UHGV virus genome: UHGV-0385297
Origin: a virus
Length of the DNA stretch: 64,000 nucleotides
Strand: one strand, 5' to 3'
Shown here: one piece after another, positions 1 through 64,000 of the stretch
Layout of the letters: each line of letters starts with the position of its first letter
How positions within the stretch are numbered: position 1 is the stretch's first letter
Notes under the pieces: model-generated
What the model saw: the letters and a program-made list of their open reading frames with translations, nothing else
Told to the model about the DNA's origin: nothing
The model's database searches: none
Translations under genes and position numbers: made by a program

Positions 1-505
1 CTATTAGTTTTTCTTCGGTTATTTCTTCTTTTTTATTAATATCATCTTGCTTATATTTGATAAAACCATCACTATCAGCATATGTCAAAGTGTTATATTG
101 TCCCATTGAAATCTGACGAATATAGGCATTCCAAACATTTGATTTAACCTTACCAGAAGCAAGATTTTCAGTTTCTTGAATACTGGAATCCCATACTTTT
201 TCGAGAAAAGGTTTATTCAAATAGCGAAGCGCGAGTCGTACAGATTCTTTGTCTGGTTCATGTTCTATACCATCTTTTCCAACTTTAAAAACTATTTTTC
301 TGGTACATTCTCTGCAAATAGGAGTTAAACCACTTTTATTCATTGGGTCTGTACTCATGTAGAATCCATCCTTGGATTTATGAGTATCACACAGATAACA
401 CCATGCACCGTCTTTAAGAGATTTAACCTTTTCCTCTAATGTTTCAATTTTCTTCCTAGCTTGAGCAACTGTTATTTTAGTTGCTGGTTCTTTAGCTGTC
501 GCCAA
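1..505 (-). CDS. Zinc-ribbon protein (partial; its end runs off the window at position 1)
   Basis: The minus-strand ORF is open to the window edge. It starts at TTG (505-503), 9 nt downstream of an AAAGGAAGGAAG RBS. Two CxxC pairs are present (CYLCD...CRECTRK). Confidence 0.45.
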   Translation of the reverse strand, partial: MATAKEPATKITVAQARKKIETLEEKVKSLKDGAWCYLCDTHKSKDGFYMSTDPMNKSGLTPICRECTRKIVFKVGKDGIEHEPDKESVRLALRYLNKPFLEKVWDSSIQETENLASGKVKSNVWNAYIRQISMGQYNTLTYADSDGFIKYKQDDINKKEEITEEKLI

Positions 506-704
506 TAACAGTCACTTCCTTCCTTTAATTCCAAACAAAAAAGAAGAGTAGTAACATACTCCTCTTAACAATTAAAAATTTCATCTATTATATTGTAGTT
601 TTTTTGATAGTAATAACCACTTACTATCTTGATACCTCCCCTGCACTATTTGGTAGTTTAGCCACGTCGCAACACCCAGTTCTCTTTTGGTATCTTCCCA
701 GGCA

Positions 705-789
705 CGTTCACGGTAGGATTCGAACCTACATGTCATAAGACACATTAGTTTTCAAGACTACGCCGTTATAACCATTTCGGTACATGAAC
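705..789 (-). tRNA. tRNA-Ser (anticodon TGA), long variable arm
   Basis: The acceptor pairs GTTCATG with CGTGAAC. The T-arm is GTAGG-TTCGAAT-CCTAC, the anticodon loop is cTTGAaa, and a long variable hairpin is present. The fold was done by hand. Confidence 0.65.
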
Positions 790-1282
790 TTAATAAAAAG
801 CAGGAGAGTAGTGCTGATCCACTCAGATCTATACCCATCGAATCATACAGTATATAGACTTTAGCATCAGGTTTCCTGCGTATATCCCTGTCTTTCCAGA
901 GTGCCAGACCGCCCAGCAGTCATTCAATAATCTTTCAAACTCAGATTTGGTGCAAGCACCACTTCTGATAAAAGTCTCCGTCAACTTTTGTTCAAAAAAT
1001 AAGGAATCAATGCAGGCATCGACTCCTCGAAAACTCATAAGAGTTTTGTTCAATAACGCCGCATTTAAGCAGTAGCGACAGTGAATATTTATTTTACCCT
1101 TGTATTCACTACGAACAAGTCATCGCTCGGCAATTTTTTTAATCGGTTAGCCGTGTGACCGATGCTCACTGGTTGTTTGTATCCTCTAACTAAAACGCTG
1201 CCGTGGCATCGCCCTTACAACCTGGATATGGTGGTTTGATTGATGTAGGGGTGTTGAAGATAAAGTATTGGAGAATAGAAGA

Positions 1283-2236
1283 TTAGAAAGTAAACTTGTC
1301 CTTGTTCTCCTTTACCTTTTTCTTATTAACAGTCAAGTAATGACGTACAGTAGTTTCGGTACTCTCATGATGTAAAAGTTCTGCTATATCCTGAATATCC
1401 ATACCAAGCTCTTTTAAAATATTTGAACCACTATGTCTAAGATCATGATTATGAAGTGTAGGTACACCGATCATTTTTCCTGCCTTTTTACACCAGTCGT
1501 TCAATGTGCTATTTTGAATACATTGAGTTTCTGTAACGTGAGGAGTAATAAATACCCAGCCAAAATCATTGATATTATTTTCTTCTCTATATTTCTTCAA
1601 TTTTCTTAGCAATTGCTCGACTTCCGGAGAGAAATATAAATCAACAACCTTTTGTTCTTTTTCAAGAACGTCATTGCACATACGCTCATCAAGATCAACT
1701 TGTTCCCATTTCAAATGAGACATTGCGTTTACACGAGCCATGGTAGATAACCCAAACATAATATACGTTTGCAGTTGTATGTCTCCATTTTCTTCAAGTT
1801 TTTCTCTTAACAAATTGACCTGATCAACACTTAAAAATGTTTGTTTGATAATAGCCATTCCTTGTTTTGGACGTTCTAGGAATTCTGTAGGAGATTCTTT
1901 AATCAATTTTTTCTTACGGAGAAATTTATAAAAAGCAGATACGGAAGCCATTACTCTTTTCTGTCTATTAACATTATTTCCTTGCTCTTTTCTCCAATAA
2001 AAATATTCCTCTATGTCTTCATCTGTTGCTTCCAGCACTGACAAATTAAATTGATTATCGTACATATAAATAAACCACTGTCTTAAATCTGAATTATACT
2101 GTTGAATACTATTATGAGATAAATCACGAATAGACATATCAATCTGATATTTTTGAAATAGTTTTAACGTTTCTGGATTGATATGTCCCAATTTTTCTTT
2201 ATCGTACAATAAAATTCTTTTACTTTTTTCTGCCAT
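1283..2236 (-). CDS. int: Tyrosine recombinase / phage integrase (XerC/D-like)
   Basis: Catalytic residues are visible (R in ARVNAMSHLKW, HDLRHSG, LLHHES..TTVRHYL with the Tyr). The ATG at 2236 has an AAAGGAAGTGAG RBS; the track's longer start at 2257 is less likely. Confidence 0.8.
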   Translation of the reverse strand: MAEKSKRILLYDKEKLGHINPETLKLFQKYQIDMSIRDLSHNSIQQYNSDLRQWFIYMYDNQFNLSVLEATDEDIEEYFYWRKEQGNNVNRQKRVMASVSAFYKFLRKKKLIKESPTEFLERPKQGMAIIKQTFLSVDQVNLLREKLEENGDIQLQTYIMFGLSTMARVNAMSHLKWEQVDLDERMCNDVLEKEQKVVDLYFSPEVEQLLRKLKKYREENNINDFGWVFITPHVTETQCIQNSTLNDWCKKAGKMIGVPTLHNHDLRHSGSNILKELGMDIQDIAELLHHESTETTVRHYLTVNKKKVKENKDKFTF

Positions 2237-2715
2237 TTTCTCACTTCCTTTACCCAAAAAATAAAAAGAAGCGAGATAGCAGTAAAATATATCACTTCTT
2301 TATAAATAAATATTCTATACTGAACAAAATTGCGTTTTCCGCAACTTTTTTAAAATGCGCAAATTTTATTTTTATACCACGTTGTCCGATATTTTCACAA
2401 ATGTCCGATTATCCACCATTACATTGCTCCTTTTGGTGGATATTCGGACAAATCAAATACTTGATTTTTACTAATATATCAATGTTTTTTTGAGTTTTTT
2501 TGCGAATCGTTACCTCTATACACTCTATTACTTATTATTAGCGTTAGCCACATAGCTTTTCTTTTTCTGATTCTGACGTTCTAATGCGGCTATGCCGCTT
2601 CTTTTTATAAATACCATTTTGAAAATAAGTGTAATTTTTTACACCTTTTCGCTCTAAAAGGTGTAAATATATACACCTACAATGAAGACTTTTTATAGTA
2701 TTTTAAGTAAAAATC

Positions 2716-3285
2716 TTACATATGGTCCTCTAATTCTATACTACTTGATGTCTCTTCAATATTAGCCCATTTACTTTTACTAAATAAATCTACAATTTCT
2801 TTTTCTATATCTTGACCTCTAAGAAAAATATAAGGGTTAACCACAAAACACTTTTTCGTCTTATTTGCATATGTATCGGATTGTCTTTCAACTTTCTTCA
2901 TGATATCTTTTTTACATAATGAACTTATAATTCTTTTAAAAGTTTCATAATTTTCACCTAAGATATCACTTATAGTTTTGCCGTCAACGATCTTGCCATT
3001 ATATCTTAAAATTCCGTCATTATAAGAAATGAAGGGTATGAGTGCCATAGTGACCGCATATTCCTTGGTAGGCAATTCTTTAAATAAAGCCGTAATAGGA
3101 TGTACAAACACCTTGACAAACGCCTCCTTCTTTTGGAAATTTATTATATGTGTTTGTTTATAATTGTTCTGCTGTTGACGTACAATTTTGTCACCTTCAT
3201 ATATTTCACTTAATATTTTTCCATACTCACTGACAACTGTACCAACTCTAATTTTTTCTTTTGTATCAATCATTTGAATCACCAC
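2716..3285 (-). CDS. Hypothetical protein, possibly a wHTH DNA-binding protein
   Basis: The 189-aa ORF abuts the next gene downstream; I recognise no catalytic motif. Confidence 0.5.
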   Translation of the reverse strand: MVIQMIDTKEKIRVGTVVSEYGKILSEIYEGDKIVRQQQNNYKQTHIINFQKKEAFVKVFVHPITALFKELPTKEYAVTMALIPFISYNDGILRYNGKIVDGKTISDILGENYETFKRIISSLCKKDIMKKVERQSDTYANKTKKCFVVNPYIFLRGQDIEKEIVDLFSKSKWANIEETSSSIELEDHM

Positions 3286-3286
3286 C

Positions 3287-3475
3287 TATCGAGAAGCTTT
3301 ATAGTTGGCTACGATTTCTTCAAGTTCTGGTGATTCATTAAAATAGAATACGTTTTTCCCATTTTGATTTTCATTTGGACGCATATCCAGTAATACAAAA
3401 CCATGCTGCATTAAAATACCTGCAAGTTTCATGTTAAAAATTGTTTTAATTTTTGTGTCTCTCATATGTTTTATT
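3287..3475 (-). CDS. Small phage protein (59 aa), paralog of 9371-9553
   Basis: The sequence MRDTKIKTIFNMKLAGILMQHGFVLLDMRPNE..KNVFYFNESPELEEIV shares a K.L..L...G......K..F.F...L..L pattern with the 60-aa ORF at 9371-9553. It falls below the track's length cutoff. Its stop lies 1 nt from the start of 2716-3285. Confidence 0.5.
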
Positions 3476-3607
3476 CTCCATTCATTTGATATAATTGCAC
3501 ATCACTCGCAAGAGTGGTGTGCGAGGATTGAGCCTCTGGCTCGATCCTATAGTGCCACAGGCACATACTTAGTTATTTTCCATTTCATAAATAAAACTTT
3601 GAATTAA

Positions 3608-3691
3608 TGGGTAGAGCAGGAGTCGAACCTGCGGTGTTTCTGATGTAACCGATTTACAGTCGGTTGCCCTCGCCTCTAGGCACATCTACCC
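3608..3691 (-). tRNA. tRNA-Tyr (anticodon GTA), long variable arm
   Basis: The acceptor is GGGTAGA/TCTACCC. The anticodon arm is ACCGA-cTGTAaa-TCGGT and the T-arm is GCAGG-TTCGACT-CCTGC. Confidence 0.7.
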
Positions 3692-3766
3692 AAATTATAA
3701 GAGTGCGTAGCCATAATAGACCACGCACCCATACACAAAAAGACTAATGAATTTTCATATCTAAAA

Positions 3767-4006
3767 TTACTTTGCTTCTTTAGCAACCTCAGCAGCTTCA
3801 TCTGGATGAGCAGCCGCCCACTTGTCACATTCCTTCTCGAATGTAGTGCCAGGGAATGTCAGCCAACCCTTTGCCTTACATCTTGGACAATCATCTGGAT
3901 GGCTCTTGCCCATACCAGGACCAAACTGAGACATATGCTGCTCATATTCAGCTTTCTCCATTGGGGACTCATATTCAATTTTTCTATGCTTGTAATCGTA
4001 AATCAT
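3767..4006 (-). CDS. Hypothetical protein with a CPRC motif
   Basis: An AAAGGAG RBS sits 7 nt upstream of the ATG at 4006 (MIYDYK...). The track's start at 4033 is 27 nt further upstream. Confidence 0.5.
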   Translation of the reverse strand: MIYDYKHRKIEYESPMEKAEYEQHMSQFGPGMGKSHPDDCPRCKAKGWLTFPGTTFEKECDKWAAAHPDEAAEVAKEAK

Positions 4007-4039
4007 ACAAAAGCTCCTTTCATAAAAACGCAAAAATAG

Positions 4040-4390
4040 TTACTTATTTTCCTCTTCCTGTTTAGGAAGAAGTTTATCTACAGCTTTATCTAGCTGCTGT
4101 TTTCCATAAGATTCAATGCTCTCAAATGCACGATCTACAATCTGAGAGATCATTTCAACAGTAAAAATAGGACGCATATATACAGGCACAAAAGCATATA
4201 GTTTTTCCACTACATACTCATGTTTCATGCCACCGGCTTTTATTGTATCCTTATATACAGACTCAGCTTCTGAGATATAATCGCCAGCAACTTCTTTTAA
4301 CCTGGAATTCGTCCTAAAATAAAGGCTCAGACCGCCAAGGATAACCCATACGACAATCTGAGCAATTTGAATAATTGTATTAATATCCAT
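4040..4390 (-). CDS. Membrane-anchored hypothetical protein
   Basis: It has a hydrophobic N-terminal helix (IIQIAQIVVWVILGGLSLYF) and is tightly packed in the operon. Confidence 0.5.
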   Translation of the reverse strand: MDINTIIQIAQIVVWVILGGLSLYFRTNSRLKEVAGDYISEAESVYKDTIKAGGMKHEYVVEKLYAFVPVYMRPIFTVEMISQIVDRAFESIESYGKQQLDKAVDKLLPKQEEENK

Positions 4391-4405
4391 AATATTTTCC
4401 TCGAA

Positions 4406-5020
4406 TTAATAACCGAGAAGCTTTAGAAAATCCTTCATCTGTTTTTCAGATAACTTTTCAGAAGTGTAGAATGTATGACTGGTATACTTACCATCTTCAG
4501 ACTTACTTACGGTAAATCCATGAATATCATCATCTTCGTCAGTTTCTACATCCAGATTCATTTCACCGTCATGTAGCTCTGCACAATCTTCACAGTTTCC
4601 ATCACATTCATCTGTAAGACCAAATAGAATAACTTCCTTCTCAAGGTCTTTACATTCTTCAATCACGTCCTGAGAGACGGAACCGTCCATATCAATGTAG
4701 AAAATATCTGCATCATACAGATCACCGTAATCATCCAGTGGGATGACAGTTACATAACCTTCGTCAGTTACGCTTAACATATATTCAATATCTGGATCGT
4801 CATCAGTAAGATCAACCCTCCAAATACTGGTTTCATCCAGATCCATAACCTCGTCAAAAATGTATTCGACCAGATCTCTGCCCGCGATCAGAGCTACAGT
4901 TTTATCTGTATGATATAAATGATGAATGAACTTATATGCTAATTCTGTGTAGTCATAAACAGTGATAATGTTTAAATTTTCTTTAACTTCAGGTGTTTTA
5001 TTTTCAGTTACCTTTTTCAT
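4406..5020 (-). CDS. Highly acidic hypothetical protein (possible DNA mimic)
   Basis: D/E-rich runs such as LDVETDEDDDIHGF and DLTDDDPDIEY suggest an anti-restriction-type mimic; this is inference only. Confidence 0.5.
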   Translation of the reverse strand: MKKVTENKTPEVKENLNIITVYDYTELAYKFIHHLYHTDKTVALIAGRDLVEYIFDEVMDLDETSIWRVDLTDDDPDIEYMLSVTDEGYVTVIPLDDYGDLYDADIFYIDMDGSVSQDVIEECKDLEKEVILFGLTDECDGNCEDCAELHDGEMNLDVETDEDDDIHGFTVSKSEDGKYTSHTFYTSEKLSEKQMKDFLKLLGY

Positions 5021-5099
5021 TTAAACGTATTTTCCTTTCATTCCTTATGTCGGATGCAATATGTACTATTTATTTTTTCTGGGATGGGAGAGTGTTAAA

Positions 5100-5399
5100 T
5101 TAAGCACCCTTTACAGCATCCTTTAAAGCGGAGCCAGCCTTAAACTTAACAGTCTTAGTAGCTGCAATTTCAATCTCTTCACCAGTAGCAGGATTTCTAC
5201 CAATTCTTGCAGGTCTTTCTGCTACATCAAAGCTACCAAAGCCGGTGATTGCAACCTTCTCACCCTTAACCAGTGCATCCTTAACTGCTTCAAAAACTGC
5301 ATCTACAAAAATAGTAGTATCCTTTAAAGAAATCTTTGCATACTTCTCGTCCTGTACTGCAATTGTCTGTACGTTCTTTACTAATTCGGTCTTGTTCAT
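5100..5399 (-). CDS. hup: HU/IHF-family DNA-binding protein
   Basis: The sequence MNKTELVKNV...GFGSFDVAERPARIGRNPATGEEIEIAATKTVKFKAGSALKDAV follows the canonical HU arm motif. An AAAAAGGAG RBS is present. Confidence 0.85.
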   Translation of the reverse strand: MNKTELVKNVQTIAVQDEKYAKISLKDTTIFVDAVFEAVKDALVKGEKVAITGFGSFDVAERPARIGRNPATGEEIEIAATKTVKFKAGSALKDAVKGA

Positions 5400-5907
5400 A
5401 AAATAAATATCTCCTTTTTCTCGTTAAAATTTTTTAAAATAAAAAAGGGTAGCTGCTCCGAATGGAGTCAACTCCCTATGATTAGTTACGATTTTCTTTG
5501 CGGATGATCGAGAACCTATTTGTTTATGCGATTTTAGCTGATCGACAACAGCGGGTTTGTCACCCAAAAATATTGTGAATTCTATAATAGTATAGTATAA
5601 TTGCTTCTGCGGAGTTTCTTCCGCATTCTAAGCTGCTAGTTTTTCCAAAAGATGAATAATCTTGAAGAAAGGCGGTGGTGTATAATGTTTAAGTGTGTGT
5701 ACCCTTACATTGTGCATGTCAGTGCTTACTGGCGGTTCCGACTGAATAAGTGGGAATTCGTTAGAACACATTGGCGAAGGCTACCCAGTTTGTAGCCAAG
5801 CATCGTTCATCCTAGAGACAGGATCAACTCTCGTGTTCTTGTCATTTTTTCTAAGATAACTAGCAGCTTTCTTCTTTTTTATCCCGCTTCGGCAATTATG
5901 TCTACTT

Positions 5908-7098
5908 TTATACAAGTTCAATAGGGTAGTAACAAGCTACTCCTTTTTGATTACAGATACATACCATCTGAGATGGTTTTCCAGATAATCTCTTCTCAAT
6001 AGTAAATTGATCACCTGAACCAGCTAAAGTACCACCTCGAATCATTTTTACTCCATTTGCTTCATCAACTGCACAAGTGTGCATGTGACCCATAATTAAG
6101 GCATATGGGAAATACCCAAGCATAGAGCAGAGATTATATGTACCTGCTTTAGAGAATGGGTCGTAGTCTCCGTGAACAACAGTGTAAAACTTTCCACGAA
6201 TATCCAAGTCTACAATACCTACATCCAAATTTCTCTTTAAAATATGGATATTAGATATATGCTGTAAAGATAAACCAACACCCCATGTAATAATGTCATC
6301 AAGACGTTCATCGTGTAATGCATCTTCCTTACGCTCAATCCTGGTATGATTCCCAACTACACTTGAAATAAATACATTTGAAAAATGTTTAGACAATTCA
6401 TAGCAGAAAGATGAAATAAGTTCGGTTGCAATCTTAATCTGTTCGATAACATTTTCTCTATTTGTTACCTGTAAACTTTTATGGATGGACCCTGAAATCA
6501 TATCTCCACATAAAACCACATAACATTTCTCTGAATTATGTAACTCCCTAATAGCAATTACTTCGTTCAGTAATTTATTAAGCCTTTCAGCGGCAATATT
6601 GGAATTGTATTCTCCCCAAACAGAATTAAAGCACTGTCCAATATGAAAATCACTTAAGACAATTAACATATCATTATCAGATGTAACATCTACTTTTTCA
6701 TGAGTCTCAAAATTAGTACGCCCAAGCTGAGAAAGTGTACTTTCCAGCAGGTCTAATTTATTTTCTACACGGGCATCAATATAATTCTGTCTCTGCCAAG
6801 CAGTTCGTTCATCTCTAAACTGAATTTTCTTTCGTTCTAGTTCACGGATCTGTTTATCCAACTCATTATTACGGTTTTCCTTAGAGAATACTTCTGTATT
6901 GAAATCTTTAGCATTGTTGTAACGCTTACGATAAGCACTCTCAGAGCGATAAACGGTTTCATCTTCCCTAAACGCCTTATTAATCAATGCAGCAATTTCG
7001 TCCCATGTCATATCTAAAAGGCCGTTTTCTTTTGCCTGTCCTAATCTCCAAATATACTGAAGTTCGGATTCTCCGTTTAATAAATCTGTATTAAACAA
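5908..7098 (-). CDS. Calcineurin-like metallophosphoesterase with an N-terminal coiled coil (SbcD/Mre11-like?)
   Basis: The motifs LSDFHIG, LCGDMISG, VGNHT and GHMH are preceded by a ~130-aa heptad-rich region. Confidence 0.6.
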   Translation of the reverse strand: MFNTDLLNGESELQYIWRLGQAKENGLLDMTWDEIAALINKAFREDETVYRSESAYRKRYNNAKDFNTEVFSKENRNNELDKQIRELERKKIQFRDERTAWQRQNYIDARVENKLDLLESTLSQLGRTNFETHEKVDVTSDNDMLIVLSDFHIGQCFNSVWGEYNSNIAAERLNKLLNEVIAIRELHNSEKCYVVLCGDMISGSIHKSLQVTNRENVIEQIKIATELISSFCYELSKHFSNVFISSVVGNHTRIERKEDALHDERLDDIITWGVGLSLQHISNIHILKRNLDVGIVDLDIRGKFYTVVHGDYDPFSKAGTYNLCSMLGYFPYALIMGHMHTCAVDEANGVKMIRGGTLAGSGDQFTIEKRLSGKPSQMVCICNQKGVACYYPIELV

Positions 7099-7114
7099 TC
7101 ATTCACCAACTCTC

Positions 7115-7330
7115 TTACGCATCTTCTTCATCGGAAGCAGTTGGCTCAGGAATATCCTCATCGACCTTTACTTTGATCACGATTTCTACTTCACTGCCCT
7201 CAAAGTCTTTCCACAAACAAGATAACTTCTTATCTTCACCGTCCACGGTAATAGTCATATTTTCAACATCAATTAAGCCTGCAGTCTTTAAAGAAGTAGT
7301 AGTGCTGCGTTTATATACTAGATTTGCCAT
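7115..7330 (-). CDS. Hypothetical protein
   Basis: It is a 71-aa ORF between the phosphoesterase and the ClpP-like gene. Confidence 0.4.
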   Translation of the reverse strand: MANLVYKRSTTTSLKTAGLIDVENMTITVDGEDKKLSCLWKDFEGSEVEIVIKVKVDEDIPEPTASDEEDA

Positions 7331-7378
7331 TTGATTTTTCTCCTTTTACTCAAAAAATAGAAGAGTGGTATACTCTTC

Positions 7379-8074
7379 TTAGATGATTTCGTCTAAACTG
7401 GTAATAATCTTGTCAGCTACGCCATATTCAATTGCTTCGCTTGAAGATAAATACCAATCGTTTTCAAAATTTTCATAAAATACATCTTCTGGAATTTTTG
7501 TTCTTGACAGAACAAATTTTCCTAATTCTTCAATTTGTCTCTGATAATTTAGAATAGCAGCAACGACATCATTGTAGCTTCCGCTAAACTGACCTGCTCC
7601 TTTATGGATGAGAAATTCAGCCGTTGGGAATGTCAGTCTCTCATGACAAGCTAAATAAATAAAGCAACCGCTAGAAGCTGCCATACCAACATTAATGCCA
7701 ATTACTTTTGTTGTACTTAAAGAAATTGTATCTACTAAGCAGTTGTTAACTTCTAAATCTCCGCCTGGGCTAAAGAAAATGACTTTAATTGGCTTACGAT
7801 CCTTTACAGGGATATTGTTTTTATTATCTTCGGAATTCCACTGCATAATCATTTTTGCATATTCCAAAGTCATAGTAGTGATTTCATCATCAATCCAGAT
7901 GATCCTATCATCATAATTCTTATAGAATTGTAAAAGACTAGGATCTGGAAGTTGTAAATTCTCTACGTTACTTGGAATTGCGATATCAAGATATGTAGCA
8001 TCTAATTTCTTTTTATTTGGGATTTCTTTAATCTTTATTTTATTTAGAAGTTCTTTAATTTCCTTTTTGTTCAT
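7379..8074 (-). CDS. ClpP-family serine protease with an N-terminal extension
   Basis: FFSPGGDL...GMAASSGCFIYLA...FLIHKG...EAIEYGVADKI aligns along the whole ClpP fold, including the Ser and His catalytic positions. Confidence 0.75.
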   Translation of the reverse strand: MNKKEIKELLNKIKIKEIPNKKKLDATYLDIAIPSNVENLQLPDPSLLQFYKNYDDRIIWIDDEITTMTLEYAKMIMQWNSEDNKNNIPVKDRKPIKVIFFSPGGDLEVNNCLVDTISLSTTKVIGINVGMAASSGCFIYLACHERLTFPTAEFLIHKGAGQFSGSYNDVVAAILNYQRQIEELGKFVLSRTKIPEDVFYENFENDWYLSSSEAIEYGVADKIITSLDEII

Positions 8075-8197
8075 AGGCGTTAAAGCCTCCGATTTCGTAA
8101 TATTTACTCTTTATGAGCATAAAAAAAGAGAATGCTTTTAAACATTCTCTTTGCCAAATGCATGGCTACTGGCGGCACGACCAGCTTTCCTATATAA

Positions 8198-9343
8198 TTA
8201 AGAACATAATAAAAGAGAGTCTTTATTTAGACTCTCTGGATTTATTATATAAGTTTTATCGTTATTAAAAAAATAATTATCTAAAATAGAATTTATATTG
8301 TCTCGCTCCCAATATGGAATACGCATTAATGGAATATTATAATCTATACAATGAAGATTCTTTGCCTGATCACGTTCTTTATTTTCCGTAAAATTAATGC
8401 TTGCAATTTCGATGCCATCTCCATTAAAATCGATAGGCATGTAATGTTGTTCTCCATCAAATTCAATCGCCATATTTAGTTTTGGTAAGTAAAAATCAAA
8501 TCTCAATGGGTTATCCCAATAGGCAGTATAAATTTCATGAGTGTCATGTTCATAAACATAATTATGCTCTTTTAAATAAGCTAAGATTGTTTTTTCTCCA
8601 ATGGAACAAGTACATTCATTGCATTTCGTTTTACCTTTTAAAAATAATCCATAACTTGTAGTATAGGGCTGACCGCATACCTCACAAGAAATTAAAAGGT
8701 TATAATCATTATAAGATGTATAATTCGATAATAATTTATTTTTCCCATTTGCTTCTATGGTTGCACGTACTTCTTCTATTGAATATTTTTGTTTTTCAAC
8801 CATAGATTCTCTGCCACAATAATAACATCCTCGTCCAGATTTAAGATGTATCCAATTATTCCATTGAATACCTTTATCTATATGTTTATTACAAATATAA
8901 GGCATTTTTGTTTCATTATTTACATAAATTGATGGCATCATAATACAATCATTATCTTTGAAAGTTGAAATCATTTTATTTAATGTTTCAACTTTTTTCG
9001 GGATATTTCTAGCTTCCCATTTTTCTTTTACTTTACCATGGATGTTTGGAGACGCAGTACCATATCTAATCTTTTTAACTTCAACACCTTTTATAGGCGC
9101 ACAATCACGACATGCCACCTTGGAAACAATTGTCGTACCTCTATAATATTTTTTTACTTGCATAGAAAATATTTTTCCACAATAGTCACATTGTACATCA
9201 ATAAATTTATCACTTGAATGGGGAATATCTTCGAACCTTACTTCAAATTTATCTCCAAACTTTGTAAACCGATATCCTTTTTCTTCATAATAAGATTTTT
9301 GTGAGCCATTCCATTCTACTAATAATTTTTCTGTAATAACCAT
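8198..9343 (-). CDS. Multi-zinc-ribbon protein with a C-terminal PD-(D/E)xK (DUF559-like) endonuclease domain; putative homing endonuclease
   Basis: About six CxxC modules precede the motif FDFYLPKLNMAIEFDGEQH...RD..K. The ATG at 9343 has a GAAAGGAA RBS; the track start at 9367 is TTG. Confidence 0.55.
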   Translation of the reverse strand: MVITEKLLVEWNGSQKSYYEEKGYRFTKFGDKFEVRFEDIPHSSDKFIDVQCDYCGKIFSMQVKKYYRGTTIVSKVACRDCAPIKGVEVKKIRYGTASPNIHGKVKEKWEARNIPKKVETLNKMISTFKDNDCIMMPSIYVNNETKMPYICNKHIDKGIQWNNWIHLKSGRGCYYCGRESMVEKQKYSIEEVRATIEANGKNKLLSNYTSYNDYNLLISCEVCGQPYTTSYGLFLKGKTKCNECTCSIGEKTILAYLKEHNYVYEHDTHEIYTAYWDNPLRFDFYLPKLNMAIEFDGEQHYMPIDFNGDGIEIASINFTENKERDQAKNLHCIDYNIPLMRIPYWERDNINSILDNYFFNNDKTYIINPESLNKDSLLLCS

Positions 9344-9370
9344 TTCGCAACGTTCCTTTCGTAACAAAGA

Positions 9371-9553
9371 TTAGGAAATAAGATATGTATTCTTTTCGAT
9401 ATCCCATTTCTCTAAGTTTTTATAAAGTAAATTATTTTTTTTAAATAAAAAGACCAAAAATCCTTTCGACTTTTGATCTGTATCAATTCTGATTACTGGA
9501 CAACCATTTTCAATTAGAAAATTTGCAAGTCGTTTACTTTTGCATACAAACAT
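9371..9553 (-). CDS. Small phage protein (60 aa), paralog of 3287-3475
   Basis: An AAGGAG RBS is present and the pattern matches the other copy. Confidence 0.5.
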   Translation of the reverse strand: MFVCKSKRLANFLIENGCPVIRIDTDQKSKGFLVFLFKKNNLLYKNLEKWDIEKNTYLIS

Positions 9554-9567
9554 TCAAAGATTTCTCC

Positions 9568-10806
9568 TTACATCTCATCTGCAATAGCAGCAATTTTACT
9601 TCTATAAATATTTTGAAGTTCAACTTCTCCATAGAAGTCCTGGCCTCTAAACACTTCTGACATTCTTCTCATACCATTGTTCCCACCGGCATATTGAGCA
9701 AGATCAACCTGTGCAGTGTAATCACCATCAATAATACAGATAGAATCTTCACCGATTCTTTGAAGAGCAAGTTTCATTAAAGAGATATCCATATTCTGAG
9801 CTTCTGTGATATAAACACCTGCATTCATACCGCTAGTGTCAAAACCACGAATATCTGACATAGGTAAGAGAGAAAGTTTTCCATCAAAAATTAACCGCTG
9901 GACTTCAATCATTCCACCTAGTTTACTGCTTAACATATTTCCAATCTGAGAATCGCATAGTTTCTCGTCTTTTGAGCCAGGATAATACCCCAGCTTTGCA
10001 CTATTTGCAGTAGCAACTGTATTACAAAAAACAATAATTTTATCAATTTTATGTTTTTCTAACTGATAGAATAAGAAACCTAACCCAAGGTAACTTTTAC
10101 CTGTGCCTGCAGGTCCTTTAATCATAGTTACTTGATTGGTCTGTAAACTATTTAAAACAAGTTGTTGATAAATATCTCCTTGATATGGATTAATCGTTCC
10201 GAAGAAATTAGTTTTAATGTTTGTAAATTTTACATTCTTGTACATTTCTCCGTCCCATTTCATTTTGTCAACAACTTCATTCTTTTCATTTTTTATAATG
10301 AGATATTGATTTGGAAGTAAATCATAGATATTTTCTGTAAGATGTTCATAGAAATAAGCCATATCTGGTTCAGATAATGATTTCTCAATAAAACCTTTGT
10401 ATTCGTCATCAATATTGTTTTTTACACTATCAACATTAAGACCAAATACCCATTTAGCAATTGTTTTACATGCAATATCATTTGTGATGAATAATACATC
10501 TGGAATAGTTGTAGCACATGCACAAATTTGATTGTCTGGTGTGTTTTCAAGACCTTTTTCTTCAATAATATTTAAAATATCATTTGTCACAACCACAACA
10601 TTAAACTTTTCTGGATTCTCATCAAGAATATGAAGAGTTTTTCTTGCAGCAAATTTTACTTCTTCATCTTTATTTCTTGATACTTTGATGTGTTCCATTT
10701 CGTGAAGAGAAGTAGAACTAATATAAAATTTTTCAGTATTTTCTAATAACTTATTCTGCAATAGCAGAAGAGCATTAGTATCATAAAAAATAGCGATGGT
10801 TTCCAA
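9568..10806 (-). CDS. phoH: PhoH-like ATPase with an N-terminal PIN domain
   Basis: A Walker A motif (MIKGPAGTGKSY) is followed by a PhoH-type C-terminus (GDYTAQVDL, RSKIAAIA); the N-terminus is PIN-like. Confidence 0.8.
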   Translation of the reverse strand: METIAIFYDTNALLLLQNKLLENTEKFYISSTSLHEMEHIKVSRNKDEEVKFAARKTLHILDENPEKFNVVVVTNDILNIIEEKGLENTPDNQICACATTIPDVLFITNDIACKTIAKWVFGLNVDSVKNNIDDEYKGFIEKSLSEPDMAYFYEHLTENIYDLLPNQYLIIKNEKNEVVDKMKWDGEMYKNVKFTNIKTNFFGTINPYQGDIYQQLVLNSLQTNQVTMIKGPAGTGKSYLGLGFLFYQLEKHKIDKIIVFCNTVATANSAKLGYYPGSKDEKLCDSQIGNMLSSKLGGMIEVQRLIFDGKLSLLPMSDIRGFDTSGMNAGVYITEAQNMDISLMKLALQRIGEDSICIIDGDYTAQVDLAQYAGGNNGMRRMSEVFRGQDFYGEVELQNIYRSKIAAIADEM

Positions 10807-10846
10807 CCGCCTTTCCTGTATATTTCGTTAATTATTGATCATTCAA

Positions 10847-11029
10847 TCAATGAACGATAGAATTTTTAGCATTCTGCTTTAGCAGCCACAGAACTTCTCT
10901 TTCCTCGACTGCCCAATATCTCTTTGCTCTGGACTTATGTGTAACAGAAGAAATCTTCACACAGTCTCCATATCCAGCTTTTCTTAACATCTGGGCTTCA
11001 CTCTGAGTAATCTTAATTATAATAAACAC
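10847..11029 (-). CDS. Hypothetical small ORF
   Basis: The ORF is 60 aa with no convincing RBS. Confidence 0.25.
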   Translation of the reverse strand: MFIIIKITQSEAQMLRKAGYGDCVKISSVTHKSRAKRYWAVEEREVLWLLKQNAKNSIVH

Positions 11030-11070
11030 TTCTTTCTTTATATATTTCTCCTATGATGGGAGATGAGTAA

Positions 11071-11143
11071 TGAATCCGGTTGGAATCGAACCAACGACAT
11101 AGGGATTTTCAGTCCCTTACTCTACCAACTGAGCTACAGATCC
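11071..11143 (-). tRNA. tRNA-Phe (anticodon GAA)
   Basis: A 73-nt cloverleaf: acceptor GGATCTG/CGGATTC, D-arm GCTC..GAGT, anticodon loop cTGAAaa, T-arm GTTGG-TTCGATT-CCAAC. Confidence 0.75.
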
Positions 11144-11170
11144 GTGCAACGGGTGTCTTACCCGAAAGAA

Positions 11171-11243
11171 TAGCGGGAGCTGGATTTGAACCAGCGTTCT
11201 CTAGGTTATGGGCCTAGTGACTTATCCTCTTGTCCATCCCGCA
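11171..11243 (-). tRNA. tRNA with anticodon CAT (Met or Ile2), atypical
   Basis: The anticodon arm is CTAGG-CCCATAA-CCTAG and the T-arm is GCTGG-TTCAAAT-CCAGC. Positions 1-72 look unpaired (T/T) and position 33 is C. Confidence 0.55.
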
Positions 11244-11321
11244 ATAATTTTATATATGGCTGGATATGTTTACACATATAATTCCATTTAACAGCCCACA
11301 GGCTGACCATGTATGTAATTT

Positions 11322-12140
11322 CTAATCACGAACTTTATTAATCTGATCTAATACTTCATCAATTTCTGCTTCATATAATTTCGCACAGCAAGCATATAAA
11401 TTATCAATATATCCGAACTGTTCTGCATATTTTATAACAGTAAGCTGATCTTTTTTCTTGACCTGCTTTAAGTTATAATTTTCAGTTTTCTGTTCTAAAT
11501 CAATATGGAAATTTTCTCTGAAACATTTGTATAATTCCTTATACCTGTTAGCATAATTTCCGCTTCTACGTCTACAAATCCTATTGATAATATCCTTTTT
11601 CTTATAAAGTGGGACATCATCAGTAAGACCGTTAATTACTTCTTGTTTATGAATAATTTCTTTTTTCTGGGAATTGATTTTTTGATCTTTTAATCTGAGC
11701 TGTTCATTCTGACTTCGAATAGTCTGAAGAGTAGTAGAAAATAGAAGTTTAGTATTCTCATCTGCAAATGGAAGATATGTGTCTATGAATAAGTTATCAT
11801 TGTTTATATATCCGCCAGTTTTACGAATTGTTGGAAGTACCTCAGATGTTACCCAGCGCTTAAAACGCTTGGCAGACTCAAGTTTACTGCCAAAAATCAG
11901 CGCATATAATCCAGATTCATTAATAATTACCATTTTCTGAATTCCACCAGGGGTCATCAAATCAGTGACTCCCTTATCTGTTCCATCAACATGTTTTGCT
12001 ACGGCATTGGCAATAGATTTTCCTTTCCCATATCCAAGTGCTTCTGCTATATCTTTTCCCACGAACCACGGCTCGCCATCAATTACTAAAGTTCTTACTT
12101 CACCAAATTCTTCATTTTTAAAAATTTCTAAATCTTGCAT
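11322..12140 (-). CDS. Bro-N domain antirepressor-like protein
   Basis: The N-terminus FKNEEFGEVRTLVIDGEPWFVGKDIAEALGY...SGLYALIFGSKLESAKRFKRWV follows the Bro-N/KilA-N pattern. Confidence 0.75.
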   Translation of the reverse strand: MQDLEIFKNEEFGEVRTLVIDGEPWFVGKDIAEALGYGKGKSIANAVAKHVDGTDKGVTDLMTPGGIQKMVIINESGLYALIFGSKLESAKRFKRWVTSEVLPTIRKTGGYINNDNLFIDTYLPFADENTKLLFSTTLQTIRSQNEQLRLKDQKINSQKKEIIHKQEVINGLTDDVPLYKKKDIINRICRRRSGNYANRYKELYKCFRENFHIDLEQKTENYNLKQVKKKDQLTVIKYAEQFGYIDNLYACCAKLYEAEIDEVLDQINKVRD

Positions 12141-12372
12141 AAATTATTTCCTTCCTACGCATTTGGGCAGCGCATCACCACATACAATATTTACAGTTAC
12201 TTGCCGATAACTCTTGTTATCTTATGAGAGATGACTGCGGCAACAATCATCTCGTAAAGAAATATTTATGCAAAACAGAGGTAATCACCTCTCATAAAAC
12301 AACAAGTTATTGTACGAATTTCTATTAATATATTCTCTCTTTCACACATGGAAAATTTTTGAGAATTATGAT

Positions 12373-12446
12373 AGCGAGATAAAGGAATCGAACCGATATA
12401 TCTCCGCATTAAAAGTACGGCGCTCTACCTTTTGAGCTAATCTCGC
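12373..12446 (-). tRNA. tRNA-Lys (anticodon TTT), weak T-stem
   Basis: Acceptor GCGAGAT/ATCTCGC and D-arm GCTC..GAGC are good. The anticodon arm is CCGTA-cTTTTaa-TGCGG. The T-loop GGTTCGATTCC is present but its stem pairs poorly, so this may be a pseudo-tRNA. Confidence 0.5.
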
Positions 12447-12898
12447 CAGACGCCAATAGGCATACTACAGGACGCAGTACACCCATCAGCAAAAGAAAAA
12501 ATATAGAAGAAAGGGTAAAACATATGAATATCTACATCTAAAATTTTAAGTAGCCATAGCAGCCAAGTACAAATCTTTACGGCAATTACATAACCCGCAT
12601 ATAAACTTTCTCCTGGATTTGATAAAATTTTAAAATTTATACATTGAACTTTAGAAGAAAAAGAAGTTTGAAAAATGAGTTTTAAACATTGAATTCTGAG
12701 CTTTGAACTTTTATCATCTTATGTAATATACTATTACAAAATATATTATTTGATAAAAATTTGCATTAGGCGCACAATTTTCTTCAAATTCCAATATTTA
12801 TTAACCTTTTAAGGAATATCTTCCTCTCCGTGATAACCCGCACGGAGAAACGGGATGTAAGTTCAAGATTTTCGCTATAACTACAAAAATATCACATT

Positions 12899-13531
12899 TT
12901 AAAAACTTACTTCGATGAAAGAAGTAGCATTACTCAGAGTAAGCTGAGAGTCAATGTTACTTAAGAAACCATCAATGTCTGCTTCAAGTTTCTGGATCTT
13001 ATCATAAAGATCAATCGGGTCTACAAACTCATATTCGTTCTGTAAACGATATGGTTTTACTACTGCATCCTGTTCCTCAGTAGTGAGTTTCTTAGCGCTG
13101 TCTTTACCAACTAAGGTAGTAAGCAGACTATCCACTTTTTCGTCTACCTTTTTGTTCTCTTTATCAACTAAAGTAGTGGCAGCACTGTAATCCAGCTTCA
13201 TCTTGCGTAAAAGGTTCTGTTCGTACTCAATGGAATTTTTACGCTCAATGCCTTCTGCACGAGTCATTTCCACACCATTTACTGTAATCTTTGTAATAGC
13301 ATTGGATAATACAATTTTAGATTTTAACTCTGAATGATTTTTAATAAGATCGGTTGCAGATTGAAAATCTGCCTTGCATCTATCTTTAAATGTCTCTTTG
13401 GAAACGGCACCAATTCTATCGGATGATTTCTTAGCTGCACCACAAAAATTTGCGTTTACAATTGCTTTATTAATTCTTGCGTCTAATAATTTTAGTTCAG
13501 TTAAAGCTTCGGTAACTGTAATTTTTCTCAT
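12899..13531 (-). CDS. Hypothetical protein
   Basis: A 210-aa ORF with an AAAAGGAG RBS. Confidence 0.5.
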   Translation of the reverse strand: MRKITVTEALTELKLLDARINKAIVNANFCGAAKKSSDRIGAVSKETFKDRCKADFQSATDLIKNHSELKSKIVLSNAITKITVNGVEMTRAEGIERKNSIEYEQNLLRKMKLDYSAATTLVDKENKKVDEKVDSLLTTLVGKDSAKKLTTEEQDAVVKPYRLQNEYEFVDPIDLYDKIQKLEADIDGFLSNIDSQLTLSNATSFIEVSF

Positions 13532-13668
13532 AATGATATACTCCTTTTTATCCTGATTGCATTTTTAAACGACTGCATTGTGCCGATGTTACGATTAATT
13601 ACATTGTTTTCCATACCTGTTATATAACACCATAAAATCACTCAAAAATGGCGTAATTAAGCCAAAAA

Positions 13669-14532
13669 CTAAGCTTTTCTATTTGTGGTATTACGTTTTT
13701 CGTTATATTTTTTATATCTAATTAAATCATTTTTTCTCTTACACTCACCACAATACATTTTCTTATTTCCTGTTTTTTCAATCAGTGCGCCACATTGTTT
13801 ACAGCGAGTGTACTTATTATTGTGTCCACGCTTAACTCCATAATATTCTTTCTGATAATTTCGAATATAATAGGAAAGAGAACGATTTATGTACTTAACA
13901 TAGAAATGATCTTCAGTAATAAAATCAAAATTATTTACAAGCTTTGTCTTATCTTCATACTCGTCAATCAATTTACAATTGTCAAAACACTTTCTAAGAA
14001 AACCCTCAATTATGATTTTGTACTCGTTCCAGGAAAGGGTCATTTTTTCTTTCTGAAATCTTTCTTTCGTGGTTAAAGCTTTATCCATAATGTCATCTAT
14101 GACAGAAGTAGCATTTTCTTCGGTCATATCTACACCAGAAGCCCATTTGTAATACAATTGTTTTGGCTTTTTGAGCAAATCCATATATTCCTTATTTAGA
14201 ATTACTTCTTTATCAAAATATTTCGTATAAATATTATTTATTTTTTGCCTTATAATTGAACACCAATTTTGATTTTTGGAAACAGATTTATAGTATTTAT
14301 ATTCAATCATGGACCATGCATCAAATACTTGTCCAACTGGTGTTCCCAGTAAATTCTTTGCTACCTTAAATCGAATAGCTTTCTTATATGTTCTTCTTTT
14401 ATTTCCACATGACCAGATGGCGGAGCAGAACGAAGAGAAAACTTCGTCCTTTTGCTCCTGAGTCTGTAGTTCTTTGTATTTTTCTATAATTTCATATAGA
14501 AATGTTTCGTTACAGTCGTAAATATGTATCAC
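13669..14532 (-). CDS. Hypothetical protein with a C-terminal zinc ribbon
   Basis: It carries CKQCG...CGEC at the C-terminus. Its start overlaps the end of the polymerase gene by 23 nt. Confidence 0.5.
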   Translation of the reverse strand: MIHIYDCNETFLYEIIEKYKELQTQEQKDEVFSSFCSAIWSCGNKRRTYKKAIRFKVAKNLLGTPVGQVFDAWSMIEYKYYKSVSKNQNWCSIIRQKINNIYTKYFDKEVILNKEYMDLLKKPKQLYYKWASGVDMTEENATSVIDDIMDKALTTKERFQKEKMTLSWNEYKIIIEGFLRKCFDNCKLIDEYEDKTKLVNNFDFITEDHFYVKYINRSLSYYIRNYQKEYYGVKRGHNNKYTRCKQCGALIEKTGNKKMYCGECKRKNDLIRYKKYNEKRNTTNRKA

Positions 14533-17140
14533 CTACTTCAAATTCATAATATTTTCCAAGATATTCATAAGTATTATATGATTTGTATGGAACTTCTCGA
14601 ATAGAAATATTTCGCTTTGGATTAGTATTATTTTTTAAATTCTCAATAATATATTCTCCATAAGCAGCCCAAGCTAAAGATTTACTGATTGAAAGAGAAG
14701 AGTATGAAGTTGCAATAACATAATTGGCAATAACATCTTCGTCAAGTTTAAGTTTTTCAGAAATATTATCTTTATATTTCTTTACAACTTCGTCCATACT
14801 AAAATCATTATTTTCATCTTTATGTAAATTTAGATGCTGCTTTATTTCATCTGCATACATATTGATGAATTTCTTACACTCTTTAATGACTCCTTTATCT
14901 TTTAGATTAAGGTCATTGTTGACGATTAAGCATCTTGTATCTATAAGATCATTAACACTGTTATCCCATTTAATATTCTTTTTCTCCCATGTCTCGATGT
15001 ATTCACATAATTCATTCATAGGAGAAGGAGACCTATAGGCATTCAATTTTTCTTTCTCATCTGGTTCAACTCCCTTATTTTTACTAAGAATATTCTGATA
15101 CGTTTTCATTTTTTGAGGATAATTATGAAGCAAGAAATACGGTAGCTGTTTTAAATGTTTTCTCAGACCACTATTCATATGCCACCTAAAACCGGTTTTA
15201 AGAAAATCAATTTCTTTGCCCTGGAAAATTCTTAGAAGAGAAGAGGAATCAGAGTATAACTTCTGAATATCTGGATTTGTTGTATACCGATTCTCAATGC
15301 TTGTTGCTACATTGGTTATTTCACCAATACGGTTATCTCTTGTCATTACTTCATACTCAATTAAATTTTCTTTCGTATATGGTTTTGACTTTGCTGTAAC
15401 CTTATCTTCGACATCAAGAATAATATGTTTGTCAATTTTTGAACCAATAACAATTGGTTCGTTGCACAAAAAGAAAATATCCCCGTCAAAATCTGCCCCT
15501 CCCTGCTGCGGGGCAGATATATCATACATATTAAACATCACGACATCTTGATCTTTAAAATATCCGAACCATTTATTTAAAATGTCATTTCGCACAATTT
15601 GAATCTTGTTTACTTCAGATGGGTCCACAAGAGGAGATCTAAAAGAAGCACAATATCCTGGTTCAAAATTTGCAGTATATAATTCTCTTTCTTTTAAGCA
15701 ACCGACTGGATTTTCTCCGACTGCATATTGAAGATAACCAATCATATCACCAACACCTGTATGATAAAAACCAGAACAATAAATTTTTCCTACTTTTGCC
15801 TCATCAATGGATTTTTTTAATTTTCTATAAATAAACTGCTTTACTGCAGGATCCTTCAACATTACATCATTGATCAATGCTGCTTCGAGATATTTACTTT
15901 CTGGCTCATATCCATCTGTATCATTTATACCCATGAATTTGTAGGTATAAAATTTATCTCCTTTAATAATCTTCTCGAATAGGTTAGTAGTGTATTTTGC
16001 CAATTTGATGATTTTTCCATCATTGTCAGGATTTAAAACGTCATATTCTTTTCTATTTTTATCTACAAAACTATTGATGTATTTCTCATTCCATAGATCA
16101 AGACATTGTAAATACTGAAAATTCATTCTGGTGTACTTGTTTAAGTGCTTTACATGATGGCTATACTTACTAATACCTAATTTAAACTGATATTTCTGTA
16201 ATGTCTTCATATATTCAATCCATGCATCATTTCCATACTTTGATTTAAAAATCTTATGACCTTTAAACATTGAGATGTTCCAGATACAATCAATATCATC
16301 GATTTTATGCTCATATCCATAGATATCAGTAATAGTAGTGTATCCCCATTCCTTTAGAATTTGTTTAAATGGAACATATACGGAATATCCTTTTATAAAT
16401 GGCAGACGAACCTGGTTTCCAATAACGTCATAGCCTAAATCCAACTGTGTACTAACAGTTTTCATAAATTCTCTTTCATGACAACCACATCCATCAAAAG
16501 GAGATAATCCTATATCTCTTAAACCTTCTTCAATTTCTCTAACTTTATATTTTTTGGACTCACCAGTTTCTTTATCTACGAAAGTTTTTTCTTTTTCTAT
16601 GACATATTTGATAAGCTGATCATTTAAAGTTTTTTCATATTCACCGATGATAACAATATTTGGAATATAATCTTTAATGAGAGTACAGGAGCTAAACGGG
16701 AGACATCTTTGCGCTTCATATTTAGAAATAACGCACTCATCAATTTCAATATCCATTTGAGTGATCATGTATAATTCATCGAAAATTTCGTCACATACAA
16801 AAGCAGTAATACCGTCTTTTCCCTGAGATGCAGATTTTCCAAAACGAGAATAATGAGTACCGTTATACGTAAATCCATTATTAAGAATATCTCGCAGTGC
16901 GGTTTCTTGTTTTGGATTCTTTTTTGCGACTATAAGCATAAGCTCTTTAATATGTGTTGAAAATCTACCTCTTAGCCTTTGAATCTGATCAAACAATAAG
17001 GAATCACCTTGTTTAATAAGATATTCATTATCTATTTCTTCATTTTTACTTAGACTCAAATCATATTCTGAATCAATGAGTTTTTTGATTGGTAACTTAA
17101 CCAAAGTGTATTGAATTGATTTTATAATAAACACCACCAT
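14510..17140 (-). CDS. YonO-like single-subunit RNA polymerase candidate
   Basis: This 876-aa protein contains QQGGADFDGDIFF. ADFDGD is the invariant Mg-binding loop of multisubunit RNAP beta-prime and of the SPbeta-prophage YonO polymerase. Its size and its HU-like neighbour also fit YonO. Confidence 0.55.
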   Translation of the reverse strand: MVVFIIKSIQYTLVKLPIKKLIDSEYDLSLSKNEEIDNEYLIKQGDSLLFDQIQRLRGRFSTHIKELMLIVAKKNPKQETALRDILNNGFTYNGTHYSRFGKSASQGKDGITAFVCDEIFDELYMITQMDIEIDECVISKYEAQRCLPFSSCTLIKDYIPNIVIIGEYEKTLNDQLIKYVIEKEKTFVDKETGESKKYKVREIEEGLRDIGLSPFDGCGCHEREFMKTVSTQLDLGYDVIGNQVRLPFIKGYSVYVPFKQILKEWGYTTITDIYGYEHKIDDIDCIWNISMFKGHKIFKSKYGNDAWIEYMKTLQKYQFKLGISKYSHHVKHLNKYTRMNFQYLQCLDLWNEKYINSFVDKNRKEYDVLNPDNDGKIIKLAKYTTNLFEKIIKGDKFYTYKFMGINDTDGYEPESKYLEAALINDVMLKDPAVKQFIYRKLKKSIDEAKVGKIYCSGFYHTGVGDMIGYLQYAVGENPVGCLKERELYTANFEPGYCASFRSPLVDPSEVNKIQIVRNDILNKWFGYFKDQDVVMFNMYDISAPQQGGADFDGDIFFLCNEPIVIGSKIDKHIILDVEDKVTAKSKPYTKENLIEYEVMTRDNRIGEITNVATSIENRYTTNPDIQKLYSDSSSLLRIFQGKEIDFLKTGFRWHMNSGLRKHLKQLPYFLLHNYPQKMKTYQNILSKNKGVEPDEKEKLNAYRSPSPMNELCEYIETWEKKNIKWDNSVNDLIDTRCLIVNNDLNLKDKGVIKECKKFINMYADEIKQHLNLHKDENNDFSMDEVVKKYKDNISEKLKLDEDVIANYVIATSYSSLSISKSLAWAAYGEYIIENLKNNTNPKRNISIREVPYKSYNTYEYLGKYYEFEVGDTYLRL

Positions 17141-17183
17141 TCATAATTATTTCTTCTTATTTATTCTCCCTATTATCCTTAAT

Positions 17184-17603
17184 CTACTCAATTTTTTCAT
17201 ATGCGTATCCGTCATCTGTAGTATAGTAAACATGTTTTATTCCTATATCTCTAATAGCAGCCATACAAGATGGACAAGGTCGTGCCAGTTTAAACACACC
17301 CCCATATCCTGCACGGTATATGTACAGTTTTACCTTTGAGAAATTAATATCCATATCACGGATCGCCGCCAGACAATTTATTTCTGCATGAAGTCGAGGC
17401 AATGTTTTATAACCTTTGTCGTATTCAATATGTCTATATCTGTTATATTTTTTCTGTAATGGATGAGTTTTGACGGTATTACAACCGATAGAAATAATAG
17501 ATCCTTGATAGACGGCTACACAGCCTACATGAGTTTTATGATAATCGGATAGGAGAGCAGTTTGATAAGCTTTCTGAAAATATTTCTGATCTGTCTTAGT
17601 TAT
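17184..17603 (-). CDS. dCMP/cytidine deaminase
   Basis: Zinc ligands HAEINCL and PCPSCMAAI are present, together with VGCVAV. The start is uncertain (ATG 17603, or the longer TTG 17687). Confidence 0.75.
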   Translation of the reverse strand: MTKTDQKYFQKAYQTALLSDYHKTHVGCVAVYQGSIISIGCNTVKTHPLQKKYNRYRHIEYDKGYKTLPRLHAEINCLAAIRDMDINFSKVKLYIYRAGYGGVFKLARPCPSCMAAIRDIGIKHVYYTTDDGYAYEKIE

Positions 17604-17793
17604 CATGATTTTTTCTACTGTCTCTCTGTTTGGACCAAGCTTCACAAGATTTGTTGAAAGCAATATCTCGCATAAGGCATTCATCAATTTCTGTCATACT
17701 ATATGGATGACCGTATGCATTGCGCGCGATTACACCTCCAAATGTGTGCTGGTACTTATGGTTCTTTGATTCGATGGTTACTGTTGTGTTCAT
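17596..17793 (-). CDS. Small protein overlapping the deaminase start
   Basis: It is 65 aa with an AAAGGAGAAAT RBS. Its stop overlaps the deaminase ATG (ATGATAACTAA), which suggests translational coupling. Confidence 0.5.
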   Translation of the reverse strand: MNTTVTIESKNHKYQHTFGGVIARNAYGHPYSMTEIDECLMRDIAFNKSCEAWSKQRDSRKNHDN

Positions 17794-17860
17794 TGTTAAT
17801 TTCTCCTTTGATTTTTAAAATATTTTTATTCACGATGTTCACCTTTCCTATGTGAAACTC

Positions 17861-18643
17861 TTATATATTGTTATTCTCTAAAAGTTCTATTTGTTTTTCG
17901 ATTTCCTTATTGCAATCATAGGTTTGATCAATTACCTGGTTGCCATAACTGTCTTTCGTGAAATGTCTGTAATCTGCAAAAACTTTAGGTGTAGTAATAT
18001 ATTTTTCACGAGTTGAGGTGCTGTCTTTGATTCTCTTCATAGCTTTTGATTTTATAATTTCTAATGCATCTAAAATTTCTACTATCCTACCTACGTAACG
18101 TTCTGAAAGTCCTGTTTCATCTGAAATGGTTTTATAATGCCGGTAACAGCATAATGGGGATGTTGAAGATCTATTCATATTTAGACGGAGATAAGATAGA
18201 AGCAATAGAATATATGAAGAAGACATACGGATCGTGTCTACGGAAGTTCCTTCTAATTCTTCTTTAAAATTTAAAATTTTTTCAAGCTCATCGAAGTAAA
18301 TAATTCCAAAACGATCTGGTATATCAAATTTTTCAATATTAAGTTTTACCTGCAGGTATTTCACAGAATTAGTATGTTCTTTTAAACACTTTTCAAAGTC
18401 AGGAAACGTTTCAAAATAATTCTGGTCTGCAAGAAGTAGTAATGTATTATAATATTTCTGATTAATCTTTCCATCTCGGTAATTTGGCTTAAGTTTTGAC
18501 CAGTGGCATAATTCTGTAGTAGAAAATGCCACTGTGTCATCAAGAGAACGCCTTGCACATAAGTATGAAAAGATAATCACACGTTTATCCGATAGGGCAG
18601 TATCATATATAATTTCTTTTGGAATCTTCACATAATTAGGCAA
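17861..18643 (-). CDS. Hypothetical wHTH protein (possible replication organiser)
   Basis: The stretch ETGLSERYVGRIVEILDALEIIK looks like a winged helix-turn-helix; the function is inferred. Confidence 0.45.
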   Translation of the reverse strand: MPNYVKIPKEIIYDTALSDKRVIIFSYLCARRSLDDTVAFSTTELCHWSKLKPNYRDGKINQKYYNTLLLLADQNYFETFPDFEKCLKEHTNSVKYLQVKLNIEKFDIPDRFGIIYFDELEKILNFKEELEGTSVDTIRMSSSYILLLLSYLRLNMNRSSTSPLCCYRHYKTISDETGLSERYVGRIVEILDALEIIKSKAMKRIKDSTSTREKYITTPKVFADYRHFTKDSYGNQVIDQTYDCNKEIEKQIELLENNNI

Positions 18644-18706
18644 GACGTATCACCTCACTATGCTACAAATGAGCTTATTTTACTGCTATCTACCACTTTT
18701 AATGTA

Positions 18707-19324
18707 TTAATGAGTATGTTTGTTATTTTCATATTCATTTTCAATCTCCTTTGCAATTTTATTACAATATAATTTATATAGTTTTATAACTTCATCATTT
18801 GAAAATCTAATCGTCATATAATTATTCTCCAAAAAGAAAATTCTTCGCATTTTATCTTTTAATTGCTGTAGTTTGTTTGTATGATTTGATCCGTCTATTT
18901 CAATTATCGTTCTCGATTTTCTATCTACAAAATCGGCAATATATCTTTTTACACCATATTTTTTGTATCCATCTTTACCTGTTCCAAATGATATTTGGCA
19001 CTCCAAGTATGGATACATTTCTTTAAATATTCGTTCATGTTTCGTGGTGAATTTATCATTACAACCGCCATGTAAATTAGATTTTTCATAAATTAAATAA
19101 TCTTTATAATTATGTACTTGGGTTATAACATTGTACAACGGTAAACTACTCTCAAATATTTTTTGAGATAAATCAGACAAACAAATGTTATTCATTTTAG
19201 AAAGCTTCTTTTTTAATAAAATCCAATTAAGACGTTCTTTGGAAACATCTATAGATTCTTGATACTTTCTATTAAAAACATTCAGTTCCTCAATGTTAAT
19301 CTGTTGCATTTTTAATTCCTCCAA
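18707..19324 (-). CDS. PD-(D/E)xK (DUF559-like) endonuclease-domain protein
   Basis: RYIADFVDRKSRTIIEIDGSNH...IRFSNDEV matches the C-terminal domain of 8198-9343. Confidence 0.55.
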   Translation of the reverse strand: MEELKMQQINIEELNVFNRKYQESIDVSKERLNWILLKKKLSKMNNICLSDLSQKIFESSLPLYNVITQVHNYKDYLIYEKSNLHGGCNDKFTTKHERIFKEMYPYLECQISFGTGKDGYKKYGVKRYIADFVDRKSRTIIEIDGSNHTNKLQQLKDKMRRIFFLENNYMTIRFSNDEVIKLYKLYCNKIAKEIENEYENNKHTH

Positions 19325-19382
19325 TTTAAATATTTTATTTGTAATATCTTATTCTCCAAAATTTTAAAAATCTTTCTGTACA

Positions 19383-19958
19383 TTTAGGTACATCATCTTA
19401 TACCCAAAACTCGCTCTGTCAGATTTTAAAATAGAAGAGTAGCTTTACATGGTCTGAAGTCCCCAATTTGGGTACATTTATATATACCTAAAATTCACTT
19501 TATCCAACTAAAGCAAAAATACGTTTAGGTACATGTAGGATATACCCAAAAGTGTAAAATTCCTTCATTTGGGTACATGCCAGCTATCACTTTTGTGCAG
19601 TCCATATCAAGATAGACTCATATATATCAAGAGAAGAGTATTGTACATTCACAATAAATTGTTCATGTACGATTACGGGCTTCGCCCTATATTTTGTTCT
19701 CTCTTTTTCTTTCTCTCCATTTGTTTTCTTCCTTTTGATATTTGGGTACATATATGTGTACCTATCTGCAGGTTTCTTTCTTCTTGTTTATTTTCTCTAT
19801 TTGGGTACATAGTTTATATACCTAAAATGAGTGGAAAAATAATAATATGTTCTTTAAATTGATTTCTTATGTATTTTTTTCATCTTTCTTTTATCCATTT
19901 CCACCTATTTTCACCTAAAACAGATTCGTATCCTCTTTCTTTTAAGATTTGGGTACAT
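19383..19958. repeat. Array of at least seven TTT(G/A)GGTACAT 11-mers, four with an inverted half-site (TACC(C/T)AAAA) 5-8 bp downstream
   Basis: Copies lie near 19383, 19465, 19523, 19569, 19737, 19800 and 19948. Further copies are at 20630 and 24118. Confidence 0.8.
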
Positions 19959-20146
19959 GCTTCAGCTCCGATCCAGTCATAGTCTAATGGTTCCTGGCAG
20001 CAGTGTAGGTAATAATCAATCTGTCCTATTAACCATTTATCCGAATTATTTTGTGATGCTGATAAAGTTCTTCTTTTAAAGCTATGTATTCTTGTTTATG
20101 TTCTTCATCAAGTGTTGACCATAGATCCACAGGATATAACATCATC
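19880..20146 (-). pseudogene. Frameshifted ORF
   Basis: MMLYPVDLW...HHKIIRING stops, then continues in the +2 frame as WLIGQIDYY...KWIKER. No single intact frame is 60 aa or longer. Confidence 0.35.
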
Positions 20147-20353
20147 TTATTTGTATCCTTTCTTATATAAGTCTTTGCATACTGCATAACCGATTGATGC
20201 CAAGTCATTGCCTTTTTTAATCTTTTCTTTCCAATTCTGCATACATACCTCTATAGAATTGGGAAATTTATAAGTCTTGTAAAATTCGTACATGATTGCA
20301 TATAACTCTTTAAATTCTTTTACTGTATAAATCTTTGTTTCTTTTGATGTCAT
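20147..20353 (-). CDS. Hypothetical small protein
   Basis: The ORF is 68 aa. Confidence 0.45.
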   Translation of the reverse strand: MTSKETKIYTVKEFKELYAIMYEFYKTYKFPNSIEVCMQNWKEKIKKGNDLASIGYAVCKDLYKKGYK

Positions 20354-20925
20354 TTTGAATTACCTCATTTTCTGTTTTATTTTATTGCTATATTATTGTT
20401 CTCCATTTTAAAATTTTTTCTTTGGATTTCTTTTTGTCCTGTTTCTGATCAGAAGAGTAATTAACTTTCTTCATATGCTATTAGTAGATCTACGATCACT
20501 TTTTAAGGATTAAAATCCATTTGGATGGCCCAGGTGATAAGTTGCTATGGTGCGAGATTCAACTGTCTTATTTTTCTGTGAGATAAGATTTAGGCTAATG
20601 AATATCCTGGATGGCTATTCAGGTACATGTTTTGGGTACAATGTTTTGTCTACCCTTGGAAATTCTTTCTTCGCAGGCTCAGAAAGACCGTCCCTAATCA
20701 TAGGGACTATTTCTTGTCAGTTTTTAGATAGGGGAGTAGTTAATGATCAGAATGAGATGTTCTACGAAATTCTTTACATGGGATTTGGTAACTCTGTGTG
20801 AGTTTTTGATACCTATTTTCGTTTCTAAGTATGCGAGTGGTAAGTTGGTAGGGTAGGAGAGTAAAATGGCTAGAATTTTTCTGAGCGTTGATTTAAACAA
20901 ATGATATTTTAGAGATATGAATTAG

Positions 20926-20958
20926 GTACAAAAAATAAGACACCCTGATCAGGATGCC
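20926..20958 (-). terminator. Rho-independent terminator for 20966-21820
   Basis: On the minus strand a CAUCCUG..CAGGGUG hairpin is followed by UCUUAUUUUUUGU. Confidence 0.55.
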
Positions 20959-20965
20959 TTATCTA

Positions 20966-21820
20966 CTATGATGCTTTATCAAAAATGGTTGTATATTTAG
21001 TTTGGGTTGTTTCCAGCTGCATAAGATTATACTGTCGCAGAAGTGTATCTACTACGTTTTCGAACAATACTCTAATGTGAGGTGAATGTTCAATGGCATC
21101 TAAGGTATAACATGTTTTCAGTTTATTTTCATAGCAATAATCTTCTTTTAGCTGATTTAAATCTATATCAGGATAGAGATTCTGCATTTCTCTGTAAAGG
21201 TTCTTATATAATTCTGTATAAGAAATATCAAAATATTCTGCTAAGAGCTGATACTTTGGGAACATCTTTGTGGACCAATAGGAATATTTACGCTGAGAGA
21301 TTGATTTCTGTGTAGTCTTAAGATTATTGATCTCATTTTGCATAACAGTAATAGTAGTAGTGATGTCTGTCATAGCTTTTGTTAATTCGGATACTGTTTT
21401 AGTTAATGAAAATACTGCATCTGTGACTTGAGTAAAATCATTCATTGAGACCAGATCATTGTGTCGGTATTTTTCTACAATATCCCATACCCAATCCATG
21501 AAAAGGTTTGCTTTTGGCTGTCTGGACCAACGGCAGATTTCCATAACACCACGTTCTGTATAATAAACACGCTCTTGTTCTTCGCTCTTAGTCAGGTTAG
21601 TACCAATTTGGTACTGACCTAATTTCATTCTTATACATAATGGATCTAATCTATCCTTATGCTTAAGATGAATTCTTCTAATACACATTGATGGATCAGT
21701 ATATTCTAACGCCTGACCAATCTGTTCTCTTGTAAGAAGGATATCATCATTCATATTACGATAGAAGCTGCAGGATAAATTATTAAAGGTTTCTGTGGTT
21801 ACTAATTTTAATGTACTCAT
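20966..21820 (-). CDS. Bro-N/ORF6N-like antirepressor-family protein
   Basis: The N-terminus FNNLSCSFYRNMNDDILLTREQIGQALEY...ERGVMEICRWSRQPKANLFMDWVWDIV fits the family. Confidence 0.55.
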   Translation of the reverse strand: MSTLKLVTTETFNNLSCSFYRNMNDDILLTREQIGQALEYTDPSMCIRRIHLKHKDRLDPLCIRMKLGQYQIGTNLTKSEEQERVYYTERGVMEICRWSRQPKANLFMDWVWDIVEKYRHNDLVSMNDFTQVTDAVFSLTKTVSELTKAMTDITTTITVMQNEINNLKTTQKSISQRKYSYWSTKMFPKYQLLAEYFDISYTELYKNLYREMQNLYPDIDLNQLKEDYCYENKLKTCYTLDAIEHSPHIRVLFENVVDTLLRQYNLMQLETTQTKYTTIFDKAS

Positions 21821-21920
21821 TTAGTTGTCTCCTTATGTATTTTTACTTTGTTAGTGGTTACATAAGAATATTCTCCTAATGAGTTAGGATTTGTTTACAG
21901 TTTAATTTGTAATAAAATCT

Positions 21921-21950
21921 TTCTTTGTATATTGAATGTTGTATGTTATA
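21921..21950 (+). promoter_or_regulatory. Sigma-A type promoter for 21986-22849
   Basis: TTGTAT, a 16-nt spacer and an extended -10 (TGtTATAAT) sit in the divergent intergenic region. Confidence 0.45.
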
Positions 21951-21985
21951 ATCATGTATAAGTCATATAATTTTAGGAGGAGAGC

Positions 21986-22849
21986 ATGAGAAGATCGTTA
22001 AAGGATTTGCGCGGTGTCGAAAAAGATTCATATAAAGGTTTGCCTGAAGAGCTGAGAGAGTTCAATTATTATATTCCTGATTGTGGCAATGTAATTATGG
22101 CTGTGCCTGAGTGTTTATTAGAGAAAGCAGAAGAAAACGGTGAACTGGATATGTTTGAGTGTCCGTTTCCTGTAAAGTATGTGTTGGAAAAAGGATATAG
22201 AATATATAAAAATCACGTTATTTGTGAAGGAAAGTATGATAAGTTTGTTGGATTGCAGGTTGAAGAGGATTATTATGAATATAATAGACCAAGTAAGAGT
22301 AGTGGCGGATCAATATATACAAATGCGTTGATTAATGCTCTCAAAGGTAAGGTCTTTCCATCTTATATAGGGATGTCAGAAGGCACATTATTTGATATGA
22401 GTGATACAGGAGCTACTTTGACCATGTTTATGTATGATCCTGAAAAAGATGAAATTGCACAGTTTGATAGGTCTAAACCAGTTGAGATTCGATTTGCTGC
22501 TATAAAAGATGTCATTATGATGACTATTAAATTGGGCAATTTAGAATGGTGGGAAGCACCATACAGTGTTCATTTAAGTAGGAATTTGACACGGATGCCG
22601 GTCATTGAAGATGGTAAGGGTATTAATCTTACTTTGATGTTAGTTAATATTAGAACTGGAAGAGTAGAAAATGTAAAAGTAGTACAGCTATCTACAGAAT
22701 TTAGTGTTGCGCTATGCAAGGCTATTGATAAGCAGAGATCTACGAAGTTCTCGAATACAATGTATAATATAAATATTGATCGGTTATATGATATGTATAC
22801 TGCGGATCAGCTGGCAGAAATGGGTACTGCAAGGTGTAAGATTGGTTAA
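21986..22849 (+). CDS. Hypothetical protein
   Basis: A 287-aa ORF with a GGAGGAG RBS. Confidence 0.55.
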   Translation: MRRSLKDLRGVEKDSYKGLPEELREFNYYIPDCGNVIMAVPECLLEKAEENGELDMFECPFPVKYVLEKGYRIYKNHVICEGKYDKFVGLQVEEDYYEYNRPSKSSGGSIYTNALINALKGKVFPSYIGMSEGTLFDMSDTGATLTMFMYDPEKDEIAQFDRSKPVEIRFAAIKDVIMMTIKLGNLEWWEAPYSVHLSRNLTRMPVIEDGKGINLTLMLVNIRTGRVENVKVVQLSTEFSVALCKAIDKQRSTKFSNTMYNINIDRLYDMYTADQLAEMGTARCKIG

Positions 22850-23340
22850 TGGTAGAGTGGATTTGTAGTATAGATATAATGGTAGATACGACAAGTTAAT
22901 AATCGGATACGTTAGAACGATCCCTGGGTAATGGTATGTTATGTACTGTTACTTGGGGATTTTTTGTTGTGTAATTGTGTTGGGATGGATCGGAATGGAT
23001 GAAGGGTATGTTTTGATGTGTTATGAGTTGAAAACATGGAATCGTAAATTCCCTTTAATATAATGAAGAAACACGTTTTAAGATTAGAATTTTAATTTTT
23101 GGGATGTTGCATTTTTTGAAATTTTGGTGCGATTTTTATTGAGATTGCGGGATTTTTACGATAAGGGGGCCGATAACAGTTTTTGAGGTGGTGACGAGGG
23201 GATTTTGGGCGTAGTTGTGGGGAAATGGAGTGTTGGGATTTGGAATGTAGATGGGAGAGGAGCGTGATACACCTGGATGAGTTGGAAGTGGTGGGTGATT
23301 TGGAAGAGATGTTCAAATTTTAATTTGAAAGTTTGATTTT
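22850..23340. other. GT-rich, nearly cytosine-free tract with no ORF
   Basis: About 490 bp of G/T runs (GGGATTTTT three times, GTGTTGGGAT twice, GGGG runs). The opposite strand is C/A-rich and G-poor. Confidence 0.7.
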
Positions 23341-23467
23341 GAACTTAGTGTGTAGATGAAACAGCTACCGGCTCTGGTGAAAACACTTTAGCACTTTAAA
23401 GTTTTAACCAGCCCCCATAAACAATAATAGTAATAATTACTGTTATTTTACACGGTTTTTTCCTATT

Positions 23468-23481
23468 TTACCGTAGCCGAA
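23468..23481. promoter_or_regulatory. LexA (Cheo/SOS) box CGAACATATGTTCT
   Basis: It matches the Bacillus-type consensus CGAACATATGTTCG at 13 of 14 positions. Confidence 0.6.
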
Positions 23482-23506
23482 CATATGTTCTGTTATTTGA
23501 TCCGAC

Positions 23507-23520
23507 TTCTGGCAATCGAA
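23507..23520. promoter_or_regulatory. LexA (Cheo/SOS) box CGAACATATGTTTG
   Basis: A 13 of 14 match to the consensus, 39 bp from the first box. Confidence 0.55.
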
Positions 23521-23662
23521 CATATGTTTGCTTATTGACTGTGAGCTATGATAGTTTTTTAAACTTTTACATGTAGTATTGATAACTACATGTAATGATA
23601 TTTAATACTATAAGAGGTAGTTCGACAGTGAAAAAATAATATCGAAAAAATTAAAATTGTTA

Positions 23663-23691
23663 TTGACAATCACACTATCATGTGATATATT
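23663..23691 (+). promoter_or_regulatory. Consensus promoter with a TCACA-N6-TGTGA operator in its spacer
   Basis: TTGACA, a 17-nt spacer (atcacactatcatgtga) and TATATT. Confidence 0.7.
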
Positions 23692-23763
23692 ATAGTCAAG
23701 TTCATAAAGAACGACAGCGGGAACGCTGTTATAGCACTTTTAAAAGTTTTTAGAAAAAAGTGC

Positions 23764-23792
23764 TTGACAATCACATGAACGTGTGATATAGT
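23764..23792 (+). promoter_or_regulatory. Second tandem promoter with the same operator
   Basis: TTGACA, a 17-nt spacer (atcacatgaacgtgtga) and TATAGT. Confidence 0.7.
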
Positions 23793-23799
23793 CATTAAT

Positions 23800-24400
23800 G
23801 TAAGAACAAAGTAGTTCAGTTCTTACAGCCGCTAAAATGCCCATGTGGGGCGGTGGCAAGTTCCTTGTCAATTTAATAGGAATAAAGCCCATGAATTGAA
23901 AAATTCACAGGCTTTAAAAGTTGGTTTGATAAACCAAACCGTAGCAAGTTCAGTTTATCATTCTATCTTTCATTTGTCAAGTCTGGCAAGTGTTTTCCTA
24001 TTAATCGGCTACCAGTGACGGCACTGGTGGACTTTGCGCAACGGTCAAGATAACAATACTGGATGCCCGCAAGAGTGTCTAGCGTTTACGCAAGTAAGCG
24101 CATTGTGAAAATACCCGTTGTGGGTACATTGAAAAATAAACAACTTATACAGTGTTTTATAAAGCGTTTGGCATTTTCAACAACGGGTGAATTCCCCGTT
24201 AAAATGTCCGTGTAGCGTATAAAAGCGTTACACTAGCAAGCTGGACTTAGCACGACTGCGGTTGTGAACGTGTTCGCATTTGCGCACTTAGCTTGCTACT
24301 GGTGAAAATCCCACACTAGGATTCTGAAATCTTGCCTAGTAGTGACCCGTAAGAAGGTAGGAAGTCGGTTTAAGGCTGAGAAGCATTTTGGACAATAAAT
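23800..24400 (+). ncRNA. Candidate large structured RNA or leader (GC-rich island, no ORF)
   Basis: GC is about 45-48% against roughly one-third in the flanks. Nested inverted repeats include AAAGCC..TGAATT..AATTCA..GGCTTT, GGTTTG..CAAACC, CCCGTTGT..ACAACGGG and TAGCAAGCT..AGCTTGCTA. It lies downstream of two strong promoters. Confidence 0.3.
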
Positions 24401-24538
24401 AAAATGATTGTAAGACGTGTCGTTATACATAGGTCAAGGGGCGGACTAGCACTACCAGTCTGTCCTTTGCTCGTGTGCATAACACGGCAACTACAAAAAA
24501 TAATTTTAATTCCGCAATGCGGAGAAAGAGGTATTTAT

Positions 24539-25339
24539 ATGAAGATTAACTTTTTAGCAAACTTTGAGAAAGTAACTATCAACGCTATTGTGCCAGCGGT
24601 ACAGTATGAGGCTAACCTGATGCTTCAGACTATGAATGATGAAGCAATCGCTAAACAGGATAAAATCATCTCTAATCAAAAAGGTGGTTACTCTGAGGAC
24701 GAAATTAAGGTAGCAAAGGACAAAAAGAGTAAACTGGAAGCCGCTAACGCTGAACTTGTAATTGCTAATGCTGAACTTGAGCCACGCTACAAGTCTACCC
24801 TGGAAGTAGTTACCAGTGCTAACAATGGTCATGTATCTAATGACCTTGTAGCGTTCCGTAACATTTTACGGCTTGTGGCATGCTCTGATAATAGCAAGTT
24901 TTTCCGCTATGCCATTATCACAGATGTCGATTTTTCAACGTTTTATGACCTGTTTGAAAAGTGCCATTCTATCGATGGTGACTTTGATGACAATGGTATG
25001 CGTGTATACCTTAATCAGGCTTGGAACACCCATAAAGACATCAAAGCTGAGATTGAAAAAATCCTTAAAAAAATGTTTTCACTCGTTGCTGACAGTGATT
25101 TAACCAAAAAAGTTACTATCAGATTTAACAAAACAGACCTTGGCATCTTACATGAGTGTTACGTCACAGGTCTGACCGTTTCTGCTAAAAAGGATAAAAA
25201 CGGTGAGGTAGTAGTGGGTGATTATAAATTTAGAACTGTAATCACTCGTAAGAAAGACAAGGATGGCAATGATAAGTTTGAAGGTGACAAGTTCAAAGAA
25301 CTCATTGCTAAAATTGCGTTTGGAAAACTGTATGCATAG
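24539..25339 (+). CDS. Hypothetical protein (first gene of the plus-strand block)
   Basis: An ATG with a GAGAAAGAGG RBS. The longer track ORF would start inside the structured region. Confidence 0.6.
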   Translation: MKINFLANFEKVTINAIVPAVQYEANLMLQTMNDEAIAKQDKIISNQKGGYSEDEIKVAKDKKSKLEAANAELVIANAELEPRYKSTLEVVTSANNGHVSNDLVAFRNILRLVACSDNSKFFRYAIITDVDFSTFYDLFEKCHSIDGDFDDNGMRVYLNQAWNTHKDIKAEIEKILKKMFSLVADSDLTKKVTIRFNKTDLGILHECYVTGLTVSAKKDKNGEVVVGDYKFRTVITRKKDKDGNDKFEGDKFKELIAKIAFGKLYA

Positions 25340-25428
25340 TTTTCACAGGACACAGCGGTTTAAGGGCGGTTCAACTCCGCCCGTGTCTAGTTATAGAAAA
25401 TATAAACAATTTACGGAGGTAAAATAAC

Positions 25429-25683
25429 ATGAATATGGTTCAGGTACAGAAAATGTTAATAAACGTATACCGTGATTACATCGGTATGGGCAGAAGGCAG
25501 AGCGAAATGGATAAAAGCGTTCTGTCTTTTTTAATGCAGGAATATTCCCAGACTTGCATGGACTGGGAAGAAATCCAGTGGCTCTGGATCCAGTATCTTA
25601 AAAAGGGTGTATTGGATCTTCCAGAGGCAATGAAAAGAGCCAAATTAAGAATAGAACAGGAGACAGCGGTATGTGTAAGGTAA
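25429..25683 (+). CDS. Hypothetical protein
   Basis: It has a GGAGGT RBS. Confidence 0.55.
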   Translation: MNMVQVQKMLINVYRDYIGMGRRQSEMDKSVLSFLMQEYSQTCMDWEEIQWLWIQYLKKGVLDLPEAMKRAKLRIEQETAVCVR

Positions 25684-26069
25684 AAGTGTATCACACAATT
25701 TCCAGGGAAGTATTTCACGGAATGCAATTTGCACCATTTTCTATCCGTGCGGTATTTGAGAACGGAACAGAGCTTGTATGCTCTGAATTTTCCAGAACTG
25801 AAAGCGGTATAACAATGTACCTGTACAACGGAAGTGGTGCATGGAAACGTATCTGCAATAACGGCATTTATGCGGATTTAATGGAAAAGTATTACCGCCG
25901 TTGGTTCAAAGAAAAACATGATAGTCTGAACTATGCAGCTATGATGAAACATGACCGTAAACGCAAAACAGGTTCAGCTGGACAGAGGCTCACACCATTC
26001 TGCGGACAGGTCACAGACTATGAATGTGCGAAAATTCCATTGCATGACTTTCGCAGAGTATGGAACTAA
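25671..26069 (+). CDS. Hypothetical protein
   Basis: A GGAGA RBS; it overlaps the previous gene by 13 nt. Confidence 0.55.
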   Translation: MCKVKVYHTISREVFHGMQFAPFSIRAVFENGTELVCSEFSRTESGITMYLYNGSGAWKRICNNGIYADLMEKYYRRWFKEKHDSLNYAAMMKHDRKRKTGSAGQRLTPFCGQVTDYECAKIPLHDFRRVWN

Positions 26070-26086
26070 CAAAGGGAGGTAGCGAA

Positions 26087-26242
26087 ATGTTAGAAATAAA
26101 TAATGATATTAAGATTATTACAGACGCAATTAACACTTTTGGAAGTTGTACTATGCACATTCTTCCAAAAGACAAAGAAGAGAAATTAACAGAACTGGGA
26201 TATGAAATATCCCGTAAAAGTTGGGGAATTATTATAAGATAA
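26087..26242 (+). CDS. Small hypothetical protein
   Basis: RBS GGGAGGTAGCGAAATG. Confidence 0.45.
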   Translation: MLEINNDIKIITDAINTFGSCTMHILPKDKEEKLTELGYEISRKSWGIIIR

Positions 26243-26256
26243 TTGGAGGTAGCGAA

Positions 26257-26340
26257 ATGATGAGTTTTGTTTGGGTAATGTGTGTATTTTTCGGTGGTAT
26301 GGCATGTGGTTATTTACTTACTGATAATAAGGAGGATTAA
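26257..26340 (+). CDS. 27-aa hydrophobic peptide
   Basis: MMSFVWVMCVFFGGMACGYLL, preceded by the same GGAGGTAGCGAAATG context as the gene upstream. Confidence 0.35.
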   Translation: MMSFVWVMCVFFGGMACGYLLTDNKED

Positions 26341-26344
26341 GGAT

Positions 26345-26710
26345 ATGAAAAGAGAAATGACTAGAGGAGAAATGAGACTGTATTTAACTGGCAATGCCAG
26401 TGTATGGGTAGGTAAGACATTTGCACATGGTAAAAACATGCGCATGGTATCCAGGTTCACAGAAGAGGCAGATTATACCTGTGAGTATGATGGTGAGGAT
26501 CTGGGTGATGGATTCTGCACACATGACGTAGACGAGGCACTTGACTGGTTATTCGGTGTACGGAAATCAAACTACCAGAAGCATTATTTCTACTTTGCGA
26601 CTGGGGAAAATGTAAAATCAATCTGCTTTTACACATCAGAGGACGCATGGGAATTTGTAAAAGAATACGCAGATAGCGGTTATGACTGCGTAGTAGAAAG
26701 ATATATATAA
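26345..26710 (+). CDS. Hypothetical protein
   Basis: RBS AAGGAGGATTAAGGATATG. Confidence 0.55.
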   Translation: MKREMTRGEMRLYLTGNASVWVGKTFAHGKNMRMVSRFTEEADYTCEYDGEDLGDGFCTHDVDEALDWLFGVRKSNYQKHYFYFATGENVKSICFYTSEDAWEFVKEYADSGYDCVVERYI

Positions 26711-26866
26711 AGGCAGACCATGCTCTGCCAGCTCTGAGTTATGGAAACCGCTACGAGGTTCAGAGCAGACAACGGAATTTATTTCGGCTAATATCCATAG
26801 GTAACTTGTAAACCAGTATAAAAACCGTTATACTTGACTTATAAAAGTGAAAGGCGGTGGAAAGGA

Positions 26867-27043
26867 ATGGAAGGCATGAGCGAAAGCGAACTGATTGCTG
26901 TATTAATCGATAAGTACACAGATTTACAGCGAATCAAAAAAGCAAACGGCGGAGTAGAAAACGCAGAACTTGATTATCAGATTAAAGTCACCACTGCGAA
27001 ATTAGCTTCTATGAAGGTAAATGTAGAAGATTTAACTTTATAA
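26867..27043 (+). CDS. Hypothetical protein
   Basis: A 58-aa ORF with a GGTGGAAAGGA RBS. Confidence 0.4.
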   Translation: MEGMSESELIAVLIDKYTDLQRIKKANGGVENAELDYQIKVTTAKLASMKVNVEDLTL

Positions 27044-27120
27044 TCCGTCCGGGATTCAGGGGCAAGGGATATAAAAATTCCTTGCTCTTTTTATGCCTAA
27101 AATACAGGAGGTAAAGTGAT

Positions 27121-27651
27121 ATGTGTAAATATTTCAGCGGATGCAAAACAAAACAGCAGCTTAAAGTACGGTTTAAAACTCTGATTAAAGAGAATCACCC
27201 AGACAATGGAGGGGATCTGGAAACAATGCAGACCATAAACGCAGAATACGACAGATTAGTTAAAATTCTTCCAGATATTCCAGGTTCAGAAACAGAAATG
27301 CGTGATGAAAAAGAAAAATCTGCACGGAAACCAGAACCAGAAAAAACAGAAACCGATTTTACAGACTTATCAGACGCAGTAAAACAGGCTATAGCCAGAG
27401 CAACGCAGATACCAGGTATTGAAGTGGAAGTGTGTGGTTCTTGGGTATGGGTATCCGGAAATACTTACGCAGTTAAGAATACATTGAAAGAAATTGGCTT
27501 CCGGTTCTCAGGCAAAAAGAAAATGTGGTATTTCCATGAGGAAATTGAAGGACGGAAATACTTCAAACGTAAAAGAGAAATGGATATGGGATCTATCCGA
27601 TCTAAGTATGGTACGGAAACTATGTATCATAGGGAAGTATGCTTAGGGTAG
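27121..27651 (+). CDS. J-domain (DnaJ-like) protein
   Basis: The HPD tripeptide appears in LIKENHPDNGGD inside a J-domain-like N-terminus. RBS AGGAGGT. Confidence 0.65.
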   Translation: MCKYFSGCKTKQQLKVRFKTLIKENHPDNGGDLETMQTINAEYDRLVKILPDIPGSETEMRDEKEKSARKPEPEKTETDFTDLSDAVKQAIARATQIPGIEVEVCGSWVWVSGNTYAVKNTLKEIGFRFSGKKKMWYFHEEIEGRKYFKRKREMDMGSIRSKYGTETMYHREVCLG

Positions 27652-27703
27652 TGCCTAGTATGACGGCAGAAGAGAAATTTTCTGTCGTTGATAGTGGGTA
27701 TTA

Positions 27704-27732
27704 TTGAAAATCACATGTATATGTGATAGAAT
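27704..27732 (+). promoter_or_regulatory. Third promoter carrying the TCACA-N6-TGTGA operator
   Basis: TTGAAA, a 17-nt spacer (atcacatgtatatgtga) and TAGAAT, directly upstream of the Cro-like gene. Confidence 0.65.
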
Positions 27733-27763
27733 GGAGGTAATTATATAGGACGGAGGAAAGGAA

Positions 27764-28045
27764 ATGATAGTATATAGAAAACTAAACAATTTGCTAAAAG
27801 AAAAAGGAATGACATGGAAAGATTTATGTCAAGCAGGAATTAGTGTTAATATGCCAACTAAATTTTCACTAAATAGAGTAGTGAAAACAGATGTTATAGA
27901 TAAAATTTGTGCATATTTACATGTTCAACCCGGTGACATAATGGAATGGGTAGAAGATGAGGATGAATTAAAGCAACTTGAAATAGAATCGCAAATCGCA
28001 GCACTCAAAAAGCAACTCGCAGATCTTAAAGGAGACAAACCATAA
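27764..28045 (+). CDS. XRE/Cro-type HTH regulator
   Basis: The HTH LKEKGMTWKDLCQAGISVNMPTKFSLNRVVK is present. The gene's own promoter carries the operator shared with the 23.7 kb promoters. Confidence 0.65.
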   Translation: MIVYRKLNNLLKEKGMTWKDLCQAGISVNMPTKFSLNRVVKTDVIDKICAYLHVQPGDIMEWVEDEDELKQLEIESQIAALKKQLADLKGDKP

Positions 28046-28254
28046 TGACCATAACCGGTGCATACCAAAAAGACCAGAACTTCACAACCATCTATACAGA
28101 AGATACCCTTTATACCATTGCCCGCAATACAGGTGAATGGAGTTACAGAAAAATGGGTGATTGGTTAGCTTGCGGAGGCAAATTAACACCTGAACTATTC
28201 CAGGAATGGAAAGCAGAATGTACTGAAACAGGTACGTTTAACCTTAAGGAGTAA
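28045..28254 (+). CDS. Hypothetical protein
   Basis: An ATGA start overlap with the previous gene. Confidence 0.5.
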   Translation: MTITGAYQKDQNFTTIYTEDTLYTIARNTGEWSYRKMGDWLACGGKLTPELFQEWKAECTETGTFNLKE

Positions 28255-28270
28255 AGTTAATACGCAATGT

Positions 28271-28312
28271 AATAGCATCTACCAGAGAAAAATCTGATAG
28301 GTGCTATTTCTT
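28271..28312 (+). terminator. Hairpin terminator (repeated element)
   Basis: AATAGCATCTA..TAGGTGCTATT followed by TCTTT. The same stem recurs at 29097. Confidence 0.45.
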
Positions 28313-28339
28313 TATGGAAATCAGTGTCATAAGTGCCAT

Positions 28340-28368
28340 CTTGACAATACAACAAATTTGATGTATTT
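28340..28368 (+). promoter_or_regulatory. Promoter for higBA
   Basis: TTGACA, a 17-nt spacer, and TGtATTTT. Confidence 0.4.
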
Positions 28369-28402
28369 TAAAGGTAGAATACAAAGGAGGAAGTTTTAAA
28401 GT

Positions 28403-28738
28403 ATGACACGATCTTTTATTGAGACACCAACGTTTACATCAAATTGGAATGAATTAGGATTGACTGACGAGGATTTAAGAACTCTTCAAAATGATCTGTT
28501 AGAAAATCCTAAAATGGGTGATGCTATTCCTGGAACTGGCGGAATAAGAAAAATTCGTATTCCAATGGAGAATAAAGGAAAGGGAAAACGTGGTGGCGCA
28601 AGAGTAATATATATTGATGTAGAAATTAAAGAAATAATTTATTTTATCAATGTATATTCTAAAAACGAAAAAGATAATTTAACAGAAGATGAAAAAAAGG
28701 CTTTTAAAGCCTTGGTGAAAATTTTAAAGGAGAGATAA
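28403..28738 (+). CDS. higB: HigB/RelE-family toxin
   Basis: GIRKIRI...GKRGGARVIYIDV...IYFINVYSKNEKDNL follows the RelE/HigB pattern; the toxin gene comes first. Confidence 0.65.
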   Translation: MTRSFIETPTFTSNWNELGLTDEDLRTLQNDLLENPKMGDAIPGTGGIRKIRIPMENKGKGKRGGARVIYIDVEIKEIIYFINVYSKNEKDNLTEDEKKAFKALVKILKER

Positions 28739-28740
28739 AA

Positions 28741-29058
28741 ATGAGTAAATTCTTTGACGAAACAATGCAAGGTTTACTTGAAGCAATTGCAATTGACAAA
28801 GGACAAATTCCAATGAAAAAGGTAGAGGGCTTATCAGCCCCTACCTTACGGGCAGAAAATATAGAAAGTAATTTGATCGATAATATCATTGCATTACGGA
28901 AAGAGAATAATATATCTCAAACGGAATTAGCTGATTTGACCGGAAGTAATCAGCAAACAATTTCACGTTTTGAAAAGAAAGCGCATAGTCCATCATTAGT
29001 TTTATTTGTTAAAATTATTGATGCACTTGGATATGAAATGCAGATTGTGAAAAAATAA
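28741..29058 (+). CDS. higA: HigA-like XRE antitoxin
   Basis: The HTH LRKENNISQTELADLTGSNQQTISRFE sits directly downstream of the toxin. Confidence 0.65.
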   Translation: MSKFFDETMQGLLEAIAIDKGQIPMKKVEGLSAPTLRAENIESNLIDNIIALRKENNISQTELADLTGSNQQTISRFEKKAHSPSLVLFVKIIDALGYEMQIVKK

Positions 29059-29096
29059 TAAAATTCGTGTCATACAAATAAATACAAAAGAGATTA

Positions 29097-29130
29097 TAGC
29101 ATCTATAGAAATATAGGTGCTATTTTTATG
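29097..29130 (+). terminator. Rho-independent terminator
   Basis: ATAGCATCTA..TAGGTGCTAT followed by TTTTTAT. Confidence 0.6.
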
Positions 29131-29163
29131 CTCAAAAATAAGTGAAATCAGGAGGGAAAATAT

Positions 29164-29343
29164 ATGTGTGAATTTATTGTATTTTATAAAACAAGAAGTG
29201 GTAAATACGCAAGAGAAATCAAATTTATTTCTTACAATAAGGCAAAGTCGTTATTCAGTACCTTGAATAGAGATTTTAAGTATCTCATAGGTGTAGACGA
29301 AAATGGAATACATCATACACTATTGAGTGAAATCAGGAGGTAA
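29164..29343 (+). CDS. Small hypothetical protein (59 aa)
   Basis: RBS AGGAGGG. It falls below the track threshold. Confidence 0.45.
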   Translation: MCEFIVFYKTRSGKYAREIKFISYNKAKSLFSTLNRDFKYLIGVDENGIHHTLLSEIRR

Positions 29344-29350
29344 AAGCGAA

Positions 29351-29767
29351 ATGAAAAAAGAAGATTTATTTTTCGGACCATTAATCTGCGGAGCTACATT
29401 AATAGCAGCCAGTGCGTTCTTAATCGGAGCAAGTTTAGGAACTAAACAGGCAGAACGGGATTTATATCCACTGCCTACAGTCGTAACCGAAATTGATCGC
29501 AGTATAGATAAAGTAACTTGTACAGATTACAACGGATATGAGTGGTCATTCTACGGCTGTGAGGATTGGCAAGAGAATGACATCTGTACTCTGCTTATGG
29601 ATTCACGGAAAACAGAGAAAATATATGATGACCGGATTGTACAGACCAGATATTCTGGCAATGTAGAATCCATGGTTGATATGGAAGCTGTAACCGACTT
29701 CCAGGCAAATGATGATTCGCTGTATTTGTACTTGGCAGATGGTACAGGTTACTATTGGGAAAGATAA
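29351..29767 (+). CDS. Membrane-anchored hypothetical protein
   Basis: An N-terminal transmembrane helix (GPLICGATLIAASAFLIGASLG). RBS AGGAGGT. Confidence 0.55.
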   Translation: MKKEDLFFGPLICGATLIAASAFLIGASLGTKQAERDLYPLPTVVTEIDRSIDKVTCTDYNGYEWSFYGCEDWQENDICTLLMDSRKTEKIYDDRIVQTRYSGNVESMVDMEAVTDFQANDDSLYLYLADGTGYYWER

Positions 29768-29787
29768 ATAGAAGGGAGAGTAAACAT

Positions 29788-29946
29788 ATGTGTCAGAAAG
29801 ATTACAAAGAGAAACGGTTTGCAATGACTGCAGCAAAGCAGTTGGGTTATGGAGATACGGTCATAGAACGGATCAGACAAAGCAATTCGCTCTATGAGAT
29901 TGATCGTATCATGAGAACCGCACGGCTTAACATGCCATGGAGATAG
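29788..29946 (+). CDS. Small hypothetical protein
   Basis: RBS GGGAGAG. Confidence 0.4.
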   Translation: MCQKDYKEKRFAMTAAKQLGYGDTVIERIRQSNSLYEIDRIMRTARLNMPWR

Positions 29947-29956
29947 GAGGTAAGAA

Positions 29957-30184
29957 ATGACAAGAGAACCAGAAGTAGTTATGTACTACACACTTGAAGA
30001 AGCTAAAAGATTGATCCGCCGTGAGGATGTACGGAAACGCAAACGGTTTTGGCGCAGTGCTAAACAGAAATTTGTAGGTGCTGCGCTGATTATGGTTGTA
30101 GCATTTACTGGTGAGATTGCAGCTATGGTGTTCGCTGTGATGTTAGGTTTGTACTTGATCTTTACAAAAGAAAGATGGATGTAA
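29957..30184 (+). CDS. Small membrane protein
   Basis: A C-terminal transmembrane helix (AALIMVVAFTGEIAAMVFAVMLGLYLIF). Confidence 0.5.
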   Translation: MTREPEVVMYYTLEEAKRLIRREDVRKRKRFWRSAKQKFVGAALIMVVAFTGEIAAMVFAVMLGLYLIFTKERWM

Positions 30185-30215
30185 GCGGTTCATAAATTTG
30201 AGCCGCTATTTTTAT
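30184..30215 (+). terminator. Rho-independent terminator
   Basis: AGCGGTTCA..TGAGCCGCT followed by ATTTTTA. Confidence 0.6.
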
Positions 30216-30256
30216 ACCCAAAATAAAAAAATCAAAGAGAAAAAGGAGAAAATATT

Positions 30257-31384
30257 ATGTGTAGAATTGATGGAAAGAAACTTACTGTATTAAGAAAATC
30301 TCAGAAAATGAGCCAGGAGGATTTAGCAAAGAAAAGTGGTTTAAGTAGGAGTGCCATAGGTAATTATGAAACTGGAAGATTTAATGCAAGTGATGAGGCA
30401 TTGGATATGATTGCACAGGCTTTAGGTGTTGAATCAAAAGAACTTGATAAAGATTTTATCCAGCTTGGAAAAGCTGTTATAGAAGGTAAAAATGATTCTC
30501 ACCATATCCATAACACAGATAAGCGGTATTTAACTCCACAGGAAACTCAGGAAATCCTTGATAAATTACGGTCTTATAGTGACAATGTGTCACTTGAAGA
30601 AGCGAAACGAGCATTGACAAAAGCAAACCAGTCTACAGTAGGCAATAAGGTATATGCGGTTGTAGCGATTAAAGGATTAAATATTCCTGTATGGCAGAGA
30701 AATACAGACAAAGAGAAATGCTTAGAAATCAGCCAGAAATATGATGAAAACAAATATGATCCAATTAAAGTATATGCTTTCAATGAAAAGTTATACGTAG
30801 CTGATGGAGCGCATAGATTAATTGCTTACATCATGCGAGGAGAAGAATATATTCTGGTTGAACTTATGGATATTGAAACGGAAATTGAAGCAGCTCATAC
30901 GTTCTTATTACAGAGTTTAGGCAGACGGAGAATGTCTCAGAATGATATGTGGAGAGCTGCTATTAAAGCCGGATTAGTCCAGTACGAAACATTACGGAAA
31001 ATTGCTATTAAAAATAAAATCCAGATTAAGGCAGATCTTAAGACGATTAAGAACCCTGTCGGAACTATCAATGCAGTATCAGGGAAAATGTTACGGATTG
31101 CGCATAGTGACCCTGATGTATTAGAGAAAGTGTTCGCTCTTATTAAAACACTTGGTTGGAATGCATCTGATACAAGTCCATACAAAACTTATATCCTGTG
31201 TACTTTGAAAAATATGTACGCAAATTTCAGCGAAAGAGAGAATGAATTAGAGAAGTTGATGATGGAAAACTGTATGGGTGCAACCTATTTTGAAGAGAAA
31301 GTTGCAACTGTAAATACACAGACAAGACTGTATGACGTTTTAATGGAAGATATTTCCAAAAATGCAGAAAAGAAAACTGCATAA
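30257..31384 (+). CDS. XRE-HTH fused to a ParB/sulfiredoxin-like domain
   Basis: An N-terminal HTH (LSRSAIGNYETG) and a central region KLYVADGAHRLIAYIMRGEEYILV that resembles the ParB N-terminal GxxRxxA box. The gene stands alone between a terminator and a hairpin. Confidence 0.6.
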   Translation: MCRIDGKKLTVLRKSQKMSQEDLAKKSGLSRSAIGNYETGRFNASDEALDMIAQALGVESKELDKDFIQLGKAVIEGKNDSHHIHNTDKRYLTPQETQEILDKLRSYSDNVSLEEAKRALTKANQSTVGNKVYAVVAIKGLNIPVWQRNTDKEKCLEISQKYDENKYDPIKVYAFNEKLYVADGAHRLIAYIMRGEEYILVELMDIETEIEAAHTFLLQSLGRRRMSQNDMWRAAIKAGLVQYETLRKIAIKNKIQIKADLKTIKNPVGTINAVSGKMLRIAHSDPDVLEKVFALIKTLGWNASDTSPYKTYILCTLKNMYANFSERENELEKLMMENCMGATYFEEKVATVNTQTRLYDVLMEDISKNAEKKTA

Positions 31385-31485
31385 ACATAATATTCAAAAG
31401 AAATATACATAGTTAGACTTTGCGGGCAAGGCAACTTGTCCGTGAAAATGTAATCATGTAAATGCAAATTCAAGGAGGAACATAT

Positions 31486-31746
31486 ATGAAAACAACAGTT
31501 ACTTATCAGAACGTAGGAATGGTTAGTATGAGAGCAAGAAAGAAAATCGGTTTTGAAAAACCGGTTCTTTTATGGGTATCTTATGAACCGGTAATTGAAA
31601 ATGAAAACAGAGTTATAAAAATCAATCTTAGAGGACTGGAAAATCCATTACCATTCAATTCTCTCAAGACTGATACATACGGAACTGGCAGGTTACATCA
31701 ATGGTTAGAAGATCATGGATGGAAACTAATCGGTCAGTTTAGATAG
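31486..31746 (+). CDS. Hypothetical protein
   Basis: RBS AAGGAGGAACATATATG. Confidence 0.5.
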   Translation: MKTTVTYQNVGMVSMRARKKIGFEKPVLLWVSYEPVIENENRVIKINLRGLENPLPFNSLKTDTYGTGRLHQWLEDHGWKLIGQFR

Positions 31747-31760
31747 GTAATCAGATAATG

Positions 31761-31860
31761 TACTCAATCATAGGTGCAAATGAACGGTAGAAACCTCTTA
31801 GTCGAAGGTACGTTTTTCTCAGAAAGCGAAATTGATTGAGTACATTAATGTGATTATGTA
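31761..31860 (+). other. Structured element with a 14-bp long-range inverted repeat
   Basis: AATGTACTCAATCA, 65 nt of sequence, then TGATTGAGTACATT. The enclosed stretch has its own small hairpins. It lies in the 5' region of the HicA-like gene. Confidence 0.5.
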
Positions 31861-31894
31861 TCACGAAAAATAAAAGCGAAAGGAGAATAAGTGT

Positions 31895-32107
31895 ATGTGT
31901 AACAAAGTAAAAATGGCACCTGTATCTAAGGTAAACTTTAGGCAGGCTTTACGAGGGCATGGCTATGTACTTGACCGAACTAATGGCGGTCACGAGACCT
32001 GGAAAAAAGTAGTCACTAAGACTTGTACGATTCCAAGTCACGGAACGGATATTTCAGCACCATTAGCGAAACGGTTAAGCAAGGAACATGATTTAGATTT
32101 ATTTTAA
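31895..32107 (+). CDS. HicA-like toxin (orphan)
   Basis: FRQALRGHGYVLDRTNGGHETWKK...TIPSHGTDISAPLAKRLSKE parallels the confirmed HicA at 54714. Confidence 0.55.
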   Translation: MCNKVKMAPVSKVNFRQALRGHGYVLDRTNGGHETWKKVVTKTCTIPSHGTDISAPLAKRLSKEHDLDLF

Positions 32108-32120
32108 GGAGGGAAAAGAA

Positions 32121-32519
32121 ATGGCAGATTACAAAGTACGGTTAGTTGCTGGGCGGTATTGTCTGGCAGAAACAAAAAATAATTGGATTGTAGGTTGCGG
32201 TTATAATCCAGACAGACCAGAAGGACAGCAGTGGGAGCAGGGTAAATATTTCTCTAAGGCAAATGGTTTAACTGGTCTCTTAAGTTTACACGAAGCAACG
32301 GAATATATGTATAGTCGTCTGGACGAAAACTACATTCCAAGGGAAAGGTTAATCGAATTGGCAACACGGTTTAAGGACTGTGCCAATGGAGATGAGGATC
32401 TTGAGTATGTAAAAGATGATATGGAAGACAACGAGCTTAAATTCTTTGAGATGGATGAGAAAACAACAGAAGATATGGAAATTGATGATGATATCTTGTT
32501 AGAGGAGAATGATTTATGA
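32121..32519 (+). CDS. Hypothetical acidic protein (not HicB-like)
   Basis: It lies immediately downstream of the HicA-like gene and has a D/E-rich tail. Confidence 0.5.
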   Translation: MADYKVRLVAGRYCLAETKNNWIVGCGYNPDRPEGQQWEQGKYFSKANGLTGLLSLHEATEYMYSRLDENYIPRERLIELATRFKDCANGDEDLEYVKDDMEDNELKFFEMDEKTTEDMEIDDDILLEENDL

Positions 32520-32791
32520 TGCCTACATATTCATTAATCAATTATTTTGATGTATGGGGAAATGCAAAAGATGGTTGGGAAGTCAATAATCTCTGTACAG
32601 AGAAAACTGGGATCACCATTACTGATGATGCGACCGATAAAGAGATTTTAGATTATCTTGTGCAGATTGGTTTTCTCGCTACATCTGATATGCGAAAGGT
32701 AAAAATAGATACTACTGACGGTGACATGATGGAAATTTACGCAGTTAAAGGTATGCAGCCTTTAGGCAGATTGCAGAGGGAATGGAAATGA
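32516..32791 (+). CDS. Hypothetical protein
   Basis: An ATGA start overlap. Confidence 0.5.
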   Translation: MMPTYSLINYFDVWGNAKDGWEVNNLCTEKTGITITDDATDKEILDYLVQIGFLATSDMRKVKIDTTDGDMMEIYAVKGMQPLGRLQREWK

Positions 32792-32928
32792 AAAAGAAAC
32801 CACGGTGGAAAGATTTACCTTTTGATGAACGGATGGATAAGAAGTTAAAACAGCGGGGATTATCCGAAGAAACACGAGAAAGGGTAAAACAGAAAATTAA
32901 AAAACGGAAACAATTAGTAGAAGCATAA
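32788..32928 (+). CDS. Small basic protein (46 aa)
   Basis: An ATGA start overlap; lysine and arginine rich. Confidence 0.35.
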   Translation: MKKKPRWKDLPFDERMDKKLKQRGLSEETRERVKQKIKKRKQLVEA

Positions 32929-32961
32929 AATTCGTGTTTCATTAGATTAGAGGTAAGAGAA

Positions 32962-33186
32962 ATGAATAATATTTTTGTGATTGATAAAACAACAAAATGC
33001 AATTTAGGAGTCCTTGATTTCACACCACGGATAGATGACAGGATTTCTATGAAAGCATCTGAAGGGAAAGAAATAGAAGTAGTAGTTGAGTGTGTATTAT
33101 ATGAGCCATTGGAACATGCAACATTGGTTTTTGTAAACATTGTCGAACCATATTACACAGCGTTAGTAAAAGCAATTAAATGGTAA
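32962..33186 (+). CDS. Hypothetical protein
   Basis: RBS AGAGGTAAGAG. Confidence 0.5.
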   Translation: MNNIFVIDKTTKCNLGVLDFTPRIDDRISMKASEGKEIEVVVECVLYEPLEHATLVFVNIVEPYYTALVKAIKW

Positions 33187-33257
33187 TAAAATTCGCATTT
33201 CATTAGAAAAAGGAAACAAATATGTATAGAGGATTCATTTGAAGATAGGAGGATATT

Positions 33258-33608
33258 ATGAATCTATATGATGGTTGCGAATCAAATAAGGAAATCATTT
33301 ATGGTTTTACTTCACTTGATTTTTACGATAAATTAGAAAAGCGACAAAATGAAATTTTATCACAAGGAAAGAAAGTTGTGTTTGTAGAATCAAATACAAG
33401 TGTTCATGCAGGTGCAAGAGTTGTTATATATTCTGATAAAATTCCTGAAATCATGCAGAATTATAAAAACAGATACGTCAAAATCAATGGAAAATGGACA
33501 AGAAATAGTCTTCTTGGATATTGCGATCGCTGTGGAAAGTATACAGAACTTATTTGTTTGAGCGATAAAGGAAGAACATGTGAAAATTGTTCAGACTGGG
33601 ATTTCTAA
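33258..33608 (+). CDS. Hypothetical protein with a C-terminal zinc ribbon
   Basis: CDRCG...CENC. RBS AGGAGGA. Confidence 0.55.
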   Translation: MNLYDGCESNKEIIYGFTSLDFYDKLEKRQNEILSQGKKVVFVESNTSVHAGARVVIYSDKIPEIMQNYKNRYVKINGKWTRNSLLGYCDRCGKYTELICLSDKGRTCENCSDWDF

Positions 33609-33644
33609 TAAATCTAAGATTTCTTTGAAAGGAGCGGAGCGAAA

Positions 33645-33860
33645 ATGACAAGTGTTGAAAAGTCAAAAGAAGATGCACGGAACTTAAATGAACTTATGGA
33701 TCATCTGATTAAGCTGATCGAATCGGATGACATGCGGTTCTCATTTGAATTTTGTGCAGGCGGTATAATGGGAATTTATGACAAAGAAAAAGCAATCGGT
33801 TATGCCGTTCACATTGCACCGATTGAATATGACGAAGATGGAAACGCAACAAATTTATAA
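33645..33860 (+). CDS. Hypothetical protein
   Basis: RBS AAAGGAGCGGAG. Confidence 0.5.
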   Translation: MTSVEKSKEDARNLNELMDHLIKLIESDDMRFSFEFCAGGIMGIYDKEKAIGYAVHIAPIEYDEDGNATNL

Positions 33861-33872
33861 GCAACCGCAAAG

Positions 33873-33910
33873 GCAGTTAGGAGAATAAATACCTAGCTGC
33901 TTATTTTATT
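33873..33910 (+). terminator. Rho-independent terminator
   Basis: GCAGTTAGG..CCTAGCTGC followed by TTATTTTATT. Confidence 0.6.
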
Positions 33911-33927
33911 ACAAGGAGGAATGAATT

Positions 33928-34338
33928 ATGTATGATTTTACAAAAAACGAAATGGAAATTGTTAAAGACAACTTGATGTCATTTATTGCAAACTTTGGTA
34001 AACCACGGATTAAGCGTGGAGATGATGGCGAAAGTTTCTATGTATTCACTGATGATTCAGATTCATGGAGACATTATTGTTATAACATTGATTATCTGAA
34101 TGGATGGTTATACGGATGTGTGCAAGCAGTTTGTGGAAATCCAAAGCGAGATAAAGAAATGAGAGAAATGTGTGATAGTGCAGGTTTTAGAGAAAGATAT
34201 GCAATCTTGTATGGTGAAAGAGGAGTGAAAAATATTAGTGGTCATAAATGCTATGTATTCACATACTCAGAAGATGACGAATACCAGGATGCAAACGGAG
34301 CACTTTATGACACAGTAACAAAAAGTTGGAGAGGTTAG
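33928..34338 (+). CDS. Hypothetical protein
   Basis: RBS AAGGAGGAATG. Confidence 0.55.
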   Translation: MYDFTKNEMEIVKDNLMSFIANFGKPRIKRGDDGESFYVFTDDSDSWRHYCYNIDYLNGWLYGCVQAVCGNPKRDKEMREMCDSAGFRERYAILYGERGVKNISGHKCYVFTYSEDDEYQDANGALYDTVTKSWRG

Positions 34339-34356
34339 AAAGGTTGGTTGATTAGT

Positions 34357-34761
34357 ATGAAATATGTTCCGAGAAATGAATATTTTGATTTGATTAGAAA
34401 ACTTGGTGTAAAGAAAACAGAAAGTGAATATGAGATTACAGATTTAGATTTATCTGTATATCCATTAAATGAAGATACAAAACGGATTGCAAATGTAAAC
34501 TTTATGGAAGAGACAAAAGATAAAAACGGGAATTATATGCTAAGTGGGCATTGGATGTCTGATTTAAGTTATCAGTTCGCAAAGAAATGTAAATTTGATT
34601 TAGTTCAGGTAGATGGATATAGTTCGTATGCTTATTCGGATGAACAGATGGCTGTGTTTACATATACGGAGGGTGATATTTATCTCACATTGTTTACTGA
34701 TAAAGCGAAATATGAAGCTGAAAAGGAAAGAACGATTAAATTTTATGAGGAGAAATATTGA
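34357..34761 (+). CDS. Hypothetical protein (MISMKY N-terminus shared with 35093)
   Basis: The start context TTGATTAGTATGAAATAT is duplicated at 35093. Confidence 0.5.
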   Translation: MKYVPRNEYFDLIRKLGVKKTESEYEITDLDLSVYPLNEDTKRIANVNFMEETKDKNGNYMLSGHWMSDLSYQFAKKCKFDLVQVDGYSSYAYSDEQMAVFTYTEGDIYLTLFTDKAKYEAEKERTIKFYEEKY

Positions 34762-34762
34762 T

Positions 34763-34924
34763 ATGAAAAAGAATACGGAATTATGTATAAGAGACAAAAA
34801 TGGATATATTGTAGGCTGGGAAGCTGGGTATTCAGATGATGAATTAAAACAATTGCTAGAGCGACATAAAGACGAAGGATGGCATATAAGTTATGCAGAA
34901 TATACAGAAGGAGGATTACGATAA
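34763..34924 (+). CDS. Small hypothetical protein
   Basis: RBS GAGGAGAAATATTGATATG. Confidence 0.45.
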   Translation: MKKNTELCIRDKNGYIVGWEAGYSDDELKQLLERHKDEGWHISYAEYTEGGLR

Positions 34925-35103
34925 TGGCTTATAAAAGAAAAACAAAGGATTGTTATGCAATCGAAGGGAATTGTGGTTACGGATGGGATATTGAATGTAA
35001 TTGTGAAGATAGAGCAGATGCAAAAGCACAGTTGAAGACATACAGAGAAAATGTAAATTATCCTGTGCGAATTAAGAAATGGAGAGAAAGGATTGATGAT
35101 TAG
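34924..35103 (+). CDS. Small Cys-rich protein
   Basis: RBS GAAGGAGG. The start overlaps the previous stop (TAATGG). Confidence 0.45.
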   Translation: MAYKRKTKDCYAIEGNCGYGWDIECNCEDRADAKAQLKTYRENVNYPVRIKKWRERIDD

Positions 35104-36064
35104 TATGAAATATACAATAGACACATTAAGAGAGATTAACGCAAGATTTTGTGGTTCGCATATACTTATGAATTACGATGTAGATAAGGCAAATATGTAT
35201 GTCGAACTTATAAAAAATACACGATCTGAAAAGACTCCAAGTGTAGGTGATTGCGTTAGATATACAAATGAATATGGAGATTACTATGGAGCAGCTCATA
35301 TTGAAAAAGCAGATGCGAATGAAGTTTATATCTGTGAACAACCATATACACCTTTTGTTTATGAATATGAAGGCAGAATCAGTTGTAATACAAGTGGTGG
35401 AGCATGGACACATTTACCAACAAGAGAACTGAAATATATAGGTAAAATTGAAAAGAGATTTTGTGATTGGGGTAATTGTGGAGGCTGTGCAGATGGTGCT
35501 ATTGATTTTATAGCAGAAGTAAGTTTATGGGAATATGTAGATAGTAAAAATCCTTTTGTAAGTGAAAATGGATATAAGTTCACAACAAAGGATTTTGATA
35601 AACAGTATATATCATTCAATCCTAAAGATGATTCACCTTATGTATATTTTGGAGAAGGTTGTGTCTGGAAAAGTAAAACAGATTTATATGCTTATCTGAG
35701 AACATATAGAGCAGAAATTTTCAAAGGACATTGGCAGAATCAGTTCATTGTGTGGACTTGGAAAGAGAAACAGCATCATATATCACCAACGGAATTTGAT
35801 AGTCTTAAATTAGAAGAAGATACATTCCTGATGAATGGTGACATCATGAGATGTAAAAGAAAATATGATGAAATTACCCATACTGTACACACATATTATG
35901 TTTGGTATTGGGACGATCCAACTAAAGACTTCTTTGAGGCAAGTGCAGAACAGAATAAAATAAGAGAAAAATATTATACACTTGATAGAAAAATTCCAAC
36001 ATATATTGTTGCAAGAGAAGAATTAAAGTCTGGAATTGAAATTCCAAAACATAAGGAGGTGTAA
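35093..36064 (+). CDS. Hypothetical protein (323 aa)
   Basis: A long ORF that is Cys-rich in places (CDWGNCGGCADGAIDF). Confidence 0.55.
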   Translation: MMISMKYTIDTLREINARFCGSHILMNYDVDKANMYVELIKNTRSEKTPSVGDCVRYTNEYGDYYGAAHIEKADANEVYICEQPYTPFVYEYEGRISCNTSGGAWTHLPTRELKYIGKIEKRFCDWGNCGGCADGAIDFIAEVSLWEYVDSKNPFVSENGYKFTTKDFDKQYISFNPKDDSPYVYFGEGCVWKSKTDLYAYLRTYRAEIFKGHWQNQFIVWTWKEKQHHISPTEFDSLKLEEDTFLMNGDIMRCKRKYDEITHTVHTYYVWYWDDPTKDFFEASAEQNKIREKYYTLDRKIPTYIVAREELKSGIEIPKHKEV

Positions 36065-36068
36065 TAGT

Positions 36069-36434
36069 ATGCAAATTCTTGATAAAGCCATTACACCAGA
36101 TGGAATAGAAATTGAGCTTAGAGATTTAAGTGGAAAACATAAACTGCCAGATTATAACGGATTGGTAATTGTCTTTCGTACAATTGCAAAGAAAACATTT
36201 CCACCTAATCTTGGATGGTATGCAAAAAAAGGCAAAGAATTTCGGTCATGTATTTGTTGCTATAAAAATTATACATCAGATATGTTAAAGGCAGATTATG
36301 AGAAATTAAAAAATGGTACAAAAACTCTTGCAGATTTGAAATCATATTTTTGGAATGGAAATAGAGATTGTTATGTACTTGGGTTGGAATGGAGTAAAAG
36401 TTATGCTGAAAACATTAAAGGAAATGTTAATTGA
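36069..36434 (+). CDS. Hypothetical protein
   Basis: RBS AAGGAGGTG. Confidence 0.5.
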   Translation: MQILDKAITPDGIEIELRDLSGKHKLPDYNGLVIVFRTIAKKTFPPNLGWYAKKGKEFRSCICCYKNYTSDMLKADYEKLKNGTKTLADLKSYFWNGNRDCYVLGLEWSKSYAENIKGNVN

Positions 36435-36636
36435 AGCGGGTTATCCTGAAAGCGAAATGTATCATCCTTCGTATGGATCTGATTTGTATGTATATGTAAC
36501 ACCGCTTACAACAAAGGTAATTGAAGAATGGTGTAAGGCACATGATTACAGAATGGCTTGGCATTGTCCTACATTTAAAGACCAGATAACAGGCAAAATG
36601 ATGTATGATTGTGCATTTCAGTGGTATGAAAATTAG
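36403..36636 (+). CDS. Hypothetical protein
   Basis: A GGAG RBS; it overlaps the previous gene's 3' end. Confidence 0.45.
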   Translation: MLKTLKEMLIEAGYPESEMYHPSYGSDLYVYVTPLTTKVIEEWCKAHDYRMAWHCPTFKDQITGKMMYDCAFQWYEN

Positions 36637-36689
36637 CAGATAGGAGCGTGATTATATGGCATATTAAGATTTAAGTGAAAGGAAGAACC

Positions 36690-37160
36690 ATGATGAATTT
36701 GCAGGTACTTGAAACGGTAAAAACTGAATATATAAAACTCAGAGATAAATACCAGAAGAAAGCAATAAAAGAGCGTGAAAAAGTAAACGATGTGTATGTG
36801 ATGGTATGTGGAGAGAAATGTTATACAGAATCAGAAATAAATGAGTGGTATGCATGTGACTATATTACTTGTGAGCAGTCGAATAAATTCATTGAAAAAC
36901 TCAATAAGAAAAAAGCCACAGCAGGAGAAATGAAAAACTCAATGACAGAGAGCGAAATGATTTGCAGAATCATAGATAATAGCATTTCAAATCTGAATCA
37001 GGAAGTTCATGATATCAAGGTAAAGCAGAAACGGGAAGCAGAAAAAGAAGAACGGTGGAAAATAGCACAAGCCCAGGGATGTTCCTACAGGGAGTTTTTA
37101 GAGTTGGAAGAAGTAAACAGAAGATCAGAGGAATATGAGAAGCTTATGGGCTTAAACTGA
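36690..37160 (+). CDS. Hypothetical protein
   Basis: RBS AAAGGAAG. Confidence 0.5.
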   Translation: MMNLQVLETVKTEYIKLRDKYQKKAIKEREKVNDVYVMVCGEKCYTESEINEWYACDYITCEQSNKFIEKLNKKKATAGEMKNSMTESEMICRIIDNSISNLNQEVHDIKVKQKREAEKEERWKIAQAQGCSYREFLELEEVNRRSEEYEKLMGLN

Positions 37161-37182
37161 AAGTTAAGATTTGGAGATAGAG

Positions 37183-37368
37183 ATGCAGAAGAAAGATACA
37201 TACACCAGAGAAGAAGTAATTGAGATGTTGACAGAGATGCAAAAAGAAACAGCACACACTAATGGATTTTTCGCCGGACACGTCACTCAGTTATGGGTTA
37301 TCAGAACCATGCTTGGTAAGAGAATTGCGGAACTGGGCGGCGAAGGCATCCAGGTCACAATCGTATAG
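37183..37368 (+). CDS. Small hypothetical protein
   Basis: A GGAG RBS. Confidence 0.4.
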   Translation: MQKKDTYTREEVIEMLTEMQKETAHTNGFFAGHVTQLWVIRTMLGKRIAELGGEGIQVTIV

Positions 37369-37436
37369 ATGGAATTTGAATTGTAGTAAATTATAATTTT
37401 CGCCATAAAAGTAAAATAGAAAATCGAGGGAAAAGT

Positions 37437-37658
37437 ATGAATAAAACTATTGAAATTACACCGAAACTAGAAAAAAGGATAGTTGATTTTTGTGATGATG
37501 AACTTAATTATCATATCAATGAGTGTGCATATGGTTGCATTGAATACAAAAATGAGATTCTGGCACAATTACAACTGCTAAATCTTTTAGGTTATACGGA
37601 AATGAGTAATGAATACAAAAGACAATACAAAGAATGTTTGGCAGAAAATCATAAATGA
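37437..37658 (+). CDS. Hypothetical protein
   Basis: A GAGGGAAAAG RBS. Confidence 0.5.
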   Translation: MNKTIEITPKLEKRIVDFCDDELNYHINECAYGCIEYKNEILAQLQLLNLLGYTEMSNEYKRQYKECLAENHK

Positions 37659-37700
37659 TTTTAGATACATTGAAATTGTAATTTCTTAGGAGGTAAACAA

Positions 37701-38009
37701 ATGGTAAAATGGATTATTGTTCACACCAATTCAGATAATGGATGTATAGAATTTAAATTATTTTATGGTACGGAAATTGAAGTGCGACAATTATTAAAAT
37801 CAATGGCCGTAAAAAGCGATATCATAACTAACTTTACAGAAAAAATGGATAAAGACGAAGCCGATATTTATGAAGAAATTTCAGATATGATTGATGATCA
37901 GGGTTTTGATCCAAAAAATAATACATATACAGTTATGGTGAGTGATCAATATGGAGAATGTGATGAAGTGTTTACGGCAATTGAGTTAGACAACATTAAG
38001 ACAGTATAG
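37701..38009 (+). CDS. Hypothetical protein
   Basis: RBS TAGGAGGT. Confidence 0.5.
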   Translation: MVKWIIVHTNSDNGCIEFKLFYGTEIEVRQLLKSMAVKSDIITNFTEKMDKDEADIYEEISDMIDDQGFDPKNNTYTVMVSDQYGECDEVFTAIELDNIKTV

Positions 38010-38090
38010 AAATATATTTTAGGAGAATAACTAAAGGCAGATGCAGAAATGTGTCTGCCTTATTAAATAGGAAAGGATAAGTAAAATACT

Positions 38091-39263
38091 ATGTTAAAAT
38101 TTAAACTTAATGCAAGAGAACTCAAAGAAATGATGGAAAAGGCAGCAACAGTAATTAATAAGAAAAGTTGTCTTCCAGCGTTATCACGGTTATATTTCCA
38201 GATTGATGAGAACGAACATCTTAAAATCTGGGGTACAAATATGGAGCATTGGTTAGAAGTGAGAAGCGAAAATATTTATGACACACAGCCAGGAGTTGTA
38301 GGAATTGATATTGAAGATATGAAAATCATTTCTAAGATGTCAGGAGAAATTACATTTGAAGACATTACTAAGGATGCAGACGCAAAGATTAGTATTAAAT
38401 GTGGAAAGAAAAATGTAACGATTCCTAGATATACAAATACAGATATTTTCTTACCAAGTATGGATGATACGGAAACTAAAATTCTTTCTGTTAAAGAGAA
38501 TTGGTTACTTGATACAGTATCTAAATTAGTTGTATTCACTGCGGCGGATGATAAAAACAAGATGATGCAGGTTTTTAACTTTAACACAAAAGATAAACGA
38601 GTAGAAGCGCTTGATGGTCATAGAATTGGAATGAGATCACTTGATACCCAGAAGATTTTTGTTACAACGGAAAACCCATTTGAAACAGTAAAGCTTCATA
38701 ATATGTGTGTTCCTGTTTTTAAAAAGGTAATGAGTAAGAAATCAGAAAGAGAAATTGATATTTACCAGGATAAAAAGTATATCAGAGTAGAAGGCAATGA
38801 TTTTACTTATGTGACTAGAAGAATTAATGGAGAATATTACAAAGTAAAATCAATGTTACCTACAAATGAGCTTTTCAGATTTAAACCAGATAGAGAAGCG
38901 TTCTTAGAGGCAATGAAGTACGATTCTGATTTAACAAAAGATATTACAATTCCAGTTGTATTACATAGCGAAAACGGAAAGTTATATTCATACATTAAAA
39001 CAGCAAGATATGAAGCATTTGATACTTTTGATACAAAAGAAAATACAATGAGTAATGATATTTATATTGGATTCAGACCAACATATTTAACAGATGTATT
39101 TTCAATCGCAGATGCAGATGAACCTGTATGTGCAGGAAGCAAGGACATAAATCCATTAATGATCTATGGAAATGAGTATAGTTTTCTTCTGCTTCCGGTA
39201 AATATTAGACAGGATAAAAACAAGATCATTGATGCAATCAAAAAGAATATTGAGAGGAATTAG
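38091..39263 (+). CDS. dnaN: DNA polymerase III beta sliding clamp-like protein
   Basis: The N-terminus FKLNARELKEMMEKAATVINKKSCLPALSRLYFQI...LKIWGTNMEHWLEV and the C-terminus FRPTYLTDVFS parallel DnaN; the 390-aa length also fits. Confidence 0.6.
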   Translation: MLKFKLNARELKEMMEKAATVINKKSCLPALSRLYFQIDENEHLKIWGTNMEHWLEVRSENIYDTQPGVVGIDIEDMKIISKMSGEITFEDITKDADAKISIKCGKKNVTIPRYTNTDIFLPSMDDTETKILSVKENWLLDTVSKLVVFTAADDKNKMMQVFNFNTKDKRVEALDGHRIGMRSLDTQKIFVTTENPFETVKLHNMCVPVFKKVMSKKSEREIDIYQDKKYIRVEGNDFTYVTRRINGEYYKVKSMLPTNELFRFKPDREAFLEAMKYDSDLTKDITIPVVLHSENGKLYSYIKTARYEAFDTFDTKENTMSNDIYIGFRPTYLTDVFSIADADEPVCAGSKDINPLMIYGNEYSFLLLPVNIRQDKNKIIDAIKKNIERN

Positions 39264-39301
39264 GTAGCGAAAGCTACCTGATTTCATATAAGGAGAATGA
39301 T

Positions 39302-39499
39302 ATGGAAAAATATAGAATGGTTCAGGGAATTGGTTTGTACTGGAATCGCCGTTGGGAAATTCAGAAAAGATATACATATTATGAAAGAAAACACGGAGAA
39401 TTAAAGGAAATCATCGGCTGGCATATGGTCTTTTGGTCAAGTAATAAAGAGAGATGTGAAGAAGTGTTTAAGAGGTACATGGACGAGGAGGACGAATAA
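39302..39499 (+). CDS. Hypothetical protein
   Basis: RBS AAGGAGAATG. Confidence 0.5.
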   Translation: MEKYRMVQGIGLYWNRRWEIQKRYTYYERKHGELKEIIGWHMVFWSSNKERCEEVFKRYMDEEDE

Positions 39500-39500
39500 T

Positions 39501-40475
39501 ATGACCATTGAAATGCTAGAAAATAGAATTGATGAGATTTTAAAAAATATATTCTACGTAAATGAAGATGGTGGCATTGAAATTTACACAGATTACAGAG
39601 ATAGGGAATTATCAGATAGTTTTTTAAAAAAGATATTTGAGCATGATAATCCAAGAGAAGCATTTAATGATGAATTGGCTGAATGGGCCGATGATTATGA
39701 ACAGAATTATGGAGAAAATGAATTAGAAAAAGATATCCGTAAAGAGCTAACAGAAGAAGAGGAAGAATATTTTACAGAACATTTTGATGAAATCCGAGAA
39801 TATGTAAAAGAAAATACATATTTTTATTATGACGCAGATGATTTTAATAATGAAGTAAAAGTAAATATCATGGTAGATTGTGGTAATTGGAATTATGATT
39901 GTGTTTGTGATAATGTGCTGAATTGGTATGGAAATTCAGGAGATGGAAACATTGATAAAGAGTCGTCTATGCTGTGGTTAGCAAAAACACAAGGTAAAGC
40001 AACTGCATTAAGAAAAGCTTGTAAACAAGTACATAGGGATGACGGATATTATGTAGATAGAGATAAGAATAAAGACAAATTTATTGAAAGCTGCATACAG
40101 GAATTTGAAAATCTTCCATCACATATGGCAACTGTAACATTTCTTGTAAAAATGCCGTTATTTGATTTATTTGATTTAATCGAATTACAGAATAAAGAAT
40201 ATGACGAAAAAGGAAAATATGATCCACGAAAGAATGAAAAATCAAAATCTTATATAGTTCTTGGAAAAGAAACAATGTGTGGGTTATATGATACTTGGTC
40301 TGGCGGTGGTTCTGTATTAGAAGTAGAACTGGATAAGGATGTTAAACTTCCTATTAAATATGCAATCTTTTGTGTAGAGGGATGCAAAATGCATGGATAT
40401 GATATTGATGAAGTTTATGGGCTGATTGATAGTTGTTGGAAAGAAACAGTAAAGGAAATAAAAGAGGTTGCATAA
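39501..40475 (+). CDS. Hypothetical acidic protein
   Basis: RBS GAGGAGGACG. Confidence 0.55.
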   Translation: MTIEMLENRIDEILKNIFYVNEDGGIEIYTDYRDRELSDSFLKKIFEHDNPREAFNDELAEWADDYEQNYGENELEKDIRKELTEEEEEYFTEHFDEIREYVKENTYFYYDADDFNNEVKVNIMVDCGNWNYDCVCDNVLNWYGNSGDGNIDKESSMLWLAKTQGKATALRKACKQVHRDDGYYVDRDKNKDKFIESCIQEFENLPSHMATVTFLVKMPLFDLFDLIELQNKEYDEKGKYDPRKNEKSKSYIVLGKETMCGLYDTWSGGGSVLEVELDKDVKLPIKYAIFCVEGCKMHGYDIDEVYGLIDSCWKETVKEIKEVA

Positions 40476-40522
40476 AACCTGATGAAAGAACGGTTTTAAG
40501 AATAGAAAGTGAGGAAGATATT

Positions 40523-40924
40523 ATGAGATACTACGAAACAAAAATTGGAAAGATTATTGAAGAAGAATTTGATCCACGGATGGGTAATGCAGTATTTGCT
40601 TATATAATGAGCAACGGAATCGATGCAATTAAAGAATATACGGATGAAGAAATTGCCAAAATCAAAGGCAATGTATTATGCACAGCGGAGTTCAATCAGT
40701 CATTAGTTAGATGTGCTAGAAGAATCTGTAGGGAATGTGAATGGATTGAGATGATCGAATTTATTCGGCTGTACTTATGGTGTACTCCAACGGTACATGA
40801 TGTGTATCTGTATAGAGAAGATTTTACAGAAGAAACTTTTGCAGAATTATTAAATTCACTTGACTTAGAAGATGAAGATGTAGGAAGCGAAATCAAATTG
40901 TTTGCAGTTGTTGATAAAGAATGA
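40523..40924 (+). CDS. Hypothetical protein
   Basis: RBS AGTGAGGAAG. Confidence 0.5.
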   Translation: MRYYETKIGKIIEEEFDPRMGNAVFAYIMSNGIDAIKEYTDEEIAKIKGNVLCTAEFNQSLVRCARRICRECEWIEMIEFIRLYLWCTPTVHDVYLYREDFTEETFAELLNSLDLEDEDVGSEIKLFAVVDKE

Positions 40925-40948
40925 ATTTGGAATTGAGGTGGAAAGTGA

Positions 40949-41293
40949 ATGAGATATTTAACCTATTATAAAGAGTATCCAATATATGAGCCAGCAGAAG
41001 GCGGATATTATTACGCTGGAAATGAAGTAGCACAAAGCGAAAGAATGTCAAAGCGGAAATGTAGGTCACGTTTCAATGAAATATGGAAAGAATGTGAAAA
41101 GGAAAACATCGAAAATGGATTTACAGAAGATGTAGATTGGGCAGAGGTTTATAACCGAACTGGAATTCATCCATGGATTAAATTTGGTGATAATTGTATA
41201 TACAAAGAGTCAAATTATGTTGGCCAAGGCGAAAGTTATGTAATCGAAAGAAAACTTGGAAGTCAAAGAAAAGGTTGGGAACCATATTGTTAG
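40949..41293 (+). CDS. Hypothetical protein
   Basis: A GAGGTGGAAAG RBS. Confidence 0.5.
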   Translation: MRYLTYYKEYPIYEPAEGGYYYAGNEVAQSERMSKRKCRSRFNEIWKECEKENIENGFTEDVDWAEVYNRTGIHPWIKFGDNCIYKESNYVGQGESYVIERKLGSQRKGWEPYC

Positions 41294-41305
41294 GAGGGAT
41301 ACAAG

Positions 41306-41494
41306 ATGACAAGATGCTATATTTGCGGAGTTTCCGATGAAAATGTTCCCAATTATCAGCAGACATACAAAGGTAAAATAAATGGAAAGCCAAGACGGAA
41401 AACAATTCGAATATGTAATTGTTGTGGTGCTTGGTTGTCATATGAAGATATAAGAGAAAAAGTTTCAGAAAATCGTGGATGGGATCAAGAATAA
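41306..41494 (+). CDS. Zinc-ribbon small protein
   Basis: CYICG...CNCCG. RBS TAGGAGGG. Confidence 0.5.
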   Translation: MTRCYICGVSDENVPNYQQTYKGKINGKPRRKTIRICNCCGAWLSYEDIREKVSENRGWDQE

Positions 41495-41511
41495 ATGGAG
41501 ATGTGGTAATT

Positions 41512-41685
41512 ATGATGACAGAAGAGAGATTTAAACGGACGAGCTGGAAGATGTCTTATGAAGAATATAAAAAGTGTTACTGTCCAGGCTGCAACAGAAA
41601 GGATTGCCCACATAGAGAGGCGTTCAGAAGAGTACCTGTTATTGACGGTGGCTTGGGCCTGTGTCCAAACTTAAATGGAAAATAA
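41512..41685 (+). CDS. Small Cys-rich protein
   Basis: CYCPGCNRKDCPH...LGLCPN. Confidence 0.4.
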   Translation: MMTEERFKRTSWKMSYEEYKKCYCPGCNRKDCPHREAFRRVPVIDGGLGLCPNLNGK

Positions 41686-41703
41686 AACAATGAGAGAATA
41701 TAT

Positions 41704-41735
41704 AAGAGGTAGAGAAATCTGCCTCTTATTTTATT
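41704..41735 (+). terminator. Rho-independent terminator
   Basis: AAGAGGTAGA..TCTGCCTCTT followed by ATTTTATT. Confidence 0.55.
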
Positions 41736-41746
41736 GGAGGGAAAAT

Positions 41747-42106
41747 ATGAAAGCGTATAAATTGTTACGAAAATTGTCAGATGGGAAATTATATCCGCTA
41801 TTCATTCATAAAACATATTCAACACCATTTAATGAGTGGATGCAGGCGGAATGCTATCCAACAAAGGGGTTTGCAGTACGGAAAGGATGGCATTGTACAA
41901 TTAGGCCTGAAGCACAACATTTGTCAATGCAGTTAGCAAATGGAGAACAAAGAGTTTGGTGCGAAGTTGAAATAGAGGATTATCAGTTCTACGAAAGACC
42001 TAAATGCCAGGGTGGGACATGGGCTTTGGCACAGAAAATGAAAATTGTAAAAATTCTAAGCGAAAATAAGGTTAAAGAAATATTAAATAAAAAGGAGACG
42101 GAATAG
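41747..42106 (+). CDS. Hypothetical protein, the homing target gene
   Basis: RBS TTGGAGGG. Its C-terminal 45 aa have a diverged second copy downstream of the HNH gene. Confidence 0.55.
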   Translation: MKAYKLLRKLSDGKLYPLFIHKTYSTPFNEWMQAECYPTKGFAVRKGWHCTIRPEAQHLSMQLANGEQRVWCEVEIEDYQFYERPKCQGGTWALAQKMKIVKILSENKVKEILNKKETE

Positions 42107-42108
42107 AA

Positions 42109-42858
42109 ATGGTAAAAACAAAGGAAGATTTAACAGGGAAAAAGTTTGGTAGGTTAACAGTTGTAAATCAGGCATACGATTTTATTAGTGGTGGAAGAAA
42201 AATTGCTGCATGGAATGTATTTTGTTCTTGCAATCCAAATAAAATTTTTCGAGTAAGACAAAAGGACTTAAAATCAGGACACACAAAAAGTTGTGGTTGT
42301 ATTGTTTCTGAAAATGCAAAAACAGTTGGGAAAATAAATGACGGGAAAAATGCAAAGAAATATAATTCATATAACCTAAACGGTGAATATGGTGTTGGAT
42401 ACACACTGAATGGAGAAGAGTTTTATTTTGATAAAGAAGATTATGAAAAAATTAAAAGTTATTGTTGGAGAATTGATACTCGTGGATATGTTACGACAAA
42501 TATTGATAAAGTCCCTGTTTTTATGCATAGATTAATTTTAAATATTACAGACAAAAATATTATTGTAGATCATATTTATCATAATAAAAATGACAATAGA
42601 AAATCAAAATTAAGATTATGTACGAACAAAGAAAATTGCAGAAATGCAAAAATTGGTATAAATAATACATCTGGTGTTGTTGGTGTTTTTTATAACAAAA
42701 ATAAAAATAAATGGGAAGCAACAATAAAGGTTGATGGAAAATCAAAATATTTGGGGAGATATGACAAAATTGAAGATGCAATAAATTGTAGATTAGAGGC
42801 ACAAAATAAATATTTTGGTGATTTTTCGAATAAAAAGAATGGAGAACAACGTGTATAG
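42109..42858 (+). CDS. HNH homing endonuclease with an AP2 DNA-binding domain
   Basis: The HNH_3-like motif is HRLILNITDKNIIVDHIYHNKNDNRKSKLRLCTNKENCRN. The AP2 motif is SGVVGVFYNKNKNKWEATIKVDGKSKYLGRY. Confidence 0.8.
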   Translation: MVKTKEDLTGKKFGRLTVVNQAYDFISGGRKIAAWNVFCSCNPNKIFRVRQKDLKSGHTKSCGCIVSENAKTVGKINDGKNAKKYNSYNLNGEYGVGYTLNGEEFYFDKEDYEKIKSYCWRIDTRGYVTTNIDKVPVFMHRLILNITDKNIIVDHIYHNKNDNRKSKLRLCTNKENCRNAKIGINNTSGVVGVFYNKNKNKWEATIKVDGKSKYLGRYDKIEDAINCRLEAQNKYFGDFSNKKNGEQRV

Positions 42859-42861
42859 GTT

Positions 42862-42999
42862 GAATGTGAAGTTGATGATTTTAGTACATATAATCGCCCA
42901 GAATCTCAGGGTGGAACATGGATCTTAGCACAAAGAATTAAAATTATAAAAGAGTTAAATGATGATGATGTTATGGAGATTCTGCAGAATGTAGCTTAG
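42862..42999 (+). pseudogene. Diverged 3' remnant of the 41747-42106 gene family
   Basis: The remnant translates to ECEVDDFSTYNRPESQGGTWILAQRIKIIKELNDD. The intact C-terminus reads CEVEIEDYQFYERPKCQGGTWALAQKMKIVKILSEN. There is no start codon or RBS. Confidence 0.55.
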
Positions 43000-43012
43000 G
43001 AGGAAAAGAAAA

Positions 43013-43483
43013 ATGAAAAGATATTTATTATGTGCTTTAGATGATGAGAATTACACAGAACCTAAATTTTATATTTATGAATCACGAGAAGAAGCATTTA
43101 AGGATGCAGTAGAAGATTGTATCAATGCAGCAGATGGTGGAGATTTTCAGATGAAAGTTGAAAATAATCAGAATCGTATTTCTGTTAATTTTGATCATGA
43201 TAACTTCTTTGTTACAGAAATTAAAGAGCTGGATTTGGATGACGGAAATTATGCGATTATTCGGCACCATGCTTATGAGGGTGTTGGGTTTGAAGTATTA
43301 TTTCAGGGAACATACGATGAGTGTGTAGAGAAACGAAAAGAATTTATCAAAAAGGCATTTGAAGAAAATGATTATTCTGGTGGAGATAATAGTGATTTCG
43401 ATATGGAAAATGATGCTTGCATTGATACTGGTATTGAGTGGGAAATTTACTCAATTGTGAAGTTGCCGGAAAGTGAGGGATGA
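43013..43483 (+). CDS. Hypothetical acidic protein
   Basis: RBS TTAGGAGGAAAAG. Confidence 0.55.
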   Translation: MKRYLLCALDDENYTEPKFYIYESREEAFKDAVEDCINAADGGDFQMKVENNQNRISVNFDHDNFFVTEIKELDLDDGNYAIIRHHAYEGVGFEVLFQGTYDECVEKRKEFIKKAFEENDYSGGDNSDFDMENDACIDTGIEWEIYSIVKLPESEG

Positions 43484-43689
43484 ATATGACGACAATAAAG
43501 ATTTATTGCAATAAGCGAAATCATAATAAGTATATTGAGGTTCGGAATGATGGTCACTATCACAATTCTGTGCGGCAATACATGGAATGGAAAGATGAAA
43601 ATGTGAAAAATCTACTTGGTGATAGGCGGTTGCACCGATGGAAAATAAAAAATTTAAAGGCTCTATTAGAGGATTATGAGGAGGTATAA
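43480..43689 (+). CDS. Hypothetical protein
   Basis: An ATGA start overlap. Confidence 0.5.
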   Translation: MNMTTIKIYCNKRNHNKYIEVRNDGHYHNSVRQYMEWKDENVKNLLGDRRLHRWKIKNLKALLEDYEEV

Positions 43690-44056
43690 ACAAGATATGG
43701 AAAATAAACAAGAAATGGAACTTTATATTAAACAGTTGGAAGAAGAAAATTTACGGTTAAAGACAAGTAATAAATCTCTCAGAACAAACAATAAGGGGTT
43801 ATTAAATGGCCACAACAAGCTGCAGCGTGATTTATACAGAGTAAGAAATGAACGGAATGAATTACGAAATAAACAGTTTACTGATGAGGAGCTACGAATT
43901 CTTTTTATGGCAATAAAGAAATTACTTAAAGGTATAAGTATGGAGTTAAATGTTACTTATGACAAGGTGAATTATAATTCACTAGAAATGTTATTAGCAC
44001 AGTCTTGGGCGGTAAGGCAGAAAGTTTATAAAATGCTGAAAGAAGAGGTGGAATAG
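43676..44056 (+). CDS. Coiled-coil hypothetical protein
   Basis: The start could be 43676 or 43697. Confidence 0.5.
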   Translation: MRRYKQDMENKQEMELYIKQLEEENLRLKTSNKSLRTNNKGLLNGHNKLQRDLYRVRNERNELRNKQFTDEELRILFMAIKKLLKGISMELNVTYDKVNYNSLEMLLAQSWAVRQKVYKMLKEEVE

Positions 44057-44060
44057 AAAA

Positions 44061-44300
44061 ATGACAGGTGGATGGGGATTTGAAACAATTTTTGGAACAA
44101 TTGGAGAAGAAATCGAAGATAAAACTTTTGTCGTTATTCCAAAAGAAGATTCATTAGATGTGTTACGGAAAATACAAAGCGATCTTGCCATGACTCAAAT
44201 CTTAGAAGGCTCTGAAAATATAGGAGATGTTCTATATAGATGCGAACTCATGGAAGAGGTAAATAAAGGCTTGAAAAAACTGGAAGAAATGATGAAATAG
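44061..44300 (+). CDS. Hypothetical protein
   Basis: RBS AGAGGTGG. Confidence 0.5.
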   Translation: MTGGWGFETIFGTIGEEIEDKTFVVIPKEDSLDVLRKIQSDLAMTQILEGSENIGDVLYRCELMEEVNKGLKKLEEMMK

Positions 44301-44327
44301 TCAATTTTATAAATGGAGGAATATTTT

Positions 44328-44510
44328 ATGAAAATGAATAGTTTAGAATTAGCAAAGAGAATTATTGATTGTATTTCAGATGGTTATGATGATGAAGAAT
44401 ACAGAGGAGAGGCAACAGAACAATTAGAAACAGAATTAGATGTAACACCTTCTTATATTGTAGATGTAATTAAAAAACTCTGTGAACGTATCGAAGAGTT
44501 AGAAGCGTAA
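44328..44510 (+). CDS. Hypothetical protein
   Basis: RBS TGGAGGA. Confidence 0.5.
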   Translation: MKMNSLELAKRIIDCISDGYDDEEYRGEATEQLETELDVTPSYIVDVIKKLCERIEELEA

Positions 44511-44550
44511 TCGGAATAAATTAGAAGCTACGGAAATGGAGGGACAAAAC

Positions 44551-44850
44551 ATGGATAAACGGATTCCAGAATATACGATTATAACACGGAACAAAGTGTT
44601 AGAAAACGACATAGAAGATGTATTAAAAGAGCAGAATGAGAAGAGGGAGATTCTTGAATTAAATGAAGATGGCTACATTTGTCACTTCTTCAATGCTGGC
44701 CCAGAATACAAAATAGTTTCAAGTATTGATGAAGCAACTGAATATTTGAATATAAAAGACGGTGCAGATCTAGTTCAGTTTTGTAATGGAAATTATGGAT
44801 TTGTAGCTTATTGCAACGGAAAAGAAGATGCTTTTGAGGTTATAGGATGA
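44551..44850 (+). CDS. Hypothetical protein
   Basis: RBS TGGAGGGAC. Confidence 0.5.
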   Translation: MDKRIPEYTIITRNKVLENDIEDVLKEQNEKREILELNEDGYICHFFNAGPEYKIVSSIDEATEYLNIKDGADLVQFCNGNYGFVAYCNGKEDAFEVIG

Positions 44851-44888
44851 AACAAGAGTTTCATTAGATTAAAAGGAGAGTATAAACT

Positions 44889-45086
44889 ATGGCATATATA
44901 TTAGGAAGATTGATTTCATGGAATATAAAATTTGAAAAAGTTGATAGCAAATGCGTAAGAGTATATGGAAACTTTGATGGTTTTTCTGTAGTAAGAGAAT
45001 CGGAACAGGAAAACTATATTGAAGTGGATGGAAGGCTTATTGACTATGAGGATTTTGAAGATTGGCTATATGTTATTAACCAATGA
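44889..45086 (+). CDS. Hypothetical protein
   Basis: RBS AAAGGAGAG. Confidence 0.5.
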   Translation: MAYILGRLISWNIKFEKVDSKCVRVYGNFDGFSVVRESEQENYIEVDGRLIDYEDFEDWLYVINQ

Positions 45087-45123
45087 AATGAGGATTTACT
45101 GTGAAGAATGGAGGTAGATTTAT

Positions 45124-45411
45124 ATGAAGAAAATTACAGAAGAGTTAATTACAGAAGCTATGGAAAATGGATTTACAAGAGAAGATGCAGAAAGAGGATA
45201 TGGCGTTTTTACATCTGATTATGGAAATGGTGCAGAACATATACAGAGGCTTGATTGCATGATGATATTCGATAGTGATAATGAAGCTGCTGAACAGGCT
45301 GAAAAAGACGGAATTAAAATTATACATGATATGGAATTTGATGATGAAAATTCAGCAGCTTATATTGATACACCTGAAAATAGAGAATTGCTGAAAGATT
45401 TAGCATTGTAG
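45124..45411 (+). CDS. Hypothetical acidic protein
   Basis: RBS TGGAGGTAG. Confidence 0.5.
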   Translation: MKKITEELITEAMENGFTREDAERGYGVFTSDYGNGAEHIQRLDCMMIFDSDNEAAEQAEKDGIKIIHDMEFDDENSAAYIDTPENRELLKDLAL

Positions 45412-45422
45412 GAGGAATTGTT

Positions 45423-45647
45423 ATGAACAGATATATTGTTGAAATTAAAAGAGAAGATGATGAAGAACCTTGGTTATTTTTAGTATTTTCAGAAGAAACA
45501 AGGGAATATGTAAAAGAAGTAATCATTGAAGCACAAAAGGAATTTCATTTCTCAGATACTTGCGAATTAATGGATTATGTTTGTGATACTTATGATTTTA
45601 GATGGGAAGATTTTGCATATGACATTAGTTTGGATATGGAAATTTAA
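45423..45647 (+). CDS. Hypothetical protein (paralog of 45691)
   Basis: A TAGGAGGAATTG RBS. Both copies end in W(E/R)DF.YDI. Confidence 0.5.
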   Translation: MNRYIVEIKREDDEEPWLFLVFSEETREYVKEVIIEAQKEFHFSDTCELMDYVCDTYDFRWEDFAYDISLDMEI

Positions 45648-45690
45648 CTAATGAAACGATGATTTAGTTGGCTTAGAAAGAGAGGAAAAT

Positions 45691-45960
45691 ATGAGAACAT
45701 TAAATTTAAGAATAAATTTCTTTTGGGATGACGGAGATGATATGGAGACATTTGAATTAACGGTGCCAAGCAACGTAAGTAATGCGGAAATACTGGACAC
45801 ACTAAAAAAAGAACATGAATATCTCTGCGAAGAAGACGAGGAAGACGTTTATGGGAAAACTGGAAGGACACCAGAAACATTACTAAATTATATATGTAAT
45901 AAATATTATGGGTGGTCATGGCGTGATTTTCAATATGATATTGATGTTAATTTCAACTAA
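45691..45960 (+). CDS. Hypothetical protein (paralog of 45423)
   Basis: RBS AGAGAGGAAAAT. Confidence 0.5.
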   Translation: MRTLNLRINFFWDDGDDMETFELTVPSNVSNAEILDTLKKEHEYLCEEDEEDVYGKTGRTPETLLNYICNKYYGWSWRDFQYDIDVNFN

Positions 45961-45991
45961 ATAAAACGTAGATATCAGAAACGGAGGAAAT

Positions 45992-46192
45992 ATGATGAAG
46001 CGTGATTTAGTAGATGAATTATATAAAACAGCATATAAACGATATAGAGACAAATATCCAAATAAAGATTTTGCATCTATTCCAAATTTTTTAGATTCAC
46101 TTTGGTTTAGTATTGAAGGCGAACTTAATAGAAATGGATATAATGCTGCAAGAAAATATGTCGAAGAAGCAGACTTAATTGTATTAAAGTAA
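45992..46192 (+). CDS. Hypothetical protein
   Basis: RBS ACGGAGGAAAT. Confidence 0.5.
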   Translation: MMKRDLVDELYKTAYKRYRDKYPNKDFASIPNFLDSLWFSIEGELNRNGYNAARKYVEEADLIVLK

Positions 46193-46227
46193 ATAAAACG
46201 GTAATTTCTTAATTGGAGGAAAATATT

Positions 46228-46434
46228 ATGGATGATATGCAATTTGCGAAATATAGTTGTGAAATCAGAGAAGTATTAGAAAATGTATCAGAAGAAAATC
46301 TGGAAATACTTGTTAGAAATGTAGTTGCTTATGCAATTTCAAACAATCGTAGCAAGACAAACTGGACTGCACAAGAACTATTTGTAGATGTTATTCCAGA
46401 TGAATTGATAGCGGAAATATTTAATGAAGAATAG
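46228..46434 (+). CDS. Hypothetical protein
   Basis: RBS TTGGAGGAAAAT. Confidence 0.5.
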   Translation: MDDMQFAKYSCEIREVLENVSEENLEILVRNVVAYAISNNRSKTNWTAQELFVDVIPDELIAEIFNEE

Positions 46435-46455
46435 TAGAAAGTGAGGTAGATGTAA

Positions 46456-46905
46456 ATGAAGAAATACACGTGGGATGAAATTTATAAGAGAGCAGATGAA
46501 TGTTGTTTTGGAGAGGATAATTTAAAGGCAAAGGATAATGCGAGAGAAAATGTGCGTTGCCTTGCACTTGAATACGGAGAAGAAGATTTGGAAAAAGCAG
46601 AGTGTCCAGAAGATGAAGTGGATTACTATTGTGATAAATACAATATTTTGTTTGATGAAAATGGTCACATAGTTGATGGATATATTGATTATGCCAAACT
46701 TGCGATTGCTATAATCAATGAGTTTGAAAGTGATAGAGAGGAATCAGGAAGAAGAGAAATCGAAAAAGGAATGAGACTTCTGCTTAGTAAGTATGTTTCT
46801 AAAAATGAAAGAAAAATTATTGATGATGTTTTTATGACTCTTACTGGTTGGAACTTGAAATCATTGTTAGAAAAATCAATAGAAATTGATGATATGGAAG
46901 TGTGA
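46456..46905 (+). CDS. Hypothetical protein
   Basis: An AGTGAGGTAG RBS. Confidence 0.5.
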   Translation: MKKYTWDEIYKRADECCFGEDNLKAKDNARENVRCLALEYGEEDLEKAECPEDEVDYYCDKYNILFDENGHIVDGYIDYAKLAIAIINEFESDREESGRREIEKGMRLLLSKYVSKNERKIIDDVFMTLTGWNLKSLLEKSIEIDDMEV

Positions 46906-46961
46906 TGTAGAAATTATGTAGATGAAACAGCAATTTAATAATTTGAAAGGAGATTATACTT

Positions 46962-47267
46962 ATGAAAAAAATTATTAATGGAAAAATGTACAATACGGAA
47001 ACAGCAGAGAAATTAACCAGTTGGGAACACAGTTACAGATCACAGGTTGATTGGTATGAAGAAATGCTCTACAAGAAGAAAACAGGAGAATACTTCTTAT
47101 ATGGAAATGGTAATGCCGGAAGTAAGTATGCAAGAGAGACAAGTCAGAACTGTTATTCTCCTGATGAGACAATTATTCCTATTACCGAAAGCACGGCAAG
47201 ACGTTTAGTGGAAAGAAATGCAAGCGTAGAAGAATACATCAGAATTTTTGGTGAACCAGAAGAATAA
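46962..47267 (+). CDS. Hypothetical protein
   Basis: RBS AAAGGAGATT. Confidence 0.5.
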   Translation: MKKIINGKMYNTETAEKLTSWEHSYRSQVDWYEEMLYKKKTGEYFLYGNGNAGSKYARETSQNCYSPDETIIPITESTARRLVERNASVEEYIRIFGEPEE

Positions 47268-47283
47268 GAGAGGAGAAATGATT

Positions 47284-47565
47284 ATGTTAGGAAAATATTT
47301 GGATATTAGTACATCCCATTTAAAAGAAGAGACACTGAATAGTTTAAGCGAAAATAAAATGCCTTATAGTTATGATTATAAAGAGGGCATATTCATTAGC
47401 GTACCTGATAAAGACATTATAGGGAAAGAAATTCGTAATCTGCCATCAGATTTAGTTGTATTGTTAGAATATGCTTGGGAAAATGATGTGCTTTTAATCC
47501 GGTTGGATACGGATGGAGAGATTGTTGATGATCTTCCTGTATACGAATGGGATGAGGTAAAATGA
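47284..47565 (+). CDS. Hypothetical protein
   Basis: A GAGAGGAGAAATGATTATG context. Confidence 0.5.
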   Translation: MLGKYLDISTSHLKEETLNSLSENKMPYSYDYKEGIFISVPDKDIIGKEIRNLPSDLVVLLEYAWENDVLLIRLDTDGEIVDDLPVYEWDEVK

Positions 47566-47602
47566 AACGGAAAATTCAATAGAAGAAAGAGAGGATATTT
47601 AT

Positions 47603-47800
47603 ATGAATAAAGTATATTTAATTTGGTTGTCAAATGATGATATTGAACCTATGGTTGTCGGTATTGCAACAAACAAAGAGAAAGCTAATGCAATGAGAGA
47701 CAAATTAGCATCTACGGATGGATTTGAATTTAATGATTATGAAATCGTTGAAATGAAATCTGACACTGTAATAATTGATAATATAGAATATAAATTTTAA
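47603..47800 (+). CDS. Hypothetical protein
   Basis: RBS GAGAGGATAT. Confidence 0.5.
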   Translation: MNKVYLIWLSNDDIEPMVVGIATNKEKANAMRDKLASTDGFEFNDYEIVEMKSDTVIIDNIEYKF

Positions 47801-47831
47801 GATGAAAAGCACATTTCTTGGAGGTGAAATT

Positions 47832-47999
47832 ATGAATGAGTTATATATAAGTGACAGCAGTATTTGTTTCAAAACGAATGAAAATACATATGATAAGGCA
47901 ATGGATAAATTTCTTAAAGCATGTGTTGATGCAGAAATTGATATTGTAATCGAAAATGCTTTTTTGAGAAATGAAAATGGAGATGAAATAGATGAATAA
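47832..47999 (+). CDS. Hypothetical protein
   Basis: RBS TTGGAGGTG. Confidence 0.45.
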   Translation: MNELYISDSSICFKTNENTYDKAMDKFLKACVDAEIDIVIENAFLRNENGDEIDE

Positions 48000-48189
48000 T
48001 ATACATGATAAGGTATTTATTTGTCCAAAGTGTAGCAATAAAACGTTATATCCTGTAAATGGAAACAAAGATATAATCGGTATTGGTTATCATGAGGTTT
48101 GTATTTGTGATGAATGTGCTGCTGAACTGTTAGCAGAACCGCAATTTGATTATTCAGTAAAATTTGTTGATATTCCAGAGGAGGAATAG
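47992..48189 (+). CDS. Zinc-ribbon small protein
   Basis: CPKCS...CICDEC, with an overlapping start. Confidence 0.5.
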   Translation: MNNIHDKVFICPKCSNKTLYPVNGNKDIIGIGYHEVCICDECAAELLAEPQFDYSVKFVDIPEEE

Positions 48190-48302
48190 AATGAAAAACA
48201 AAAAATGGACTTATGATTTTGTACCAGTTGGGATAAAGTGTATCAATTTAAAAATGAAAAATTGATATGGATTACTAAATTTTAATGAAAACCGTGTTTC
48301 AA

Positions 48303-48337
48303 AGGCAGATGAGAATAATCATCTGTCTTTTCTTTTT
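48303..48337 (+). terminator. Rho-independent terminator
   Basis: CAGATGA..TCATCTG followed by TCTTTTCTTTTTTGG. Confidence 0.65.
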
Positions 48338-48366
48338 TGGAGAATATATTATCAGGAGGTATGGAA

Positions 48367-49389
48367 ATGGAAAATAAAACATTAAAAATCTTGGAATTAT
48401 TTGGAGGAATTGGAGCGCCACGGAAGGCACTAGAAAATTTAGGATTTGATATAAAGAGTATTGATTACGTTGAAATTCTTCCATTCGCAGTACAAGCCAA
48501 TAATTCAATTTTTGATATTGCTTACAAACCACAAAGCGTTGTTGGATGGAATTTAAATCCTGATATTCTTATACATGGAAGTCCATGCCAGGACTTCAGT
48601 AAAAATGGTAGAAATAATATTAATACAGGACGGTCAATCTTATTTGAAGAGACATTAGCAATTATTGATCACAAGCTTCCAAAAAGACCAACGGTAGTTA
48701 TTTGGGAGAACGTTCCGAATCTTCTTTCTGAAGGCAAAAAGGTTAATCATCGTGTTCATCACTATCACTATCTGAGTGAAATGGAAAGAATGGGATACAA
48801 AAATTATTATAAAATTTTAAATGCAGCTGATTATAACATTCCACAGGCAAGAGAAAGATTATATACGATTAGTATTCTGAAAGATCAATTAAAAGATAAA
48901 GAGTTTGAATTTCCAGAAGCGGTTGAGTTAAAGAAAGATATTAGTTGTTACCTTGAAAAAGACGTAGATTGGGATAAATATTCACTTAGTCCTGCGGAGA
49001 ATGCAATTTTCTTTACAAGAGAAGACGGTCAATTATGCGTGAAAGAAGCAACAAAACTTGGGTATAAAGAAGTAAACGAATATGATGTAATTAATGTTGA
49101 GTTCCCAACAAGTACAACACGTAGAGGAAGGGTTGGACATGGTATATGCAAAACATTAACAACGGCTCCAAGACAGGCTATCTATTATGACGGGAAAGTA
49201 AGAATGCTAACTGCGAAAGAACATCTTCGGTTAATGGGATTTAAAGACAAAGATTATAATCATATGAAGAAAAGTGGATTAACTGATCAACAAATCAGTT
49301 ATCTTGCAGGTAATAGTATTTGTATTCCTGTGCTAATGGAATTGTATAAGGAACTTATGAAATTGAACTTATTTAGTAGAAGTGAATGA
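48367..49389 (+). CDS. DNA cytosine-5 methyltransferase (orphan)
   Basis: Motif I is ELFGGIGAP, motif IV is GSPCQDFS, motif VI is ENV and motif VIII is IPQARERLY. No restriction enzyme partner is present. Confidence 0.8.
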
Positions 49390-49402
49390 TGGAGTACGGA
49401 AA

Positions 49403-49582
49403 ATGAGAACAGAAATTAAAAAGCAGACGGAAGAATGGTTGGATGAACGGTGGATGATCGCAAATATGGAAGAAGCAAGACCGCAGGATATGAGTTATTA
49501 CGCCGGTGCTGTAAAGGCATTGGAGTTTGCTGGATATGAATGGCAGAGAGATGCAGAAGGCAAACATACATTATATATATAA
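49403..49582 (+). CDS. Hypothetical protein
   Basis: RBS GGAGTACGG. Confidence 0.45.
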   Translation: MRTEIKKQTEEWLDERWMIANMEEARPQDMSYYAGAVKALEFAGYEWQRDAEGKHTLYI

Positions 49583-49596
49583 GGGAGCGTGATGAT

Positions 49597-49827
49597 ATGA
49601 ACAGGAAAGCACTTTATAGAGTAGTTTTCCATAATGAATCAAATGATGTTTATATAAGTATTGCAATGGAATATAACAAAGGAGATTTTTTGTTAGATGA
49701 TTATGGAGAGAAATTATTAAATACGGATCAGAGAATTGCAGCTTATGATGAATTATCAAAATATGTGTCAGAAGATTTTATTCACGATACAGTAATAGAT
49801 GATCTGGTAGAAACTATAACAAAGTAA
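49597..49827 (+). CDS. Hypothetical protein
   Basis: RBS AAGGGAGCG. Confidence 0.5.
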   Translation: MNRKALYRVVFHNESNDVYISIAMEYNKGDFLLDDYGEKLLNTDQRIAAYDELSKYVSEDFIHDTVIDDLVETITK

Positions 49828-49857
49828 CTGATAAAAGTTAGATTTGGAGGAGAAATT

Positions 49858-50202
49858 ATGACCTTATACGAATATATTAAATCAGCTCCTGATGGAGAAG
49901 AAATTGCAGTACATGATCAGGATTATGATATGGAAAGTTATTTTTATAATGATGACGCTGATGGTGATGTGTGGCAAATGGAAATGTTAAAATTAGCGAA
50001 GCTGCTAACAGTAATTGAGTCATACGGAAATCGTGTTACGGTTAACCTTTCCGATTTGATAATAAAGAAGTTAGACGAATTGGAAGCTGCAAATTTGTTC
50101 ATTAGATGCAACACCAATGCAATTATGAACGATATGAATAATATTCTCGCAGGTTATGTAAGTGAAGAATGGCTAACAAGATTTGTAAAAGCGCTAAGTT
50201 AA
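49858..50202 (+). CDS. Hypothetical acidic protein
   Basis: RBS TTGGAGGAG. Confidence 0.5.
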   Translation: MTLYEYIKSAPDGEEIAVHDQDYDMESYFYNDDADGDVWQMEMLKLAKLLTVIESYGNRVTVNLSDLIIKKLDELEAANLFIRCNTNAIMNDMNNILAGYVSEEWLTRFVKALS

Positions 50203-50205
50203 TGG

Positions 50206-50233
50206 TTACAGAATAATGCAAAAGTGGTATAAT
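50206..50233 (+). promoter_or_regulatory. Promoter for the lipoprotein gene
   Basis: TTACAG, a 16-nt spacer, and TGgTATAAT. Confidence 0.45.
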
Positions 50234-50280
50234 GAAGTAAAATATATAACCTCAAAACACACAATAAGGAGGAAATAAGT

Positions 50281-50898
50281 ATGATCGGAACATTATTATT
50301 TTTAACTGCGTTAGGTGTTAGTGGATTAAGTTGTTTAAGTGACAATCATTATTGTAAGAAAACAAGTATACACAAAGAAGGAGATGATACCGTATGGTAT
50401 GATCGAAAAGGTAGAGAAATTAGAAACGGAGAACGTACTACCTATAGAGTAAGAGAAGATAAATATGGGAATCTTGGTGGACAGGTAGTGGGAGTAAATA
50501 GTGGTAGGGTTTATGAAGATAGCCTTGCTAAAAAATATGCGTTTTACAAGGCAGAAGAAGATAAAGAAGCACAATGGGCAAAAGAGAATGGAAATCTTGC
50601 CTATAATAAATACTATCCTCAGTATAACAAAGCTTATACGACAGAGATTAGTACGGGAAAAATTATTTCCTGTCTTTGGGAATATAAAACAGAATGTGAT
50701 GGGCCATCGAAATATAGAAAATTCTATTTTGATCCAGCAACAATGACAATTCCAAAAGGAACTGCTCCTGGAGATATAGGAGTAGAAATATCACTACATG
50801 AATATGTAGATTTGCATGGACCACTTATGTTCACAGGTGATTCATTTCCATATGATAGTGCGGTGAGAAGAAAACTTGGAGATTGGTTATATAGTTAA
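50281..50898 (+). CDS. Putative secreted protein or lipoprotein
   Basis: A signal-peptide-like N-terminus (MIGTLLFLTALGVSGLSCLS) with a Cys at the lipobox position. RBS AAGGAGGAAAT. Confidence 0.55.
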   Translation: MIGTLLFLTALGVSGLSCLSDNHYCKKTSIHKEGDDTVWYDRKGREIRNGERTTYRVREDKYGNLGGQVVGVNSGRVYEDSLAKKYAFYKAEEDKEAQWAKENGNLAYNKYYPQYNKAYTTEISTGKIISCLWEYKTECDGPSKYRKFYFDPATMTIPKGTAPGDIGVEISLHEYVDLHGPLMFTGDSFPYDSAVRRKLGDWLYS

Positions 50899-50939
50899 AT
50901 GAAAACGCAGATTAAAATTAAGTATAAATGGAGGTCATT

Positions 50940-51017
50940 ATGTTCATCGAATTGATCAGTTGGGCAATTGCTTTAGGTATTGTTTATGGACCATGGATGC
51001 CATGGAATAGACGGTAA
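50940..51017 (+). CDS. 25-aa hydrophobic peptide
   Basis: MFIELISWAIALGIVYGPWMPWNRR with an AATGGAGGTC RBS. Confidence 0.35.
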   Translation: MFIELISWAIALGIVYGPWMPWNRR

Positions 51018-51058
51018 ATAAAATTGAATACAGAGAATACATGTAGGAAGGTTGTAAA

Positions 51059-51340
51059 ATGCAGCCTTCCTATTTTAGTACAGAGAAAGGAATAAAAATA
51101 ATGAGTGCAGAAGAATACGTTAGGAATGTAGCCAAACGGAAAGGATGGATCAAGTATTATATGCTTCACCGTCCAGTGAGTATCGGAACACAGCCACAGA
51201 AAGGATTCATGGATTTTATCAACTATGATAACAAGACAAATGTAAATGGTATATCTGCCTGGGCGGAAGTATATTATGATCGGTTACTGGATCAAGAAGA
51301 ACTGGATAAATATGAGATGATGAAAGGAGAAGAGTTATGA
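51059..51340 (+). CDS. Hypothetical protein
   Basis: The start is 51059 or 51101. Confidence 0.45.
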   Translation: MQPSYFSTEKGIKIMSAEEYVRNVAKRKGWIKYYMLHRPVSIGTQPQKGFMDFINYDNKTNVNGISAWAEVYYDRLLDQEELDKYEMMKGEEL

Positions 51341-51714
51341 GTCATATTGTAAGAATTATTTCAGAAAGAGAACGGAGACAACAGTCAATTTATGAACATT
51401 GTTTTCATATTATTGGCGCACCATATTATGAAACGCTTGGGTTTGGATGTGATAAAGAAGGCAATTTAACTCAGACGGATGATATGGAAAGTAAACTTAG
51501 AAATTACAATGATTGTGCCGATCATCCAGAAAAATGGGAAGATATGGGTATACGAAAAAGGTCTTGTTGGTATACAGAGCCAGCACATGCAAAATGCAGC
51601 TGCGGGTATGAGGTTATCCTTCAGGGAGATACATATTGTGATGGATGCGGACAGTTGTACAATCAGTTTGGACAGGTGCTAAAAGATCCAAGTGAGTGGG
51701 AAGAAGATTGGTAG
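51337..51714 (+). CDS. Cys-rich hypothetical protein
   Basis: CSCG...CDGCG. RBS AAAGGAGAAG. Confidence 0.55.
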   Translation: MSHIVRIISERERRQQSIYEHCFHIIGAPYYETLGFGCDKEGNLTQTDDMESKLRNYNDCADHPEKWEDMGIRKRSCWYTEPAHAKCSCGYEVILQGDTYCDGCGQLYNQFGQVLKDPSEWEEDW

Positions 51715-51954
51715 AGAAATCTGGTGGCTATAATATTGCAACCTATGTTATAATATTTATGAGAGGTTCGAAATATGATGAAATATTTTTCAAAAAACAG
51801 GTCAAGAGTGGGATGAAATGGCTAGAAAATAAAAAGAAACTCTTTGTGTGCGGGGAATACTATATCTCTAGAATTAAATCAAGGATCAACCCCGCCAAAG
51901 AGTTTCTGAAAACATTATAACATAACTATCGAAAAAAGAAAAGAGGTAAAATAT

Positions 51955-52668
51955 ATGTCTTGGTATGAAGGAAAGCACTCATGCGGTCATGAGGGTGGTA
52001 TAGAGCTTGTGGGCACAAAATCCTACAAGGAATGGAGGGCAAAACAGTATTTTTCCGATTTGTGTCCAGACTGCAAGCAAAAAGAAAAGAAAGAAAGAAA
52101 TAAAGAGATTGCAGAACAGTATGATATGCCCGATCTGAGCGGAACGGAAAAACAGATCGTCTGGGCAAATACAATAAGGGCAGATTTCCTGGACTATTGT
52201 GAAAAACACGAATTGGCGGCAGAATTCTTAATCAATACAAAAACTGATGCAAAGTTCTGGATTGATAATCGGGATCATATCTGTGATAAAGAGTTTGTGC
52301 TGTGTTATGAGGATATTTTGGAAAGAAAGCTACAAGCATCAAGATTTCTGCCGGAAGATACGATCATACCCACAAGCCAGAAATATTATGATACAGTAGA
52401 GATTACAGAGTATGTAGATTTAGGTGGTGTTGATCGATATATAAAGCTTTGCTACATGAAAAATAGCGATTTCATAAGCCTTGTTAAAAGTAGAGGATAT
52501 GAATGGAATCAGTACGTAGGAGGATGGTGTAAATCATTGCCAAAAATTGTAAAACATGATTTTGAAAATGAAGCGATTGAAATAGGCAAAATATTGTTAG
52601 ATAATAGGTTTTCTGTTTGCGTTCATGATGAGAATATAAAAGCAAAATTAGAATTGATTAGAGAATAA
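51955..52668 (+). CDS. Hypothetical protein
   Basis: RBS AAGAGGTAAAAT. A CPDC motif is present. Confidence 0.55.
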   Translation: MSWYEGKHSCGHEGGIELVGTKSYKEWRAKQYFSDLCPDCKQKEKKERNKEIAEQYDMPDLSGTEKQIVWANTIRADFLDYCEKHELAAEFLINTKTDAKFWIDNRDHICDKEFVLCYEDILERKLQASRFLPEDTIIPTSQKYYDTVEITEYVDLGGVDRYIKLCYMKNSDFISLVKSRGYEWNQYVGGWCKSLPKIVKHDFENEAIEIGKILLDNRFSVCVHDENIKAKLELIRE

Positions 52669-52763
52669 TATAATTAGGAAATAATAGATTCATTTGGAGT
52701 GGAATTGTCGTAAGGCAGTTCTGTTTCTGATATAATGGAGAATATAATATTGAGGTGATTTGT

Positions 52764-52988
52764 ATGGAATATCCAAAAGAAATTTACTTGGATGGTTATA
52801 CATATACGCAAATGTATGAACATGAAAAAGGTGGAATGTATTATCATTCAGAAGAATGCAGCGATGTTATTACAGGTTCATTTATTAGTTTATATCCAGA
52901 TGGAAGATTAACATATTTATGGGATGGATATGAACATGAATATGGAAAATATGATTTTGAAAATAATAAAAAGATTGGAGGATTATAA
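52764..52988 (+). CDS. Hypothetical protein
   Basis: A GAGGTGA RBS. Confidence 0.5.
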   Translation: MEYPKEIYLDGYTYTQMYEHEKGGMYYHSEECSDVITGSFISLYPDGRLTYLWDGYEHEYGKYDFENNKKIGGL

Positions 52989-52990
52989 AT

Positions 52991-53251
52991 ATGTTATATA
53001 CAATAGTACATACAGTAATTAATAATAAAGGAGAACACCCAGAAGCAAACGCAAGGGTGCTTGGGATATATTCAAATGAAAATGTTGCTATTAATGAAGC
53101 GGAAAAATGGATTAAGAATACAAAGACTTCTGACATAAATGTAAAGAGAATAACAGACACAGAATGGTATTTTTGGTATGAAGAGAATGGAAATAGCTAT
53201 GGCGGTTATGTAGATGTATATGGAAAAAGATTAGACGAGCCAATTGAATAA
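52991..53251 (+). CDS. Hypothetical protein
   Basis: A TTGGAGGATTATAAAT RBS. Confidence 0.5.
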   Translation: MLYTIVHTVINNKGEHPEANARVLGIYSNENVAINEAEKWIKNTKTSDINVKRITDTEWYFWYEENGNSYGGYVDVYGKRLDEPIE

Positions 53252-53287
53252 ACCAATGAAACCAAGTTTTCTTTGGGAGGTATGAAT

Positions 53288-53440
53288 ATGATTACATTTA
53301 AGTGCTTATATAAATTAACAAAAGAAGAAGTTCAGGGAATTGTATTTGATATTAAAAATGGTAAATCTTATACTGTTTCAGGCTGGGAGGATTATTATGC
53401 TACAGATGCAGATATTATTGAGTATTATAATTCCCTTTAA
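53288..53440 (+). CDS. Small hypothetical protein
   Basis: RBS GGGAGGT. Confidence 0.35.
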   Translation: MITFKCLYKLTKEEVQGIVFDIKNGKSYTVSGWEDYYATDADIIEYYNSL

Positions 53441-53517
53441 TAAAAATTACACATCTTGAATAATGTAACTTGGGATTATGTAAAATCACATAAAATCTAA
53501 GTTTCAGGAGGTTATGA

Positions 53518-53709
53518 ATGCAAAATAAAAAATATAAGTACAAAGTGAGTAATATAGCGGATGATGAGACAAGCGGATATATAGAGTTGACACCAGACGA
53601 AGCAAGGATTGTGCAATATGCAACAAATGAAGAAAATTGGAATATTATAAAACAAGGAGAATATAGTGGTGGATTTGAAATTGACGTAAATAATCCAATT
53701 GAAATTTAA
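53518..53709 (+). CDS. Hypothetical protein
   Basis: RBS AGGAGGTT. Confidence 0.5.
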   Translation: MQNKKYKYKVSNIADDETSGYIELTPDEARIVQYATNEENWNIIKQGEYSGGFEIDVNNPIEI

Positions 53710-53737
53710 CTTTCTTTTGATGATTGGAGGTAAAAAA

Positions 53738-54079
53738 ATGGAAAATAAAAATTTAAACTGTTATGGATATTTATTAAATTGTCCAGAAGAAATGCTCGTA
53801 GATATCAATGAAACAATGAAAGATAAACAAACAACTATAAATTGGAACAATTTTAAGGTTGGTGATGCTTTTTATGCAGAAAATACTTACAGATGTGTAA
53901 TGGTAGATCACGTCATGAAAAGAATCGTATTTACAACAGAAGAATATAAAAATGAGTTTGAATTAAGATATAATAACAATAAATATAAAAAGCCAGATAT
54001 GAGAGAAAAGATAAAAGAATATATTGGTGAGCCTGATACAGAAATTGATAGGCTTGAGGGGTTTATTAAAAAATACTGA
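53738..54079 (+). CDS. Hypothetical protein
   Basis: RBS TTGGAGGTAAAAAA. Confidence 0.5.
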   Translation: MENKNLNCYGYLLNCPEEMLVDINETMKDKQTTINWNNFKVGDAFYAENTYRCVMVDHVMKRIVFTTEEYKNEFELRYNNNKYKKPDMREKIKEYIGEPDTEIDRLEGFIKKY

Positions 54080-54170
54080 TAGTCCATATGATTTACAGAT
54101 TAAAGGTAGGCTGAATGCAATAATCGAAGTGAAAAATGATTTACTTGGTAGATTAGAAGAGGCGATATAG

Positions 54171-54338
54171 GTGGCAAGAATAATAGATAAGCCAAATAAA
54201 ATAAAAGTGAAACTCATTGTAGAAGTAGAAGCAGAATTCTATGATGATGAGTCATCAGAAGAAACATTAAGATATTGTGTTGAACAAGACTTGGAAGATG
54301 CAGGATTCAATGTTATTGATGTTTCAGTCATGAAATGA
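54171..54338 (+). CDS. Small acidic protein (GTG start)
   Basis: A GAGG RBS 8 nt upstream of GTG. Confidence 0.3.
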   Translation: MARIIDKPNKIKVKLIVEVEAEFYDDESSEETLRYCVEQDLEDAGFNVIDVSVMK

Positions 54339-54367
54339 CGATTTTAAGTGAAAATGGAGATGGTTAA

Positions 54368-54601
54368 ATGGATTTAGATAATATAACCGATATTGAAATT
54401 TTGAAAAGTGCATTAAAAAAGTACATGGTTCAAATGAAAAAAGATGCACATTCAAATGATGGCACGGATTATCTTTTTAAAGAAGGGCTTTGGTATTATG
54501 TTACTCAAGATGGAACAGGTGTGACAATTTATTCAGATAATATGGAACACGATTGTATTTTTGATTATGATACCGCAAAGAGATATTTAAATGTAGGATA
54601 A
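54368..54601 (+). CDS. Hypothetical protein
   Basis: RBS ATGGAGATGG. Confidence 0.5.
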   Translation: MDLDNITDIEILKSALKKYMVQMKKDAHSNDGTDYLFKEGLWYYVTQDGTGVTIYSDNMEHDCIFDYDTAKRYLNVG

Positions 54602-54660
54602 AAAATTAAATAAAGGTTGGTTTCATTGATGGCTTTGTGTATTGAGTGTGTATAAAAACG

Positions 54661-54688
54661 TTGACATTACGCAATAAGTGTGTATAAT
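54661..54688 (+). promoter_or_regulatory. Consensus promoter for hicAB
   Basis: TTGACA, a 16-nt spacer, and TATAAT. Confidence 0.55.
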
Positions 54689-54713
54689 ATATGTATAAGG
54701 AGGCAGACACCCC

Positions 54714-54887
54714 ATGAAAAGAACGGAATTAGTCAGTAGACTAGAAAAAGGTGGTTTTGTCTTTGAGAGACACGGTGGCAGTCATGACATATATGTTCGG
54801 GGAAACGTTAAAGAAACAATTCCGAGACATAAAGAAATTGATGAGCGTTTGGCAAAGGCAATACTAAAGAGAAATGGACTTTTATAG
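54714..54887 (+). CDS. hicA: HicA toxin
   Basis: MKRTELVSRLEKGGFVFERHGGSHDIYV...TIPRHKEIDERLAKAILKRNGL is a canonical YcfA/HicA sequence (57 aa). RBS AAGGAGG. Confidence 0.75.
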   Translation: MKRTELVSRLEKGGFVFERHGGSHDIYVRGNVKETIPRHKEIDERLAKAILKRNGLL

Positions 54888-54946
54888 TCCATTATTTCTT
54901 TAGTATTATATGAATATCAATAATTAGAGAATGGAGGTTTAAAAAG

Positions 54947-55366
54947 ATGAAAAATGTATATCCTGTATTCTTTACAAAAACAAATGAAGATATATTAGTT
55001 GAAGTTCCAGATTTTGGAATTTTAACAGAAGGTAAGGATATGAATGATGCCATGAATATGGCACGAGACGCAATTGAATTAAAATGTGTATCAATGGAAG
55101 ATGATAAAGAAGAAATTCCAACACCATCTGAACTTAAAGAATTAAATCCGGCAAATGGAACCTTTGCAGACGATGGAGAAACCGTGGTCTCATTTGTAGA
55201 TATTGATTCTACATTATATAGAAAGAAAATTGATACAAAAACTGTAAGAAGAAATGTTGCCTTACCAAGCTGGTTAAATTATGCTGCGGATCAAGCAGGA
55301 ATTAACGTGTCACGGATTTTACAGGAAGCACTTATGAGAACATTAAAAGTGGAGAATAGGATGTAG
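54947..55366 (+). CDS. hicB: HicB antitoxin
   Basis: The N-terminus VYPVFFTKTNEDILVEVPDFGILTEGKDMNDAMNMARDAIE is HicB-like. The C-terminus is RHH-like (RRNVALPSWLNYAADQAGINVSRILQEAL). Confidence 0.7.
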   Translation: MKNVYPVFFTKTNEDILVEVPDFGILTEGKDMNDAMNMARDAIELKCVSMEDDKEEIPTPSELKELNPANGTFADDGETVVSFVDIDSTLYRKKIDTKTVRRNVALPSWLNYAADQAGINVSRILQEALMRTLKVENRM

Positions 55367-55370
55367 CTTA

Positions 55371-55523
55371 ATGGAAAATTATATGAATCCGCCTGTTGAT
55401 TACCAGTGGACTGATCGGGATATTATAAACGAATATCAACGCTGTCAAGATAAGAAACAAGTGGCAAAGATATATCTGATCAGTGTAAAGGAAGTGACGG
55501 AAATCCTAAAACGGAATAAGTAA
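55371..55523 (+). CDS. Small hypothetical protein (possible HTH)
   Basis: It starts 5 nt after the hicB stop and has a weak RBS. Confidence 0.3.
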   Translation: MENYMNPPVDYQWTDRDIINEYQRCQDKKQVAKIYLISVKEVTEILKRNK

Positions 55524-55536
55524 ATATGGTTTTATG

Positions 55537-55570
55537 TAGAAGTAGAGAAAATCTACTTCTATTTTTTTTA
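55537..55570 (+). terminator. Strong rho-independent terminator
   Basis: TAGAAGTAGA..TCTACTTCTA followed by TTTTTTTTAT. Confidence 0.75.
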
Positions 55571-55630
55571 TGCAAAATCGGAATGGATATGGAGAATACA
55601 TAGATAGGAAACTATCGGAGGTAAATAGAA

Positions 55631-56182
55631 ATGCAATACATAATAACTAATGGTGAGAAATATTTAAAACAGAATCCTCAAGCTGGATATTTGGTTGTGG
55701 ATAATTTTAGTGATGCATCGATATGGCAAGTAAAAGAAAAGGCAAACAATGTAATAAAAACCTGTCCATTATGTAGGACTTATGATATGGAAACCATTGA
55801 ACTTACAACAAATGATATTGAAGATACTCCTATCAACTATGATTTAGAAGAAAAGATAGGAGAAATTGAACGGTTTACGGAACAACTTCAAAGCCGAAGA
55901 ATTATACTTCTAAAGTTGATACAGAGAGAAGATTTAAAAATTGTAGACATAGAACATGTTGCTGAGTTTAAAAATTTAGGAGCTGCGGCTGGCTATAAGA
56001 TTTACAAATTACTACATGACTGCAAATGCAGAAGAAGGGATTATAAAAATGAGCTGAGGCAGATAGATGGTATTCTTGGTAAAACATTAAATGCAAAAGG
56101 AATTATATGTATGAAAAAAGCAATAAAAAGTGTACAGGAACAGAAATATGAGCCTCGGATTTTAAAAGAATTATTTCAGTAA
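55631..56182 (+). CDS. Hypothetical protein
   Basis: RBS TCGGAGGTAAAT. Confidence 0.55.
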   Translation: MQYIITNGEKYLKQNPQAGYLVVDNFSDASIWQVKEKANNVIKTCPLCRTYDMETIELTTNDIEDTPINYDLEEKIGEIERFTEQLQSRRIILLKLIQREDLKIVDIEHVAEFKNLGAAAGYKIYKLLHDCKCRRRDYKNELRQIDGILGKTLNAKGIICMKKAIKSVQEQKYEPRILKELFQ

Positions 56183-56194
56183 AGGAGAATGATT

Positions 56195-57196
56195 ATGGAA
56201 GAGAAAAGTAGATATGCAACAAAGAAAAAAGGTAAAACAGAAGTTCAGCCATTATGGAATATGGAAGATATTAAAGCGGTTATAGAATGGTTTGAGAAAA
56301 AAGAAGATTGGGATGGATATTTTATCACCATGTTAGAGCTTCTTCTTGGTAGACGTATTGGTGATACTATCTCTATGAAGTGGTCTGATCTGTATTATGA
56401 AAACGGAAAGAGAAAAGAAGCAATTAACACTATTGTAGAGCAGAAGACAGGTAAAGTCACTGAACTGCCAGTAAGTCATATGACATATGAAGCAATGGAT
56501 ATTTATTTGGACCATACCGGCATTAATCCAATGCAGCATTATGATGAGTTTATTTTTAAATATGAAGCGAAAACTGCATGGGTTCAGCGTTATGATAATC
56601 CTGTGTATGATAATACAGACATAGAAGAATGGTGCAGATTCTTAGGAAAGGATTTTACGGAAGATCGTAAACAGAAAATTTTAAAGGATTTTGAAAAGCA
56701 AAAGGAGTATAAAACATTAGGTGGTTATTTGTATTATGAAGTAGAATGGAATGACATTGTAAAGTGGCAGTCTGATGATTATAGGAAGAAACTAAAACAG
56801 GCTGCGAAAGCTATTGGTATCACAACTCCAGTCAGTACGCATAGCCTTCGGAAGTCGCTAGGATACTGGGTGTATAAAATGCATATGTTCGATCCTAACT
56901 GTTTGCTGACATTACAGAAGCTCTTTAATCATGCAGATCTTCAGACAACTATAATTTATATTGGTTTAGTGGAGGAACAGAAGAGAAGATATTTGGAAGA
57001 TCATGGAGAGTTCATTAAGAACGTCCTGGCTGGCAAGGGAGATGAAATCATCAAAAACATGCCGGTCATTTCATTAAAATCAAACGACTTTGGAAATGTA
57101 ATTATGAATGTTATCAAGGGAATGCAGGAAGGCAAAGAAGCAGTTGAGGTTTACCAGATTGCTATTAACATGGCAAATGAGAAGCGAATTGCGTAA
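56195..57196 (+). CDS. Tyrosine recombinase (second copy)
   Basis: R in LLGRRIGDTIS, then HSLRKSLG, then LQKLFNHADLQTTIIYI with the Tyr. RBS AAGGAG. Confidence 0.7.
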   Translation: MEEKSRYATKKKGKTEVQPLWNMEDIKAVIEWFEKKEDWDGYFITMLELLLGRRIGDTISMKWSDLYYENGKRKEAINTIVEQKTGKVTELPVSHMTYEAMDIYLDHTGINPMQHYDEFIFKYEAKTAWVQRYDNPVYDNTDIEEWCRFLGKDFTEDRKQKILKDFEKQKEYKTLGGYLYYEVEWNDIVKWQSDDYRKKLKQAAKAIGITTPVSTHSLRKSLGYWVYKMHMFDPNCLLTLQKLFNHADLQTTIIYIGLVEEQKRRYLEDHGEFIKNVLAGKGDEIIKNMPVISLKSNDFGNVIMNVIKGMQEGKEAVEVYQIAINMANEKRIA

Positions 57197-57209
57197 AAGG
57201 AAAGCGGTG

Positions 57210-57695
57210 CTATTTTTTAGCATCGCTTAATTCCTTAATCTGTTCTATTAGCTTATCATATTTATCAGCTGATATAACAACATGTCGGCGCATAAAAGAG
57301 TGTACTATTTGGTTTGCAACGTCTTGAGCTATCTGCGCCATTTTTTCTTCATCTTTTGTATCGACATTTACTTTTATAGGAGTGCTTGGATCATTCGGAT
57401 TATTTAAACTAACAGTAAATGTTGATTCTTGAGATTTTTCTTTTGGATGGTCGATGTCAAAAACAATGTCAGGTGAATCGCACCATTTTGTTATATCATC
57501 ATTAATAAGAATATCATTTGGCGTACAGTGAAAAGTATTACATAAAGAAGTAAGGACATCGAAATTTATTCGTGTCGTTTCACTAGAGTATAATTGTTTT
57601 GCAGGATTATAATTTACACCTATTGCCTTAGCAAATTTGTTGATATTACCGTCAAACATGACATCTACATATTTTTTTATATTAAGTCTATACAT
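57210..57695 (-). CDS. XRE-family HTH regulator
   Basis: The HTH is INKFAKAIGVNYNPAKQLYSSETTRINFDVLTSL. It is transcribed divergently from the MazF-like gene and converges on the recombinase gene. Confidence 0.65.
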   Translation of the reverse strand: MYRLNIKKYVDVMFDGNINKFAKAIGVNYNPAKQLYSSETTRINFDVLTSLCNTFHCTPNDILINDDITKWCDSPDIVFDIDHPKEKSQESTFTVSLNNPNDPSTPIKVNVDTKDEEKMAQIAQDVANQIVHSFMRRHVVISADKYDKLIEQIKELSDAKK

Positions 57696-57721
57696 GCATA
57701 ACCTCTATATAAAAGAGAAAA

Positions 57722-57786
57722 TTAACGTCTACAATAACAGTATACAATAAAAAAGTGAAAAAGTAAATTAATGTCTACAATAACAC
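57722..57786. repeat. Two direct copies of TTAA(C/T)GTCTACAATAACA plus an inverted ATTGTAGA flanking the -35
   Basis: The direct copies are at 57722-57739 and 57769-57786; 57769 forms TCTACAAT..ATTGTAGA around the promoter. Confidence 0.7.
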
Positions 57787-57815
57787 TTGACATTAATTGT
57801 AGAGTGTAATATACT
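57787..57815 (+). promoter_or_regulatory. Promoter of the MazF-like gene
   Basis: TTGACA, a 17-nt spacer, and TATACT. The track's TTG start coincides with the -35 element and is therefore not a start codon. Confidence 0.55.
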
Positions 57816-57861
57816 AAAATTGTTCAAAGAAATGAATACTAAAGGAAAGGAGGATGCAGAA

Positions 57862-58221
57862 GTGGAAGGCGGTTATAAGAAGTTTGATGTAGTATTAGTA
57901 GATTTTGGTGAAGAAATATTAGCTGGCGAACAAGGTGGCATTAGACCGGCAGTGATTGTACAGAATAATATAGGAAATAGGTATAGTGTTTCTACGGTTG
58001 TGATGCCGTTTACGTCACAACCCAAAAGTTTAAAGCAGTCTACGCATTCTCTTTTTCCTGCGAATGAAAAATATGGTTTAACAAAAGACTCCTATCTTTT
58101 AGGAGAATGTATTAGACAGGCTTCTGAACGCAGAATTATAAAAAAAATGGGAACCATTTCTGACAATGCTGGTAGAGAAGAAGTAAAAAGAGTTTACTTC
58201 TCAAATTGGGGAAATGACTAG
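57862..58221 (+). CDS. MazF/PemK-family toxin (mRNA interferase)
   Basis: FDVVLVDFGEEILAGEQGGIRPAVIVQNNIGNRYSVSTVVMPFTSQ follows the PemK pattern. A GTG start with an AGGAGG RBS is preferred; ATG 57832 is the alternative. Confidence 0.65.
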   Translation: MEGGYKKFDVVLVDFGEEILAGEQGGIRPAVIVQNNIGNRYSVSTVVMPFTSQPKSLKQSTHSLFPANEKYGLTKDSYLLGECIRQASERRIIKKMGTISDNAGREEVKRVYFSNWGND

Positions 58222-58230
58222 GAGGATATT

Positions 58231-58509
58231 ATGGAGTATATATTAATGACAGTAGAAGAGGCAAAGAAGATGGCAAAAAAAGATGCTGTTGTTCTTGTAG
58301 CGGTAAATGATTTAGAAAATCCCAAGGATATAAGTGAATTTTCAAAGAAGAGATTTTTTGAATGTGAGAAAATGATTAAGGAAGCAGAAACCATCGCATC
58401 GGTCTGTGATGATTTTATTAGGCAGCTTAGATGTTATACGGAAAGACAAGATGCATTTCCTGATCTAAGACTAAAAGGGAAGGAGAGTGTGATCCTTTTG
58501 CGGGAATAA
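58231..58509 (+). CDS. Hypothetical protein downstream of the toxin (possible antitoxin or immunity protein)
   Basis: RBS TAGGAGGATATT. Confidence 0.5.
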   Translation: MEYILMTVEEAKKMAKKDAVVLVAVNDLENPKDISEFSKKRFFECEKMIKEAETIASVCDDFIRQLRCYTERQDAFPDLRLKGKESVILLRE

Positions 58510-58517
58510 AATAATAC

Positions 58518-58531
58518 CGAACAAATGTTCG
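58518..58531. promoter_or_regulatory. LexA (Cheo) box CGAACAAATGTTCG
   Basis: A 13 of 14 match to CGAACATATGTTCG. Confidence 0.6.
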
Positions 58532-58540
58532 ATAAAGTAG

Positions 58541-58569
58541 TTGACAGAACAAATGTTCGGCTATATAAT
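58541..58569 (+). promoter_or_regulatory. SOS-controlled promoter with a LexA box (AGAACAAATGTTCG) in its spacer
   Basis: TTGACA, 17 nt, TATAAT; the second box sits at 58546-58559. Confidence 0.55.
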
Positions 58570-58593
58570 AGCAAATGTAAAGAGATTCCAGAA

Positions 58594-58728
58594 ATGGAAA
58601 CGGAAAATAAAAAAGACTACCATCTGATAATGTGGTTGCCGCCACAAAACAGATATACGGTAGTCTTAATACATAAGCACCCATCAAGATACTATGCAAT
58701 ACATATTATACTTTGTTTCATTTCATAA
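58594..58728 (+). CDS. Small SOS-regulated ORF (44 aa), speculative
   Basis: It is the only ORF between the SOS promoter and the terminator at 58821, and it has a weak RBS. Confidence 0.25.
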   Translation: METENKKDYHLIMWLPPQNRYTVVLIHKHPSRYYAIHIILCFIS

Positions 58729-58820
58729 ATCAAGTTAATCAAAGCAAGTATCTGCTGAAATTTTCCAATCTTTATTTTTACAACAAGAGAATATAAGCAT
58801 AGGGCTGTAGTCAAGCGGTT

Positions 58821-58850
58821 AATGCAATAAATTATTGCATTTATTTTTAA
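58821..58850 (+). terminator. Rho-independent terminator
   Basis: AATGCAAT..ATTGCATT followed by TATTTTTAA. Confidence 0.55.
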
Positions 58851-58870
58851 TACAAAAAAATATATAAGGA

Positions 58871-59638
58871 GTGATTTTTATTAGTTCAAGAGCGTTAGTT
58901 GATAACTATTCAAAAGAAGAATTAGAAAAAATTGTTACTAATTCATTTTCTATGGCAGAAGTTATTGAAAAATTGGGATATAAAACAAGAAATGGAAGTA
59001 ATTTTAAAACAATTTTGAAACGAATTAAAGAATACAATATTAATTGTGATCATTTTAGAGTTCCTGAAAGAGTTGTAAGAACTTTTGAAAATACATTTTG
59101 TAAAGATAGTACCGCAAGTCAAAATACATTAAGAAGTGCTTTTATAAAAATAAGTGATAATACTTTTTGTAAAATATGTGGACAATCAAATATATGGAAT
59201 GACAAAGAACTTACAATGATTTTGGATCATATCGATGGGAATAATCATAATAATGTGATTAATAATTTAAGATGGATATGTCCCAATTGTAATAGTCAGT
59301 TACCGACCTTTGCTGGTAGAAATTTAAAAGAGAGAAAATCTCAAATTGATGGAAAAATAAAATATGTTCCAATGATAAAAAGAAAAAAGAACATGAAAAT
59401 ATGTCCTATTTGTAATATAAACGAAATTTCTATGAATAGTAAAATGTGTCTTGAATGTTATAACAAAGACAGAAGGAAAAACATTCCTCCAAAAGAAGAA
59501 TTAGAAAAATTAATATACATAAAATCTTTTGTAGAAATTGGCAAGAAATATAATGTTACAGATAATGCGGTAAGAAAATGGTGCAAATCTTATGGATTGC
59601 CGTTCAGATATGGTGAATTACATAAATATGGAGCCTAA
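58871..59638 (+). CDS. HNH endonuclease (homing type)
   Basis: LDHIDGNNHNNVINNLRWICPNCN is an HNH motif. The start codon is unclear; GTG 58871 abuts the AAGGAG sequence. Confidence 0.65.
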   Translation: MIFISSRALVDNYSKEELEKIVTNSFSMAEVIEKLGYKTRNGSNFKTILKRIKEYNINCDHFRVPERVVRTFENTFCKDSTASQNTLRSAFIKISDNTFCKICGQSNIWNDKELTMILDHIDGNNHNNVINNLRWICPNCNSQLPTFAGRNLKERKSQIDGKIKYVPMIKRKKNMKICPICNINEISMNSKMCLECYNKDRRKNIPPKEELEKLIYIKSFVEIGKKYNVTDNAVRKWCKSYGLPFRYGELHKYGA

Positions 59639-59686
59639 TTACATTACAAATCACACAATCGGTGGTCAATAAAAGACTGCCGGTAT

Positions 59687-59760
59687 GGATCGTTAGCTCA
59701 GTTGGTTAGAGCAATCGGCTCATAACCGATCGGTCACAGGTTCAAGTCCTGTACGATCCA
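59687..59760 (+). tRNA. tRNA with anticodon CAT (Met or Ile2 type)
   Basis: A 74-nt cloverleaf: acceptor GGATCGT/ACGATCC, D-arm GCTC..GAGC, anticodon arm ATCGG-cTCATaa-CCGAT, T-arm ACAGG-TTCAAGT-CCTGT. Confidence 0.75.
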
Positions 59761-59786
59761 TTGACGAAAAAGGAGGGAAAAGGAAA

Positions 59787-60401
59787 ATGGACTATGTAAT
59801 CAGAAATAATAGGGGAGTTTATATCAAAATCGATTCAGGTGGTAGACCTGTCTCATGCAATTTCAAAGATAGAACACTGATGGATCGCAACAAAGCAAGA
59901 AATGTTTTAAATTCGCTTCCAAAACATATGAAGAAAATGAAATTCTTCATGGAAGCCATTCCTGAAATCCCTCCGAGAGTAATTGAGACGCCACAGACGT
60001 ATAAACCATCTGAGAATATTACTCGTTGGGTGGAACAATTTGGAACCTGCGGAGATATTTTCAACTCGGCTGTAAAACGAAGCAATGAGCTGATCGGTAT
60101 TCTGTATGATCTTGATAAGGGATTGCTCAATATCCTTCATTCAATCGAGATTGAGAAGCCGAAAGATTTATATACAGGCTGGCAGCTCTATAAGGCTATC
60201 CGTGAAAACCGTACTCAGCGTAGAGAAACAAAAGATGAAATCCAGATTATCCAGAATGTTCTGACGAATATCAATCCAGAATGTGTTCAACGTGAACGGA
60301 TTCAAAAAGCCGTGGATGGACTTTTCCATAGAAAATATACATATCGAATCATCGAAGGAAACGAAGATGATGAGAGTGAAACAGAAATACATAACAATTA
60401 G
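59787..60401 (+). CDS. Hypothetical protein
   Basis: RBS AAAGGAGGGAAAAGG. Confidence 0.55.
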   Translation: MDYVIRNNRGVYIKIDSGGRPVSCNFKDRTLMDRNKARNVLNSLPKHMKKMKFFMEAIPEIPPRVIETPQTYKPSENITRWVEQFGTCGDIFNSAVKRSNELIGILYDLDKGLLNILHSIEIEKPKDLYTGWQLYKAIRENRTQRRETKDEIQIIQNVLTNINPECVQRERIQKAVDGLFHRKYTYRIIEGNEDDESETEIHNN

Positions 60402-60412
60402 GTAGGTTCAAT

Positions 60413-62671
60413 ATGGGGAAAGTAGAAAAAATAAATCTGAATGAAAAACAGATGGAATTAGTTACATATTATTCTGAAAATGATATGGCGAGATTAAAAC
60501 GGATTTGTAATCCAATCATTAATATGAAGAACGTAGATCAGAAGGATTATGATGACTTGTACAGTGATGCACTGAAAGTTCTTCTGGAAAGTGTTCAGAC
60601 ATTTGATGAAACAGCAGATTGTTCCTTTAATACATTTCTTACAGGAAATATTAAACGGTCATTCTATGATTGGAGCCGTGATCAGCTGACTTGGAAGCGG
60701 TGCAACCTGGAATATGAAACAGATGAAAATGGAGAGATTAAAAAAGATAAGAATGGAAAACCAATAAAAAAGAAAGTCTATGATGTTTCTATGGATGTTC
60801 CATTGGAAGATGGATCTGATTTAAGAGAAAAAATCCCGTCCAATTTCAGTGTAGAGACAGAACTTGGATTAAATGGAGATGATACTGTAGAAAAGGTAAA
60901 TATACTTCTTGATAGTATGCCACGGTTACAGAAGCAAATTACTATTTTGAAAATGAGGAAAGTTCCTGTAGAAAAAATTAAGAAGATCTTAAATATATCG
61001 CAAAGCGATTATGAAAACGCAGTAGAGCGGATTAAGAGAAATGAAAATATGGAAATGTTTTTAAAAGACACGAAATATAATATGGAGGAATATAATATGA
61101 AAGACAGAGTAATTGCTATTAGCGAATCCGAAGATTACAGAATGGACAAATTACCAATGTTCACATTATTGCAGCAGAAAAAAGATGGTGACATTAACTG
61201 TAAATACATTTTACAGAGAAAACCATTTCAGTGGTCAGAAGAAGAAGCGAATCGTTATTTCTGTAGAATATTAAGTTCTCTTCCTGTTCCTGAAATCGTT
61301 TTATGTGAGCAAAAAGTAAAGGAATTGATTATTGCATATTTAATTGATGGTTTACAGCGTTTATCTTATGCGGAGGCATTTAGAAATAATCGTATTAAAA
61401 TTGGAAGTGTAGGTGCAGAAAGACACTTAATTGAATATAGAGAATATTCTTTAGACGAAAACGGAAATCGAATTTTAGATGACAACGGATTTCCAACCTA
61501 CGAATTAAAAATATGTGATGTTATTGGAAAATACTACAAAGATCTTCCTGATGAATTAAAAAAGAGATTTGATGTATTTAATTTCAATGTGACTAAGTTT
61601 TTTAACTGCACGGATCAGCAAATTGCGGATCACCTTCGCGACTACAACAACCACTCATCTATGAACAAGGAGCAGTTGGGACTGACCAAGATTACTACCG
61701 TAACAGCTGGGAAAATTAAGAAAATCTCTGAGAAGAATATGTTTTTCAAAAATTGCTGTAAAATCACTACAACTAATGAGACTAAAGGTAAACTGGAACG
61801 TGTAGTTGCCGAAGCAATTATGCTTTTGTTCCATAAGGACGATTGGAAAGCTAAATTGGAAAATGCCTATAAGTATGTAGATGAAAATGCAACAGACGAA
61901 GAGTTTGAACAGCTTAATTCTGATTTAAACCGTTTGGAATTAGCAATTGGAGAAAATAATAAGGAAGTTACCAAGTTATTTACTCCAGCTGCTATTCCTA
62001 TGTGGGTGGCGGTATTCAATGAGTTTACAAAGTATAACATTGAAGATAGCAGATTTGTAGACTTCCTTAATGCATATGTAACCGATTTAAAGGATCGTAC
62101 AGTAGATGGTGTAAGCATGAAAACTTTTAAATCAGAACAGAGTAAAAAGAGAACTACCATCATGGGAAAGATCAATCTGTTGGTTACTCTTATGAAAGAT
62201 TATTTACATATTGAAGATACAGAAGAAACAGAAAATACATATGAAGAAACAACTGATGAAAAAGTAACTGAAAACGAGAATAATACAGTAGAAGAGACAA
62301 CAGAAGATAATGTTACTACAGAAGAAATGGAATCAGTAGTAACTGAATCACAGTCAGAAGAAGATCATGAGTTACAGTTCGTAAAAGAGGTAGCTGATCC
62401 AAATGTAGAACAGGAAGATATTGAACTGTATAAGGATTTTATTGATGACTATCTTAAGTTAGACTCCTGTGTATACAAAGTTGGTATGCCGGTATTGTTA
62501 GCACTTATGGCATATGCTTGTAATGCAGAGAAAGACGAAGAGTTTAGTGAATGGCTCAATGAAATGGAAAAACAGCATAGAATTTTCACAGGTTCAGAGA
62601 AAGATAATTATGAGAAGTTGAAAGCAGAATTTCTTCAGTTTTTAGATTCTCATAACAATAAAGCAGCATAA
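60413..62671 (+). CDS. Sigma-70 family (region 2 plus region 4) N-terminal domain fused to a DUF262 (ParB/sulfiredoxin-fold) domain and a long C-terminal extension
   Basis: Region 2 reads DDLYSDALKVLLESVQTFDETADCSFNTFLTGNIKRSFYDWSRDQ and region 4 reads LQKQITILKMRKVPVEKIKKILNISQSDYENAVERIKRN. From about aa 250 comes KLPMFTLLQ...QRKPFQWSEEEANRYF...IAYLIDGLQRLS, the DUF262 DGQQRLT-type signature. The C-terminal 400 aa are acidic and helical. Confidence 0.55.
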   Translation: MGKVEKINLNEKQMELVTYYSENDMARLKRICNPIINMKNVDQKDYDDLYSDALKVLLESVQTFDETADCSFNTFLTGNIKRSFYDWSRDQLTWKRCNLEYETDENGEIKKDKNGKPIKKKVYDVSMDVPLEDGSDLREKIPSNFSVETELGLNGDDTVEKVNILLDSMPRLQKQITILKMRKVPVEKIKKILNISQSDYENAVERIKRNENMEMFLKDTKYNMEEYNMKDRVIAISESEDYRMDKLPMFTLLQQKKDGDINCKYILQRKPFQWSEEEANRYFCRILSSLPVPEIVLCEQKVKELIIAYLIDGLQRLSYAEAFRNNRIKIGSVGAERHLIEYREYSLDENGNRILDDNGFPTYELKICDVIGKYYKDLPDELKKRFDVFNFNVTKFFNCTDQQIADHLRDYNNHSSMNKEQLGLTKITTVTAGKIKKISEKNMFFKNCCKITTTNETKGKLERVVAEAIMLLFHKDDWKAKLENAYKYVDENATDEEFEQLNSDLNRLELAIGENNKEVTKLFTPAAIPMWVAVFNEFTKYNIEDSRFVDFLNAYVTDLKDRTVDGVSMKTFKSEQSKKRTTIMGKINLLVTLMKDYLHIEDTEETENTYEETTDEKVTENENNTVEETTEDNVTTEEMESVVTESQSEEDHELQFVKEVADPNVEQEDIELYKDFIDDYLKLDSCVYKVGMPVLLALMAYACNAEKDEEFSEWLNEMEKQHRIFTGSEKDNYEKLKAEFLQFLDSHNNKAA

Positions 62672-62697
62672 AAAATACATAGAAAGAGGTAAAAGAT

Positions 62698-63087
62698 ATG
62701 GCAAAATTGACGGGTTATTATGAAGTGGCAGAAACGATTCAGAGTGGTGGTAGATATTATTACGCAATCTACGAGGATTATGTTTGTTATCAGGTAGGAG
62801 ATAAGATTTTAGTTTCAGGAGCATGTCACAATATCTTGGAAATTACTTCTATTCTTACACCAGAAGAAGTAAAAGGCAAGGTAAATATCACAGCAGAAGT
62901 TATTTGTAAAGTTGATACAGAAGCATATGAAAAACGTGTTGAAGAACGTAGAAGAAAGATGAAACTTAAGAAAGAATTGGATAAAAGATTAAAAGAAATC
63001 GTTAACGAAGGGAAATATGAATGGGCAGCAGAGAAGAATTCTGAGTTTGCTAAGATGCTGGAAGAATATAAGAAGATGGGAGAATAA
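62698..63087 (+). CDS. Hypothetical protein
   Basis: RBS AAAGAGGTAAAAG. Confidence 0.55.
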   Translation: MAKLTGYYEVAETIQSGGRYYYAIYEDYVCYQVGDKILVSGACHNILEITSILTPEEVKGKVNITAEVICKVDTEAYEKRVEERRRKMKLKKELDKRLKEIVNEGKYEWAAEKNSEFAKMLEEYKKMGE

Positions 63088-63092
63088 TACAT

Positions 63093-63683
63093 ATGGAACA
63101 CGTAAATAACATTATGAGTAAAGCAGATGTGGAAAGATTAAAATCAGATAATTATCAGCCTATTACAGTTACTGCAGGTTATCCAATTACAAGTCATGCA
63201 GTCGGTGGTGGAATTTCTGTTGAAAAGTTTGCGGAAAATATAAAGGGTTCTCTTTCTTTATCTATTAAAAAAGAATCTAATGTAAAAATAAAAATCAAAG
63301 ATGTAAATATCATTGTAGAGAATAAAGTCGTAGAAGTAACTTTTACAGATGGAGATAAACAGAAATCAGTTTGCCGAGAGCCAGATGTGTTCAGTTTAGA
63401 GATGGCAATTTCTATTTGTATCACAAAACATGTACTTGGTGGAAGCAGTTTATATAATAAGGCAGTTCGCAATGGTCTTAAGTGTTATGAAAATAAGTTA
63501 AAGAAAGCAGAAACCGAAGAAAAAGAGAAAGAAAGAATTGAAAAACGCAAGGCGAAGTTAGCTGCTTATAAGAAGCGTAGAGCTGAGAAACGAAAAGAAG
63601 AACAGATCGAAACTCAGAAAGAAGCATATCTGAGAGCGATGAGAGATTTTAATAAGGAACTTTCTGAAGCTAGTTGCGAATAA
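63093..63683 (+). CDS. Hypothetical protein with a basic coiled-coil tail
   Basis: A 196-aa ORF. Confidence 0.5.
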   Translation: MEHVNNIMSKADVERLKSDNYQPITVTAGYPITSHAVGGGISVEKFAENIKGSLSLSIKKESNVKIKIKDVNIIVENKVVEVTFTDGDKQKSVCREPDVFSLEMAISICITKHVLGGSSLYNKAVRNGLKCYENKLKKAETEEKEKERIEKRKAKLAAYKKRRAEKRKEEQIETQKEAYLRAMRDFNKELSEASCE

Positions 63684-63744
63684 TACAATGGGCGGTAGAA
63701 ATGCCGCCTTATTAGAAAAAATGCATAAGATAGGAGAAAAATAA

Positions 63745-64000
63745 AATGGTAACAGATGTGACTTATGAGCTGATGAAAATTGGAAACAATCTGACGGATG
63801 ACACAAAGGCAAATGTAAATACTGCCGTGGATGACATTAATAACATCGTCAGAGAGATGATTGAGTCAGACAGTCAATTTCAGTTCAAAAAAGGAATTTT
63901 CCGTAGGCAGTACAATGCCGATGTGGAGTATTCTTCTTTCAATACTATTAGGATTCATGTGAAAGATGATAACAGAATCTACTATATTTCAGTAGAGAAT
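63745..64000 (+). CDS. Hypothetical protein (partial; continues past the window end)
   Basis: RBS ATAGGAGAAAAAT; the ORF is open at the 3' end. Confidence 0.5.

Follow-up and report, generated by a model that had tools for sequence, protein, structure and literature searches.

YonO from SPbeta is a processive DNA-dependent RNA polymerase (RNAP) that transcribes the late operon of the phage (Forrest et al. 2017, PMC5467207), and it is the only characterized bacterial-virus member of its two-barrel RNAP branch (PMC5467207). Two-barrel RNAPs have eight invariant residues, which consist of four Asp, three basic residues, and one Pro (Ruprich-Robert and Thuriaux 2010). In YonO, changing the Asp triad to 3N abolished catalysis (PMC5467207). 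The 2017 study left open both the promoter and the need for a promoter-finding factor (PMC5467207).

Here we describe a locus from a 64-kb stretch of viral DNA (the window), which comes from a large temperate Lachnospiraceae phage or prophage. The best overall explanation of the locus, which we consider probable as a whole, combines a YonO-family polymerase, a partner protein, a late-gene role, and a candidate promoter element.

Results

Identification of a YonO-family polymerase

The ORF at positions 14510 to 17140 (minus strand) is intact and full length, starts with ATG, and encodes an 876-aa protein. A preliminary description of the window had proposed a YonO-type polymerase from an ADFDGD motif in this protein. 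The motif is present: positions 15479 to 15493 (minus strand) translate to DFDGD, the predicted catalytic metal-binding loop (aa 550-554), which lies within QQGGADFDGDIFF (residues 545-557). The proposed family also holds. The Pfam RdRP profile (PF05183) matched residues 78-711 with an E-value of 1.3e-13 and 51 bits, above the curated gathering threshold of 23.8 bits, and 54-578 of the 582 profile positions were covered. The protein matched phrog_8308 (E=6e-62), and a BLASTP alignment with YonO was collinear end to end (E=4e-17, 825 columns, 23% identity). With the polymerase as the tblastn query, SPbeta yonO was recovered from a 2.3-Gb phage database with an E-value of 6e-11. Because of these homology statistics, a chance occurrence of DFDGD is excluded.

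The statement that DFDGD is retained in YonO was incorrect, as YonO has DNDGD. The loop aligns with DNDGD in YonO, DLDGD in RDR2, and DYDGD in QDE-1, and the second position among homologs can be F, L, M, V, Y, W, or N. Since this position varies, the signature is DxDGD and the exact match to the beta-prime NADFDGD sequence is incidental. Membership in the multisubunit RNAP beta-prime family was considered and rejected: the similarity to NADFDGD does not extend past the metal loop, homology beyond this loop (clamp, bridge helix, trigger loop) was not found, and the 876-aa protein has no match to Pfam RNA_pol_Rpb1.

The AlphaFold2 (AF2) model of the polymerase is confident along the whole chain (pLDDT 91.4, pTM 0.88). 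Foldseek matched it over the full length to QDE-1 and RDR2 (prob 1.0, E~1e-18, TM~0.5) and more weakly to P74 gp62, the crAss phi14:2 RNAP, and the largest subunits of multisubunit RNAPs, the last with E-values of 0.06 or worse and TM~0.07. By profile and fold, the polymerase is nearer to cellular RdRPs than to multisubunit RNAPs. The two double-psi beta-barrels that the preliminary description had suggested looking for are indicated by the full-length match of the model to QDE-1 and RDR2, which are two-barrel cellular RdRPs. The AF2 strand pattern and the QDE-1 profile alignment place a beta-subunit-like barrel at aa ~195-290 (approximately 16271 to 16558, minus strand), containing D216 (FDGCG), R245, and K250 (VRLPFIKG) and aligning to the QDE-1 sequence mnDGVGRMS...RFGSAKG. 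The AF2 model and the QDE-1 alignment place a beta-prime-like barrel at aa ~453-560 (approximately 15461 to 15784, minus strand), containing R501-S-P503 and D550/D552/D554. The motif order is therefore D216, R245/K250, R501/P503, and D550-554, with the beta-like barrel first and the beta-prime-like barrel second, and the chain ends in a small beta-strand domain. The conserved lysines that the preliminary description expected in a second barrel were partly recovered: R245 and K250 are present and invariant, but one of the two is Arg, as in QDE-1, and their barrel comes before the DxDGD barrel in the chain.

D216, R245, K250, R501, P503, D550, D552, and D554 correspond, respectively, to the QDE-1 active-site residues D709, R738, K743, R962, P964, D1007, D1009, and D1011 (PMC2919709), and all eight are unchanged in 45 homologs with identities down to 21%. 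We propose that the two barrels form a single active site, to which the N-terminal barrel would contribute D216, R245, and K250 and the C-terminal barrel R501, P503, and the metal-binding D550-x-D552-G-D554 loop. The identity of the polymerase is firm on the evidence of sequence and model, which indicate that the protein is almost certainly a catalytically competent YonO-family single-chain two-barrel RNA polymerase with a DxDGD active site.

An identical protein is on record in a metagenome collection, together with many close homologs (73-83% identity) across metagenome contigs. The family comprises 777 clusters at 50% identity, mainly from Lachnospiraceae prophages. Homologs outside Bacillus had been described as poorly catalogued; the family is in fact already in Pfam and PHROGs, although phage records usually leave its members unnamed or call them RNA-dependent RNA polymerase.

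A co-inherited partner gene with a YonO-like zinc ribbon

The gene that follows the polymerase (13669 to 14532, minus strand) encodes a 287-aa protein in which a helical N-terminal domain precedes a zinc ribbon and a basic helix at the C-terminus (AF2 pLDDT 87.3). The gene starts at a GTG, and its first 23 nt overlap the end of the polymerase gene. This partner comes directly after the polymerase in each of the 30 genome loci with a downstream flank and in 26 loci from IMG/VR. The partner start usually overlaps the polymerase stop codon, and most other neighboring genes differ between loci. Between 930 and 1476 database entries belong to the partner family, and none carries a real name.

The zinc ribbon, CKQCGALIEKTGNKKMYCGEC (aa 244-264; 13741 to 13803, minus strand), is followed by the basic tail RYKKYNEKR, and residues 237-280 satisfy the YonO module pattern CxxCG-x(10-12)-YCxxC with a YKKYNxKR-like basic tail. 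The ribbon is 44% identical to YonO 791-835 over 45 aa (pairwise E=6e-4), and the similarity runs past the four cysteines into the basic tail. It also matched Goe11 yonO_2 (37.5% identity, E=2e-6) and the C-terminus of the Perkons polymerase, and both of these phages carry the ribbon as a fusion to the polymerase. In c-st (CST177, hhalign E=1.5e-5) and PMBT24 (E=1.7e-4), it is instead on a separate downstream ORF. In total, at least five phage lineages have the ribbon, as a fusion or on an ORF of its own, and when the whole phage collection was searched with the partner, YonO C-termini accounted for 14 of the 16 weak matches. The ribbon is not universal, since in TR-TP1, the closest isolated phage, the downstream gene (gp4) lacks it. 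For the N-terminal domain of the partner, the searches found no sequence-level relative of known function and no detectable counterpart in YonO. The partner was also considered as a sigma-70 protein, but sequence-profile similarity to sigma regions 2 and 4 was not found: hhalign against five Escherichia coli sigma paralogs gave a probability of 0.2%, and none of 73 partner family members matched Sigma70 in Pfam.

The homology of the ribbon to the C-terminal tail of YonO suggests a two-protein enzyme. Based on the strict co-occurrence and the fusion/fission pattern, we somewhat favor the hypothesis that the polymerase works with the 287-aa partner. The partner gene would be translationally coupled to the polymerase gene, and its product would act with the polymerase, unlike in YonO, where the module equivalent to the ribbon and basic tail is carried at the C-terminus of the enzyme itself. 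The helical N-terminal domain may provide promoter recognition or DNA anchoring.

Gene context and putative late-gene role

An HU-like DNA-binding protein of 99 aa is encoded at 5100 to 5399 (minus strand; Pfam Bac_DNA_binding, E=8e-30) and is 54% identical to its homolog YonN of SPbeta. Also downstream of the polymerase, at 5908 to 7098 (minus strand), is a gene for a 396-aa yonJ-like exonuclease (phrog_284 exonuclease, E=2e-59), which by tblastn is 24% identical to SPbeta yonJ and 26% identical to TR-TP1 gp6. An HU gene is located downstream of the polymerase gene, directly or a few genes on, in SPbeta, TR-TP1, PMBT24, and Perkons. These four phages and the window share the one-strand order of polymerase, HU, and then yonJ-like exonuclease or lysis/terminase genes. 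The SPbeta-like layout of the preliminary description is thus right as to the HU-like gene and extends to the exonuclease on the same strand. The overlapping downstream gene that it had counted toward this layout exists, but SPbeta has no such gene, and what corresponds to it there is the fused C-terminal zinc ribbon of YonO. Elsewhere in the window, a protein with sigma-70 region 2 is encoded at 60413 to 62671.

The polymerase gene heads late or structural gene clusters in dsDNA phages; within the 64-kb window itself, no structural gene cluster was found. By analogy with YonO, the polymerase quite probably copies DNA and transcribes the late genes of the phage, which would include structural and lysis genes.

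A conserved noncoding element as a candidate late promoter

Alignment of 29 loci revealed a conserved noncoding element of ~35 nt, GATTTTATGGTGTTATATAACAGGTATGGAAAACA, which in the window is at 13605 to 13639 (minus strand), just downstream of the two-gene operon. Its core, TATATA(T)-CA-NN-TRTGGAA, is preceded by a T-tract, and conservation runs ~16 nt beyond the AT-rich part. A partly conserved TTTAnA is found ~16 nt upstream of the TATATA, and in one related locus (L017) the T-tract follows a strong hairpin. A search for a consensus RNA structure found none, and the conservation is that of primary sequence. With a sequence model of the element (R1), the copy in the window scores 23.8 bits and is the single strong copy in 64 kb; a weak second match (20227 to 20259, minus strand; 12 bits, E=0.018) at the head of a minus-strand gene cluster may be due to chance. 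In 639 kb of related loci, all 29 matches, which include copies absent from the training alignment, are on the polymerase strand, and none is upstream of the polymerase gene. In IMG/VR, the element is always 45-110 nt past the partner stop. The element is physically linked to the polymerase module, and co-inheritance alone does not prove recognition by the polymerase.

Late-type genes follow the element: in related loci these encode a virion structural protein and an endolysin, and in the window there is a phrog_1491 gene. The latter (12899 to 13531, minus strand; E=2.7e-60) encodes a 210-aa protein annotated as a tail fiber protein, and an AAAGGAG ribosome-binding site precedes its ATG, which is ~75 nt past the element core. 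Homologs of this protein were not found in the 32 genome loci. A similar motif was not found in SPbeta near the mapped start of YonO transcription. Of the sequences in the locus, the element is the best candidate for a promoter that the polymerase would read for entry into the late genes, and we regard the case for this function as evenly balanced.

The element also occurs in unrelated small contigs, which are 10-19 kb long and bear an integrase. In these, tandem arrays of one to four copies precede the scaffold and major-head genes. The examined stretches of these small capsid contigs contain no polymerase gene. A pattern with 20 specified bases gave 19 matches in IMG/VR, of which 10 lie in polymerase-module loci, 8 lie in the small capsid contigs, and one could not be assigned. 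Type I and type II variants of the element are both found in each of the two settings. The small capsid contigs may be satellites. In a broader and rather doubtful extension of this idea, the YonO-type systems of clostridial phages would be two-component enzymes that read a ~35-bp late promoter, with a catalytic two-barrel subunit and a specificity or anchoring subunit, the ribbon of which is fused to the enzyme in Bacillus phages. Satellites would then use the same promoter to tie capsid production to the private polymerase of a helper phage.

Discussion

The reading above has to be weighed against others. An RNA-dependent polymerase, which would copy or amplify RNA (e.g., small regulatory or anti-defense RNAs) and would not transcribe phage DNA, is suggested by the matched Pfam family, that of the eukaryotic RdRPs, by RDR2 and QDE-1 as the best solved relatives in profile and fold, and by the records of TR-TP1, PMBT24, and Perkons, which label the homologs RNA-dependent RNA polymerase. 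However, that label merely follows the Pfam family name, QDE-1 PDB entries include DNA-template complexes, the gene heads late or structural clusters in dsDNA phages, and the one characterized bacterial-virus member is DNA dependent (PMC5467207), which together make an RNA-dependent enzyme improbable. A decaying or inactive relic in a defective prophage would have precedents in c-st, where the break in the homologous gene coincides exactly with the GMDMD motif, and in Goe11, where an ORF for a GIY-YIG endonuclease divides yonO. The intact ORF with all catalytic residues, the identical metagenome protein and its many 73-83% identical homologs, and the confident model of the entire chain leave very little room for this. 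It is also conceivable that the polymerase is truly single-subunit, in which case the partner would share only the operon with it and act independently, as a zinc-ribbon regulator that binds DNA or RNA or as some other late-stage factor. YonO alone forms elongation complexes and elongates in vitro (PMC5467207), the N-terminal domain of the partner has no detectable counterpart in YonO, gp4 of TR-TP1 has no ribbon, and small zinc ribbons are common and can converge, as generic zinc-ribbon Pfam matches illustrate. Yet the partner follows the polymerase in all 30 genome loci and in 26 IMG/VR loci with a conserved start/stop overlap while other neighbors mostly vary, its similarity extends beyond the cysteines into the YKKYNxKR tail, its weak matches are mostly YonO C-termini, and the ribbon recurs, fused or separate, across phage lineages. 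An independent factor in the same operon is therefore less likely, and a partner that acts with the polymerase is the reading we prefer.

The element is more equivocal, and there is a real, if less than even, chance that it is a promoter for host RNAP (with a host or phage sigma factor), a terminator or 3' end of the operon, or the operator of a DNA-binding protein. The T-tract on its 5' side, which in L017 follows a strong hairpin, counts in favor of such readings. The TTTAnA upstream of the TATATA and the sigma-70 region 2 protein encoded in the window fit with a sigma factor, and the single strong copy in 64 kb is also compatible with a function other than that of a phage polymerase promoter. 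The AT-rich TATATAT core recalls the late promoters of phage sigma-like factors, such as the T4 late promoter, TATAAATA, which is read by a phage sigma-like factor. Against a host promoter, A at position 2 and T at position 6 do not occur together in any hexamer of TATATAT. The element is not among the 60 strongest sites listed by a sigma-70 scan, which had 28 weaker matches in addition. The conservation beyond the AT-rich core, the lack of a conserved RNA structure, and the presence of both variants beside polymerase modules and in small capsid contigs likewise argue against these alternatives. Terminators would hardly account for the arrays of as many as four copies, spaced ~110 nt apart, that immediately precede scaffold/major-head genes.

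The single-chain ancestor of all cellular RNAPs is believed to have been similar to the two-barrel branch that includes YonO. The YonO polymerase family was already known; here, it is always accompanied by a zinc-finger partner gene and a conserved promoter-like signal, and the locus and its relatives offer concrete candidates for a YonO-family promoter and promoter-finding factor. The candidate factor is the partner, which is strictly co-inherited and has a module in common with YonO itself, and the candidate promoter is a conserved, oriented element that heads late genes. Together they could show how YonO-type polymerases find their genes. The family is abundant in gut Lachnospiraceae prophages, so the assignment corrects a common mis-annotation as RNA-dependent RNA polymerase and has a bearing on late-gene timing in large gut temperate phages. 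Should the small capsid elements be satellites, this would be a case in which a parasite reads the private transcription signal of its helper phage.

Comparison with known systems

T7-type single-subunit RNAPs are phage encoded, recognize their own ~20-35 bp promoter, and drive late genes. Their right-hand (Pol I-like) fold is not homologous to the polymerase described here, and the likeness is one of functional analogy only. The crAss-like phi14:2 gp66 (PDB 6VR4) and P74 gp62 (PDB 8F5M) are phage transcription enzymes in which the two-barrel fold was detected (Foldseek E=2.5e-3 and 1.4e-5, respectively), but they are far more distant and have other sizes and domain content; phi14:2 gp66 is a 2166-residue chain that is packaged in the virion. 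QDE-1 and RDR2 (PF05183; PDB 2J7N, 7ROZ) are the best solved structural relatives, with the same one-chain barrel order and shared DG.G, R....KG, R.P, and D.DGD motifs. They differ in being eukaryotic RNA-silencing enzymes that act on RNA templates, with 11-15% identity, other N-terminal and head domains, and no phage context.

Clostridium phage c-st (CST179/178/177) and the Enterocloster phage PMBT24 both have a polymerase gene with an overlapping downstream ORF of ~240-280 aa, whose product has the zinc ribbon at its end (240 aa after the RdRP of PMBT24). Their polymerases are 21-23% identical to that of the window, their downstream N-terminal domains have no detectable similarity to that of the partner, and in c-st an interruption of the polymerase gene falls at the catalytic motif. 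The record of c-st notes only similarity to the C-terminal part of YonO, and the main text of the PMBT24 paper mentions neither an RNA-dependent polymerase nor YonO.

The likeness to YonO includes a single chain of ~840-880 aa that is collinear from end to end, both barrels, all eight catalytic-site residues, and a large temperate Firmicutes phage in which the gene is upstream of, and on the same strand as, HU and yonJ-type genes. The two enzymes differ in sequence (23% identity), in the loop (DFDGD here and DNDGD in YonO), and in host clade (Lachnospiraceae as opposed to Bacillus). The polymerase here ends in a small beta-strand domain, and the ribbon and basic tail that are fused in YonO are carried by a separate 287-aa protein with an extra helical domain of ~235 aa.

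Results

The polymerase gene lies at 14510..17140 on the minus strand, starts with ATG and encodes 876 amino acids, as the preliminary description had it. The catalytic motif, QQGGADFDGDIFF, comprises residues 545-557, and nt 15479-15493 give DFDGD on translation. The HU-like gene (5100-5399) and the downstream gene (13669-14532, minus strand) reported in its surroundings are both real, the latter overlapping the polymerase gene by 23 nt. The protein matches the Pfam profile of eukaryotic-type RNA-dependent RNA polymerases (PF05183) over nearly its full length at 51 bits (curated threshold 23.8) and is assigned to phrog_8308, a group of unknown function. When aligned with YonO, the RNA polymerase of the Bacillus subtilis prophage SPbeta, it shares 23% identity end to end over 825 columns (E=4e-17). 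The nearest isolated relatives in the phage collection are from Thomasclavelia phage TR-TP1 (30%) and then Enterocloster phages (23%), with further ones in the SPbeta group, Perkons, c-st, and 0305phi8-36. Neither Megablast of the gene with its surroundings (12 kb) against this collection nor a single-sequence search of PDB sequences with the polymerase gave a match.

The fold was predicted with AlphaFold2 from 45 diverse homologs, which gave a confident model (pLDDT 91.4, pTM 0.88). No YonO structure was present among the PDB entries searched. In Foldseek, the model matched QDE-1 and RDR2 over its full length (E~1e-18, TM~0.5). P74 gp62 (E=1.4e-5) and the crAss-like phi14:2 polymerase (E=2.5e-3) were weaker matches, and there was a faint one to the largest subunits of multisubunit RNA polymerases. 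Ruprich-Robert and Thuriaux described eight residues that are invariant across all two-barrel polymerases, which in QDE-1 are D709, R738, K743, R962, P964, D1007, D1009, and D1011 (PMC2919709). A profile alignment with QDE-1 and RDR2 places D216, R245, K250, R501, P503, D550, D552, and D554 of the polymerase at these positions, and all eight are unchanged in the 45 homologs, at identities down to 21%. Homology, predicted fold, and active-site residues thus support the proposed YonO-type two-barrel polymerase with small corrections. The DFDGD sequence is not retained in YonO, which has DNDGD; only DxDGD is conserved, since the x position differs among homologs. The expected basic residues of the barrel are present (R245 and K250), although their barrel comes first in the chain and not second. 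Taken together, the alignments and the model show a YonO-family two-barrel polymerase with a complete active site.

The family is abundant. A HMMER scan of 1.84 billion cluster representatives returned 777 clusters at E<=1e-3 and 498 at E<=1e-10, and a word-indexed search returned 869 proteins, the best 120 of which share 73-100% identity with the query polymerase. Keeping one genome per species left 32 loci, nearly all from Lachnospiraceae and other Clostridia; one sits in a complete Lacrimispora chromosome, so these are prophages. The homologs are not poorly catalogued, as had been supposed, since the family is in Pfam; its members carry either no name or that of an RNA-dependent RNA polymerase. 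Neither an RNA-dependent polymerase nor YonO is mentioned in the main text of the paper on the PMBT24 genome, and text matches to "YonO" in a paper on Clostridium perfringens plasmids proved to be the author name Yonogi. In some phages the polymerase gene is broken up: yonO of Goe11 (L035 1326-5123) is divided by an ORF for a GIY-YIG/NUMOD3 homing endonuclease, and the c-st gene (L042 3980-7913) is interrupted precisely at its GMDMD catalytic motif, the remainder starting ~370 nt further on.

The gene content of the window is that of a large temperate phage. Coding is on the minus strand for the first 21 kb and on the plus strand thereafter, and the GC skew changes to match. The window encodes two tyrosine recombinases, a repressor-like regulator, anti-repressors, a replication-initiation-like protein, a beta-clamp, a dCMP deaminase, a methyltransferase, and several HNH endonucleases; no structural gene cluster was found within the 64 kb. 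An exact look-up of the left-end integrase gave no record. Six tRNA genes (Ser, Tyr, Phe, Met, Lys, and Met) are located at 705-789, 3607-3692, 11071-11143, 11170-11244, and 12372-12447 (all minus) and at 59686-59761 (plus), five of them dispersed between the genes of the minus-strand cluster that follows the polymerase. Genes for a ClpP-family protease (7379-8074), an HNH/homing endonuclease (8198-9367), a PIN-PhoH ATPase (9568-10806), and a Bro-N protein (11322-12140), all on the minus strand, sit between the polymerase operon and the yonJ-like and HU genes; a syntenic relative with a more compact layout (L005) lacks them, and they resemble insertions. The window also encodes a DUF559 (endonuclease-like) protein (18707-19324, minus) and a DUF4121 protein (35093-36064, plus, E=4e-50). 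An Rfam match to the HDV-like ribozyme of F. prausnitzii (RF02682; 26731-26800, plus) scores 44.1 bits against a gathering score of 44.

Of the proteins encoded at 1-25 kb of the window, just two recurred consistently in the 32 genome loci: the polymerase and the 287-aa product of 13669-14532, hereafter the partner. The partner gene is directly 3' of the polymerase gene in 30/30 loci with downstream flank (36-68% identity), its start codon usually overlapping the polymerase stop codon, and is also present in 26 IMG/VR loci. The partner family has about 1,000 database members, none with a real name. Its C-terminal zinc ribbon, CKQCGALIEKTGNKKMYCGEC followed by RYKKYNEKR, shares 44% identity (E=6e-4) with the last 45 residues of YonO, which end in YKKYNKKR, and 14 of the 16 weak matches of the partner among all phage records are YonO C-termini. 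The alignment of the polymerase with YonO stops at the residue immediately preceding the YonO ribbon, and in the AlphaFold2 model the polymerase ends in a short beta-strand domain instead. In SPbeta, Goe11, and Perkons the ribbon is part of the polymerase chain, whereas in c-st (CST177, hhalign E=1.5e-5), PMBT24 (E=1.7e-4), and the window family it lies at the end of a second ORF that follows and overlaps the polymerase gene. TR-TP1 gp4 was considered as a partner homolog and ruled out, having neither similarity nor a zinc ribbon.

Default-sensitivity blastn of window 1-24000 against the genome loci revealed almost no conserved noncoding DNA. Using k-mer counts and an alignment of the 200 nt after the partner stop codon across loci, we found a ~35-nt element that is conserved in 29 sequences while most neighboring genes vary between loci. 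A T-tract and a short spacer lead into a core, which is TATATAT-CA-NN-TRTGGAA in type I and TATATATACAGTAGTGGA in type II. The type I element of the window is located at 13605-13639 (minus), about 75 nt upstream of the next ATG. An Infernal sequence-only model (R1) was adopted because a 1-nt indel made a gap-free weight matrix miss the window's own site. In 639 kb of related loci this model gave 29 matches, all 29 in the orientation of the polymerase gene and none preceding that gene. Among them are copies on which the model had not been trained, namely two in L017 and a second one each in L014 and L019. The window holds one strong copy and one weak match (20227-20259, minus; R1 12 bits, E=0.018), the latter in the divergent region heading the minus-strand cluster. 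RNAalifold predicted no consensus RNA structure for the element. The gene after the element encodes a phrog_1491 protein, annotated as tail fiber, in the window; in related loci a phrog_4051 protein recurs at this place, and an endolysin and a virion structural protein (phrog_2729) also occur there. The SPbeta yonN-yonK intergenic region (L001 8761-10441) has no annotated gene and contains the mapped YonO start site; a motif like the element was not found there, the location of the start site being approximate.

A degenerate type I pattern matched at least 120 IMG/VR loci. Among the matches listed, 27 carry the polymerase module, and wherever the partner is present the element follows its stop codon by 45-110 nt on the same strand. 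The 60 matches to a degenerate type II pattern all lack the module, and most of them, L046 excepted, are probably due to chance. A strict pattern with 20 specified bases gave 19 matches in 2.9 million IMG/VR contigs, of which 10 adjoin the polymerase module, one lies at a locus cut at the match, and eight belong to a family of small contigs (10-19 kb; L104, L108, L127, L131, L159, L161, L175, L192, L216, L224-L236, and L046, the last carrying the type II variant). These share a gene order of tyrosine integrase, Ig-domain protein, element array, scaffold gene (phrog_172), major-head gene (phrog_544), and further genes, with one to four tandem element copies at ~110-nt spacing (e.g., L127:4298-4432 and L235:2249-2621). 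The stretches examined contain no polymerase gene, and the window holds no homologs of the small-contig proteins.

Discussion

Our current model is that the polymerase transcribes DNA, specifically the late genes, by analogy with YonO (PMC5467207) and from synteny; its template may nonetheless be of another type. We infer that the partner works together with the polymerase, because of the fusion/fission pattern, the strict linkage, and the apparent translational coupling through the overlapping start. The partner might nevertheless not bind the polymerase.

The position, orientation, conservation pattern, and tandem arrays of the element suggest that it is the late promoter of the polymerase. 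A promoter is favored over a terminator because the tandem copies immediately precede those late genes that are expressed most highly, and a ~35-nt sequence common to otherwise unrelated elements points to a specific trans-acting factor recognizing it. The element might instead be read by the RNA polymerase of the host, using a sigma factor of phage or host origin. The window has a 752-aa ORF (60413-62671, plus) with an N-terminal match to sigma-70 region 2 (Pfam 24.5 bits, cut-off 24; phrog_351 sigma factor, E=1.4e-7), so the phage may redirect the host enzyme as well. The element site is absent among the matches listed in a sigma-70 scan, and no hexamer in TATATAT combines A at the second position with T at the sixth. 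The small contigs may be phage satellites that use the late promoter of a helper phage. They could instead be mere assembly fragments; the polymerase-bearing contigs of 89-173 kb, which hold only one exact strict-pattern copy, argue against fragments.

Neither the YonO paper (PMC5467207) nor the two-barrel review (PMC2919709) mentions a zinc ribbon, and the c-st record notes just the resemblance of CST177 to the C-terminal part of YonO. How YonO-type enzymes recognize promoters was left open by the YonO study (PMC5467207), and the partner and the candidate promoter make this directly testable. The polymerase adds a new member to a known family, and its arrangement, with the ribbon module on a separate conserved partner and an accompanying candidate cognate promoter, appears to be a previously undescribed variant.

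Follow-up and report, generated by a model that had tools for sequence, protein, structure and literature searches.

What role is played by a tight cluster of similar, partly palindromic sites in a non-coding stretch of a phage genome? The question is raised by the DNA analysed here, a stretch of 64,000 nucleotides (hereafter 'the window') that forms part of a large temperate phage with a G+C content of around 33%. The initial annotation had drawn attention to at least seven copies of an 11-mer and put forward three readings of them: a replication origin with iterons, a centromere-like site or an operator cluster for a master repressor.

The cluster occupies a leftward block: between 21820 and 1283 every gene is encoded on the minus strand. 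The block opens with a Bro-N anti-repressor-like gene (20966-21820, minus strand), after which come small ORFs and then the array. Further on, in the same orientation, are the gene for a 260-residue protein with tandem winged helices (17861..18643), which resembles replication initiators and is the proposed binder of the sites, a dCMP deaminase gene and a homologue of YonO, the single-subunit RNA polymerase of SPbeta (14510-17140; 876 amino acids; Pfam RdRP, E 1e-13). Beyond these are found genes for an exonuclease, a PhoH-like protein, a protease, tRNAs and a tyrosine integrase. The YonO homologue shares 23% identity with yonO and 30% with a protein of Thomasclavelia phage TR-TP1. Polymerases encoded at orthologous positions in relatives are only 21-24% identical to that of the window, compared to 57-83% for the products of neighbouring genes.

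The site array and its conserved core

A scan of both strands of the window for exact TTTRGGTACAT finds seven copies, starting at 19383, 19467, 19524, 19568, 19741, 19800 and 19948, all of them on the plus strand and with no further copy anywhere in the 64 kb. By chance around 0.14 would be expected (an estimate from base composition, 0.1 when rounded). The start-to-start spacings are 84, 57, 44, 173, 59 and 148 bp, and the whole spans 576 bp. With one mismatch allowed, the window contains 19 matches, a figure that may be compared to 3.5 ± 1.9 in shuffled sequences, none of 100 of which reached 19. The region holds no credible ORF, just one 97-residue ORF starting with TTG and two others of 45-54 residues, and its similarity to other loci comes solely from the non-coding core described below. 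The seven copies in some 600 bp free of ORFs originally reported are thus confirmed.

At four positions (19383, 19467, 19524 and 19800) an inverted partner, ATATACCYAAA (TTATACCCAAA in dyad 1), follows 4-5 bp past the 11-mer. The result is a complete dyad of 26-27 bp with the general form TTTRGG-N14/15-CCYAAA and half-site TTTRGGTACAT. The same four pairs had been recognised in the initial annotation, although the separation of 5-8 bp given there needs correction (it is 5-6 bp in the register then used). Dyad 1 (19383..19408, TTTAGGTACAT-catct-TATACCCAAA) lies nearest to the next minus-strand gene; no arm in the array is more degenerate or more variable than its right one, and the dyad is overlapped by a weak minus-strand sigma-70-like match (19422-19395, 9/12). 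Dyad 2 (19467..19492, TTTGGGTACAT-ttat-ATATACCTAAA) is confined to the lineage of the window, while dyad 3 (19524..19550, TTTAGGTACAT-gtagg-ATATACCCAAA), the ancestral full site, is present in essentially all relatives. Site 4 (19568..19578), also ancestral, always begins 43-44 bp from the point at which dyad 3 begins and directly abuts the core; like site 7 (19948..19958) it is single, lacking any inverted partner. Site 5 (19741..19767) consists of TTTGGGTACAT plus a degenerate partner, TGTACCTAT, and has a T/C-rich 5' flank in common with site 7. Dyad 6 (19800..19826) reads TTTGGGTACAT-agttt-ATATACCTAAA. All seven features are on the plus strand.

Two outlying copies had also been proposed, at 20630 and 24118. 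Sites do occur there (starting at 20631 and 24119), but each carries one mismatch and they fare differently. The former belongs to a weak plus-strand tandem pair (20618..20641, TTCAGGTACAT-gt-TTTGGGTACAA, one mismatch in each) that is probably real, since an exact copy stands at roughly the corresponding place in a close relative, L016. The latter, TGTGGGTACAT, falls within chance expectation. The weak pair sits in an ORF-poor stretch (20380-20965), flanked by the small leftward ORFs on one side and the Bro-N gene on the other, which also contains a 7-bp G+C-rich hairpin (20690-20707), terminator-like on both strands, and the minimum of the cumulative GC skew (20499).

The motif is therefore not spread evenly along the 64 kb: its exact copies are found at one locus only. 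The flanks of the sites are mostly unrelated, so that the array is neither a recent tandem duplication nor an assembly artefact, and the sites are conserved in relatives. The array as such recurs in more than 100 related prophage contigs from Lachnospiraceae and other Clostridia; some relatives are found in chromosomal contigs of 240-515 kb, and so are integrated prophages. Neither the region nor the 260-residue protein found a match among GenBank phages or PLSDB plasmids, whether at the DNA or at the protein level. Conservation was assessed quantitatively in six relatives with 89-96% nucleotide identity. Variable columns number 8 of 121 in the sites and 1 of 67 in the core, against 109 of 483 elsewhere, so that sites and core are far less variable than the spacers (Fisher p = 2.9e-5). 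The array is real and functional, and it is under selection.

The core itself (19579..19642) is a 64-nucleotide element, ...TTTTGTGCAGTCnATATCnnnATAGACTCATATnATCAAGAGAAGArTATT, that is nearly invariant across the aligned relatives. Searched for in viral contigs, the core pattern gave 105 matching stretches. Among the 80 listed, the contigs of which reach 186 kb, no contig has the core more than once. It contains a second small palindrome, AGTCnAT...ATAGACT, whose AGTC and GACT arms vary without compensation. RNAalifold yields -4 kcal/mol for the core, with no compensatory pairs and no supported consensus structure. In a search of the whole window at the gathering threshold, no Rfam family matches the array or core, and none matches even at E <= 1 over 19200-24500. 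In 40-bp windows the core contains 57-78% A+T, the genome average being about 67%. It is a candidate unwinding or assembly region.

Beside the core lies a palindromic stretch (19638..19687) composed of a hairpin at 19638-19676 and a second, GGGCTTCGCCC, at 19677-19687, followed by a T-rich tail. Core and hairpin stand behind the ancestral sites in nearly all relatives. The position of the hairpin is almost always kept, while its many stems are unrelated in sequence between lineages. The mean folding energy of 38 variants of the core-side hairpin is -11.1 on the plus strand and -11.8 on the minus strand, a bias too small for the strand of the hairpin to be called.

Comparison of the loci shows that the ancestral unit comprised the dyad (19524), a single site 44 bp off (19568), the 64-nucleotide core and the palindrome or hairpin, and that the lineage of the window expanded this unit to seven sites. 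Most relatives have 2-5 sites per locus, compared with 6-8 in the window's lineage. The ancestral dyad in relatives is a perfect TTTRGGTACAT-N4/5-ATGTACCYAAA, and the 43-45 bp between dyad and single site is the only conserved spacing of the array.

Promoter scans bear out the earlier statement that no promoter explains the array. No sigma-70-like promoter is present in the core of the window or in that of L052 or L022, and manual fits of -35/-10, extended -10 and Bacteroidetes-type boxes to the core were unconvincing. Over the sites and core together, sigma-70-like matches fall below shuffle expectation, the weak one at dyad 1 being the only example. A separate short box, GGAGAATA(T), appears to recur: it is found at around 19350-19357 on the minus strand of the window and also in L022, L052, L127, L131 and L169. 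On the sense strand it follows the sites at a distance of 25-60 nucleotides (in L127, where sites are absent, it follows the core instead), and it is well separated from the true ribosome-binding site of the next gene, which lies further downstream.

The protein that accompanies the sites

The stretch from the hairpin to the start of the gene for the 260-residue protein behaves as a replaceable cassette. In the pairs L060/L061 and L071/L078, homology between the two members stops at the hairpin and resumes at the gene start, the intervening sequences being unrelated. Cassettes have gained genes encoding ParB-like nucleases or HNH proteins in other loci and, in the window, a DUF559 endonuclease-like gene (18707..19324, minus strand), inserted between the array and the initiator-like gene. 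This gene is not seen in relatives, where its slot is either empty or occupied by the ParB-like nuclease/HNH genes. At the other extreme, the cassettes of the minimal loci (L052, L064-67, L069 and L088) consist of core and sites only. Since no gene then intervenes between the array and the orthologue of the 260-residue protein, a binder encoded within the variable cassette can be rejected.

The 260-residue protein is a more persistent companion. Its homologues were found in 66 viral contigs and nine genome contigs, nearly all with the motif in the same slot, and in every locus the gene has the array upstream of it, at a distance of 0.1-2 kb (0.7 kb in the window). Among loci selected by their core, an orthologue accompanies the sites in all 71 that have sites and enough flanking sequence, while the three without sites encode a paralogue only. 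Furthermore, the sequences of site and protein change together. According to the clade of the orthologue, the inner half-site is TACAT, TCTGC or TACCT, with both dyad arms and the single site changing in concert, and clade-specific substitutions (R56H, Q62H, Y65L and L69E) fall within or next to a helix predicted for residues 62-73.

Cassettes without TTTRGG sites extend this pattern: they carry a different pair of dyads with the same 43-45-bp spacing, followed by another member of the protein family. In L061, two copies of TATATCAC-N8-GTGATATA, 45 bp apart, precede a 256-residue paralogue (hhalign probability 98%). L127 retains the core and has two copies of TATGTCACA...GTGACATA, again 45 bp apart, followed, in place of the orthologue, by a 291-residue paralogue 63% identical to that of L061. 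In L078, two copies of GACGCTCTA-AA-TAGAGCGTC separated by 43 bp are followed by a 293-residue family member (probability 88%). This last replacement of the TTTRGG array, by GACGCTCTA dyads and the 293-residue protein, is seen in the lineage of L078-L081. In the one such locus examined, L078, the old orthologue of the 260-residue protein (around 6001-6764) is split into two overlapping ORFs, probably by a frameshift, as would fit decay after the loss of its sites. The sites, then, are real, selected and confined to a single locus, and they co-occur and co-vary with the family of the 260-residue protein.

There is a counter-example. Phages of the L061 type keep an intact orthologue, 94% identical to that of L060, with no TTTRGG site within 6 kb of it. 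The orthologue, like the Bro-N protein, is thus encoded in a homology arm common to L060, which has the sites, and L061, which does not. This objection leaves the Bro-N protein unsupported as the binder, and it counts against the orthologue also.

An identical protein is recorded in a 188,897-bp NCBI contig, and the family comprises 506 members. No Pfam or NCBIfam assignment passes threshold: Pfam yields only sub-threshold winged-helix hits, to HTH_36 and Cdc6_C, and no hit to Rep_3. Our reading of the AlphaFold model (pLDDT 77, pTM 0.77), based on its secondary structure and on domain-level matches, is that the protein contains two winged-helix domains. In structure it comes closest to the R6K pi-iteron complex and to a phage 'Replication protein O'. 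The latter, matched over its full length, is the top hit among the predicted viral structures of BFVD (E 8.5e-8, TM 0.62); other named hits there include 'Replication initiator protein', most of the remainder being generic helix-turn-helix proteins or unnamed. Profile comparisons point the same way. Three PHROGs annotated as 'replication initiation protein' match 36, 27 and 26 of 39 family members (best E 4.6e-8), two O-like PHROGs match seven and five of the 39, and DnaD-like PHROGs match further members. We propose that the protein may be a distant relative of lambda O and of the plasmid initiators of the pi type.

Origin, operator or other element

The reading that we tentatively favour, while giving it slightly less than an even chance, is that of an iteron-type origin with autoregulatory dyads, bound by the 260-residue protein. 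Dimers of the protein would occupy the dyads and single subunits the half-sites of the same orientation. The bound sites, together with the invariant core and the adjoining palindrome, would mark the phage replication origin, and binding to the dyad nearest the gene would lead the protein to repress its own synthesis. Both the binding and its outcome, replication initiation and autoregulation, are what we infer from the conservation and co-variation of sites and protein. The operator role of the gene-nearest dyad is likely. Dyads built from the same half-site precede the first downstream gene by 60-150 bp; in L052, L065, L069 and L088 the gene that they directly precede is the orthologue, and they form a candidate autoregulatory operator there.

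Two known kinds of origin invite comparison. In iteron plasmids, direct repeats serve initiation and inverted repeats upstream of rep serve autorepression. The array resembles those of R6K pi, pPS10 RepA, F RepE and P1 RepA in combining direct and inverted repeats upstream of the gene: seven exact plus-strand sites share an orientation at one locus within 576 bp, and the positions of the dyads would correspond to those of inverted half-iterons upstream of rep. It differs in its irregular spacings of 44-173 bp, in place of tandem units of about 22 bp or repeats regularly arranged at 17-22 bp or phased with the helix. Also in contrast to the Rep_3 plasmids, the associated protein has no Rep_3 hit and DnaA boxes are lacking (no TTATCCACA with one mismatch or fewer occurs between 17 and 24 kb). 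No A+T-rich unwinding element adjoins the sites. Finally, the array belongs to an integrated prophage of more than 100 kb and not to a plasmid.

In the lambda origin, dyad-symmetric iterons are followed by an A+T-rich stretch and then by a palindrome, and among lambdoid phages the iteron sequence and the specificity of the initiator are exchanged together. Both features have counterparts here. Dyad-symmetric repeats (four or five of the seven sites), the conserved core, whose A+T-richness is modest, and the palindrome appear in the lambda order, and site and protein are exchanged together. The 260-residue protein also recalls O, through the top viral structural match and the O-like PHROGs, although its sequence similarity to O is below family thresholds. 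The differences are that the lambda origin lies inside the O gene and has four close iterons, whereas the present array lies upstream of the gene with its sites 44-173 bp apart and includes lone half-sites, and that no P-like or helicase-loader gene follows.

GC skew does not help in the choice. The genes change strand at 21821-21985 and not where the array lies. The cumulative minimum at 20499 falls between the two, and the change of strand accounts for it equally well; it is therefore uninformative on the origin. Even so, an origin with iterons is the best supported of the three readings originally proposed, through the co-occurrence and co-variation of the sites with the winged-helix protein and the resemblance of the latter to initiators by both fold and profile.

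The principal competitor, which we consider rather unlikely, is that the array is a cluster of transcriptional operators and nothing else. The winged-helix protein, or another regulator, would switch the leftward operon (the protein's own gene, the dCMP deaminase and the YonO-like polymerase), the array would gate later transcription and replication would start elsewhere. The position of the array upstream of these genes and their non-replicative character fit this reading. Seven sites in the same orientation over 600 bp, however, exceed the autoregulatory needs of one promoter, and the full-length structural and profile matches of the protein are to initiators rather than to regulators. Nor do the sites overlap the -35 and -10 elements of regulated promoters or recur at several promoters, the exact copies being confined to one 576-bp stretch of 64 kb. 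No sigma-70-like promoter spans the sites or core, though the recognisable early promoters of the window are near-consensus.

These early promoters, of sigma-A type, are on the plus strand at 23663-23692, 23764-23793 and 27704-27733 (TTGACA or TTGAAA, 17 nucleotides, then TATATT or TATAGT), the last of them just upstream of a Cro-like gene (27764-28045). Each has a different dyad, ATCACA-N6-TGTGAT, between its -35 and -10 elements, three occurrences where 0.09 would be expected. This dyad probably serves the early rightward genes as their operator system, which is distinct from the array. No second member of the 260-residue protein family, as a possible binder of ATCACA-N6-TGTGAT, was found in the window. 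The master-repressor operator cluster suggested in the initial annotation is accordingly disfavoured: the array occupies one locus instead of several promoters, and the early promoters hold another dyad. The operators of Bacillus phage phi105 and lambda OR/OL overlap identifiable promoters in the immunity region. The array is like them in its clustered copies of a short site, some directly oriented, in a non-coding control region, and unlike them in having no identifiable promoter, the early promoters being occupied by ATCACA-N6-TGTGAT.

Another precedent is the SPBRE of Bacillus phage SPbeta, which like the present phage is a large temperate phage of Firmicutes with a YonO-type polymerase and with palindromic elements in repeated copies. 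The SPBRE is a 15-bp motif in ten dispersed promoter regions, one of them that of yonP, and is bound by the master repressor MrpR, a protein with the tyrosine-recombinase fold (PMC10516654). The analogy was rejected, as the exact copies here lie at a single locus, which also tells against the operator reading; the co-varying protein, moreover, is of the winged-helix type. The window does encode two tyrosine-recombinase-like proteins (56189-57196, plus strand; 1283-2257, minus strand). Compared with solved chains, they yielded no match named MrpR or YopR. By eye both appear to keep the R/HxxR/H/Y motifs, so that neither looks like a degenerate repressor of the MrpR type.

Improbable, in our judgement, is an RNA attenuator in the minus-strand transcript. 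The single site, which has the sequence of the dyad 3' arm, would pair with the 5' arm to form an antiterminator in competition with the dyad hairpin as terminator, thus tuning read-through into the initiator and polymerase operon. In its favour, a T-rich tail (YGnATTTTT) trails the ancestral dyad on the sense strand in most relatives, the dyad of L022 is flagged as terminator-like (12 pairs), and from one type to another (TACAT, TCTGC and TACCT) the two arms and the single site have changed in step. The tail, however, is confined to the ancestral dyad, at an offset of 3-4 nucleotides: the other three dyads of the window have no T-tract, none of the window's dyads is flagged as a terminator, and the T-tract is missing from the TCTGC-type relatives and L088. 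Furthermore, the strand on which the R/Y position produces an A-C mismatch differs between dyads, so no strand is consistently favoured. Lone sites far from any partner are conserved (19948, and two singles past the hairpin in L022), and RNAalifold supports no consensus structure.

More improbable still is a role in partition, as a centromere-like site, or in packaging, as a pac/cos site recognised by terminase. The single-copy cluster of repeated sites, the ParB-fold gene immediately downstream of the array in many relatives and a protein of the window with helix-turn-helix and ParB-like profile hits (30257-31384) would suit this proposal. Yet the adjoining ParB-like nuclease/HNH genes are of different families, accompany several site types and motif-less cassettes too, and are missing beside the array in the window and in the minimal loci. 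As variable insertions, or absent altogether, they make up no partition operon beside the array, and the centromere reading of the initial annotation is not sustained. No terminase gene lies near the array in the window, and plasmid-style partition is not needed by relatives integrated in contigs of 240-515 kb.

YonO of SPbeta uses a single promoter, the sequence of which is unknown (PMC5467207). With the same very low probability as the partition or packaging site, the 64-nucleotide core might be the recognition element or start site for a YonO-type polymerase or an accessory factor, with the winged-helix protein as gatekeeper and no origin present; it would then be the first sequence-defined promoter, with its regulator, for this class of polymerase. 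Least credible of all is that the motif or core is simply the promoter of the YonO-type single-subunit RNA polymerase: the core does occur once only, has a direction and lies not far from the polymerase gene, and the one promoter of SPbeta YonO presumably lies, from the gene order, near yonO itself, but polymerases that are 21-24% identical across relatives are hard to square with a nearly invariant core, for which reason the proposal was rejected, the element lies upstream of the polymerase gene and not ahead of structural genes, and seven copies in 600 bp, some of them palindromic, are unlike a promoter.

Bearing of the locus and other features of the window

If the favoured reading, an iteron-type origin bound by the 260-residue protein, is correct, then a replication origin and its initiator would be identified for a large uncultured group, the 80-200-kb prophages of Lachnospiraceae and other Clostridia that encode YonO-type polymerases, along with an initiator family of more than 500 members that lacks Pfam or NCBIfam annotation. 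The exchanged modules of site and protein display at least five specificities (TACAT, TCTGC, TACCT, TATATCAC/TATGTCAC and GACGCTCTA), a series that offers material for studying how winged-helix initiators change their DNA specificity. The array would bear on replication incompatibility among co-resident gut prophages, and the element could be a candidate origin for Lachnospiraceae vectors. The pattern of single-copy core plus sites may serve as an annotation marker for these phages. No concept is changed, since arrays of iterons or operators beside the gene for their own binding protein are well known; it is the phage group that is unstudied.

Some other features of the window deserve mention. 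The two early promoters at 23663 and 23764 lie in a 1.5-kb stretch (22850-24404) without ORFs, partly G+C-rich and with a G-over-C skew of about +0.35, which precedes the first large rightward gene and has no Rfam match even at E <= 1. On the plus strand at 26731-26800 is a match to an HDV-like ribozyme family (Rfam RF02682, HDV-F-prausnitzii), its 44.1 bits barely exceeding the gathering score of 44. Lastly, a 752-residue protein (60413-62671, plus strand) shows a weak match to an RNA polymerase sigma factor PHROG (E 1.4e-7).

Follow-up and report, generated by a model that had tools for sequence, protein, structure and literature searches.

A conserved G-rich, C-poor tract next to the predicted terminal-repeat block of an SPbeta-like phage, a candidate part of its packaging signal

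SPbeta is a long-standing model among temperate phages, and the location of its pac region is already known. In the preprint by Kohm et al. (bioRxiv 10.1101/2021.11.22.469490), the point at which the SPbeta genome is opened lies between yonR and yonP, the pac fragment is a 251-bp sequence running from GCTATGGG to AATCGAAG, the start point is position 251 and packaging proceeds leftward. The authors assign the pac pattern to the 250-bp block itself and not to the tract considered here, and they regard neither the recognition sequence for packaging nor the machinery as identified so far. The G-rich DNA that flanks the block is not described in the text and supplement examined. A second relative with defined ends is the Psychrobacillus phage Perkons, which has a short direct terminal repeat (DTR) of 264 bp mapped with PhageTerm (PMC13245101).

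The locus studied here lies in a stretch of 64,000 nucleotides of a virus genome (UHGV-0385297; the whole stretch is called the window), which is that of an SPbeta-like temperate phage with a YonO-type RNA polymerase. Up to 21820 its genes point leftward, and those from 21986 onward point rightward. The single-chain YonO-type RNA polymerase is encoded at 14510-17140 (Pfam RdRP, 1e-13), and the leftward arm also encodes anti-repressor-like proteins, a dCMP deaminase, PhoH, an exonuclease (5908-7098) and a tyrosine recombinase; a weak DnaD/replication-initiator-like gene is located at 17861-18643. In tblastn the nearest phage records were those of Thomasclavelia TR-TP1/2, Enterocloster phages and the Bacillus SPbeta group. 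Where contigs encode an exact copy of one of the window proteins, their sequence leads on the left to genes for a YonG_N protein, a YonF-like terminase, a portal protein and a YonD_N protein. An exact window protein is found in the samples SRR17319335, ERZ28633435 and ERR14205097, and related lineages in SRR17241663 and in the viromes of IMG 3300045988. In BLASTP searches the terminase of these contigs matched SPbeta YonF (E 2e-12) and their YonG-like protein matched YonG (E 7e-16); terminase genes of the YonG/YonF type are thus encoded by close relatives. The INPHARED phage collection held no nucleotide match to the tract or to the 24 kb around it in near or distant mode, and a 20-mer scan of GTDB genomes returned only three chance matches, in unrelated MAGs.

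The first-pass annotation had singled out positions 22850-23340 as a GT-rich, cytosine-depleted and repeat-laden tract. The strand-compositional anomaly is real: among all 490-nt windows of the 64 kb, this segment (A 131, C 32, G 150, T 178) has the highest G+T content (0.667) and the highest GC skew (0.65), with 6.5% C, 30.5% G and 36% T compared with means of 14.2%, 19.2% and 31.1% for the 64-kb window. Its description as almost C-free is right as to the depletion and overstated as to the extent, because the same C minimum of 0.065 recurs near 52544 and 42407. Distinctive is the combination of G enrichment with C depletion, not C depletion alone. The strings quoted earlier were all found, namely GTGTTGGGAT (two copies, at 22977 and 23230), GGGATTTTT (at 22956 and 23149) and GGGG runs, which start at 22955, 23166, 23198 and 23219. 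Judged from the composition, mutation bias is unlikely to have produced the asymmetry, since cytosine deamination alone cannot account for the enrichment in G that accompanies the depletion of C.

The limits of the tract had to be redrawn, and the left 110 nt or so were set aside. Positions 22850-22961 form the 3' UTR and intrinsic terminator of the gene at 21986-22849. This terminator (22919-22965, plus strand; terminator scan, 20 pairs) consists of a long, G.U-containing hairpin at 22919-22961 followed by a T-run; it is the left limit of the tract in the window genome and lies outside the conserved element. The element proper, delimited by composition and by homologous tracts in relatives, is the G-rich, C-poor sub-terminal tract at 22962-23363. 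On its plus strand the 384-nt tract contains 6.0% C, 31% G and 37% T. The right edge is sharp, the skew changing from about +0.7 to -0.26 inside 100 nt.

Six IMG/VR contigs with 87-93% identity carry the tract. In two of them (L022 and L023) homology to the window starts at about 22953; the gene 21986-22849 and the 5' half of the terminator hairpin are absent, and the left neighbour is a different, leftward gene with its start codon a few tens of nt from the tract. This shows the gene 21986-22849 to have been inserted and groups the tract with the DNA on its right. The gene is absent from L036 and L046 as well, and the suggestion that the tract insulates this isolated gene from the early promoters is not supported: the insertion is recent and the tract predates it. 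Within the tract, a core at 23053-23235 is nearly invariant in an alignment of the six close relatives, and the flanks at 22963-23100 and 23238-23330 each occur in two diverged allelic versions, both C-poor. Conservation is far stronger in composition than in sequence. As an anchor for further relatives the upstream gene served poorly; all that the loci L003-L020 share is a 99-aa domain, set in another context. The ends of metagenomic contigs show no pile-up at 23363/23364, one starting at 23053 and others near the promoters, and were uninformative as evidence for termini.

More distant relatives were reached through the DNA on the right. The downstream protein has homologues at 44-48% identity, one of them on L033, which contains an equivalent tract in a 2.6-kb gene-free region. 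Viral and metagenome contigs were scanned with a 20-nt leader motif common to the window and L033. Every locus of the same architecture with enough upstream DNA (L036, L037, L045 and L046) has a tract of 350-450 nt with 3.7-6% C and 26-32% G. The tract is absent from L044, L047 and L038, in which the leader motif is present and the control region is different. Eight genomes were then compared, namely the window, L033, L036, L046, L037, SPbeta, phi3T and Perkons. In the seven relatives, too, a C-poor tract (3.7-9% C) lies to the left of a homologous boundary, and tract length ranges from 350 to 500 nt across lineages. The check for conservation in related phages that had been proposed at the outset thus came out clearly in favour of the tract, which is kept in close relatives, in four independent gut-phage lineages, in Bacillus SPbeta and phi3T and in Perkons. 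The Enterocloster phage CB473P1 has no such tract at the junction and Thomasclavelia TR-TP1 only a weak one, despite a YonO-like RNA polymerase in each.

In an alignment of the junctions, all eight tracts end at the homologous motif GTGTG.AGATGA../GCT...GG (a slash marks the boundary), which takes the form GTGTGnRGATGAA.nAGCT in the lineages. The Perkons junction reads gtgtggatagatga/GCTTAGGG, with the first base of the mapped 264-bp DTR at the slash, and that of SPbeta reads ggtgtggaaatggaagt/GCTATGGG, with base 1 of the 251-bp pac fragment at the slash. The corresponding sequences are agtgtgtagatgaaaca/GCTACCGG in the window, ggtgtggagatgaacta/GCTTAGAG in L033, ggtgtatagatgaatca/GCTATATG in L036 and gtgtgtggggagatta/GCTTACGG in L037. 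The full motif of the window, AGTGTGTAGATGAAACA/GCTACCGG, occupies 23347-23371 on the plus strand, and its slash, between 23363 and 23364, is the predicted DNA end and terminal-repeat edge. The skew is +0.4 to +0.9 over the 400-500 nt to the left of the boundary and about zero to its right in all eight genomes. In the SPbeta sequence L050 the pac fragment corresponds to 6532-6782, and its left edge coincides exactly with the right edge of the G-rich tract; the adjoining 340 nt on the left are G-rich and C-poor with a skew of +0.5 to +0.77. The 950-bp yonP-yonR intergenic region of SPbeta shows the same skew spike as the window (+0.5 to +0.66) and contains five motifs of the type TTACGAT or ATCGTAA, with ACCCCCATA just to their right. 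The tract occupies 64189-64530 of the SPbeta record, and TTACGAT motifs lie at 6443-6462 of L050. In Perkons, 500 nt to the left of the DTR, which begins with GCTTAGGG, have a skew of +0.6 to +0.86. Adjacency to a cut site is indicated for the window indirectly, by homology, its boundary matching both the DTR start of Perkons and base 1 of the SPbeta fragment. On these sequence comparisons, the position of the tract against the terminal-repeat or pac block of SPbeta-like phages is well supported, and the window phage probably has the same DNA ends as its relatives, between 23363 and 23364.

The predicted short terminal-repeat or pac block of the window comprises about 285 bp (23364-23648). Its left edge, placed by homology, and the motif ..TTTTTAnnACCCCC.. 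are common to the window, SPbeta, phi3T and Perkons, and an ACCCCC motif is found 45-65 nt inside the block in all eight genomes. The right edge was tentatively set at about 23648 by the likeness of ATATCGAAA (23640-23648) to ..GGAATCGAAG/ of SPbeta. The predicted block contains GCCCCCATA (23411-23419), a hairpin ACGGT-N13-ACCGT, a further hairpin at 23567-23595 and two Cheo/LexA boxes (23478-23491 and 23517-23530). Directly outside it and pointing away from it are tandem sigma-A early promoters on the plus strand (23663-23792), P1 at 23663-23691 and P2 at 23764-23792, with 11/12 matches, an extended -10 and operator palindromes in their spacers; equivalent promoters are present in L033, L036, L046 and L037. 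In the lineage alignment, the boundary likewise precedes ..GTTTTTnnnACCCC.., after which come a hairpin, Cheo/LexA boxes and tandem sigma-A promoters with operator palindromes.

The tract is linked to this right-hand block and not to the leftward operon. In the window, L001, L002 and phi3T, inserted genes separate tract and operon. The phi3T insertion, which as in the window consists of small genes and a terminator and lies between yonP and the tract, confirms the linkage of tract and block. In SPbeta itself the MrpR-controlled sigma-A promoter P_yonP sits between the tract and yonP, where a ChAP-seq peak has been reported for yonP (PMC10516654). With P_yonP between tract and gene, and with genes inserted at this place in the window and phi3T, the tract was rejected as the leader of the leftward operon. 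The SPBRE/MrpR operator was rejected as a tract motif; the derived sequence ..ACAAATACAAATAATATGTATA.. lies in the spacer of P_yonP, outside the tract, and is unrelated to CGATAA.

Inside the tract, one sequence motif is common to all eight genomes, a pair of CGAT(A) elements spaced by 12 bp. In the window the CGATAA pair TTTTTACGATAA-GGGGGC-CGATAACAG occupies 23153-23179 on the plus strand, with the motifs at 23159 and 23171, 12 bp apart. Its distance to the boundary varies, being -72/-84 in SPbeta and phi3T, -105/-117 in L036 and L046, -177/-189 in Perkons, -193/-205 in the window, -205/-217 in L033 and -216/-228 in L037. A multiple alignment of the lineages showed little conservation of the tract sequence except for ...TTTnnCGATAW-N6-CGATAA..., and between roughly a quarter and half of the tracts' few C residues lie in CpG, several of them in CGAT motifs. 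The pair is a candidate protein-recognition site. The label repeat-laden is only weakly borne out. GGGATTT (3 observed, 0.5 expected from dinucleotide shuffles) was the sole tested motif to exceed shuffled sequences. Tandem arrays (TRF) and long repeats were not found in the tract, a repeat search gave two-copy families of 10-22 nt only, and GGA, GGG and TGG are not above their dinucleotide-shuffle counts. Words common to the tracts are more frequent than under the null (34 vs 12.5 for 7-mers, 9 vs 1.5 for 8-mers); the repeats are short and the enrichment is mild. We agree that 22850-23340 contains no credible open reading frame, the longest being a 74-codon ORF with a TTG start on the minus strand. 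Long stop-free stretches are expected on that strand because it is G-poor. The minus-strand "peptides" of the tracts are unrelated between lineages and close relatives differ by 1-nt and 9-nt indels; a hidden ORF was rejected, as the reading frame is not conserved.

Most likely, the tract is part of a packaging signal rather than an RNA element. In its specific form, the proposal is that it represents a sub-terminal terminase-recognition array, cosB- or pac-like, of an SPbeta-like phage; its position is well supported, its function is one that we infer, and we attach about as much belief as doubt to it. The interpretation offered in the first-pass annotation is partly supported. Among its four suggested roles, a replication or recombination site came nearest, in that the boundary homology puts the tract beside a site of DNA processing. 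In a prophage or concatemer, the tract would adjoin the short terminal-repeat or pac block where terminase cuts. Packaging of SPbeta begins at the far edge of the block and runs through the block into the tract, so that behind the first-packaged end no unique DNA comes before the tract, which is also the first DNA past the final, terminating cut. Relative to their cut sites, lambda cosB and SPP1 pacL/pacR occupy the same position. The tract may accordingly be pictured as a recognition and assembly platform for a terminase of the YonG/YonF type, composed of G/T-rich short motifs oriented one way (GGGATTTT, TGGGAGA) and of the specific site CGATAA-12 bp-CGATAA, and the single orientation of these motifs would give rise to both the strand asymmetry and the packaging direction. 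Terminase binding at the tract is the presumptive step. The observations that support the proposal are the position at the mapped ends of relatives, the conservation of composition, the conserved motifs and the homologous terminase module.

The packaging model alone leaves the avoidance of C unexplained. A variant, which we regard as rather unlikely, takes the strand asymmetry itself as the signal, so that a stretch of 350-500 nt directly against the terminal repeat, with nearly all of its G:C pairs oriented one way, would programme a strand-specific step in the formation or use of ends. The terminase could nick one strand, the repeat could be duplicated by strand displacement, or an annealing protein could load onto a 3' tail that is G/T-rich and free of hairpins. 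If true, such asymmetry would be a compositional rather than a sequence-specific cis-element for phage ends, from Bacillus SPbeta to human-gut phages.

Among readings at the RNA level, the rut platform for leftward transcripts suggested earlier accords very well with the composition but has no evident source of transcripts. A Rho-loading zone or insulator would have a leftward, C-rich and unstructured RNA terminated before the RNA polymerase/late operon and so keep the prophage silent. The minus-strand RNA has a C/G ratio of 5.2 over 384 nt (5.4-8.4 in other gut lineages) and is almost free of structure (minimum free energy -16.2 kcal/mol per 299 nt), that is, C-rich, G-poor and unstructured over at least 80 nt, like rut sites such as lambda tR1; its C enrichment and G depletion are both conserved. 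LexA boxes and a leftward promoter/terminator unit (23980-23883) lie to the right of the tract, and L037 has an intrinsic minus-strand terminator (3068-3043) at the left end of its tract. However, a conserved leftward sigma-A promoter was not found between the tract and the early promoters in the window, L033, L036, L046 and L037, nor was any promoter from which leftward transcripts would enter the tract. A strong leftward promoter is present at 23980-23952 and is no obvious source of transcripts, because it has its own terminator at 23916-23883; together they look like a small antisense-RNA unit, as in L037. As P_yonP is on the gene side, the operon transcript of SPbeta never contains the tract. 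A rut site needs roughly 80 nt, so that a tract of 350-500 nt is far longer than required and four to five times the typical site. It ends, moreover, at the DNA end mapped in relatives instead of in a termination zone, a coincidence that Rho loading leaves unexplained, and we consider this function improbable on balance. Still less can be said for a non-coding RNA gene, whether a GU-rich plus-strand RNA (e.g. a sponge of the CsrA type) or a CA-rich minus-strand RNA, which is very improbable. The element is conserved and non-coding and has 17 GGA triplets per 379 nt, but dinucleotide shuffles give 14.5, no promoter stands at a conserved position on either strand, and the sequence is poorly conserved outside short motifs; a CsrA/Rsm sponge was rejected for lack of GGA enrichment and of a promoter. 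The tract has no Rfam match even at E<=10 (the best in 22700-24700 has E = 0.9) and its folding z-scores of -0.10 (plus strand) and -1.16 (minus strand) are not beyond shuffles, by which a structured RNA or known Rfam family was discarded. The idea of a G-quadruplex-prone element was dropped because the potential is not conserved: a canonical motif was predicted in L033 only and none, even relaxed, in L036, L037 and L002, where clusters of G-runs are absent. G-runs do not exceed shuffles except in L033, and the maximum G4Hunter score of L036 (0.84) is below that of its own shuffles.

At the DNA level, the tract might instead be a strand-specific platform for DNA processing or recombination, on which a resected, G/T-rich, C-poor and hairpin-free 3' tail loads annealing or RecA-type proteins; it would aid circularisation via the 264-285 bp repeats, or duplication of the repeat by strand displacement during concatemer processing. 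This is unlikely, its mechanism being entirely inferential, even though in all eight genomes it is the G-rich strand whose 3' end faces the terminal repeat, the annotation of TR-TP1 includes a Sak4-like annealing protein as well as exonucleases, and the window has its own exonuclease gene at 5908-7098. Beyond the opposite edge of the phi3T block the plus strand is G-free, which makes the 3'-ended strand G-rich on both sides, but this mirror image recurs only weakly in SPbeta and is absent from Perkons and the gut lineages. The B. subtilis Chi sequence (AGCGG) does not occur in the SPbeta and phi3T tracts, and a Chi array was rejected for that reason. A replication origin or a curved-DNA platform for a regulator, with the CGATAA pair and phased T-tracts bound by an initiator or nucleoid protein, is quite unlikely. 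It could draw on the conserved CGAT(A) pair, on the location between divergent promoters, on the weak initiator-like gene (17861-18643) and on an AA/TT period of 9.5-11.25 bp, which reaches or approaches the 95th shuffle percentile in four of five lineages; this periodicity is borderline only, and intrinsic curvature was not retained. Against an origin, repeat search and TRF gave no 17-22 bp iterons and no tandem array, no AT-rich unwinding element is evident, and the initiator-like gene is 4 kb away and unlinked to the tract in relatives; an iteron-type origin with an adjacent initiator gene was rejected. The depletion of C on one strand and the coincidence with a DNA end would also be left unaccounted for. 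The origin, curved-DNA and non-coding RNA readings have little support.

For annotation, a compositional outlier can now be read as a packaging feature at the DNA level, not as an RNA or a gene. The skew spike together with the GTGTG.AGATGA/GCT boundary fixes a landmark that is conserved and easily recognised, and the physical genome ends of uncultured gut relatives become predictable from sequence alone. The CGATAA pair is nominated as a specific candidate recognition site, and the orientation of the tract is given a testable role. The comparison also connects the 250-bp block of SPbeta with the mapped short DTR of Perkons, which suggests that phages of the SPbeta group may rely on short, exact terminal repeats and not on simple headful packaging. 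The literature examined contains no description of the C-depleted tract beside the block, of its conservation between Bacillus phages and those of the human gut, of the boundary motif common to them or of the CGATAA pair.

The closest known counterpart is the pac site of SPbeta (Fink & Zahler 1982; Kohm et al.), which like the window locus lies between a leftward operon of the yonP/yonO type and rightward regulatory genes. The boundary ..GGTGTGGA.ATG.A../GCTATGGG and the ACCCCC motif are homologous, and the adjoining DNA on the left is G-rich and C-poor in both. In contrast to the element described here, the published SPbeta fragment is the 251-bp block itself, its sequence agrees with the window in short motifs only, and by inspection it has no LexA boxes, which occur inside the block in the gut lineages. 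Perkons is alike in that its DTR starts at the homologous GCT..GGG position, its right-hand repeat copy is bordered directly on the inside by 500 nt of G-rich, C-poor DNA, and a YonO-like RNA polymerase operon follows beyond this tract; its ends are experimentally defined, whereas those of the window are predicted, and the two tracts have almost no common sequence except the CGA-type pair and the boundary. Further afield, the concatemer junctions of T7 and T3 combine short, exact terminal repeats with flanking arrays (SRL/SRR, pacB) in which the repeats are short and imperfect and which are implicated in concatemer processing. The layout is similar, but phages and terminases are unrelated, and we take the resemblance as a lead only. 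The cosB site of lambda and pacL/pacR of SPP1 are arrays that bind the small terminase subunit beside the cut site. A strand-wide depletion of C such as that of the tract is not known from them, and in the window a repeat block of 250-285 bp separates the tract, in its putative role, from the initiating cut, unlike in lambda and SPP1. Like the proposed tract, however, these arrays are non-coding DNA of a few hundred bp on the first-packaged side of the cut that sets the direction of packaging, and they contain several short recognition motifs and bent DNA, to which the putative architecture of the tract may be likened.

The early control region of the window carries two near-consensus tandem promoters on the plus strand (23663-23691 and 23764-23792), whose spacers contain ATCACA-N5/6-TGTGAT palindromes. 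In the relatives L021-L023, the palindrome at the corresponding promoter position differs from that of the window, and this difference in the promoter spacers suggests that the window and these relatives belong to different immunity types. The leaders of the early transcripts share a 21-nt motif, TAAAATGCCCATGTGGGGCGG (window 23836-23857; 3797-3818 in L033, a more distant gut-phage lineage; 2113-2133 in L044, a locus without the G-rich tract), which is conserved across otherwise highly dissimilar phage control regions; one of these regions includes a classical XRE repressor. The motif matches no Rfam family. Antisense to the leader lies a unit on the minus strand (23980-23883) in which a sigma-A promoter, strong and directed leftward (TTGACA-17-TAAACT plus a TG), precedes a terminator by about 30 nt. 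The unit recurs in the gut-phage lineages L037 (4058-3968) and L033 (3438-3410) and, judged from sequence, looks like a conserved antisense RNA of about 60-70 nt.

Three sites in the window fit the Gram-positive LexA (Cheo) box pattern CGAACATATGTT. Two of them (23478-23491 and 23517-23530) are located within the predicted terminal-repeat block and are kept in the gut lineages; the third (58541-58569) lies in the spacer of the consensus promoter TTGACAGAACAAATGTTCGGCTATATAAT.

On the left of the non-coding region, the plus-strand gene 21986-22849, which has its own terminator, is by sequence comparison an insertion; it is missing from the relatives L022 and L023 and from the gut-phage lineages L036 and L046. 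Its product matches PHROG 12389, a group with unassigned function in PHROG, and residues 1-99 are found again at the C-terminal end of a protein of 261 aa that phage contigs of about 160 kb (L003-L020) encode. On the right, the homologues of the plus-strand ORF 24404-25339 are shorter (266-273 aa) and span 80-86% of it, so its true start is probably near 24539, in which case the non-coding block would reach about 24538. The close relative L022 carries a 437-aa ORF (4041-5354), possibly a mobile element, inserted in the leader region between the equivalents of window positions ~23994 and 24006. Between early genes, positions 26731-26800 (plus strand) match the Rfam HDV-F-prausnitzii ribozyme (RF02682) at 44.1 bits, the family's gathering score being 44.

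In phi3T (L054), a stretch of about 180 nt (4527-4700) directly right of the pac fragment is essentially free of G on the plus strand, mirroring the G-rich tract on the left of this fragment; SPbeta has a weaker form of this stretch. The window also encodes two tyrosine-recombinase-like genes (1283-2257, minus strand; 56189-57196, plus strand). Since MrpR, the master repressor of SPbeta, has a recombinase fold (PMC10516654), one of the two could by analogy be a repressor and not an integrase.
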